From: Bacteroidota bacterium | GTDB taxonomy: Bacteria; Bacteroidota; Bacteroidia; CAIKAF01 | Length of the DNA stretch: 34,302 nt | Direction of reading: 5' to 3' | Assembly (NCBI GenBank): GCA_027621385.1 | Contig: JAQCBQ010000003.1 | Coordinates: forward strand, 1-34,302 | In this document: one piece after another, positions 1 through 34,302 of the stretch | Layout: each line of letters begins with the position of its first letter | Position numbering within the stretch: position 1 is the stretch's first letter | Notes under the pieces: generated by a model | Told to the model about the DNA's origin: nothing | The model's database searches: none | What the model saw: only the letters and a program-made list of their open reading frames with translations | Translations under genes and position numbers: made by a program

Positions 1-972
1 CGCGATTTGATTGAAAAGGCCCGCAAATCTTCGCTGTTTGATTACCAGGGCAAACCCCTGGTGTTTATTGATGAAATTCACCGCTTTAATAAAAGCCAGC
101 AAGACGGACTGCTGGCCGCCGTGGAACAAGGCCTGTTTACGCTGATTGGCGCTACCACCGAAAACCCTTCCTTTGAACTGAATTCGGCCCTGCTGAGCCG
201 TTGCCAGGTGCTGACCTTGCAGCCGCTGAGCCGGGAGGATTTGCTGGAAGTGCTTCAACGCGCCCTGAATACGGATGCCTGGCTGCTCGAACGGCAGGTG
301 GATTTGCTGCAGCCCGATGCCCTGCTGCAGGCCGGCGGCGGCGATGCCCGACGCATGCTGAATGCCCTGGAAATGGCCGTGAATTATGCCTTTGACGGAG
401 AAAAGGCCCGAATTGATGGTGCGGTGCTGTCGGCCGCCCTGCAAGACCCCCGCTGGCGCTACGATAAATCGGGCGAGATGCACTACGATGTGGTTTCGGC
501 CTTTATTAAAAGCCTGCGCGGGTCAGATGTGCAAGCGGGGCTGTACTGGCTGGCCCGCATGCTGCACGGAGGCGAAAAGCCGGAATTCATTGCCCGCCGC
601 ATGCTGATTTTGGCCTCGGAAGACATTGGAATGGCTAACCCCAACGCTCTGCTGCTGGCTCAGGCTTGCCTGGATTCAGTGAAAGCCATTGGCATGCCCG
701 AATCGCGCATTATTTTGTCGCAAGTGGCGGTGTACCTGGCAAAATCGGCCAAATCGAATGCCTCTTACCTGGCCATTGATCGGGCACTGGATTTTGTGCG
801 GCAAACCGGCGACCTGCCGGTCCCCCTGCACTTAAGAAACGCCCCCACCGATTGGATGAAAAAGGAAGGCTATGGCAAAGGTTACCTGTACCCTCACGAT
901 TTTCCGGGAGGACAGGTGCCTCAACAATACGGCCCCGATGAGACGGAGTTGCCGCCGTTTTTTGAGGGCTGA
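1..972 (+). CDS. rarA: Replication-associated recombination protein A (RarA/MgsA AAA+ ATPase), 5'-truncated by the window edge
   Basis: Walker B VFIDEIHRFNKSQQD, GATTENPSF, YDKSGEMHYDVVSAFIKSLRGSD, ASEDIGMANP and VPLHLRNAPT motifs. The frame is open from base 1, so the TTG at 7 is not the real start. Confidence 0.95.
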   Translation, partial: RDLIEKARKSSLFDYQGKPLVFIDEIHRFNKSQQDGLLAAVEQGLFTLIGATTENPSFELNSALLSRCQVLTLQPLSREDLLEVLQRALNTDAWLLERQVDLLQPDALLQAGGGDARRMLNALEMAVNYAFDGEKARIDGAVLSAALQDPRWRYDKSGEMHYDVVSAFIKSLRGSDVQAGLYWLARMLHGGEKPEFIARRMLILASEDIGMANPNALLLAQACLDSVKAIGMPESRIILSQVAVYLAKSAKSNASYLAIDRALDFVRQTGDLPVPLHLRNAPTDWMKKEGYGKGYLYPHDFPGGQVPQQYGPDETELPPFFEG

Positions 973-980
973 ACCGCTGG

Positions 981-1014
981 ATTGGGCATAAGGCTCTCCA
1001 TGGCTATGCCCAAT
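981..1014. repeat. 10-bp perfect inverted repeat (ATTGGGCATA-N14-TATGCCCAAT) between rarA and the next promoter
   Basis: Arms at 981-990 and 1005-1014. No U-tract follows, so the function (operator or hairpin) is unclear. Confidence 0.5.
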
Positions 1015-1033
1015 GCACTGCTCAAAATTTATG

Positions 1034-1041
1034 TACCTTTA
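1034..1041 (+). promoter_or_regulatory. Candidate Bacteroidota -7 promoter element (TACCTTTA) just upstream of the ATG at 1046
   Basis: One-mismatch variant of TAnnTTTG; the same octamer and spacing occur before the metB-family gene. Confidence 0.5.
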
Positions 1042-1045
1042 ATCT

Positions 1046-2635
1046 ATGAGAAAATATGTTTTTTTCTTGGGCATGCTGCTGGGGCTGGTCGCCTGCAATC
1101 CCTCCGAAACCAACTGGGAGGTGGAGGCCTTAGCTCCGCTGATGCACAGCCGAATGACCATTCAAAATTTGGTGGGCGATTCTTCGGTGGCCGTTGATCC
1201 CAACGGTGATTTGATTCTGGAAATTCAGGGCAATGCCCTTCCGCTGAATTTGGATACGCTGTCGGCGTTCCGAACCTTGGCGGTAAACGATACTTTTTAT
1301 TGGGACTATCCGGCCATTACCATTTATCCGGGCATTGATATGCAGCTGCCGCCCATTTATATGAATTTTTATGTGCCCAATGCGGAAATGGTGGAGGCAC
1401 TGATGGAAGGTGGAAAAATCGATGTAGCAGTAACTTCATCCATTCCCCGTAAAATGAATTTTAGGTACGGGATTCCCATGGCTCGGTTGAACGGTCAGCC
1501 GATTGGGTTTTCGGGAAGTTTGGCGGCCTGGCAGCCCGGACAAAATCCGGTGGCCCTTAGCCGCTCCTTCAATTTGGCAGGCCATAAACTGGATTTGCGC
1601 GGGTTGGATTTGACGGGCTCAAACCGCCTGGAAATTCTGGTGGTGCCCTCCATTGCGGCCGGAGAGGAGCCATTGAATGTTCAGCAAGGCCAGGCGCTGT
1701 TTACCATTTCTACCCAGTTTACAGATATGGATCCCCTGTGGCTGCGGGGCGCGTTTTTATCGCAAGATTTGGACATTCCCGCTTCCTTGACGGCCATTCC
1801 TGAACTCAGCAAATTATCGGCCGATGCGGTTCAATTTGATCGGGCCAGTTTGGTGCTGCGGCTTGAAAATACGCTGGGTGCTGAACTCAAGGTCCGACCT
1901 CGGAGGTTCTGGGCAGAGCGGAGTCAAACCGGAGCTCAGGTAGATTTGCAGCATGCGATAATCAACAAAAATGTATGGATAGATCGGGCAGTTTGGAATG
2001 GAGGGGTTGGAGCACCTGCTCCCAAAACGTATTCTTGGGAAATCAACCATCAAAACTCCAACATCCTTGATTTTTTGTCGGCCATGCCTGATAAAATTGG
2101 GGTAGAGGTGGATGTCAGCGTTAATCCCATGGGGAATACGGCAGGTTTTATGGATTTTGTGTATCCGGATGCGCTCCCTAAATTCAGCATTGATGCCCGA
2201 TTGCCCTTGAAGTTTGCGGCTCAGAATTTGGCTTTTTCCGATACGGTGGCCTGGACCTTGCAGGAATCGGAATACGAAGCTCTTAAAAGCGCCACTCTGT
2301 GGCTGAAGGGGGAAACCATGTTTCCTTTTGAAACTCGTTTGCTGCTTGAAATGCTGGACGGTAGCGGACAGGTTTTAGACACCTTGATTCAGAATGTGGT
2401 GGTTCCTGCCGGTCAATTGAATCCCAATACAGGTCAGGTGGAACAGGCCATGGCTTTCAATCAGAGCGTAGAGCTTACCGAGGCCCGGCTTCAGGTTCTG
2501 AAACAAACCGAATTTTTTAAGCTTAGGGCTTTTTTCAATACGCCCCCCGGAGGCAATGTGGTTTCCATGAAGAGCCATTATTACATGGATTTTAAATTGG
2601 TGGCCCGGGCCGGAATCAATATTGGATTTAACTGA
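1046..2635 (+). CDS. Uncharacterised beta-rich outer-membrane lipoprotein (529 aa)
   Basis: Signal peptide II MRKYVFFLGMLLGLVA-C; long ORF; stop overlaps the next ATG (TGATG). Confidence 0.8.
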   Translation: MRKYVFFLGMLLGLVACNPSETNWEVEALAPLMHSRMTIQNLVGDSSVAVDPNGDLILEIQGNALPLNLDTLSAFRTLAVNDTFYWDYPAITIYPGIDMQLPPIYMNFYVPNAEMVEALMEGGKIDVAVTSSIPRKMNFRYGIPMARLNGQPIGFSGSLAAWQPGQNPVALSRSFNLAGHKLDLRGLDLTGSNRLEILVVPSIAAGEEPLNVQQGQALFTISTQFTDMDPLWLRGAFLSQDLDIPASLTAIPELSKLSADAVQFDRASLVLRLENTLGAELKVRPRRFWAERSQTGAQVDLQHAIINKNVWIDRAVWNGGVGAPAPKTYSWEINHQNSNILDFLSAMPDKIGVEVDVSVNPMGNTAGFMDFVYPDALPKFSIDARLPLKFAAQNLAFSDTVAWTLQESEYEALKSATLWLKGETMFPFETRLLLEMLDGSGQVLDTLIQNVVVPAGQLNPNTGQVEQAMAFNQSVELTEARLQVLKQTEFFKLRAFFNTPPGGNVVSMKSHYYMDFKLVARAGINIGFN

Positions 2636-3885
2636 TGAACCCCATTCCTTTTTTATTTCCCCTGTTTGGTTGGTTTGGTACTCAGGCAAGACCTGATTTT
2701 TTTCAAGACCGGTATTCCAGTTTGGGGCAGGTGAGCCTGTATTCTGAGGGCAATTTTGAGTCGAGCCACATGAACGGCTGGTTTGTTTCTCAAGCCTTGA
2801 TTGGGCGCTCGTTTACTCAGGCTGATATGATGTCGGTGCAGGCCGATGGACAGGGTTATGCGTCAGGTCGCTGGGAAACCGGCTTTCGCTATTGGAGTTT
2901 GGATTCGGCCTTTGGAGGTGGCGCCTGGCGGCATTCGCTGGGATTTTCAAATACTTGGCAGGGCTATGCCTCCTACGATGCTGATTTGTTTGGATTGATT
3001 AGCCGAGGCAATGCGCCCTTCGCCGGCCAATCCCTGCCCTTGAATTCCAGCACGGGTTTTTTGACCAATTATCAAACCATTGATTTTTCATTGGCTCGGC
3101 CTTTCCATGGGCCGAACGCCTCTTGGTTTATCGGCTTTGGGCTGGGATTTGTGAACGGGAGTTTTTTTCGCGATGCCCAAATGCAAGGAGGGAGTTTCTA
3201 CACCCACCCCGAGGGTGACGAACTGCGGCTGGGCATGAACCAGGTGCAGCTTCGGGCCTCTGACCCTTCAGGCTCCGCTTTTTTGTACCCGGCGGGTTTG
3301 GGTTTTTCGTTTCGGGGAAGCCTGGAATACCAGCATAAGAAAGGCCATGTTGTTTCTTTTTCCGTTCAGGACGCCGGATTGATGTTTTGGAATCGACAGG
3401 GACAAACGATTGAACTGGATTCGGAACTGGTGTGGTCAGGCTTTGAGGTTCCAAACATTGCCGAGGTGGCTGAGACCTTGTTTCAAGATCAATTGGATAG
3501 CATTGCAGGGGATTTGGTGGTTTTAGACCAACGCCGTTCGTTTGAAACCATGCTGCCCGTCGGAATGCGGCTGGGGTACGGCCGCCGGCTGTTTCAGAAT
3601 ACCGCTTTGCTTCAGGCTCAAATGTACTATGCTCCCTATTGCATGCCCATTCCAGAACTGGAATTGGCTTTTTATTATTTGGGCAAAGGGCGCTTGAATG
3701 CCGGCATTAGCGCATCGGGTGGGGGAGTATGCCTTTGGAAAATAGGGCTTAATGTTGGAGTAGATGCAGGGAAGGGTTGGGCCTTTCAGCTGTTTACCCG
3801 CAATGCCGAATCCATTTGGCCCAATGCCGCCGGTCGCGGATTCTCGGCCGGATTTCAGATTAGTAAACGCATGTTGAAATCGTAA
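2635..3885 (+). CDS. Putative outer-membrane beta-barrel protein, DUF5723-like
   Basis: Alternating aromatic/Gly beta-strand pattern; segments LISRGNAPFAGQ, GLGFSFRGSLEY, SFSVQDAGLMFW and TMLP resemble DUF5723 proteins (from memory). Confidence 0.6.
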   Translation: MNPIPFLFPLFGWFGTQARPDFFQDRYSSLGQVSLYSEGNFESSHMNGWFVSQALIGRSFTQADMMSVQADGQGYASGRWETGFRYWSLDSAFGGGAWRHSLGFSNTWQGYASYDADLFGLISRGNAPFAGQSLPLNSSTGFLTNYQTIDFSLARPFHGPNASWFIGFGLGFVNGSFFRDAQMQGGSFYTHPEGDELRLGMNQVQLRASDPSGSAFLYPAGLGFSFRGSLEYQHKKGHVVSFSVQDAGLMFWNRQGQTIELDSELVWSGFEVPNIAEVAETLFQDQLDSIAGDLVVLDQRRSFETMLPVGMRLGYGRRLFQNTALLQAQMYYAPYCMPIPELELAFYYLGKGRLNAGISASGGGVCLWKIGLNVGVDAGKGWAFQLFTRNAESIWPNAAGRGFSAGFQISKRMLKS

Positions 3886-3887
3886 CC

Positions 3888-5324
3888 ATGATTCGAACGG
3901 TATATCTTATCATTTTGGGCTTGACATGGAGCTGGTTTTTGATGCCGGCCTGGGGTCAAAGCACTTGGTTTAAAACCTTTAGTTGGGAGCCTTACAGTTC
4001 CGGGAAAACCGTGCTGGCCACCCGCGACAGCAGTTTGGTTTTTGCCGGCATTACCCAATCCAACCAAGGCGATGCCTTTTTGGCGGGGGCCGATTCCTTG
4101 GGAAATCCCTTGTGGTTTAAAACCTTGGGTGGGGCCGGTCAAGATGCTTTGAACTACTCCGTTTGGAATTCAGATTCCACCGTTTGGGCCTTGTTGGGAC
4201 AAACCAACAGCTACGGGCAAGGCGGTTACGATGCCTGGTTGGTTTTGGCAAATTCCAGCGGAGATACCCTGAAAACAATGACCTTTGGAGGCAGCGGCTG
4301 GGATTTTGGTCGGGGAATATTTCGAGATTCTGACGGCAATTTTTTGGTGCTGCTGCACACCTACAGCAGCGGAGATGGGGGAGGAGATGTGCGTCTGGTT
4401 CTACTTACGGATGCTGGCGATGTTTTACGCGATACCACTTGGGAGCAGAATGGGGTTGATGCTCAACCCAATGCCGCCCATCAATCTCCTTCCGGAAATT
4501 GGCTGATTGGAGGAAGCTATTTTCCGGGCCAGGTCGGAGAAAGCGATGTGTTTGCCTCGGTGGTTCAGCCCTACAATCTGTCTGCCGATACCACCATCTT
4601 TTCTGGCGCTCTCGATGAAGATGAGGTCTATTCCATTTGCCCCTTCATCAGCAATTCTGGCGCATTTTCTTGGCTGTTGAGCGGAAACATGAAGGATGCG
4701 CAGGGGCGTTGGAAAAATTATTTGTGGCGCATCAGCGAGCAGGGGGAAGATATTGGTCGCTTGAATTTGGGATTATCGGGCAGCACAGAACGCCGGCAAT
4801 CCCATACCGGTTATTATGCCGATGGGGGAGTTCAATTTACATTTTCAAGCCGATATGCCGACGACAGCTGGGATGTCTCTTTTGATAAAACCCAATATAT
4901 GAATTACCTGATGGGCACCTTATCGGCCCGGTACGGATACCAAAAAATGGCGGGCTATACCCAAATTTGGGATCAGGGTTTTATTGTGGTGGGTGAGAGC
5001 AATGAATATAGTTTAGGTCAGACTTCGGCCTTTTTAACCCGCTTTGGTTTTGATGGCAGTTGTGCCTTATCAACCACGCTAGGGCAGGAGTCGGTTCAGC
5101 CCTTAACTGGGCGCCTGTATCCCAATCCAGCTCAGGACAAGGTGCATATTGAGGGAATTCCACCGGGAACACCCTACCGCTGGGTTTCGATGAGCGGTCA
5201 AGAGCTAAAACAGGGGATTTTAACCCAATCCTTTCTGGAGAAACCAACTGAAACCGCAGATTTTATTCAACTAATTTTTGATATTAACGGAAACGGCCTT
5301 ACATTTAAGGTTAAATTTCGTTAA
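3888..5324 (+). CDS. Secreted protein with W-x-K-T-x-GG beta-propeller-like repeats and a degenerate T9SS C-terminal sorting domain
   Basis: Sec signal ending AWG-Q; repeats WFKTFS, WFKTLGGAGQD, TMTFGGSGWD; CTD motif LYPNPAQDKVHI and a basic C-terminus (TFKVKFR). Confidence 0.75.
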   Translation: MIRTVYLIILGLTWSWFLMPAWGQSTWFKTFSWEPYSSGKTVLATRDSSLVFAGITQSNQGDAFLAGADSLGNPLWFKTLGGAGQDALNYSVWNSDSTVWALLGQTNSYGQGGYDAWLVLANSSGDTLKTMTFGGSGWDFGRGIFRDSDGNFLVLLHTYSSGDGGGDVRLVLLTDAGDVLRDTTWEQNGVDAQPNAAHQSPSGNWLIGGSYFPGQVGESDVFASVVQPYNLSADTTIFSGALDEDEVYSICPFISNSGAFSWLLSGNMKDAQGRWKNYLWRISEQGEDIGRLNLGLSGSTERRQSHTGYYADGGVQFTFSSRYADDSWDVSFDKTQYMNYLMGTLSARYGYQKMAGYTQIWDQGFIVVGESNEYSLGQTSAFLTRFGFDGSCALSTTLGQESVQPLTGRLYPNPAQDKVHIEGIPPGTPYRWVSMSGQELKQGILTQSFLEKPTETADFIQLIFDINGNGLTFKVKFR

Positions 5325-5326
5325 GA

Positions 5327-5860
5327 GTGCTGCGTATAACTTTCTTATTGTGTGTGTTGGTTTGGTTTGGCTGTGATAGTGCCCGCAACGTTCAATACAA
5401 AGAACTTTCTGCTCTCCGTGAAAAAATCATGGAAGACAACATCAATGGCTTGACTGGTCCTGCACAACGCAGCTTGTGGATGGATTTTTCCAGCAAAGCC
5501 ATGGCATTTTACCGGGCCTATCCCACCGATTCCTCGGCCCCTTCCTTGTTGTTTAACGCCGCTGAATTGTATTTTAAAGCCAACGAAGCCGATTCAGCCC
5601 TGATGGCGGTGGGGATTTTAGATTCTTTTCCTCAGTTTTCCAGAAAGCCAGATCTGTTGTACCTGCGCGGTCAGATTCATCAAATGCTGTTTTTGGACTA
5701 TGATAAGGCCGAGCAGTATTTTTCCCAACTCGTGCAGGAGTATCCAAACCACCCTGCCTCGGCTTCAGCCATCACCTCGTTGGCGGTACTAAAGACCTTG
5801 AACGAGGTTGAGGCAGATAGCCTTGAATTTACTGCAGACAGCCTTCCGTATCAGCCTTAG
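5327..5860 (+). CDS. TPR-repeat lipoprotein (GTG start)
   Basis: Lipobox VWFG-C; TPR-like helices APSLLFNAAELY, LLYLRGQIH and AEQYFSQLVQEYPNHPAS. Confidence 0.75.
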   Translation: MLRITFLLCVLVWFGCDSARNVQYKELSALREKIMEDNINGLTGPAQRSLWMDFSSKAMAFYRAYPTDSSAPSLLFNAAELYFKANEADSALMAVGILDSFPQFSRKPDLLYLRGQIHQMLFLDYDKAEQYFSQLVQEYPNHPASASAITSLAVLKTLNEVEADSLEFTADSLPYQP

Positions 5861-5867
5861 AATTGCC

Positions 5868-5875
5868 TACCTTTA
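5868..5875 (+). promoter_or_regulatory. Candidate -7 promoter element (TACCTTTA) directly before the ATG at 5880
   Basis: TAnnTTTG-like octamer separated from the ATG by 4 nt, within a 19-nt intergenic gap. Confidence 0.5.
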
Positions 5876-5879
5876 AGGC

Positions 5880-7025
5880 ATGAAAAAATCGACCCTTTGC
5901 GTGCATGCAGGCCATGAGCCTGAACCTGTAACCGGAGCCGTCATGCCACCGGTATTTTTCACTTCAACCTATGTTCAACAAGCTCCGGGTGAGCATCAAG
6001 GTTATGATTATTCTAGGGCAGGGAATCCCAGCCGTACCGTTTTAGAAAAGGCCCTGGCTGAATTGGAAGGTGGAACTCATGGCTTTTGTTTTTCATCTGG
6101 AATGGGAGCCGTTGATGCCGTATTGAAGACCCTTTCTACTGGCGACCACGTGGTGGCCATGAACGATTTGTATGGGGGAACATACCGTTTGTTTCGTCAA
6201 TCTTACGAGAAACTTGGCATTTCATTTTCATTTATTGGTTGTTCTTCTGAGGCCGAAATTGAATCGGCCATTCAGCCCGGAACCAAATTGATGTGGATTG
6301 AAACCCCAACCAACCCTACGCTGACGGTGGTAGATATTGCCCTATGCGCCTCCATCTGCAAGCGCCATGGCATCACTTTGGTGGTGGACAATACTTTTGC
6401 TTCTCCGATGCTTCAAAGCCCATTGGCCTTGGGAGCCAACATTGTTATGCACTCCATGACAAAATACTTGGGTGGCCATTCCGATTTAATTATGGGGGGA
6501 TTGGTAACCAGCGATGCCGCCTTGGCTGAAGCGCTTTTTTTTAACCAAAAAAGTACCGGAGCCACTCCCGGCCCAATGGACTGCTATTTGGCGTTGAGGG
6601 GAATTAAAACACTGCATCTTAGAATGAAGGCCCACGTGGAGAATGCCCAACAGATTGCCTTATTTCTGCAGGCACATCCTAAGGTTTCAAGGGTGTTTTA
6701 TCCGGGTTTGCCTGAGCATCCCGGACATGGCATTGCATCAAGGCAAATGTCCGGTTTTGGAGGTATGCTTTCCTTTGAATTAAGTACCAACACCGAAGAA
6801 AATGCCAGAACGTTTTTATTGGGAACGAAGCTGTTTGTGTTGGCCGAATCGCTGGGCGGTGTCGAAAGTTTGGTCTCTCATCCAGCCAGCATGACCCACG
6901 CCAGCATTCCAAGAGAAATCCGGTTAAGAAATGGAGTTTCGGATGGATTAATCCGGTTGTCGGTAGGCATTGAGGATGCCCAAGACTTAATTCAGGATTT
7001 GGAAACAGCCTTATCGGCCTGCTGA
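5880..7025 (+). CDS. metB: Cystathionine gamma-synthase/gamma-lyase (Cys/Met PLP-dependent family)
   Basis: YDYSRAGNP, ETPTNP, VVDNTF, PLP-lysine motif SMTKYLGGHSD, AESLGGVESL and IRLSVGIE. Synthase versus lyase specificity cannot be resolved from the sequence. Confidence 0.85.
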   Translation: MKKSTLCVHAGHEPEPVTGAVMPPVFFTSTYVQQAPGEHQGYDYSRAGNPSRTVLEKALAELEGGTHGFCFSSGMGAVDAVLKTLSTGDHVVAMNDLYGGTYRLFRQSYEKLGISFSFIGCSSEAEIESAIQPGTKLMWIETPTNPTLTVVDIALCASICKRHGITLVVDNTFASPMLQSPLALGANIVMHSMTKYLGGHSDLIMGGLVTSDAALAEALFFNQKSTGATPGPMDCYLALRGIKTLHLRMKAHVENAQQIALFLQAHPKVSRVFYPGLPEHPGHGIASRQMSGFGGMLSFELSTNTEENARTFLLGTKLFVLAESLGGVESLVSHPASMTHASIPREIRLRNGVSDGLIRLSVGIEDAQDLIQDLETALSAC

Positions 7026-7034
7026 TTTGAAAAA

Positions 7035-7634
7035 TCAGCTCCCGCTTTTAATGGTTGGATATCCGTGCTTTAGGTGCCAATAATTCCAAAGGTAGCCCGT
7101 TGAGGCCCCAATGATTAGTCCTAAGGCAAATCCTCCAAGAACATCATAGGGATAATGCACTCCAAGGTAAATTCGGGAATACCCATTTAAAATGGGATAG
7201 GAAAACAAGAGCGCATTAAAGAGAAATTGGCGCTGGATGGGCATTTCATGCACCATTACTCCACTTATAGCCACCAATGTAGCGATCGCTGCTGAATTTG
7301 CTGCATGGGAGGAAACAAAGCCAAAACGTCCCCCACAGCCATCAATGACCCGAACCAAATGTCCATATTCCAAATTATGGCAAGGCCTGAATCGCTCAAA
7401 TACTTCCTTGAAACCGTGTACAGAAATAAAATCAGTCAAAAAAAGAGTAGATAAGGCAAAAAGAACAAATACGAAGACCTTTAATCCCAGTTTCCGAAAT
7501 CCCATTCCGAGAATCAAAACATAAAACCAAATCCAGGCGTATTTATTTGAAAACAGCAGCATGAATACATCCAATACCGGATGGTGAGCTCCGTTGATGA
7601 TGAAAAAGATATCCCTATCAACCTGCTCAATCAT
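7035..7634 (-). CDS. PAP2-family membrane phosphatase (lipid A or undecaprenyl-PP phosphatase-like)
   Basis: C1 [10 protein letters not shown]2 SSHA and C3 [13 protein letters not shown] motifs; several TM segments. Confidence 0.9.
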
Positions 7635-8619
7635 GGTGCAAACTAGACCAAACGCTGTCTTTAAGTTCTTGAATACCCAATCCAGTTATGGAGGAAAAGA
7701 AAATGGGATTCAAATCTGAAAGTTGGGCTTTCATTTCGGTCATAAGCTCATTGTCCAATAAATCGGCCTTACTTACGCCTACGATTCGTTTCTTTAAGAG
7801 CAATTCCGGATTAAAGGCTTCAAGTTCCTTTAGCAAAATGGAATAGGTCTTTCTGGGGTCAGAGTCATCGGCAGGAATCAGAAACAACAAACTGCTGTTG
7901 CGTTCGATGTGCTTTAAGAAGCGTATTCCAAGGCCTTTACCTTCTGAGGCTCCTTCAATAATTCCAGGGATATCTGCCCAGACGAACGATTTGAAATCGC
8001 GGTATTCCACAATGCCCAAATTGGGTACCAAGGTGGTGAATGGATAATCTGCAATTTCAGGCTTGGCGGCAGAAACTACCGATAATAAGGTGGATTTGCC
8101 GGCATTTGGAAATCCAACCAATCCTACATCGGCCAATACCTTAAGCTCTAGAATTTTCCACACATCTTGACCTTCTTCGCCGGGTTGGGCAAATCGGGGC
8201 GTTTGTTGGGTGGCTGATTTAAAGTGGTTGTTGCCCATGCCGCCTCTGCCTCCGGGAACCAGAATGACCATTTGACCATCTTCGGTAATTTCGGCCTCTT
8301 GTTCCCCTGTTTCGGCGTCTCGAGCAATGGTGCCCAATGGAACCTCAAGCAGTACATCTGCACCATTTTTTCCATGCATCAATGCACCCAAACCCATCCC
8401 GCCCGGTTCGGCAATGACGTGCTTGCGGTACTTCAAGTGAAGCAAAGTCCAGTATTGTTTGTTGCCACGCAAAACGATATGCCCTCCTCGTCCTCCGTCT
8501 CCACCGTCAGGTCCACCTTTTGCCGTTAGTTTATCTCGATGGAAATGAACGGAACCGGCACCGCCTTTTCCGGATCGGCAGCAAATTTTCACATAATCAA
8601 CAAAGTTCGACCCCGCCAT
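7627..8619 (-). CDS. obgE: GTPase ObgE/CgtA
   Basis: Gly-rich Obg fold [12 protein letters not shown]; G1 [14 protein letters not shown] and DIPG motifs. Confidence 0.98.
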
Positions 8620-8620
8620 G

Positions 8621-9451
8621 TTATTCTTTTCGTTTTGGTTCCTGAGGCGTTTTTGATCCTCCGGAATATTTTAATTCAGGGAATGCTTTGACAAATTCTT
8701 CATGGCATTTTCCAACGGCTACCATAACATCGTATGTGGTAGCCTGAGCCACAAATTCTGTCCCTAGATTGCAAAATTTCACGAATTCTTCTAAGTCTTC
8801 AGGGGCAAGCCCTGTAATGCGCTGAAGCATGTCGGGAGTTAATCTTGCCTGAGCTTTGGCCTCCATAACGTCGCCCGACATCAAATCTCTTAGCTTATCC
8901 ATTTCTTTGGCTTGCCGACTGAATTTTTCATACAGTTTGGTAAACGGACCGGATAAGAGAACTCCCGTTCCAGGTCTTGGACTGTAATAGCCTTGTCGAA
9001 GTCGCCCCTCAGCCAGTGAGCGCTCGTTTTCAGCTACCCCCATTTTGCGGATTTGTTCAATGACTCGGTCGTAGGTGAATTGATTGAATTTGTAGGCCTC
9101 CAAATCATAGACAATGGGCTTCAGCAAGGCATTGAATGAAAATATGGGGGTTTGGGTTTCTTGGGGTAGAAAAAACCGGGTTACTTCATAGCCAATGGCT
9201 TGAAATTCTAGGGTGTCGTTTCTGCGTACCAATAAATTGTAGTATCCTGTGCCATCAGAAATCACGCCTTGACGTGTTCTGGGATTAATAATATGAGCAA
9301 AGGGAATGGGGTACAGCGAGTCTGCGCGCAAAACATAACCTGAGATTTGAACCAAATCGCTGGAGGCTTCTTTGGTTTGCCCCCAGACGCTTGAAATTGT
9401 CAGCAGTAGCAATAACCAAACATGAAAGAGGAGGTTTCTTGACGGGGCCAT
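8621..9451 (-). CDS. Exported protein with a CarboxypepD_reg-like N-terminal domain
   Basis: Signal peptide from MAPSRN (ATG at 9451, preceded by TACCTTTG); [33 protein letters not shown] pattern. Confidence 0.75.
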
Positions 9452-9454
9452 GCA

Positions 9455-9462
9455 CAAAGGTA
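9455..9462 (-). promoter_or_regulatory. Consensus -7 promoter element TACCTTTG for the probable 9451-obgE-PAP2 transcript
   Basis: The minus strand reads TACCTTTG-TGC-ATG. Confidence 0.7.
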
Positions 9463-9530
9463 ATAAAGCTAAGGTTCTGTATGGTTTTGTTTTACCTGCC
9501 CAACAGGGTTTAGGTCTATTCCCTACTGAT

Positions 9531-10400
9531 TTAGTCTTGTCTTTTTGATTTGATGTTGGGACCAAAGCGCTGAATCTGTCCCGGTTTGCCTAAGTCTTGG
9601 CTAGGATTTTTAAGATCCACATTGGGAATCAATACCCATTCTTCGCCATTAAACTCTAGGGCATCATAACTAAGGTCAGGTCCATAAAAGGCAAACTGCG
9701 ATTTCAATTCGGGCGAGGCCGGCGCCAAATGGTCCATGACAATTCGATTCCCTTCCTTTTCTAATTTAAGCATCATGCTGGCTTGGGCTGAATACCGGAA
9801 TGTTTTTCGTCCAATTTTAGCTCCTTCCCAAAGGATTAAGCGGCTGCCAAATTGGGGAAGTCCGGACCGGTCAAACGACAAGACTTCAACATGCTTGAAA
9901 TGAATATTCTCTTCTCCGGGATTAAAGCCCAACAGAAGAAAATGGAGCTGCCCTTTTCGCTTGAATGGAACCGCCTCATACACCAACATGGCGGGCCATT
10001 TTCCTCCCGATAGTACTTTTTTTGCCAGATTGAAATCCCATAAGGTTATGGCCTCGCTGCGTTCAAGTGCCAACACCGATTTTTGTTTATGGTCATACAT
10101 CAGCCCCCAACTGTGAAATCCTGATGCAGATCGAGTCAGCCAGGTGTACAGTGAGGTATGTTTACCCTTTAAACTAACCTGAGAAATGCTGGGGAGACTG
10201 TCTGTTGGTAAAGGGAGCCCGAGTTCCAAATTTTCTTGCAGGCCCAACCACAACGAATCGGCCTTAGCCAGCCATTGTTGCTCAGTAAGGTTTGGAGCCA
10301 AAGAAGCCTGATGCAAGGCCCCTAGGCGCTGCCAGCTCACTTGACCCATGAGTTGGGAGGTTAGAAAAATAAGGACAATGCTTGTTTTCCAGCTTTTCAT
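9531..10400 (-). CDS. Exported hypothetical protein
   Basis: Signal-like N-terminus from MKSWKTSIVLIFL (ATG at 10400); C-terminal motif IVMDHLAP..FYGPDLSYD. Confidence 0.7.
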   Translation of the reverse strand: MKSWKTSIVLIFLTSQLMGQVSWQRLGALHQASLAPNLTEQQWLAKADSLWLGLQENLELGLPLPTDSLPSISQVSLKGKHTSLYTWLTRSASGFHSWGLMYDHKQKSVLALERSEAITLWDFNLAKKVLSGGKWPAMLVYEAVPFKRKGQLHFLLLGFNPGEENIHFKHVEVLSFDRSGLPQFGSRLILWEGAKIGRKTFRYSAQASMMLKLEKEGNRIVMDHLAPASPELKSQFAFYGPDLSYDALEFNGEEWVLIPNVDLKNPSQDLGKPGQIQRFGPNIKSKRQD

Positions 10401-10437
10401 GATTTCAGTAAAACGGAAAACAATCAAAAATCATGCA

Positions 10438-10785
10438 TCAAAGATGCAACTTATCTTTTTTGGCAAACAATTCAGCCTCTGTTTCACGAATCAGTTCGTC
10501 ATCAACACAGCAATCTACAGGGCAAACTGCGGCACATTGTGGCTCATCATGAAAACCAACACATTCGGTGCATTTATCGGAAACGATATAATACACATCC
10601 ATAGAAACCGCATTTTGAGACGCATGGGCATCAATGCTGGTTCCGCTTCTCAAAACAAAATTTCCTGAAACCGATGTCCCATCGGCAATTTTCCATTCTA
10701 CCCCCCCTTCATAAATTGCATTGTTTGGGCATTCTGGCTCGCAGGCTCCACAATTAATGCAATCATCGGTTATTTTAATAGCCAT
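10438..10785 (-). CDS. 2x[4Fe-4S] ferredoxin (YfhL-type)
   Basis: CINCGACEPECP and CTECVGFHDEPQCAAVCP motifs. Confidence 0.95.
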   Translation of the reverse strand: MAIKITDDCINCGACEPECPNNAIYEGGVEWKIADGTSVSGNFVLRSGTSIDAHASQNAVSMDVYYIVSDKCTECVGFHDEPQCAAVCPVDCCVDDELIRETEAELFAKKDKLHL

Positions 10786-10810
10786 ATCAACAATCGTTTT
10801 AAGATATTTG

Positions 10811-10818
10811 CAAAAGTA
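10811..10818 (-). promoter_or_regulatory. -7 promoter element TACTTTTG for the ferredoxin gene
   Basis: Exact TAnnTTTG on the minus strand, about 25 nt upstream of the ATG at 10785. Confidence 0.65.
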
Positions 10819-11843
10819 TGAAAAATATCCCCCTTTTAAGGGATAGGCTGCAGGTTTTGGAATCGATGGGTTTAGCCATGGAAAAGATACTGAGTCCTAG
10901 TCCCTCGAAGCCCAATCCAATTCTCCAGGCGGCTCAGCAAGGAAACCCTTGGTTTACTGAAAATGAACTGCTTCGGTCCATCGGCGCCCTTCGGCCTTGG
11001 TTGAAATCAGAGCGACTGCTTCAATGGCTGAATCACGAGGGTATGCCTGAAGAGCCCTTTATTCCCAAAACGATTGGAATTATTATGGCTGGGAATATTC
11101 CCCTGGTGAATTTTCTGGATGCATTGGCGGTTTGGCTCTCTGGAAATAAGGCCCTAATAAAATTGAGCAGCTCAGATGCCATTTTGCTTCCCTATTTCGT
11201 TCAAGAGTCCGGTATGCCAGAAAGCATGGTGGAGTTTGTGGATCGGAAATTAACCGGCTACGACGCCGTGGTGGCCACCGGAAGTGCCAATTCTAATCGT
11301 TATTTTGAATATTACTTTCGGCAAGTTCCACATATTTTACGCAGCAGCCGAAGCAGCGCCGCTCTGCTCAATGGCGATGAAAGCAGCTCTGATTTGATGC
11401 AGCTGGGAAAGGATGTGTTTTCGTATTATGGTCTGGGCTGTCGAAATGTTTCACACCTGTTGCTTCCTTCAAATTATGACTTTGAGCCTTTGATTCAGTG
11501 CTGGAAGGAATCGTTCAGCCATGTCGGTCTTCACAGCCGGTACATGAATAATTACGACTATCAAAAGGCCGTTTTATTGGTAGCCAATATCCCTTTTATA
11601 GACGGAGAATTCTTTCTGCTTACGAAATCCAATGCGCTGGCCTCACCGGTATCCGTTATTCACTACAGTTATTATGATGAATACAACGCCATGTTGGATT
11701 GGAAAGAAAAAAATGAGCTGCAATGCTGCGTGGGTACAACCCATATCCCCTTTGGCGGAAGCCAGGAACCCGATCTGCTCGATTATCCCGATGATGTTAA
11801 TCTGATGCAATTCTTAAAAGGACTGCAACCAAAATCAAAGTGA
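10818..11843 (+). CDS. Acyl-CoA reductase, LuxC-like (ALDH superfamily)
   Basis: IMAGNIPLV, KLSSSD, ATGSANSNRYFEYYF and catalytic-Cys motif GLGCRNVS. The start may be a downstream ATG. Confidence 0.85.
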   Translation: MKNIPLLRDRLQVLESMGLAMEKILSPSPSKPNPILQAAQQGNPWFTENELLRSIGALRPWLKSERLLQWLNHEGMPEEPFIPKTIGIIMAGNIPLVNFLDALAVWLSGNKALIKLSSSDAILLPYFVQESGMPESMVEFVDRKLTGYDAVVATGSANSNRYFEYYFRQVPHILRSSRSSAALLNGDESSSDLMQLGKDVFSYYGLGCRNVSHLLLPSNYDFEPLIQCWKESFSHVGLHSRYMNNYDYQKAVLLVANIPFIDGEFFLLTKSNALASPVSVIHYSYYDEYNAMLDWKEKNELQCCVGTTHIPFGGSQEPDLLDYPDDVNLMQFLKGLQPKSK

Positions 11844-11875
11844 ATAATGTATCTTTAACGTAAAATACACCGATT

Positions 11876-12301
11876 ATGAAAATGTTTTGTGCTCTTCTTT
11901 TGTCCTTTTCTTCGCTGTTGGGCATGGCTCAAACCAATCAAAAAGCGTTGGACGATTTTTCTACCCGCTTTGGAGGAGAAGCCTCTTGGGCCAATGAAGG
12001 TGGACAAATCGTGGCTTCATTCAAAAAAGGAGCCGGTCCTGCCTATGCCGAATATTCTACCGATGGTCAATTCCTTGGATTAGCCAGCCTTACCGATTTT
12101 AATGCTCTTCCTGAAAAGGCCAAAGAAACCTTAAATCGCGGATTTACCGGCTCAGGTGGAATGTATCAGGTGGAATATGTGCGCGTGTTCTCCACCGAAA
12201 GCAGTCCAAAGTTTGCAGCGCTAATGTCTGCCAATGGTCAACATTTGAAATTGTATTTCAATGAGGCCGGCGATATGGTGCAGCGCTCCATCTGGCAATA
12301 A
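11876..12301 (+). CDS. Periplasmic PepSY-like (BLIP-like) domain protein
   Basis: Signal peptide ending MA-Q; pattern FSTRF..ASW..AEYSTDGQF..ALPEKAKETL..LYFNEAGDM; TATCTTTA at 11850-11857 upstream. Confidence 0.65.
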   Translation: MKMFCALLLSFSSLLGMAQTNQKALDDFSTRFGGEASWANEGGQIVASFKKGAGPAYAEYSTDGQFLGLASLTDFNALPEKAKETLNRGFTGSGGMYQVEYVRVFSTESSPKFAALMSANGQHLKLYFNEAGDMVQRSIWQ

Positions 12302-12787
12302 TTATCCGGTTAACCCGGCTTTGTGGTACGATTCATTCTTTAGAATCGTCATGGCTCTATACACCTGCTCTGTCATTACCAAGCGGGCCATTTCGTGCGG
12401 CAAGGTGAAGTCCGATAAGGTCCAATGGTTCGGATACCTCAACTTAAATTCGGCCGTAAATCCGTTCGCGCCCCCCAACACCAAGCCTATTTTTCGTTGG
12501 TTGCGCTGCTGAAAAGACTCAATTGCGCTAGCCAATTGGGTTGAGCTCTGACGCTTTCCATGCTCATCCAATAAAACGACCACATCCAAGGTGCTCAGAA
12601 TTTTATCCATCCGTTCGCATTCAATCCGGGCTTTTTCCTGATCTGAATAGTGGCCTTTTACATCTGCAACCTCAATCAATTTAAGTTTTAAATAATGTTT
12701 TAAACGCTCCTCATACAGGCGGCAGCCTTCAATGGCATACTTTTGCTGCAGTTTTCCAACAGCTACAATGCTCAATTCAATCGACAT
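12302..12787 (-). CDS. rlmH: 23S rRNA (pseudouridine1915-N3)-methyltransferase RlmH
   Basis: IVAVGK, LLDEHG, LGGANGF, TLPHEMARLV.TEQVYRA and YHK motifs; start refined to MSIELS. Confidence 0.93.
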   Translation of the reverse strand: MSIELSIVAVGKLQQKYAIEGCRLYEERLKHYLKLKLIEVADVKGHYSDQEKARIECERMDKILSTLDVVVLLDEHGKRQSSTQLASAIESFQQRNQRKIGLVLGGANGFTAEFKLRYPNHWTLSDFTLPHEMARLVMTEQVYRAMTILKNESYHKAGLTG

Positions 12788-12826
12788 TGGCTTAATTTTT
12801 GTGCAATTTTGCATTTATTTTTTGGT

Positions 12827-13210
12827 ATGCGCCGATTCCTTTTCGTTTTTCTTTGTGCCATTCCCCTGTGGGTTGTTGGACAATCTCCTGTACAGTTGGC
12901 CAGAACTGCCCTCCTTCAAAAGGATGCGGCAGCCTTTGTGCAACAAGCCCATCCAACCCTGAACGTACGCATTTTATCCAATGAGGGCGTGTATTCCCAA
13001 GCTCAAGCCGCTCAACTCATCCGTTCCTTTTTTAAAGAATACCCCGGATATTCTGTTGCGATAGATCAGGTACACGAGAAAAAAGGACAGCCTCATTTTT
13101 TTATTGGGGAATGGAAAACCAACCGAAAAAAATTCAGAATCTATGTCCTATTCAAAGAATTGAATGGGATTGAACGCGTTCACTCCTTTGAAGTGCAAGA
13201 AAATGATTGA
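12827..13210 (+). CDS. DUF4783-like exported protein
   Basis: Signal peptide MRRFLFVFLCAIPLWVVG-Q; EGVYSQAQAAQLIRSFFKEYP pattern. Confidence 0.7.
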   Translation: MRRFLFVFLCAIPLWVVGQSPVQLARTALLQKDAAAFVQQAHPTLNVRILSNEGVYSQAQAAQLIRSFFKEYPGYSVAIDQVHEKKGQPHFFIGEWKTNRKKFRIYVLFKELNGIERVHSFEVQEND

Positions 13211-14063
13211 TGCCAATTCTTCCTTCACCTCCTTTTTACATCAAGCATTTAACGAGGATGGTTCTGATTTGGGCGATGTAACCTCATTGGGCATTTTCGG
13301 TAAGCATCAACAGGCAAAGGCCCTGTGGTTGGCCAAAGAAGATGGAGTGTTTTCTGGGGCTCAGTACATTGCACCGATTTTTCAATTTGTTGACCCCAAT
13401 GCGCAATGCAATCTGTTGATTCATGATGGCCAACCTTTTCATTCAGGAGATGTATTGTTGGAAGTTCATGGGCTGGCTCATGCCTTGCTCTCCAGCGAAC
13501 GCATTGCCTTGAACCTGGTGCAGCGCATGTGCGGCATTGCCACCAAAACCCATACCCTCTGCCAACGCATAGCTCATACCCATTGCCGCTTGTTGGATAC
13601 GCGCAAAACAACTCCGCTGCTGCGCAGTTTTGAAAAAGAAGCGGTAAGGCATGGGGGAGGTCAAAATCACCGCATCGGACTTTTCGATATGTGCATGATT
13701 AAAGACAACCATCGGGATTTTGCCGGTGGCATTACCCCCGCATTTCAACGCCTAACACAGTACTTGAAATCCCAACATTTGGATTTGCCGATTGAAATCG
13801 AAACCCGCAACCTCGACGACGTAGCTGAAGTTCTTGCTTTACATGCACCCGTTAAACGCATCATGTTTGATAATTTCAGTCCCGAGCAGGTCCGCCTGGC
13901 CGTAAATTTGGTGCAGGGCTCCATCGAAACCGAAGCCAGCGGAGGCATCAATGAGTCCAATTTGGTCAGCTATGCTGAAACAGGAGTCGATTTCATTTCT
14001 ATGGGAGCCTTAACCCATTCGGTTCGAAGCATCGATATTAGTATGAAAGCGTTTCTGCCATGA
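13203..14063 (+). CDS. nadC: Nicotinate-nucleotide pyrophosphorylase (carboxylating), QPRTase
   Basis: GDVTS, ERIALN, DTRKTTP, NHRIGL, IKDNH, IMFDNF and EASGGI motifs; start refined to the ATG at 13203. Confidence 0.97.
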   Translation: MIDANSSFTSFLHQAFNEDGSDLGDVTSLGIFGKHQQAKALWLAKEDGVFSGAQYIAPIFQFVDPNAQCNLLIHDGQPFHSGDVLLEVHGLAHALLSSERIALNLVQRMCGIATKTHTLCQRIAHTHCRLLDTRKTTPLLRSFEKEAVRHGGGQNHRIGLFDMCMIKDNHRDFAGGITPAFQRLTQYLKSQHLDLPIEIETRNLDDVAEVLALHAPVKRIMFDNFSPEQVRLAVNLVQGSIETEASGGINESNLVSYAETGVDFISMGALTHSVRSIDISMKAFLP

Positions 14064-14956
14064 AGGGCCGTTGGATTGTGTTCTTGCTTGGCAAACCCGA
14101 ACTTCAAGGTTGGCTGAAGCAAGTACAATCGTTTTCCCCGCCTGGATTCGGCGGAGTTTCCCTGTGGCGCATCGCCAATTACTTTTTAAACGGAGATCAA
14201 CGCAACAGCTTGTCGCTGCGCGCTTCATCGGTGGCATTCCAGCTGATGCTCGCCTTTTTTCCCTTTTTGATTTTTTTGGTGAGCCTGATTCCATTTTTTC
14301 CGGGAGGACAGCTTGGATATGAGTGGTTTCGGCTGGGCGAGGAGCTGCTTCCGCCACCTCTTTTTGAAGTGGTTGGTCCCATCATTGCCGATGTACTTCT
14401 GAAAAAAAGGGAGGGCTTTGTATGGATTACTTTGTTTGTTGGATTATGGCTCTCTTCAGCCGGAATAAAGGGTTTGATTCAGGCCTTCAATGCCTCAGCT
14501 TTAATTTTAGAAGAACGAAAACCCGGTCAAGTTCGAATTATTTCGCTGTTGGTTATGCTGTTGGGCAGCTTGGCCTTAGGCTTGGCCATCACCATTTTTC
14601 AGGCCATAGACTTTTTATCTGGAACGTTCGCCTGGCTTTCAAGTCACTTGGGCTGGTTGTTTAGCCTCGGCATGACCTGGGTGTTTGTAGCGGCCTTATT
14701 TCGCATTGCGCCGGCAAAATCCTTGGGACTTCGCTTTTTCTCAGCCGGAAGTTGGATTGCTTCCCTGTTTTTACTCTTATTTTCCTGGGCTTTTGGGCTC
14801 TATGTCGAGCGGTTTTTCCAATACAATAAGGTGTTTGGCGTGGTGGGCGCCGTTCCAATGGCCATGATTTTTTTATACCTGGCCGCGTTGGCCTTGCTCA
14901 TTGGATTTGATGTGGATGCCGGAATTGCAAGGGGGAAGGCGGCTTCAAAAGGTTGA
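14060..14956 (+). CDS. YihY/virulence factor BrkB family inner-membrane protein
   Basis: RASSVAFQLMLAFFPFLIF and YNKVFGVVGAV motifs; about 6 TM segments. Confidence 0.88.
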   Translation: MKGRWIVFLLGKPELQGWLKQVQSFSPPGFGGVSLWRIANYFLNGDQRNSLSLRASSVAFQLMLAFFPFLIFLVSLIPFFPGGQLGYEWFRLGEELLPPPLFEVVGPIIADVLLKKREGFVWITLFVGLWLSSAGIKGLIQAFNASALILEERKPGQVRIISLLVMLLGSLALGLAITIFQAIDFLSGTFAWLSSHLGWLFSLGMTWVFVAALFRIAPAKSLGLRFFSAGSWIASLFLLLFSWAFGLYVERFFQYNKVFGVVGAVPMAMIFLYLAALALLIGFDVDAGIARGKAASKG

Positions 14957-14968
14957 TTTTAGGTTTGA

Positions 14969-15112
14969 TTTGGGCGGCAGACGGGCTTTCAGGGCTAGTC
15001 CGCTTCAAAAGCTGATTGGTACAGCGGCTTTGCGGGGGCTTCCAAGGTCGCCTCCGCAGCGCGCGTACCATTCAGCTTTTGTGCGCGTACTAGCTCCTTC
15101 AATCCCTGCCGC
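14969..15112 (-). ncRNA. Structured dispersed element, copy A (144 nt; putative ncRNA or REP-like, Flavo-1-like termini)
   Basis: On the + strand it reads TTTGGGCGG..CGGGCTTTC..stem..GC-TTCCAAGGTC-GC..stem..TCAATCCCTGCCGC. It pairs along its whole length and is homologous to copies B and C. The strand is inferred and uncertain. Confidence 0.7.
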
Positions 15113-15182
15113 GGGGCGGCGATTAAAATTAAATTTCTAGGAAAATTGAAAACGGCTTTAAGCCCGGTTCTGCTTTTGAAAT

Positions 15183-16187
15183 CTAAGACATTTTTCCAAC
15201 CAAAACACACAAATCTGCCAAGCGGTTTGAATAGCCGGCTTCATTGTCATACCAGCCAAATACCTTTACTAGGTTGTCTTTAACAAAGGTCAGTTCAGCA
15301 TCAAATATGCAGGAATGTGGATTTCCTACAATGTCGGCCGATACAATCGGATCTTCGGTGTATTCTAAAATTCCTTTCAATTCATTTTCAGCCGCTTTTT
15401 TAAACGCCGCATTTAAGGTTGCCGCATCCACCGGATTGCGAACAATAAGCGACATGTCGGTTAGACTGCCCGTGGGCGTTGGTACCCGGACGGAAGTCCC
15501 ATCCAATTTACCACTCAAATGGGGGAAAATTTTTCCGATGGCACGGGCAGCGCCGGTTGATGTTGGAACCAACGATAAGGCGGCAGCCCGGGCCCGACGC
15601 AAATCGCTATGCGGTGCATCCTGCAAGCGCTGGTCGGCCGTGTAGGCATGGATGGTATTCATAAAACCATTTTCAATGCCACATACATCATCTACAATTT
15701 TCACCAAAGGACTCACGCAATTGGTGGTGCAAGAAGCATTGGAAATAATCGTGTCAGAAGCAGTTAAACTTCCTTCGTTGGCTCCCAAAACCACCATTTT
15801 AATGTCTGAAGATTTTGCCGGAGCAGACAACAGCACTTTTTTAGCTCCCGCCTGAATGTGCTTAGATGCACTTTCTGAATCTAAAAATAAGCCGGTGCAC
15901 TCCAATACCACATCAATATTCATTTCTTTCCATGGCAGTTCCGCCGGATTTTTTATGGCCGTAATTCGAATTTCATGACCGTTTACCACAAGATTTCCTT
16001 CTTGGGTGCTTACCGTGCCCAAAAATCTTCCATGAATGGAATCGTATTTCAATAAGTGGGCTAGGGCAGTGGCCCCTGTCAAATCATTGATGGCAACGAC
16101 TTCAACATCTTCTTTGGTTTGTAAGGCCCGAAAGGTGATGCGGCCAATTCGACCAAATCCATTGATAGCAACCCGAATTTTTTTCAT
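15183..16187 (-). CDS. gap: Type I glyceraldehyde-3-phosphate dehydrogenase
   Basis: INGFGRIGR, catalytic ASCTTNC and WYDNE motifs. Confidence 0.99.
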   Translation of the reverse strand: MKKIRVAINGFGRIGRITFRALQTKEDVEVVAINDLTGATALAHLLKYDSIHGRFLGTVSTQEGNLVVNGHEIRITAIKNPAELPWKEMNIDVVLECTGLFLDSESASKHIQAGAKKVLLSAPAKSSDIKMVVLGANEGSLTASDTIISNASCTTNCVSPLVKIVDDVCGIENGFMNTIHAYTADQRLQDAPHSDLRRARAAALSLVPTSTGAARAIGKIFPHLSGKLDGTSVRVPTPTGSLTDMSLIVRNPVDAATLNAAFKKAAENELKGILEYTEDPIVSADIVGNPHSCIFDAELTFVKDNLVKVFGWYDNEAGYSNRLADLCVLVGKMS

Positions 16188-16210
16188 GGTGTATTGAAAT
16201 TAATTTGGCG

Positions 16211-16218
16211 CAAACTTA
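16211..16218 (-). promoter_or_regulatory. -7 promoter element TAAGTTTG for gap
   Basis: Exact TAnnTTTG on the minus strand, 23 nt upstream of the ATG. Confidence 0.65.
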
Positions 16219-16340
16219 ATATTTAAGAGCCTAAACTCCCCATGTTTTTTAGAATATTAACCCCTTTTTTCTGCTTTCAGGCTTAACATTTGCTTTTACC
16301 CTTTGCAATTGCGAAATTTGCAGAACATACGTTATCGAAC

Positions 16341-18599
16341 ATGAAGCACTTTTTAATAAGCACCCTGGGATTGTTGGTCGGAGTTATGGCCACAGGAAAC
16401 ATGAACCTGAATGCTCAGCATCAACACCACACCTGCGGTAGTCATTTAAGCGATTACGCTAAACACCACCCTGATTTTTGGGAAGGCTATGTGAAATTCA
16501 TTGAGGAATTTAAAGAGTTTAAATCGTTGGATTTAAATCAATTTGAAACCGCTGAAAATGGAAAACGCATCATTCCTGTGGTTGTGCATGTGATTCATGA
16601 AGGAGGTTCCGAGAATATTTCTACGGCTCAAATTTTGAGCCAGCTGGCTTCTGTAAATTTGGATTTCACCTATACCAATGCCGATAAGGTGGTTATCCCA
16701 CCTTATTTTGATAGCATCGCGGCCGATGCCAACATTGAATTTCGTTTGGCAACCAAAGCCCCCAATGGAGCGTGTACCGATGGAATCAATCGGGTGTATT
16801 CTTACAAAACAAATACCGCCCGCGATTACACCGGCTTTAAAGCGCTTAGCTATTGGGATCGCGCCAAATACTTAAATATTTGGGTTGTTAAAACCATCGA
16901 TAACGATGGCAATCCCTTCGGAAATATTTTAGGATACGCTCAATTTCCTTATTCATTTGGAGGTCAAAACCCGGTTACTACCACCGACGGTATCGCTATG
17001 ATTCACAACCGTACCGGTAAAACCGGCACGGCTGCAGGTACAGCCGGTAGAACCATGACGCATGAAGTTGGGCACTGGTTGGGACTAATCCACATTTGGG
17101 GCGATGACGATTGCGGCAACGACCAAGTGGATGATACTCCATTTTCCCGTCAGCCTAATTTCGGTTGCTTCAATTTCCCAAAAGAGGCTACCTGCCTGGA
17201 ATTAACATCAAATAGCACCGCCGCTGATACCATCGCGCGTTTCCAAATTGGTGAGATGTTCAACAATTACATGGATTACACCGACGATGATTGCATGAAC
17301 ATGTTCTCGAAAGGTCAAAAACAGGTAATGGATTTTGTGTTCAATACCATTTCATTCCGCACCAATTTGATTACTGCTCAAAACGCCTTGGTTACCGGAA
17401 CCGATGATGCGTCTCAGGCCAGTCCTTGCGCCCCAGCTCCCATCGCTGATTTTTGGTCAAGGCAAGGCACAAACAATTTTGAATCGCTGAAAATGATTTG
17501 TGCAGGCTCTTCAGTAAACATGAAGAATGGAACCCACAACGGCAGCACTGCCGGAAATTCCTACACCTGGGATTTACCCGGAGCGGTCGGAACTACCTCT
17601 TCCGATCCTGAGCCCTTGGTTCAATACGATGTTCCCGGTCGGTATGATGTAAAATTAACCGCCACCAATGCCAGCGGAACTGGGTCCAAAACCCGGGAAG
17701 GTTATGTTATGGTTTCGTCTCAACAAGCCATGGACAACAATTACCGTTATTACGATGCCATGGAAGCCGGTCCCGGTTACAGTTTCTTTGCCGATGACAA
17801 ATGGGTGATGATCAATGAGGGTGCCAATCCAACGAAAGGCTGGGAAAAGGTGAACTTTGGGGGTTATAAAAGCTACGGCGCTGCGCGTTGCAATGCCACC
17901 GGCACGCTTCGGTATGAGCGGTTCTTTATGGTTTCTCCATCCTACGATTTAACTGCCGTTGACAATCCCTTGTTGGAAGTGAAGTACGCTTATTCTCAAA
18001 GTACAAATCAACCTTTTATTGAGCAAAACGACGAGCTTCGGGTCTATGTGTCTACCAATTGTGGAGAATCTTGGCAGCTTAGAGGCATGAAGGTGCGCAA
18101 TCAAGGAAATTCAATAACCTCATTGGCCGGTACCAATTTGATTACTGCCGGTCTGTATGCTCAGAATTTCATTCCCGCATCACCCGATGAATGGTCTTAC
18201 TTCACCGTTGATCTGAACAACTTCACCAGCCGCGATAACGTTCGTATCATGTTCCATTACACCAGCGGTGGGCCTTTCGGAAATCCATTGTACATTGATG
18301 ATTTTACCATTTCTGATGCTACAACTTCCATTGCTGAGCAAGCTGTTGAGCCTGGATTTAAAATGTTCCCCAACCCATCTTCAGGACATGTTCAAATTCA
18401 ATTTGACGAATCGACTGTGGTAGGAGATGAAATTGAGGTGTATGATTTGGCAGGTCGCCGGATTCATTTGGCCCATGTATCTTCATCCTCAGAGGCTGGA
18501 ATTACATTAAACCGTTCCATTTTCGGAGAAAGCGGTATGTACTTGGTAAAGGCCATCGTAAATGGTCAAGCCCAAGTGCGTCGCTTGATGATTCACTAA
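16341..18599 (+). CDS. T9SS-secreted M43 (pappalysin/ulilysin-like) zinc metalloprotease with a PKD domain
   Basis: Signal peptide from MKHFLIST (ATG at 16341); propeptide TCG; IPVVVHVIH; zinc motif HEVGHWLGLIH; Met-turn NYMDY; PKD YTWDLPG..PGRYDVKLTATN; CTD MFPNPSSG..GMYLVK. Confidence 0.92.
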   Translation: MKHFLISTLGLLVGVMATGNMNLNAQHQHHTCGSHLSDYAKHHPDFWEGYVKFIEEFKEFKSLDLNQFETAENGKRIIPVVVHVIHEGGSENISTAQILSQLASVNLDFTYTNADKVVIPPYFDSIAADANIEFRLATKAPNGACTDGINRVYSYKTNTARDYTGFKALSYWDRAKYLNIWVVKTIDNDGNPFGNILGYAQFPYSFGGQNPVTTTDGIAMIHNRTGKTGTAAGTAGRTMTHEVGHWLGLIHIWGDDDCGNDQVDDTPFSRQPNFGCFNFPKEATCLELTSNSTAADTIARFQIGEMFNNYMDYTDDDCMNMFSKGQKQVMDFVFNTISFRTNLITAQNALVTGTDDASQASPCAPAPIADFWSRQGTNNFESLKMICAGSSVNMKNGTHNGSTAGNSYTWDLPGAVGTTSSDPEPLVQYDVPGRYDVKLTATNASGTGSKTREGYVMVSSQQAMDNNYRYYDAMEAGPGYSFFADDKWVMINEGANPTKGWEKVNFGGYKSYGAARCNATGTLRYERFFMVSPSYDLTAVDNPLLEVKYAYSQSTNQPFIEQNDELRVYVSTNCGESWQLRGMKVRNQGNSITSLAGTNLITAGLYAQNFIPASPDEWSYFTVDLNNFTSRDNVRIMFHYTSGGPFGNPLYIDDFTISDATTSIAEQAVEPGFKMFPNPSSGHVQIQFDESTVVGDEIEVYDLAGRRIHLAHVSSSSEAGITLNRSIFGESGMYLVKAIVNGQAQVRRLMIH

Positions 18600-18659
18600 T
18601 CTAATCTACGGCCCAAAAGGCTAAGGTAAATTTACCAGAGTCAATCCTGTTCGCCGCCG

Positions 18660-18806
18660 GCGGGCGGGATTGATTCCGTGTAGCGCGCAAAGATGCCGTC
18701 GGTAGGCGGCGCGCGGCGAGGAGGCGACTTTAGGAGCCACCGCAGCCCGCAGCCGCCCCGAACGGCAGCTGCGTACTACCGGAGAAAGCCCGGTTACCCG
18801 CCCAAA
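18660..18806 (+). ncRNA. Structured dispersed element, copy B (147 nt), inverted relative to copies A and C
   Basis: On the + strand it reads GCGGGCGGGATTGA..GC-GACTTTAGGA-GC..GAAAGCCCG..CCCGCCCAAA, the reverse complement of the A/C motifs. The strand is inferred. Confidence 0.7.
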
Positions 18807-18817
18807 TCTAAATCCAA

Positions 18818-20107
18818 TTAGTGGGAAAAGGCCCAAAACGTCGGTTCAGGCAATTTCCATTGATTTAACAGTGTTTTTCGGAACAGATTCAGCGCTGCAA
18901 ACGAGCTGCGTTCAATGTTCCCAGAACGGTCAGAAGCCATTTTAAATGCACGGGAATAGGTGCCTTCCGGACCTGAAATTCCCACCCAAATCAAACCCAC
19001 GGGCTTTTCGGGCGTACCCCCACCAGGGCCCGCAATTCCTGAAGTACTAATTCCATAAATGGCTCCGGTTAAATTCCGAACTCCTTTTGCCATAGCCTCA
19101 ACCACCTGGCTGCTTACGGCACCATGCTGATTGATGTCTTCAGGATTAACTCCCAACATTCTGATTTTAACAGAGTTGTCATAAGCAACGACGCCTCCCA
19201 TAAATGCCGCTGAGGCTCCAGACACCGCTGTCAACAAGCTGGCTATGTTGCCCCCCGTACAGCTTTCTGCCGTGGCCAGCGTAGCCCCGCTTTCGATTAA
19301 ATGCTTCAATACCTGTTCCGGCAGTTCCTGATGGTTCAATCCAATGCACTCGTAACCAAGAAGCTGCTGAAGTTTCTCTGCCTCCAATTGGAATTCTTCT
19401 TGTCCTGCCTTGCTGGGTGAGGTCAAGGACAAACGGAGTCGGACTCGACCTGCTTTTGGAAGATAAGCCAGAGAAATATGGTCGGGCAATTGATTTTCCC
19501 ATTCCCGCAAATGAACCATAAGTTGCGATTCCGGAATGCCTTCGGTGTGAAAGGTCATGTGTTGAATGGGGGCCAATTGAAATTTGGATTTTAAGAAATC
19601 CAATCCGTAGGACTCCATTAAATATTCCATTTCGCGAGGAACGCCGGGCAAACTGATTAAAATGCCATTTTCGGTATCGAACAACATGCCTGAGGCTGTA
19701 CCAATTCGGTTTAGCCAGGTGCTGCAAGAACTGGGCAGTTCTGCCTGACCGCGGTTTACCTCATCCAGGCTTCGGCCTCGGGCTTGCATAAATGCCTGTA
19801 AGACCTGCAGCACCTGTTCGTCGGTTCGCCAGCTGTCATTAAAAAATTCCCGCAGTGTATTTTTTGTAATGTCATCTTTTGTTGGACCAAGTCCGCCGGT
19901 TAAAATTAAGATGTGCCCTTCCTGCATCAGTTCTTTCAATGTGCTTTCAATGCTGGATTTGGAATCGGCGATGCTGCGCTGCTCTACTACCTGCAGTCCG
20001 ATTTCGTTCAATCGGGCAGCCAACCACGCGGCATTGGTATTAATAACCTGACCAATCAGCAATTCATCTCCAATGGATACGAGGTAAACAGCAGTGCTTT
20101 TTTTCAT
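18818..20107 (-). CDS. cinA: CinA-family protein (MoCF-like domain plus NMN deamidase PncC domain)
   Basis: SIGDELLIGQVINTNA, TGGLGPTKDDIT, LPGVPREM, TAESCTGG, GAVS and SGIAGPGGGTPEKPVG motifs. Confidence 0.95.
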   Translation of the reverse strand: MKKSTAVYLVSIGDELLIGQVINTNAAWLAARLNEIGLQVVEQRSIADSKSSIESTLKELMQEGHILILTGGLGPTKDDITKNTLREFFNDSWRTDEQVLQVLQAFMQARGRSLDEVNRGQAELPSSCSTWLNRIGTASGMLFDTENGILISLPGVPREMEYLMESYGLDFLKSKFQLAPIQHMTFHTEGIPESQLMVHLREWENQLPDHISLAYLPKAGRVRLRLSLTSPSKAGQEEFQLEAEKLQQLLGYECIGLNHQELPEQVLKHLIESGATLATAESCTGGNIASLLTAVSGASAAFMGGVVAYDNSVKIRMLGVNPEDINQHGAVSSQVVEAMAKGVRNLTGAIYGISTSGIAGPGGGTPEKPVGLIWVGISGPEGTYSRAFKMASDRSGNIERSSFAALNLFRKTLLNQWKLPEPTFWAFSH

Positions 20108-20188
20108 GGTGTGGTTCTATGTAAATGATTAACAACTTTTAACCGGAAACTCATGATTGAATTCATGCGAAAGGCGAGTCAAAAATTC

Positions 20189-20196
20189 TATTTTTG
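20189..20196 (+). promoter_or_regulatory. -7 promoter element TATTTTTG for the moxR-bat operon
   Basis: Exact TAnnTTTG, 64 nt upstream of the ATG at 20261. Confidence 0.55.
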
Positions 20197-20260
20197 TTTT
20201 GAGTTCGTGAAAATTGGTTCAAATGTACGCTGAAGGTTCAAGAACTTAATCAAAATAGAT

Positions 20261-21244
20261 ATGGATATACAAGCCTTAAATCAGAAAATTGCTGAAGAAT
20301 CTGCCTTTGTTTCTGCAGTGCGCCTAGAAATGGATAAGGTCATTATTGGGCAGCGTTACATGACCGATCGGTTGTTGATCGGATTGCTTAGCAATGGGCA
20401 TATTTTATTGGAAGGAGTGCCGGGATTGGCCAAAACATTGGCCATTAAAACCCTAGCTCAAGTGGTGGATGTGAGTTTCAGCCGAATTCAATTTACTCCA
20501 GATTTGCTGCCGGCCGATGTGGTTGGAACGGTGATTTACAATCCCCGCAGTGAATCGTTTTCGGTGAAAAAGGGTCCTGTGTTCTCTAATTTTGTTTTGG
20601 CCGATGAAATCAACCGGGCGCCTGCAAAGGTTCAAAGCGCCTTGCTCGAAGCCATGCAAGAGCGTCAGGTGACCGTAGGAGATCAGACCTTTTCTCTGCC
20701 CGATCCATTTTTGGTGCTGGCCACACAAAACCCGGTCGAACAGGAAGGCACCTATCCCTTACCCGAAGCTCAATCCGACCGCTTTTTGCTAAAAGTGGTT
20801 TTGGATTACCCCCAGAAGGCCGAAGAGCAAGAGATTATCCGCTTGAATATGCTGCAGGAATTTCCTACAGTGAACGTAGCCGTTCATAAGGATCAAATCA
20901 TTCAAGCCCGCACTGTGGTGCGCGGAATGTACATGGATGAAAAAATTGAACGGTATATTGTGGACTTGGTGCATGCTTCTCGAGACCCTCAGGGAAATGG
21001 AATTCAAGGACTAAAGGAATTGATTTCGTTTGGAGCTTCTCCACGCGCTTCCATTAGTTTGGCTTTGGCATCCAAGGCCTATGCTTTTTTACAGGGCAGA
21101 GGCTATGTCATTCCTGAAGACGTGCGGGCCATTGCAAAAGACGTGTTGAGGCATAGAATTGGATTGACCTACGAGGCAGAAGCCGAGGAAATGACCTCCG
21201 ATGATGTGGTGGATGCCCTTTTGAATAAAGTGTTGGTCCCTTAA
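20261..21244 (+). CDS. moxR: MoxR-family AAA+ ATPase
   Basis: Walker A EGVPGLAKT, RIQFTPDLLPAD, LADEINRAPAKVQSALLEAM, ATQNPVEQEGTYPLPEAQ and GASPRAS motifs. Confidence 0.95.
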   Translation: MDIQALNQKIAEESAFVSAVRLEMDKVIIGQRYMTDRLLIGLLSNGHILLEGVPGLAKTLAIKTLAQVVDVSFSRIQFTPDLLPADVVGTVIYNPRSESFSVKKGPVFSNFVLADEINRAPAKVQSALLEAMQERQVTVGDQTFSLPDPFLVLATQNPVEQEGTYPLPEAQSDRFLLKVVLDYPQKAEEQEIIRLNMLQEFPTVNVAVHKDQIIQARTVVRGMYMDEKIERYIVDLVHASRDPQGNGIQGLKELISFGASPRASISLALASKAYAFLQGRGYVIPEDVRAIAKDVLRHRIGLTYEAEAEEMTSDDVVDALLNKVLVP

Positions 21245-21264
21245 TTTTCCAGACTAGGAGAATT

Positions 21265-22164
21265 ATGGAATTGGTACAATCCGGTCCTGACGATTTAAAA
21301 GACCTTCTTAAAAAGGTACGGCGCATCGAAATTAAGGCGCGTGGCCTTACCGATCAGCTGTTTGCAGGTCAATATCATGCCGCCTTCAAAGGAAGAGGCA
21401 TGTCATTCGCTGAGGTCCGAAATTACCAGTATGGAGATGATGTTCGTTTTATCGATTGGAATGTTACTGCTCGATTTAATGAACCTTTTGTAAAGGTGTT
21501 TGAGGAAGAACGAGAACTCAGTGTGATGCTGATGATGGATGTCAGTGCCTCTTCTGGTTTTGGGTCTCATCACCGTTCATTGCGCGAATTGGCCGCCGAA
21601 ATTGCTGCCATTATTGGCTTTTCTGCCGTTCAAAACAACGATAAAATAGGGGCTGTTTTTTATTCATCTCAGGTGGAACAATTTATTCCCCCACGTAAAG
21701 GCCGCTCTCATTTTTTAAGAATCTTACGCGATTTTCTTGCGTGCACGCCAACGCATGCGGGTACAAGGACCGGAGTTGCCATGGAATATTTGGGCAAAAT
21801 TCTTCGAAAAAAATCTACGGTGTTTTGCATCAGCGATTTTATAGAGCCCAGTTTTTCTGATGCGCTAAAAATTGCGGGCAGAAAGCATGATTTACTGCTG
21901 ATGCGCATCAATGACCCCATGCTGTGTCAACTTCCGGATGTGGGTTTAATTAAACTGAGAGATCCGGAGACCGGCGCCGCCTATTGGCTCGATACGCACC
22001 AAAAAAAGGTTCGTACCCATTGGCAGGCCCATTGGCAAAACCATCAGAAAAAACTAAAATTGGCTGCCCAACGGTATGGCATTGACCTGGCTGAATTTAA
22101 CTCGGCTTCCGATGTGACTCGACCTTTAAACCAGTTGTTTCAATCCAGAGGTGTTCGACGATGA
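21265..22164 (+). CDS. DUF58 / vWA-domain protein
   Basis: FKGRGMSFAEVRNYQYGDDVRFIDWNVTAR, FEEERE, DVSAS and ISDF motifs. Confidence 0.93.
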   Translation: MELVQSGPDDLKDLLKKVRRIEIKARGLTDQLFAGQYHAAFKGRGMSFAEVRNYQYGDDVRFIDWNVTARFNEPFVKVFEEERELSVMLMMDVSASSGFGSHHRSLRELAAEIAAIIGFSAVQNNDKIGAVFYSSQVEQFIPPRKGRSHFLRILRDFLACTPTHAGTRTGVAMEYLGKILRKKSTVFCISDFIEPSFSDALKIAGRKHDLLLMRINDPMLCQLPDVGLIKLRDPETGAAYWLDTHQKKVRTHWQAHWQNHQKKLKLAAQRYGIDLAEFNSASDVTRPLNQLFQSRGVRR

Positions 22165-23078
22165 AAAATAAAATTTCATTCTTCCTGCTTTTTTCACTTG
22201 CCCTAGTATGCCATGGACAAGGAGGATTTGGATTGGCTTGGAAATCTGAAAAGGATACTGTTTTATTGGGCGAGCCCTTTGATTTAACCTTGGAAATTCC
22301 AGCTCAAAAACTTCAACGTGAAATCATTTGGCCCAGTTTTACAGATAGCCTAGGTAGGTTTGAAATTCTTCAGGTAAATTGGTTGGACAGTGGCGAATAC
22401 AGAGCTGGTTTTAAATTAAATATAGTTGGTTACGATTCAGGCAGCGTTTCTATACCGGCCATTGAACTGGGTTTTTTAGACCAGGGCGATACGATTTGGC
22501 TTGAAATCCCCTCCAAATCCATCGAGATTCTATCACCACTGGTCAATTTAGAAGCTGATTTTCAAGACATTTTGGCAAATCCGGACCCGGGCTACCATTG
22601 GCATGAATTTATTCCCATTTTCAGTATTATTCTGCTTGTTTTGGTGTTGGGTATAGCTCTTTTTTGGTACCTGCGTAGAAAAAGGCGAAAAATACCTTCG
22701 GCGCCTGTACTGCCTGCCATCAATCCTTTCGATGCGGCTATACACGCATTGGATTCTCTATCCCATCAGGCGGGAAATCTATCAGATGAGGAAATAAAGG
22801 CATTTTATACCGATGCGGTAGATGTACTTCGTACCTTGGTGGATGAAGTGTACTGCCTGGATGTATCTGAAATGAGCAGCTCAGAATGGCTGTCAGTTTG
22901 GAAACGGAGACCGGAGAACGAACTTACCGGTAAGGAATTGGCTTTCGTTTTGTATGTGGCCGATTTGGTCAAATTCGCAAAACAACAACCGGGGCCCGCA
23001 GAACGTTCTCAATTGATTGAGGCCGCAAAAGTTTTTATTGAGGCCTGTCGGAAACACCAACAACCCAACTTGAATTGA
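22161..23078 (+). CDS. Bat-operon-associated membrane-anchored hypothetical protein
   Basis: Signal peptide, an Ig-like N-terminal part, one TM followed by RRKRRK, and ADLVKFAK; usual position between DUF58 and batA. Confidence 0.8.
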   Translation: MKNKISFFLLFSLALVCHGQGGFGLAWKSEKDTVLLGEPFDLTLEIPAQKLQREIIWPSFTDSLGRFEILQVNWLDSGEYRAGFKLNIVGYDSGSVSIPAIELGFLDQGDTIWLEIPSKSIEILSPLVNLEADFQDILANPDPGYHWHEFIPIFSIILLVLVLGIALFWYLRRKRRKIPSAPVLPAINPFDAAIHALDSLSHQAGNLSDEEIKAFYTDAVDVLRTLVDEVYCLDVSEMSSSEWLSVWKRRPENELTGKELAFVLYVADLVKFAKQQPGPAERSQLIEAAKVFIEACRKHQQPNLN

Positions 23079-23082
23079 TTCA

Positions 23083-24102
23083 ATGAATGAGCTGGTAAAC
23101 ATAAAATTTGACTATCCATTGGTTTTCATACTGATTCCAATTGTTGGGGTGTTTTATTGGTACAACTGGAGACGCAGAAAGGCGGGGCTGAGCTCATTTT
23201 GGAATCATCCCTTGTTGCCCGGCTCAAAAAATGTGTACCCCAAAAGCCTTCGATTTCGGTTGCTGTGGTTGCCCGATTTTTTAAGGATTCTGGTCTTTTT
23301 ATTGTTGGTTTTGGCCTTGGCCCGGCCGCGTGGACATATCGGTATGACAGAGGTGAATCGGGAAATCATCGATATTCAATTGGCTATGGATATTTCAATA
23401 TCGATGAAAGCCAAAGACTTTTCACCCGATCGCCTGGGCGTTTCCAAGAAAATCGCCGCTGAATTTATTGAGGGAAGGCCCAACGACAGAATAGGTTTGG
23501 TTATTTTCTCCGGTGAAAGTTTTACCCAATGCCCAGCTACCCTTGACCATGAAGTGCTGCAAATTTTACTTTCAAAAATTGAAACAGGAATGCTGGTCGA
23601 CGGAACGGCAATTGGCGCGGGCCTTGGAACTGCCGTTGCTCGACTAAAGGATTCCGAGTCCATCAGTAAGGTGGTTGTTTTGCTTACCGATGGGGTGAAC
23701 AACAGTGGAAATATCGCTCCCAGTACGGCAGCTGAAATCGCAAAAACCTTTGGAGTACGCGTATATACTATTGGCGTGGGTAAAAAGGGTAGTGCTCTAT
23801 CTCCTGTAAGTATGAATCCCAACGGAAGTCTGGTGTTTGGAATGGCCCCTGTTGAAATTGATGAAACGCTGTTGAAAGACATTGCCAATCAAACAGGTGG
23901 CAAATATTTCCGGGCTGAAAATGAACAATCCCTAAAGGCCATTTTTGAAGAAATTGATTCCCTGGAAAAGACCTTAATCCAAGACAAGGAGTTTTATGTG
24001 CGGCCTGATTTGTTTTGGCCCGTTGTTGCCCTGGCAGCTTTAATTCTTTTATTGGAATGGGTGCTTCGATTGGTTTGGTTTAAAAGTTTGACGGAACAGT
24101 GA
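23083..24102 (+). CDS. batA: Aerotolerance protein BatA (vWA domain)
   Basis: N-terminal TM segments, LALARP, MIDAS DISISM, GTAIG and LLTDGVNN motifs. Confidence 0.92.
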   Translation: MNELVNIKFDYPLVFILIPIVGVFYWYNWRRRKAGLSSFWNHPLLPGSKNVYPKSLRFRLLWLPDFLRILVFLLLVLALARPRGHIGMTEVNREIIDIQLAMDISISMKAKDFSPDRLGVSKKIAAEFIEGRPNDRIGLVIFSGESFTQCPATLDHEVLQILLSKIETGMLVDGTAIGAGLGTAVARLKDSESISKVVVLLTDGVNNSGNIAPSTAAEIAKTFGVRVYTIGVGKKGSALSPVSMNPNGSLVFGMAPVEIDETLLKDIANQTGGKYFRAENEQSLKAIFEEIDSLEKTLIQDKEFYVRPDLFWPVVALAALILLLEWVLRLVWFKSLTEQ

Positions 24103-25112
24103 GTTTTGAATATCCGGCATATCTGACCTGGTTCTGGATTTTACTCCCCCTGGTCGTTCTCTTCGCCTTCGATTTTCGATGGAGGATGAACCGATTTTTG
24201 CGTTTAGGCAATCCAACTACCGTTCATAAAACCCTGGGTTTATTCCCCAGATATATATTGATTGCTAGGTATACGCTTCGCTTGCTGTTGGTTTCAGCAC
24301 TCATTTTAATCCTTGCTCGACCCAAAGGCGGTCTTACCGATAGCCCCAGAAAAAAATCCGGGACTCAATTGGTTTTCTGTTTGGACGCCTCGCGGTCTAT
24401 GTTGGCAGAGGATTTACAACCCAATCGCCTGTCACGGGCCAAACAGGCTATTTCAGCCGTTTTGAAACGCCTTCAAGGAGATCAGGTTTCGCTGGTTGTC
24501 TTCGCCGGTTCTGCCCATATTCAATTGCCCATGACTTCCGATTATGGAGCCGCGATGATGTTCCTGGATGCAGTTTCTACCGATTACCCCTCGGTGCAAG
24601 GGACCTCTATTTCAGCCGCCTTGCGAGAGGCCATTAAAACACTTCCAGAAAAATCCGATTCAGAACCTGCCCTTATTTTAATGTCGGATGGAGAAGATCA
24701 CGAAGGGGATTTACCTCCCGTTCTTTCTGATTTAAAACAGCGTGGAATACGGGTGTTTGCAATGAGCATTGGGGGAAATGTGGCAGCACCAATTCCAAAC
24801 AATGGGGCTTACCTAACCGATGCACAGGGAAAATTGGTGTTTACCCGACCCAATGAAGAAATGCTATCTCGGATTTCCACTGAAACCAATGGTTTGTTTG
24901 TAAGGGGCTCTGATCCATCTACCGCCTTAAATAAAATCATGGCCGAGATTGATCGATTGAAAAAAAGTACAGCCCTGGCCAGCGAAAACTCCATAGGTCG
25001 CGAAGAACTCTTTCTTCCTTTCCTATGGTTCGCTTTTGGCTTATTGTGTTTGGATTTGTTTTTTGTCCACCAATGGGAAAAATGGTTAAGAAAATGGAGC
25101 ATTTTCGGTTAA
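24099..25112 (+). CDS. batB: Aerotolerance protein BatB (vWA domain; GTG start)
   Basis: LILARP, DASRSMLAEDLQPNRL, PMTSDY and MSDGEDH motifs; GTGA overlap with the batA stop. Confidence 0.9.
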   Translation: MSFEYPAYLTWFWILLPLVVLFAFDFRWRMNRFLRLGNPTTVHKTLGLFPRYILIARYTLRLLLVSALILILARPKGGLTDSPRKKSGTQLVFCLDASRSMLAEDLQPNRLSRAKQAISAVLKRLQGDQVSLVVFAGSAHIQLPMTSDYGAAMMFLDAVSTDYPSVQGTSISAALREAIKTLPEKSDSEPALILMSDGEDHEGDLPPVLSDLKQRGIRVFAMSIGGNVAAPIPNNGAYLTDAQGKLVFTRPNEEMLSRISTETNGLFVRGSDPSTALNKIMAEIDRLKKSTALASENSIGREELFLPFLWFAFGLLCLDLFFVHQWEKWLRKWSIFG

Positions 25113-25807
25113 TCTTTGTTGGTTTGCTTGGGCTTGGGTATGGATTTGTAATCCATGCTCAGATTCCTGGGTTGCAGTCGTATAAACCATTGCGCAATGG
25201 CAATAAGGCACTGCAACAAGCTCAATACCAGAAGGCAGATTCGCTCTTCCAAACCTACCTTAAATCCCATGCCGATAATCCCTTTGCACAAATGGGATTG
25301 GGAAATGCCCTGTATCAAAACGGCAATCCTGATTCTGCCCGGTATTGGTTTGATCGGGCCAGTCAAGGATTCGATAATCCAAAGCATATTTCAACCGCCC
25401 AACACAATTTAGGTAATACGTATATGAAAGCCGAAAAGTGGAATGAGGCAGCTCAACATTACAAGGAAGCCCTAAAGCAATGGCCTGAAAATGAAAAAAG
25501 CCGATATAATTTGGCCTATGCGTTGAAAAAAATCCAGCAAGAAAAACAGCAGCAACAACAGCAACAACAACAGCAACAACAGCAGCAAAATCAACAGCAA
25601 AACCAGCAACAGCAGCAAAATCAGCAACAAAATCAGCAGCCTGAAAATAAACCTAAAAATCAACCCAATTCATCCAAACAAAACATCAAAAAGCAAGATG
25701 CTGAACGCATTCTTGATGCCCTAAACCGTCAAGAAAAAGAAGCTCAAAAGAATCGAGATAAGGACTCCCCCTCAGGTTCCATGGTTCACCCTGAAAAAGA
25801 TTGGTAA
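25094..25807 (+). CDS. batC: Aerotolerance protein BatC (TPR domain plus Q-rich linker)
   Basis: TPR motifs GLGNALYQ, HNLGNTYM and RYNLAYA; Q-rich tract; AERILDAL and terminal EKDW; start refined to MEHFRL. Confidence 0.9.
   Translation: MEHFRLIFVGLLGLGYGFVIHAQIPGLQSYKPLRNGNKALQQAQYQKADSLFQTYLKSHADNPFAQMGLGNALYQNGNPDSARYWFDRASQGFDNPKHISTAQHNLGNTYMKAEKWNEAAQHYKEALKQWPENEKSRYNLAYALKKIQQEKQQQQQQQQQQQQQQNQQQNQQQQQNQQQNQQPENKPKNQPNSSKQNIKKQDAERILDALNRQEKEAQKNRDKDSPSGSMVHPEKDW
25547..25639 (+). repeat. CAG/CAA-rich tract encoding poly-Q/N (about 31 codons) within batC
   Basis: 14 consecutive Gln codons followed by N-Q(n) units. Confidence 0.9.
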
Positions 25808-25809
25808 GT

Positions 25810-27540
25810 ATGAAGACCTTTGTTCGAATCGTATTTTTTATTCTTTTTACTCTGAATTCAATCTGGGCTCAACAGATTCAGGTATCGGTGCAACCTCAAA
25901 ATCCGGTTGTCAATCAACCCTTCCAGATCAGCTACGACATTTCTGGTTTGGCTGGACAATATAAATTGCCTTCGTTTGATCCCTTTGTAAAACTTGGAAC
26001 GTCGCAACAACAAAGCATCGTCAATGGAGTTTCTTCATTTAAGATTTCCGTTCGGCTGCTGGCAAGGTCATCGGGGAAATCTGAAATTGCTCCCCTTCAA
26101 TTGTTGGCCAATGGTCGTGTAATTGCCCAGTCCAATCCGGTGCAAATCAACGTACTTGATGAGGCCTCGGCCAAAGCCAAAACCCAATCCAATTCCAACT
26201 CTGCCGCGGTTAAAAAATCCGATAATCAAATTTTTGTAGTCGCCCGACTTGAAAAATCAACGGTTTATGTTGGCGAACCGCTTACCGTAAGCATTGATTT
26301 GTATTCCAAATACAGTTCTGTTCAATTTGAATCGGTAAAGTTCCCTTCTCTTTCTGGGGGCTGGGTTCAAGATATTCCAGAAGCAGAAGATCAACAGTTT
26401 CGACAAACGCAGGTAGAAGGAGAGCCCTTTTTGGTAGCAACCCTGAAAAAGTATGTCCTTGTCCCTCAGGTTCAAGGAAAAATCTCGATCGACCCTTTGT
26501 TGGCAAGCGTGGTGGTGAGTTACCGTGAAGCTTCTTCCGATCCGTTTGATGTTTTCTTTGGTGGTCGTGTGGTAGAAAAAAAGGTGGAGTTAAAAACACC
26601 CAAAGTAACCCTGACCGCCCTTCCCATTCCATTCGACAACCGCCCCGATAATTTCAGCAATGGGGTAGGGGACTTTGAACTTAGCGTTCGTCCGGGACCT
26701 ACAACGCTCAGTGTCAACGATGCCTTTGAATACAGCGTTACCGTTAAGGGAAATGGGAATTTGAATTTATTGGAACTCCCTAATTTGAATGTTCCTGCCG
26801 AATTTGATGCCTTCGCACCCGATGTTCAAGAAAAAATTTCCTTCACCGAATCTGGAGTGACGGGATCTAAGCAAGTAAATTTTATTTACATTCCAAAAAC
26901 ACCCGGAAAGTACACCATTCCACCGTTTACCTGGTCTTGGTTTAATCCTGCTACCAAAAAATTTGAATCGTTTAGTTCAGATACACTTCATCTAACAGTT
27001 AATGGTTCAGCGCAGGACCAAGACCTGTCTCAATCCGGACCCATAAAGTTTCAAAATACAATTCCTCAGGGGCGATCATCTAAACTTCCTGAAAGGTACG
27101 TTTCTTTTTATGCCAGCCTTTCTTTTTTCGTTTGGCTGATTTTTCTGGTTGGCCTGCTGCTTTTATACACCTTTTGGGGCAAAAAATGGCTGGTACGCTT
27201 GCGCAATAAACGTTCTCTTTCTTTAACCACTTCAACTCATGTCCTGGACGAATTAAACCGATGGAAATCCAATCCGTCCAAAGAGCAGACCTCGGTTTTA
27301 ATTAATACCATGCAGGCCTATATGCGCGACCAATGGAAGCTTCCCATTTCCCAGCAAACGCCCAACGATGTATTGGCTTTTTTTAAACCTTTAGGACTAG
27401 AACAGGAAATCAAAGATTGGTTAAGCCTGATTCAACAGCTTCATTTTCTGGCCTTTGCATCTGTAGCTCCACAGGAGAATGCAAATCAAATCAATGGTCT
27501 TCTACGCAAAACACTTAAAACACTTGAATCACAAAAATGA
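25810..27540 (+). CDS. batD: Aerotolerance protein BatD
   Basis: Signal peptide; Ig-like modules (VYVGEPL, FSNGVGDF, GNGNL, IPKTPGKYTIPP..WFNP); one TM near the C-terminus; operon position. Confidence 0.88.
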   Translation: MKTFVRIVFFILFTLNSIWAQQIQVSVQPQNPVVNQPFQISYDISGLAGQYKLPSFDPFVKLGTSQQQSIVNGVSSFKISVRLLARSSGKSEIAPLQLLANGRVIAQSNPVQINVLDEASAKAKTQSNSNSAAVKKSDNQIFVVARLEKSTVYVGEPLTVSIDLYSKYSSVQFESVKFPSLSGGWVQDIPEAEDQQFRQTQVEGEPFLVATLKKYVLVPQVQGKISIDPLLASVVVSYREASSDPFDVFFGGRVVEKKVELKTPKVTLTALPIPFDNRPDNFSNGVGDFELSVRPGPTTLSVNDAFEYSVTVKGNGNLNLLELPNLNVPAEFDAFAPDVQEKISFTESGVTGSKQVNFIYIPKTPGKYTIPPFTWSWFNPATKKFESFSSDTLHLTVNGSAQDQDLSQSGPIKFQNTIPQGRSSKLPERYVSFYASLSFFVWLIFLVGLLLLYTFWGKKWLVRLRNKRSLSLTTSTHVLDELNRWKSNPSKEQTSVLINTMQAYMRDQWKLPISQQTPNDVLAFFKPLGLEQEIKDWLSLIQQLHFLAFASVAPQENANQINGLLRKTLKTLESQK

Positions 27541-28301
27541 TGCTCCAACTTCGACTCACGGTGTTGTTTTCCTTGTTGGGCTTTTTTACCCTCCAACACG
27601 CCTCTATTATTGAAGATCAGGATATATTGACAGCCTCCGATCGCCAGTTTAAGGCCGGTTTGCTCGACTCTGCGTATTCAGGTTATTCCCGGCTGCTGGA
27701 ATCCGGCTATAAGAATCCGCATATTTTCAATATGTTGGCGGCCACTTCACTGAAACAGCAAAACAAACCCCTGGCTGTGAAATGGTTATATGATGGCTTG
27801 CTGTTGTTCCCCGATTCCAAGGTGTTGGAATCCAATCTAAAGTACATTGAACTTTCGGAGGAACTGCCCTCCGGACCGCGCCCTTTTCTTCCCTGGGGAG
27901 TGCATCTGTTTTCTACCCATACCTGGGCATGCATTTTTCTGGTTTCCATTGGATTTGTTTTGGTGGGATTAATCATTGGTACTTGGTTCACCTCAACGCC
28001 CCTTCGGCGTTGGATGTCTGGGTTGGTATTGGTTTCCATCGGTCTGGGACTGGGCTCCATTTTTGCCGCTCAATGGCGCTACAACCTGTCTAAAAAACAA
28101 TACGGAATTGTCAAAATCAACCAATGTCCGGTCTTGGTGAAACCTCAGCCCGATGCAGAGGTCTTAATGTATTTGGTCCCCGCTCAAGCCATGGAAATCA
28201 TTGAATGGCAAGACGGCTGGGCAAGGGTTAAAAATCCCGACGATGTGGAAGGTTTTGTGAATCAAGACCAGCTTATTCGCTCAGAAGCCTTAGGATTTTA
28301 A
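27537..28301 (+). CDS. batE: Aerotolerance protein BatE (TPR-like region, 2 TM, SH3-like domain)
   Basis: TPR-like N-terminus, two TM helices and a C-terminal GWARV..EGFV SH3-like motif; operon position. Confidence 0.8.
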   Translation: MMLQLRLTVLFSLLGFFTLQHASIIEDQDILTASDRQFKAGLLDSAYSGYSRLLESGYKNPHIFNMLAATSLKQQNKPLAVKWLYDGLLLFPDSKVLESNLKYIELSEELPSGPRPFLPWGVHLFSTHTWACIFLVSIGFVLVGLIIGTWFTSTPLRRWMSGLVLVSIGLGLGSIFAAQWRYNLSKKQYGIVKINQCPVLVKPQPDAEVLMYLVPAQAMEIIEWQDGWARVKNPDDVEGFVNQDQLIRSEALGF

Positions 28302-28303
28302 GT

Positions 28304-28822
28304 ATGCGCATTCTGTTGCTCAGCGATAGCCATGGTGCCTTACCTAAAAAAATCGAACCATTCCTTAAAGAAGCAGATGAAATCTGGCATGCCGGTGACA
28401 TCGGTCCTTCAGGTTGCCTTGATTTTTTGGAAAGTATGGCTCCGGTGCGGGCAGTGTATGGCAACATCGACGGCCGGGAAATTCGCCTCCGATGCCCGGA
28501 ATATCTAAACTTTAATGTTCAAGGCTTGTCCTTTTTTATGATGCATATTCTGGGGCGTCCCGGTCGATATTCGGCTCAAGCCAAGTCCCTGATTCAAAAA
28601 CAGTCCCCTAAATTCGTCATTTGTGGGCACTCCCATATCGCTCTGGTGGCTCCGGGTCAGTTTCCCGGAACCTTGCATTTAAATCCTGGCGCTATTGGCA
28701 ACCACGGCTGGCATAAATCCATCACTGCGCTCCGCTTTCAAATTGAAAATCAGGCACTTTCGAATCTTGACTTGATTGATTTGGGTCCGCGTGGCACCGA
28801 GCAGCCGATGGTATATTTCTAG
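28304..28822 (+). CDS. YfcE/MJ0936-family metallophosphoesterase
   Basis: LSDSHG, HAGDIG, VYGNID, GHSH and LNPGA motifs. Confidence 0.93.
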   Translation: MRILLLSDSHGALPKKIEPFLKEADEIWHAGDIGPSGCLDFLESMAPVRAVYGNIDGREIRLRCPEYLNFNVQGLSFFMMHILGRPGRYSAQAKSLIQKQSPKFVICGHSHIALVAPGQFPGTLHLNPGAIGNHGWHKSITALRFQIENQALSNLDLIDLGPRGTEQPMVYF

Positions 28823-28827
28823 TATTT

Positions 28828-28973
28828 TTTGGGCGGGTTTCGGGCTTTCAGCGGCAGTACGCGGGGAAGTTGGGGGCGGCAGTGCAGAAAAAGGAGCTCC
28901 TCGCGTCGCTCTTTTTCTGCGCTGCCGCCAGCCCAACTTCCCCTTGCGCGCTGCCTGCTTCAATCCCGCCCGC
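28828..28973 (-). ncRNA. Structured dispersed element, copy C (146 nt)
   Basis: On the + strand it reads TTTGGGCGGG..CGGGCTTTC..~34-bp stem..GC-TCCTCGCGTC-GC..TCAATCCCGCCCGC; homologous to copies A and B. The strand is inferred. Confidence 0.7.
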
Positions 28974-29047
28974 AATGGCCCAATACCTCAACGCTGATGT
29001 TAATAAATTTAAGGCCAATGGCACAATAATCAAGATGCAATTGGATG

Positions 29048-29740
29048 CTATTCGGAAGTTAAATCGGACAAAAATTGCTGCTTTAACTGGGCGGAATGCC
29101 GAAACGATCGTTCTGCCCAAGCAATTTTTAAATCCAATTGTTCTGCCAAACTAAGTCCAAATTGACTTGGCTGTTGTTCCCGCATTTTCCAGGTAAGGTG
29201 GTGCATGCACACGGCCGCAGAAACACTTACATTTAGGCTTTCAGTAAATCCAACCATTGGAATTTTCATGTAGCCGTCAGCCGAGTGAAGCGCCTCTTCA
29301 CTCAAGCCCTGCATCTCAGTTCCAAAAACAAGGGCCAATGGAACACTGCAGTCCATGGTCTCTAAATTTACATCGTTCTTATGTGGACTGGCAGCGTATA
29401 TGGTATATCCTAAGGTCCTCAGTTTGGAATAGCATTGCTGTACCGCATCCTCACCTGAATACCTGTGAATGCTCAACCAACGGCTACTGCCCAGTGAAAT
29501 TTCGTGGCTGGTGCTAAAGGGATTTGTTTTTTCAATAACATGCACATCCTGAACCCCGAAGCAATCGCAGGAACGAAGTACAGCACTGGCATTGTGCGCT
29601 TGAAAGAGATTTTCTAAAACAATGGTCAACCTTCGCGTACGCAAAGCCGCTTTTTCATTGAACAACAACGCCTTATGAGGCGTAATTTGTTCCAACAAAC
29701 ATTCCAGGTAGCTCGACTTCCGATCTCCCGGAACATCCAT
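29048..29740 (-). CDS. trmH: TrmH/SpoU-family RNA 2'-O-methyltransferase (tRNA Gm18-like)
   Basis: VLENL..HNASAVLRSCDCFG, VFGTE.QGLS and IPMVGFTESLNVSVS motifs; TAATG overlap with ndk. Confidence 0.88.
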   Translation of the reverse strand: MDVPGDRKSSYLECLLEQITPHKALLFNEKAALRTRRLTIVLENLFQAHNASAVLRSCDCFGVQDVHVIEKTNPFSTSHEISLGSSRWLSIHRYSGEDAVQQCYSKLRTLGYTIYAASPHKNDVNLETMDCSVPLALVFGTEMQGLSEEALHSADGYMKIPMVGFTESLNVSVSAAVCMHHLTWKMREQQPSQFGLSLAEQLDLKIAWAERSFRHSAQLKQQFLSDLTSE

Positions 29741-30162
29741 TACAATACCAATTCTAAATTGGAAAAGAAGAATGAGGCTTCAATGCCTGCATTTTCATCG
29801 CTATCGCTTCCATGAACGGCATTGGCGGCAATGCTTTGAGCATATTTGGCGCGAATGGTACCGGGCTCCGCTTTGCTGGGATCGGTGGCTCCAATTAAGG
29901 TGCGAAAATCAGACACCGCATTTGCTTTCTCCAACACGGCCGCTACAATTGGCCCGGAAGACATATAGCTCACCAATTCACCATAAAATGGACGCTCTTT
30001 GTGAACCGCATAAAATTGGCCCGCTTGCTCTGCGCTCAATTGCAAATACTTCATACCCACAACCTTGAAACCGGCTGCCGTAATATCAGCAATAATGTTA
30101 CCCATGTGTCCATTGGCTACCGCATCGGGTTTAACCATAGTAAAAGTTCTGTTTCCGCTCAT
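29740..30162 (-). CDS. ndk: Nucleoside diphosphate kinase
   Basis: [27 protein letters not shown] and NAVHGSDS motifs; start refined to MSGNRT (ATG at 30162). Confidence 0.98.
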
Positions 30163-30187
30163 TGCGCTTGGTTTTGTTAATTTCGTG

Positions 30188-30195
30188 CAAAAGTA
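30188..30195 (-). promoter_or_regulatory. -7 promoter element TACTTTTG for ndk-trmH
   Basis: Exact TAnnTTTG on the minus strand, 25 nt upstream of the refined ndk ATG. Confidence 0.65.
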
Positions 30196-30210
30196 CATAA
30201 ACCAGCCGAT

Positions 30211-31197
30211 TTGAAACCTGCATTTGATAACCTAGATTGGAATTCGTTAAAATCAATGGGAAAGGTTGTTGCCATTTGCCACAGCCGACCCGACGGAGAT
30301 GCCATTGGCAGCCTCTTGGGCTGGCACTGGATTTGCCAATCCTATGGTATTGATTCCCTCCCCATGTGCCCCGATCCCATACCCGATTATTTGGGATTTC
30401 TCCCGGGAACGGAATCTCTTTTTGTTTTCAATCCTACCGATCAAAATCCGGCAGAGCTCCTTCTGAATGAGGCCGGTTTAATTGTTTTACTTGACTTTTC
30501 AAGAAGAAACCGATGTGGAGACGAGCTGTCTGCGCTGTTGGCCAAGGCCAAGTGCCCCGTTTGGTGCATTGACCACCATCCCGAACCCGAGAGCTTTGAT
30601 GCCTTGTTCCACGATACCAGCGCAAGTTCTACCTGTGAATTGGTGGTTCGGCTTACCTCTGAACCCTGCACGCCACAGGCCGCCATGTGTTTAATGACGG
30701 GGCTGTTGACCGATACAGGCCGTTTTCAATTTGCCACAAGCCCTGCTACTTTTCAAGCGGCTTCCATTCTATTGAATTCCGATATGGATTACCGGGCTCT
30801 CACCGACCGGTTGTTCGAGCAAGAGTCCTTGCAAACCTTACGCCTTCGGGGGCATATTCTAAAAGATAAACTGATTCAATCTTCAGAATTGCCCATGGCT
30901 TGGATTGAACTTTCCTTTCAAGAAAGCAAATCCCTAAATCTGAAATCGGGCGCCACAGAAGGCTGGGTGAATTTTGGACTTGCTATTGAAGGAAATCAAG
31001 CCTCTTTTTTGCTCCATGAAAAAGAGGAAGGAATTACCCGAATTTCCTTCCGATCTAAGAATCAAATAGAGGTAAATCGATTCGCAGAAAAATACTTTCA
31101 GGGTGGAGGACACAAATATGCCGCCGGAGGACGTTTTGAAGGGAACAGTGCAGCAGCACTTCAATTTTTATTGGAACGCGTACATGAACTTTTTTAA
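30211..31197 (+). CDS. nrnA: DHH/DHHA1 oligoribonuclease / pAp phosphatase NrnA
   Basis: [31 protein letters not shown] and GGGH motifs; the start (TTG 30211 or a later ATG) is uncertain. Confidence 0.9.
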
Positions 31198-31726
31198 GGC
31201 CCCCATTCCGTTCTTTATCCTGCTTGGCTTTTTAAGCCAGGCCTGTGGAGGCGCGTCACCTGAAGTTCCTCCACCCCCTCAAATCTCTGAAAAAAAGCTT
31301 CAGGAAGAATTAATTCAGGTCAACCAACGCATGATTCAAGAAGAACAATGGTTGATAAAAAAATACCTGGAGCGCAGAAATCTGCCCTTTGAATCCTTTG
31401 GAACAGGCTTGCACCTGGTTCGACTGTCCAAACCCTTAACCGGCTCTAAACCCAAGGCGGGCGACTATGTTCAAATTGAATATTCGGCCTCGTTGTTGGA
31501 TGGTACCCCATGCTTTCGTTCAGAAGAGGCAGGAGAAGTGCTTCGCTTGGCATTCGACCCCATTGAATCTGGCTTGCAAGATGGAATTTTGAAGATGCAA
31601 ACAGGAGAGGAGTGCTTGCTGTTGATACCATCGCACCTGGCCTTTGGGCTGTTGGGCGATTTAGATAAAATTCCGCCCTATACTCCAGTGGCATATAAGG
31701 TAAAATTGATGCGCATTCAGCCATGA
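31184..31726 (+). CDS. FKBP-type peptidyl-prolyl isomerase lipoprotein (GldI-like)
   Basis: Lipobox LSQA-C; VQIEY..LLDGT, GLQDGILKM and IPSHLAFG..IPP motifs; start refined to MNFFKA. Confidence 0.85.
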   Translation: MNFFKAPIPFFILLGFLSQACGGASPEVPPPPQISEKKLQEELIQVNQRMIQEEQWLIKKYLERRNLPFESFGTGLHLVRLSKPLTGSKPKAGDYVQIEYSASLLDGTPCFRSEEAGEVLRLAFDPIESGLQDGILKMQTGEECLLLIPSHLAFGLLGDLDKIPPYTPVAYKVKLMRIQP

Positions 31727-32592
31727 GGAACCCCTTTGTTTTCTATTTTGTTTTCACTGCTCTTTTTCAGGCCTGTGGATGGGGTTCCGGTTTTGAAGAG
31801 CTGGGTCCTGAAATGAGCTTGAAATTGGACACCGATTTGGATGGTGGTCCAACGGGCGATTCTGTGGTATGGCTTAGAATGTCCGCCTGGATTTCAAATT
31901 CCGAGGATTCAATTTTGGAACCCACCTCCGGATTCAATTTAGAGGTGCACAAAGTTGCTTCCACCAATCCCAACGATTTAATAGCGGTGTTGCCGCATTT
32001 AAGTGCCGGAGATTCAGGAGCAATTCAGTGGACCAAACAGGCATTCCAAAGCATACCTGAATTTGAAAATCTGGTGTTGAATGGCTTGAAATCAGATAGT
32101 TTGGTGCGGCTTCGGTTTCGGGTCTTGGAAGTTCGAAATCGAGAAGGTCTTGAGGCCCTAAATCGAGAAAAAGAGCAACAGGCTGCCGCCTACGCGGTTG
32201 ATGAATTCAAAGCCTACATTCAACTGTATAGGCAAGATTTGGTCTCCATTCCATTTTCACCCTTTGTTATCAAAGAAACCTTTCAAGAAAAGGCCAAACA
32301 GCTGCAGTATGGTGATTCCATTCGCATCCGTTACCTCTTGCTCACCTTAGATGGTCGGCCTGTGGAAGGAGATTGGTCCGATTCCGGACAACTTCATTTG
32401 AAAATTGGTCCCAGCAGCCTGTTTCCAATGGCTTTTTTTGAAGGACTAATGCAATTTAAAGAAGGAGAGCAGGGCCTACTGTTAATCCCGTACACCCACT
32501 GGAGTTCCAATCCCCCTTCCGCTTGGGCAAAGTATGGATTGCACGCCTTTGATAATTTGGTGTATAAGATCGACGTCGAACGGGTATTTTAA
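31723..32592 (+). CDS. Divergent FKBP-domain lipoprotein
   Basis: Lipobox FQA-C; C-terminal GDSIRIRY..LDG..EGLMQFKEGEQGLLLIP; a degenerate FKBP-like N-terminal half. Confidence 0.7.
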   Translation: MRNPFVFYFVFTALFQACGWGSGFEELGPEMSLKLDTDLDGGPTGDSVVWLRMSAWISNSEDSILEPTSGFNLEVHKVASTNPNDLIAVLPHLSAGDSGAIQWTKQAFQSIPEFENLVLNGLKSDSLVRLRFRVLEVRNREGLEALNREKEQQAAAYAVDEFKAYIQLYRQDLVSIPFSPFVIKETFQEKAKQLQYGDSIRIRYLLLTLDGRPVEGDWSDSGQLHLKIGPSSLFPMAFFEGLMQFKEGEQGLLLIPYTHWSSNPPSAWAKYGLHAFDNLVYKIDVERVF

Positions 32593-32613
32593 CTCAAATT
32601 GGGGGGTAATGCC

Positions 32614-32898
32614 TTATTTCCCCTTTTGTTTTTCCCACTGCTTGCGCAGGGCATCGATGCATTCATCCAAGGCAGTTTCAAACCTTGGTCCCTGTTTTTT
32701 TGCAAACAAATCATTCCCCGGAACCCGAAGTCGGACTTCTGCTGCTTTGTTGTTTTCAACGTCTTGAGTCCGTTTGTAGGTAACCTCTACCCCAACCAAC
32801 TCCGGAATTCGATCGTAGAAAGTGGATAATTTCTTTGTAGTGCGGTCTTTTAAGGTCTCTTTAAGATTTAGAGATGGTGCAAGAATTCGAATGTCCAT
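32614..32898 (-). CDS. hpf: Ribosome hibernation factor, short HPF/RaiA family
   Basis: 94 aa; NKAAEVRLRVPGNDLFAK..FETALD..LRKQ pattern; conserved position after rpsU-xerC. Confidence 0.88.
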   Translation of the reverse strand: MDIRILAPSLNLKETLKDRTTKKLSTFYDRIPELVGVEVTYKRTQDVENNKAAEVRLRVPGNDLFAKKQGPRFETALDECIDALRKQWEKQKGK

Positions 32899-32905
32899 GG
32901 CAACA

Positions 32906-32996
32906 GGGTGTTTTTAATTGGTAATGAAGAAAGGCAATGATGCCTTCCCATGCTTACAAGTTACCAAACCTTTTAATTCAAAACACCCAATTAAAA
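32906..32996 (-). promoter_or_regulatory. Nested inverted repeats in the xerC-hpf spacer (putative structured leader)
   Basis: 32906-32919/32975-32988 (13 of 14 bp), 32918-32924/32961-32967, 32931-32936/32941-32946, and the alternative pair 32912-32921/32987-32996. Confidence 0.5.
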
Positions 32997-33000
32997 TAAA

Positions 33001-33921
33001 TTAACCTTGTTGTCCTTTTGGGTGGGCCTTGGCATAGGCTGTTTTTAGTCGCTCGATGCTAACATGGGTATACACTTGTGTGGCTGCCAGGCCTGCATGT
33101 CCCAATAACTCTTTAACGGCTAAAATATCTGCACCTTCACTGAGCAGCCAAGTAGCAAAGGTGTGGCGAAGCAAATGGGGTCCACGGTAATCGCTTTGAG
33201 TAACCTGACTCAGGTATTTTTTAGTTTGGCTGTACATCCAATCTCCGGTGCAGGCCTTCCCTTGATTGGTCAGGAATAGAGCATCTGTAGAGATACCCCC
33301 ACCGATTTGAAGAATAAAATCTGCTCTTTGTTTCAAATACTCCTTCAGCCAATCTACTAGGATTGGATGCAGGGGTATCAGCCGTTCTTTTTGTCGTTTT
33401 CCCATCACGCGGATGGTACTTCCTGCAAAAGAAACATCACCGGTTTTCAGTCCAACCAATTCTGCCCTTCGCATGCCGGTATATAAAAAGCAACCCAGCA
33501 TGGTTTTGTCTCGGTATCCGGCGAAGTCTGAACTGAGTTGGAACAACGAAGCCAATTGCTGGGCTTGAGATGGGGTTAAAAAATGCGGTTGCCGTTTGGG
33601 TGTTTTTAAATTTTTCAGGTCTTGCGTAGGATCAATATCTATTCGTTTTTGCCGCTTCATGAACTGAAAAAAGGTTCTAAGCGTGGACAACGTTCGATTG
33701 ATGGAGGTTCTGGCCAGGCCTTTGTGCCTTAAATGAATTAAAAACGACCGGATATCGGTTGGTTCAATAGAATTCCATTCTTCAGTGCCATCAACACCAA
33801 ATAAAAAGACCCGGAGTTGCTCCAGGTCATTCTGATATGCTCGAACGGTATGCGAAGATAACCTACGCTCCGCTTTCAGGTACGATAAAAAGGACGAGAT
33901 GCCATCTGTGCCGGCGTTCAT
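33001..33921 (-). CDS. xerC: Chromosomal tyrosine recombinase, XerC/XerD family
   Basis: SAM-like N-domain LSSHTVRAY; catalytic R (GMRRAEL), K (GKRQKER), HLLRH, LLGH and Y (TQVYTH). Confidence 0.9.
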   Translation of the reverse strand: MNAGTDGISSFLSYLKAERRLSSHTVRAYQNDLEQLRVFLFGVDGTEEWNSIEPTDIRSFLIHLRHKGLARTSINRTLSTLRTFFQFMKRQKRIDIDPTQDLKNLKTPKRQPHFLTPSQAQQLASLFQLSSDFAGYRDKTMLGCFLYTGMRRAELVGLKTGDVSFAGSTIRVMGKRQKERLIPLHPILVDWLKEYLKQRADFILQIGGGISTDALFLTNQGKACTGDWMYSQTKKYLSQVTQSDYRGPHLLRHTFATWLLSEGADILAVKELLGHAGLAATQVYTHVSIERLKTAYAKAHPKGQQG

Positions 33922-33941
33922 GGCCGAGATAGCTTCCCAAC

Positions 33942-34139
33942 TTAAATGTTGGTTTCCTGACGGCGAATTTGCTCGATGTAAGCAGCCTTAGTAATTTCAT
34001 CACGACGCTCTACCGATGGTTTGGTAAAGGCTTGACGCTTTCTAAGTTGCTTCAAAGCACCTGTTTTTTCAAACTTACGTTTGAACTTTTTAAGGGCGCG
34101 ATCGATGTTTTCACCTTCTTTAATTGGGATAATCAACAT
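33942..34139 (-). CDS. rpsU: 30S ribosomal protein bS21
   Basis: GENIDRALKKFKRK..FTKPSVERR pattern; Tyr54 present. Confidence 0.98.
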   Translation of the reverse strand: MLIIPIKEGENIDRALKKFKRKFEKTGALKQLRKRQAFTKPSVERRDEITKAAYIEQIRRQETNI

Positions 34140-34162
34140 GTGATAGTCTTTTTAATGGAGTG

Positions 34163-34194
34163 CAAATGTAGAGAAATCCTTTTTGTTTCTCAAA
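34163..34194 (-). promoter_or_regulatory. Bacteroidota primary-sigma promoter for rpsU-xerC-hpf
   Basis: The minus strand reads TTTG (34194-34191)-N20-TACATTTG (34170-34163). Confidence 0.8.
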
Positions 34195-34210
34195 TATTTT
34201 CATGCAGTTT

Positions 34211-34241
34211 TTTGTAAAACTCAGGGATGAACGTATATTTG
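34211..34241 (+). promoter_or_regulatory. Bacteroidota primary-sigma promoter for tRNA-Arg
   Basis: TTTG (34211-34214)-N19-TATATTTG (34234-34241). Confidence 0.8.
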
Positions 34242-34254
34242 CCCCACTTTAATA

Positions 34255-34302
34255 GGCCCCGTAGCTTAATTGGATAGAGCATCTGACTACGGATCAGAAG
34301 GT
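34255..34302 (+). tRNA. tRNA-Arg (anticodon ACG), 3'-truncated by the window end
   Basis: GGCCCCG acceptor strand, D-arm GCTT-AATTGGAT-AGAGC and anticodon arm TCTGA-CTACGGA-TCAGA. Confidence 0.95.

Follow-up and report, generated by a model that had tools for sequence, protein, structure and literature searches.

Whether REP-type repeats serve their host is a long-argued question, and these repeats, well studied in Proteobacteria, are barely described in Bacteroidota. ERIC/IRU (~127 bp) and Correia/NEMIS are likewise intergenic imperfect palindromes of 100–150 bp that occur in both orientations, and their hairpins are known or thought to affect neighbouring transcripts. Copies within each of these families share sequence over their whole length, and the terminal repeats of Correia elements are associated with a TA duplication. 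Integron attC sites represent a different solution, in which the structure is kept while the sequence varies; they are read as folded single-stranded DNA, and unpaired bases at set positions mark one of the strands. For Bacteroidetes, the relevant portions of the survey by Quentin et al. (2018, PMC6006769) describe 'double foot' long REPs in the Bacteroidetes-containing TnpA-Y1 subclass 2.4, and 'atypical secondary structures' lacking GT[AG]G and folding weakly in subclass 2.6; near some Bacteroidetes transposase genes, these portions note just 'atypical secondary structures'.

Here, we describe a family of long imperfect palindromes in a freshwater Bacteroidota genome, which looks more like a REP-type DNA hairpin repeat than like an RNA gene. 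Our searches of the literature on Bacteroidetes REP/REPIN, Flavo-1, and MITE or intergenic hairpins found no account of this element. The window, meaning the whole stretch of 34,302 nucleotides that was analysed, contains three members, copies A, B, and C (Table 1). A preliminary description of this DNA had singled out three look-alike stretches of ~145 nt, and they proved to be one family, with ends that agree with ours within 2 nt. Each copy forms a single rod, with RNA-parameter energies from −83 to −99 kcal/mol (A, −83, z −7.6; B, −84.9, z −4.7; C, −98.7, z −8.7) and DNA-parameter energies of −44 to −58 kcal/mol. None of 200 shuffles folded as well as A, B, or C, and the rod folding is far beyond chance. 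The motifs listed previously (TTTGGGCGG, CGGGCTTTC, AGT(A/C)CGC, TGCGCG, and TCAATCCC) were all recovered, together with the 10-nt loop ending in GTC between GC and GC in the three copies, and the stems between the motifs differ in sequence among A, B, and C while their complementarity is kept.

Table 1. Family members in the window, their neighbouring open reading frames, and the parts of copy A (CM, covariance model).
Feature	Position	Strand	Description
Copy A	14969-15114	+	CM 137.1 bits; nhmmer 105.4 bits, model positions 1-147
Copy A neighbours			Stop of ORF 14060-14956 (+) on one side; stop of ORF 15183-16187 (-) on the other
5' foot, copy A	14969-15003	+	TTTGGGCGG, 3-6 nt bulge, CGGGCTTTC, short covarying stem, TAGTCCGC
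Head, copy A	15032-15057	+	Stem GCGGGGGC/GCCTCCGC closes loop TTCCAAGGTC (UC, C-NNNN-G, UC)
3' foot, copy A	15080-15114	+	TGCGCG, CTAG, covarying stem, TTCAATCCC, TGCCGC
Copy B	18658-18806	-	CM 135.4 bits
Copy B neighbours			Between stops of ORF 16290-18599 (+) and ORF 18818-20107 (-)
Copy C	28828-28975	+	CM 120.1 bits
Copy C neighbours			Between stops of ORF 28304-28822 (+) and ORF 29048-29740 (-)

Foot and head are conserved in the ~147-nt rod of the family, and the middle stem is variable yet paired. The foot is asymmetric: GGGCGG, a bulge, and CGGGCTTTC on one arm face TTCAATCCC and YRCCGC on the other, and the columns of its 5' part are (nearly) invariant across 26 aligned copies. The head has the consensus GCTYC-N4-GTCGC. 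Between them, the middle stem of ~25 bp is free in sequence and maintains its complementarity. [G/C]TAG and CTA[C/G] delimit the inner part of the element; among 85 copies, columns 29–31 (TAG) are nearly fixed, and the preceding base covaries with its partner (G in 43 copies, C in 27). The word sits 27 nt inside the element. In an alignment of 80 members, which was fitted to the covariance model and hence leans toward structure, 92.5% of the paired cells are complementary, compared with 67.4% in shuffles (0 of 500 reach the observed value), sliding the partners by 1–3 columns drops pairing to 37–50%, and changes on both sides are found in 38 of the 43 pairs. The fixed motifs and covarying stems claimed for the family hold.

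A look-alike that matches at 16 of 18 positions lies just upstream of copy A, and this observation prompted a test of whether variable stems are copied from the local flanks. Across 179 copies, own flanks scored 6.69 and those of other copies 6.69, as expected by chance, and the idea was rejected. The flanks also form no copy-specific closing stem with each other (own partners, −6.08 kcal/mol; mismatched partners, −6.38 kcal/mol).

The three copies had been taken to imply many more genome-wide, and this expectation held: an nhmmer search of the 2.36-Mb genome yielded 233 matches, 191 full length and 42 partial, covering 1.3% of the DNA. A search of the genome for the 5' motif pattern gave 48 occurrences, against 0 for the pattern read backwards. 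The partial matches are contig-end truncations, deletions, and reverse-strand echoes, with no pair of ends enclosing a gene; deletion variants exist, and one copy is split by another repeat. An element lies within 200 nt of 42 of the 492 contig ends. The covariance model matched in all seven genomes of the genus, four with at least 150 matches and three with 64–73 weaker ones. Five distant Bacteroidota genomes contained 53, 33, 24, 22, and 4 matches, nearly all of 145–155 nt, and in a sample of the phylum 2 of 150 other genomes matched. The distribution across the phylum is patchy, and the family is confined to Bacteroidota as far as has been seen. A blastn search of plasmids and phages with copy A found nothing. 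Among 80 viral contigs with a loose 17-base pattern, three match the covariance model (44.9, 44.9, and 30.5 bits), and the others were dismissed as chance matches to the pattern.

The copies are intergenic, 159 of them being placed between called genes, and are enriched where genes converge: 56 of 272 convergent spacers are occupied, compared with 21 of the 277 divergent and 72 of the 1302 tandem ones. The median distance between the 5' end of the element and a gene stop is 19 nt, and tandem spacers contain as many sense as antisense copies (38 each). In convergent spacers that lack an element, the best 60-nt hairpin has a median of −15.6 kcal/mol (58% at −14 or better), while the remaining spacer beside an element has a median of −8.2 kcal/mol (29% at −14 or better; p 3e-5), a comparison confounded by spacer length (70 vs 103 nt). 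A scan of the spacers of A and B detected no hairpin-plus-T-run site, and the flank profiles showed no T-run after the hairpin on either strand, as an intrinsic terminator would have. A T-rich tract instead precedes the hairpin, which is followed by RGGCS..CCTCA on one strand and by an A-run on the other.

Selection on the copies in place was assessed in ~200 kb aligned to a relative that is ~96% identical, including 28 orthologous elements. In this alignment, codon positions 1, 2, and 3 changed by 1.98%, 1.17%, and 8.62%, respectively, and other intergenic DNA by 4.32%. The 28 elements showed no gaps, and changes affected 0.61% of their paired sites (18/2942) and 2.65% of their unpaired sites (30/1132). 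Paired sites changed in 0/648 cases in the 5' foot, 2/434 in the head, and 3/639 in the 3' foot, and the tetraloop in 0/140; in the middle stem, 13/1182 paired sites changed versus 15/280 unpaired sites (Fisher p 4e-5). Paired sites evolve more slowly than second codon positions, and each copy is therefore under selection at its site. These data show that the resident copies are held by purifying selection on pairing and motifs. Hairpin-templated repair, which predicts mainly double changes, was rejected as the source of the slow stems, since 17 pairs gave 1 double and 11 single-sided changes. Of ten copies that share a site in species with flanks ~75–87% identical, three keep an inner sequence that is 81–95% identical. 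Comparison of 170 copies within the genome gave a median nearest-neighbour identity of 85% and a highest value of 96.5%, with no pair reaching 98%, which shows that the family is old and is not multiplying fast at present.

The best explanation, to which we assign a probability of about one half, is that the elements are REP/REPIN-type palindromic DNA repeats that are old, high-copy, and non-coding, once spread as hairpins, and are now kept as gene-end hairpins. As in REPs, the repeats are extragenic and high-copy, and each is an imperfect palindrome that forms a hairpin. The family may have spread in the past as hairpins of single-stranded DNA that inserted without duplicating their target, as REPs do when mobilized by a Y1 HUH (RAYT-type) transposase. 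No target duplication was found in the nine most similar copy pairs or in the flank profiles, and similarity in the nine closest pairs begins at GGGCGG and stops 2–17 nt past CCGC. Two open reading frames in the genome score 36.5 and 24.4 bits with the Pfam model Y1_Tnp, above its cut-off of 23; with the NCBIfam model for the REP-associated tyrosine transposase they score 65.5 and 56.1 bits, short of the cut-off of 80. The RAYT-like genes are located on contigs C206 and C236. The Y motifs of the two proteins are YIKNNP, which is 2.4-like and comes with a REP inside the gene, and the 2.6-like YIHQNP, according to the portions of PMC6006769 that cover these subclasses. Four of 13 RAYT-like loci have an element within 500 nt, the one at C206 being a remnant, and a fifth (L257) has a 41-nt match of 31.9 bits. 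A short REP of another kind flanks the gene on C206, and contig C236 ends 137 nt from its RAYT-like gene. Foot motifs were absent near homologues in other genera, and neither the Pfam model nor a protein search detected a Y1/RAYT-like gene in a 99% complete genome with at least 169 copies. Of 17 syntenic sites, seven lack an element in this genome; no clean empty site emerged, seven filled-versus-empty alignments with species ~75% identical being too diverged to define boundaries. A metagenome scan with the protein encoded upstream of copy A retrieved one locus, which was filled. Patchy occupancy is thus the single line of evidence from which we infer mobility.

In their present role, the elements are probably selected as gene-end hairpins. 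A stable hairpin or cruciform would sit at the ends of transcription units, most of all where genes converge, and might take the place of a usual terminator hairpin in either orientation, through a transcription stop, insulation, or supercoil buffering. The constant distance between head and foot suggests a putative protein that touches both ends of the rod. A more specific proposal, which we hold only tentatively and consider doubtful, is that the family is more than a tolerated repeat, that streamlined freshwater Bacteroidota need ~200 protein-read DNA (or two-strand RNA) hairpins to close transcription units, that a ruler-like reader would grip foot and head across the sequence-free 25-bp spacer, and that ordinary terminator hairpins would have been replaced between convergent genes. 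If this were true, the replacement of terminator hairpins by the elements would be the reason why the stems are held tighter than second codon positions.

The preliminary description had offered a multicopy ncRNA or a REP/REPIN-like element, and the latter fits best. A structured RNA, comprising either cis-acting 3'-UTR elements or small RNA genes and read by an RNA-binding protein, would also account for the very strong covariation, the proximity of the 5' end to gene stops, and the purifying selection on each copy. With the covariance model, one strand is strongly favoured (138.6 vs 30.3 bits for one copy), and three positions are rich in G.U on this favoured strand alone; these two asymmetries indicate that some strand-specific reading exists, and an RNA reader is conceivable. 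Moreover, RNA-library contigs of two studies cover the convergent gene 15183–16187 and enter copy A by 18–32 nt, with those of runs X15 and X17 stopping at 15097 and 15083, within its 3' arm. Among the RNA contigs listed, none spans an element, a point of little weight given that contigs break at repeats, and such contigs carry no information on transcript ends or strand. The random orientation in tandem spacers weighs against an RNA, as does the rarity of G.U pairs, which outside the three fixed positions are not commoner than A.C. The variable stems contain ~50 G.U and ~48 A.C cells in the alignment, per-copy folds of the middle stem give 45 G.U on the given strand and 40 on its reverse, and copies in tandem spacers have 21 on the transcribed strand vs 30 on the other. 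Of the properties of an RNA gene, covariation is present, and G.U tolerance and a fixed orientation are lacking. The −7 box of Bacteroidetes is TAnnTTTG; the upstream flank is T-rich, yet A is not enriched where this box requires it. Rfam offers no match either. The suggested resemblance to Flavo-1 fails, as the best genome-wide score of RF01705 is 27.6 bits versus a gathering cut-off of 42 bits, and its best-scoring place (C173:5808-5875) is not an element. An Rfam cmscan of the window returned no family at gathering score except a cut tRNA (34255-34302), a permissive scan of copy A returned noise only, and the divergent copy L138 had no hit in Rfam 15 at E values up to 1. On balance, a structured RNA appears unlikely.

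Many of the same observations could also describe a purely selfish MITE with no host role, tolerated where it is harmless: the elements are intergenic, multicopy, and patchy in the phylum, they break assemblies, their occupancy of sites varies between species, the foot consists of imperfect terminal inverted repeats, and deletion variants and one interrupted copy are found. A dead insertion should drift, and the slow evolution of the resident copies therefore counts against this origin; their rate is one seventh that of other intergenic DNA and below that of second codon positions, and paired mid-stem sites are 5x slower than unpaired sites in the same copies. The absence of target duplication, of near-identical copies, and, in this genome, of a longer gene-bearing version with the same ends also disfavours a MITE. 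The features of a DDE-MITE were not found in this genome, and the arms of the foot are only partly complementary. We consider a selfish MITE quite improbable. A replication-linked hairpin on the lagging-strand template, acting for example in priming or processing and oriented by the direction of the fork, was suggested by strand composition. Counted within ±10 kb, the locally C-rich strand is the one that carries the given strand of the element in 125 of 180 cases (p 1e-9 by a t-test with 181 elements). A skew between −0.02 and −0.05 remains visible out to ±6 kb, and the orientation of genes does not account for it (coding-strand skew, +0.035; 51% of nearby genes co-oriented). However, the bias fades on contigs longer than 20 kb (29 vs 23) and in whole-contig counts (41/76), neighbours on the same contig are opposed in 52 pairs and alike in 27 (hand count), and neither a 1.5-Mb contig of a relative (44 matches) nor the contigs of another relative show one-strand runs. 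An orientation bias relative to replication would also be expected of a REP/REPIN-RAYT element, if it is handled as single-stranded DNA. A replication signal is a very improbable reading.

The family described here is a clear-cut case in Bacteroidota, with constant length, a conserved architecture at both ends, hundreds of variants of the spacer stem, and measurable purifying selection on resident copies. With this combination of architecture, variants, and selection, the host benefit of such repeats becomes directly testable in this lineage. Annotators gain a model for ~1% of these genomes, which is now unlabelled and breaks metagenome assemblies.

Among known systems, attC sites share with the elements the conservation of structure while sequence varies, but attC sites form one-way arrays beside cassettes and an integrase, whereas the elements are scattered singly on both strands. 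Unlike the ERIC and Correia families, the common sequence here is limited to foot and head, and there is no duplication. Flavo-1 (RF01705) is found in Bacteroidota, as the elements are, and its model does not match them. The closest parallel is with the proteobacterial REP/BIME/REPIN-RAYT systems, which are likewise extragenic, high-copy imperfect palindromes at gene 3' ends and in convergent spacers, with no target duplication, compensatory changes in the arms, and Y1 HUH (RAYT-like) genes in the genome. As in REPINs, the populations last long instead of bursting. In contrast to REPs and REPINs, the unit is one ~147-nt rod with a conserved head and foot and a freely varying paired spacer; its arms are not small hairpins, and the GTAG-like word is internal, with a first base that covaries. 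The very strong folding of the elements differs from the weak folding that PMC6006769 describes for the subclass 2.6 structures. By the corresponding description of subclass 2.4, the elements resemble 'double foot' REPs, which occur in the same phylum, in having an inner part bounded by [G/C]TAG and CTA[C/G].

The window holds three copies (A, B, and C) of a palindromic rod of ~147 nt, built of a foot, a variable paired middle stem, and a head; the three stretches claimed in a preliminary description were thus present as described. Each folded into one rod with an energy of -83 to -99 kcal/mol using RNA parameters, a stability reached by 0 of 200 shuffled sequences, and -44 to -58 kcal/mol using DNA parameters. 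The reverse strands folded equally well.

Coordinates of element copies, variant forms, and associated features (C numbers, contigs of G000, the genome of the window; L numbers, loci; G003, a close relative)
Feature	Sequence	Position	Strand	Remark
Element copy A	window	14969-15114	+	between stop codons of two convergent ORFs
Element copy B	window	18658-18806	-	between stop codons of two convergent ORFs
Element copy C	window	28828-28975	+	between stop codons of two convergent ORFs
tRNA gene, 5' part	window	34255-34302	+	rest cut by window end; 30 bits (gathering threshold 29)
Variant palindrome	C74	about 11347-11456		two 5' arms, inverted
Short form	C78	3173-3210
Short form	C146	1164-1256
Tandem series	C75	from about 2788		on CTCAACCACCGGCAC.GGT, following a foot-like start
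Tandem series	C110	about 19963-20083		GACCCAAGGCATGCCTTATGT-like, next to a small hairpin
Element at 18th syntenic site	C3	4463-4608
Rare short REP clusters	L155	1040-1340, 1880-2020		both sides of the C206 RAYT-like gene
C236 gene orthologue	G003 L165	1501-2127		two overlapping pieces (residues 1-118, 106-197)

An alignment of 85 members supported 43 pairs. The foot is conserved and asymmetric. Its 5-bp closing stem (GCGGN/NCCGC) occurs in three covarying variants, with a bulge of 3-6 nt in the 5' arm; inward of this stem, GGGCUU pairs with AAUCCC around a C·U mismatch. A UC/UC internal loop comes next, leading to a short covarying stem whose bulges are fixed and then to [G/C]TAG-TCCGC facing TTGCGGGC-TA[C/G]. 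The middle (~25 bp) is free in sequence among copies and retains its pairing. The conserved head comprises a stem with one invariant unpaired U and then GC-UC-C-NNNN-G-UC-GC. Diverged members in other genera kept the foot and head around an A+T-rich middle. Among 80 members, 92.5% of the pairing cells were paired, compared with 67.4% after shuffling and 37-50% with slid partners. Compensatory changes were found in 38 of the 43 pairs in a model-fitted alignment of these members, which flatters the structure, and in 26 of 38 predicted pairs in a MAFFT alignment made beforehand. The two short forms in G000 (63 and 93 nt) kept the foot and lacked the middle and head, and the site of the C110 tandem series is occupied by a 147-nt element in another species.

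G000 (2.36 Mb in 246 contigs, 46.8% G+C) contained 48 occurrences of the 5' motif pattern and none of its backwards reading. A two-ended pattern matched 133 times, with an end-to-end distance of 140-145 nt in 132 cases. A profile search gave 233 matches, comprising 191 full-length and 42 partial ones (of the latter, 19 were truncated at contig ends and a few were full copies echoed on the reverse strand), which together make up 1.3% of the genome. An element lay within 200 nt of 42 of the 492 contig ends, indicating that the family contributes to assembly fragmentation. A covariance model based on 26 copies matched all seven genomes of the genus: four gave at least 150 candidates (a saturated count, 150 being scored), and three gave 64-73 weaker matches each, from a diverged sub-family. 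Other genera of the same taxonomic family had none or 1-3 weak matches, and only two of 150 further genomes sampled across the phylum had any, with 20 candidates scored per genome. When one genome per species was scanned for exact pattern matches, the carriers were uncultured Flavobacteriales and Bacteroidetes MAGs, and the same ends also appeared in several unrelated Bacteroidota MAGs, five of which gave 53, 33, 24, 22, and 4 model matches, nearly all of 145-155 nt. The family thus has a patchy distribution in the phylum and occurs in multiple copies in each carrier. Diverged members were also seen in a viral-contig collection, on three contigs (L208/L215 and L228; 44.9, 44.9, and 30.5 bits); the L228 member retained the foot around an unrelated, poorly paired interior.

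The preliminary description left two readings, a multicopy noncoding RNA or a REP/REPIN-like DNA repeat, and likened the ends to the Flavo-1 RNA motif (RF01705). The latter likeness did not hold: the best Flavo-1 hit across G000 lay outside the elements and scored 27.6 bits, below the cut-off of 42, which rules out this identity. Rfam 15 at gathering thresholds detected only the cut tRNA in the window, and a permissive scan of copy A gave noise alone. With greedy ORF calls in G000, elements occupied 56 of 272 convergent spacers (20.6%), 21 of 277 divergent spacers (7.6%), and 72 of 1302 tandem spacers (5.5%), and those in tandem spacers were oriented 38 sense to 38 antisense. In an RNA helix, G·U is normally tolerated and A·C is not. 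The two were equally rare in the variable stems, at about 50 and 48 cells in the alignment and 45 and 40 in per-copy folds, and in tandem spacers the transcribed strand had no excess of G·U (21 vs 30 on the other). The placement, the even orientation, and the symmetric wobble point away from a strand-specific RNA. Strand identity is partly present, as the covariance model favors one strand by far and three positions show frequent G·U on the given (model-scored) strand only. RNA-library contigs extend the 3' UTR of a convergent gene into copy A and show nothing further. The element is thus probably not an RNA gene, and the REP/REPIN-like reading fits best.

To estimate divergence, about 200 kb of G000 was aligned to a close relative; the query comprised 31 loci, 30 of them taken from a single named MAG and the other from a genome in the same genus. 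Codon positions 1, 2, and 3 had diverged by 1.98, 1.17, and 8.62%, respectively; divergence was 4.32% in other intergenic DNA, 0.61% (18/2942) at paired element sites, and 2.65% (30/1132) at unpaired ones, and the 28 orthologous elements showed no gaps. Changed paired sites numbered 0/648 in the 5' foot, 3/639 in the 3' foot, and 2/434 in the head, with 0/140 in the tetraloop. The mid-stem had 13/1182 paired and 15/280 unpaired changes (Fisher p = 4e-5), and this contrast inside the unique middle stem cannot be due to copying between elements. Hairpin-templated repair predicts mostly double changes; a 17-pair comparison gave one double and 11 single, and this explanation was likewise rejected. 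Purifying selection therefore acts on each copy in its place, and a dead selfish insertion would not be expected to show this.

No copy pairs were at least 98% identical (nearest-neighbor median 85%, maximum 96.5%). In the most similar pairs, the likeness starts at GGGCGG and fades 2-17 nt past CCGC, with no flanking direct repeat. In a comparison with a 95-98% identical genome, 17 of 18 syntenic sites were scored as occupied in both genomes, with matching orientation; at the 18th, an element lies no more than about 20 nt from where the junction is estimated to be, and this site is probably also filled. Against two species about 75% identical, an element lay nearby at 10 of 17 syntenic sites, and seven were empty. 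At three of the ten shared sites, the inner sequences were 81-95% identical, much more than for random pairs, while the other seven, including that of copy A, were no more alike than random, so that long residence and replacement both occur. The family has probably been mobile, though not recently.

Regarding the putative selected role, element-free convergent spacers carried hairpins with a median of -15.6 kcal/mol (-14 or better in 58%), compared with -8.2 and 29% for ordinary hairpins in element-bearing ones (p = 3e-5), a comparison weakened by the shorter residual spacers. The spacers of A and B contained no hairpin-plus-T-run site, and no T-run trails the element on either strand. If it stops transcription, the element would do this by the hairpin alone or by way of a protein bound to it. 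Alternatively, it might act at the DNA level between convergent genes, for example by forming cruciforms or buffering supercoils. The symmetric wobble result fits both equally well. The given strand lay on the locally C-rich strand for 125 of 180 elements in G000, with an oriented GC skew averaging -0.02 to -0.05 within ±6 kb of 191 elements. Gene orientation provided no explanation for this bias, which weakens on contigs longer than 20 kb, and no strand runs arising from it were visible in two relatives.

G000 has two ORFs resembling REP-associated Y1 HUH transposases (RAYT-like), on C206 and C236. The C206 ORF (motif YIKNNP) has on both sides copies of a rare short REP (AGAGACGCAC..GTGCGTCTCT) distinct from the 147-nt element; one copy lies inside the gene and reads as ..ETHNRASL.. 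in translation. This REP is present as four full palindromes and 23 half-sites in G000 and absent from the window. In three cases, the rare REP directly follows TTTGGGCGG or GGGCGG, one being inside an interrupted 147-nt element copy. The C236 ORF carries YIHQNP, the signature of Bacteroidetes subclass 2.6 according to PMC6006769, and the upstream end of its contig is reached 137 nt from the gene. Its orthologue in a close relative is preceded by an element at a distance of 157 nt, and a homologue in another species by one at about 450 nt; the G003 orthologue, in two pieces, may contain a frameshift. A distant carrier has a RAYT-like ORF of 226 aa whose end is 145 nt from an element. Four of the 13 RAYT-like loci tested had an element (a remnant at C206) within 500 nt, above the copy-density expectation, a count that depends on the cut-off, as a 41-nt model match of 31.9 bits is present at a fifth locus (L257). 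One copy-rich genome had no RAYT-like gene, and no foot motifs were found near RAYT-like homologues in other genera. The link between the element and RAYT is suggestive only.

The family is a real and abundant palindromic DNA repeat of Bacteroidota, is not Flavo-1, and is undescribed as far as our literature searches reach. What is unusual is its design and the strength of its in-place conservation. Among palindromic DNA repeats, it fits best with the REP/REPIN elements, and the unusual design is its head-spacer-foot layout.
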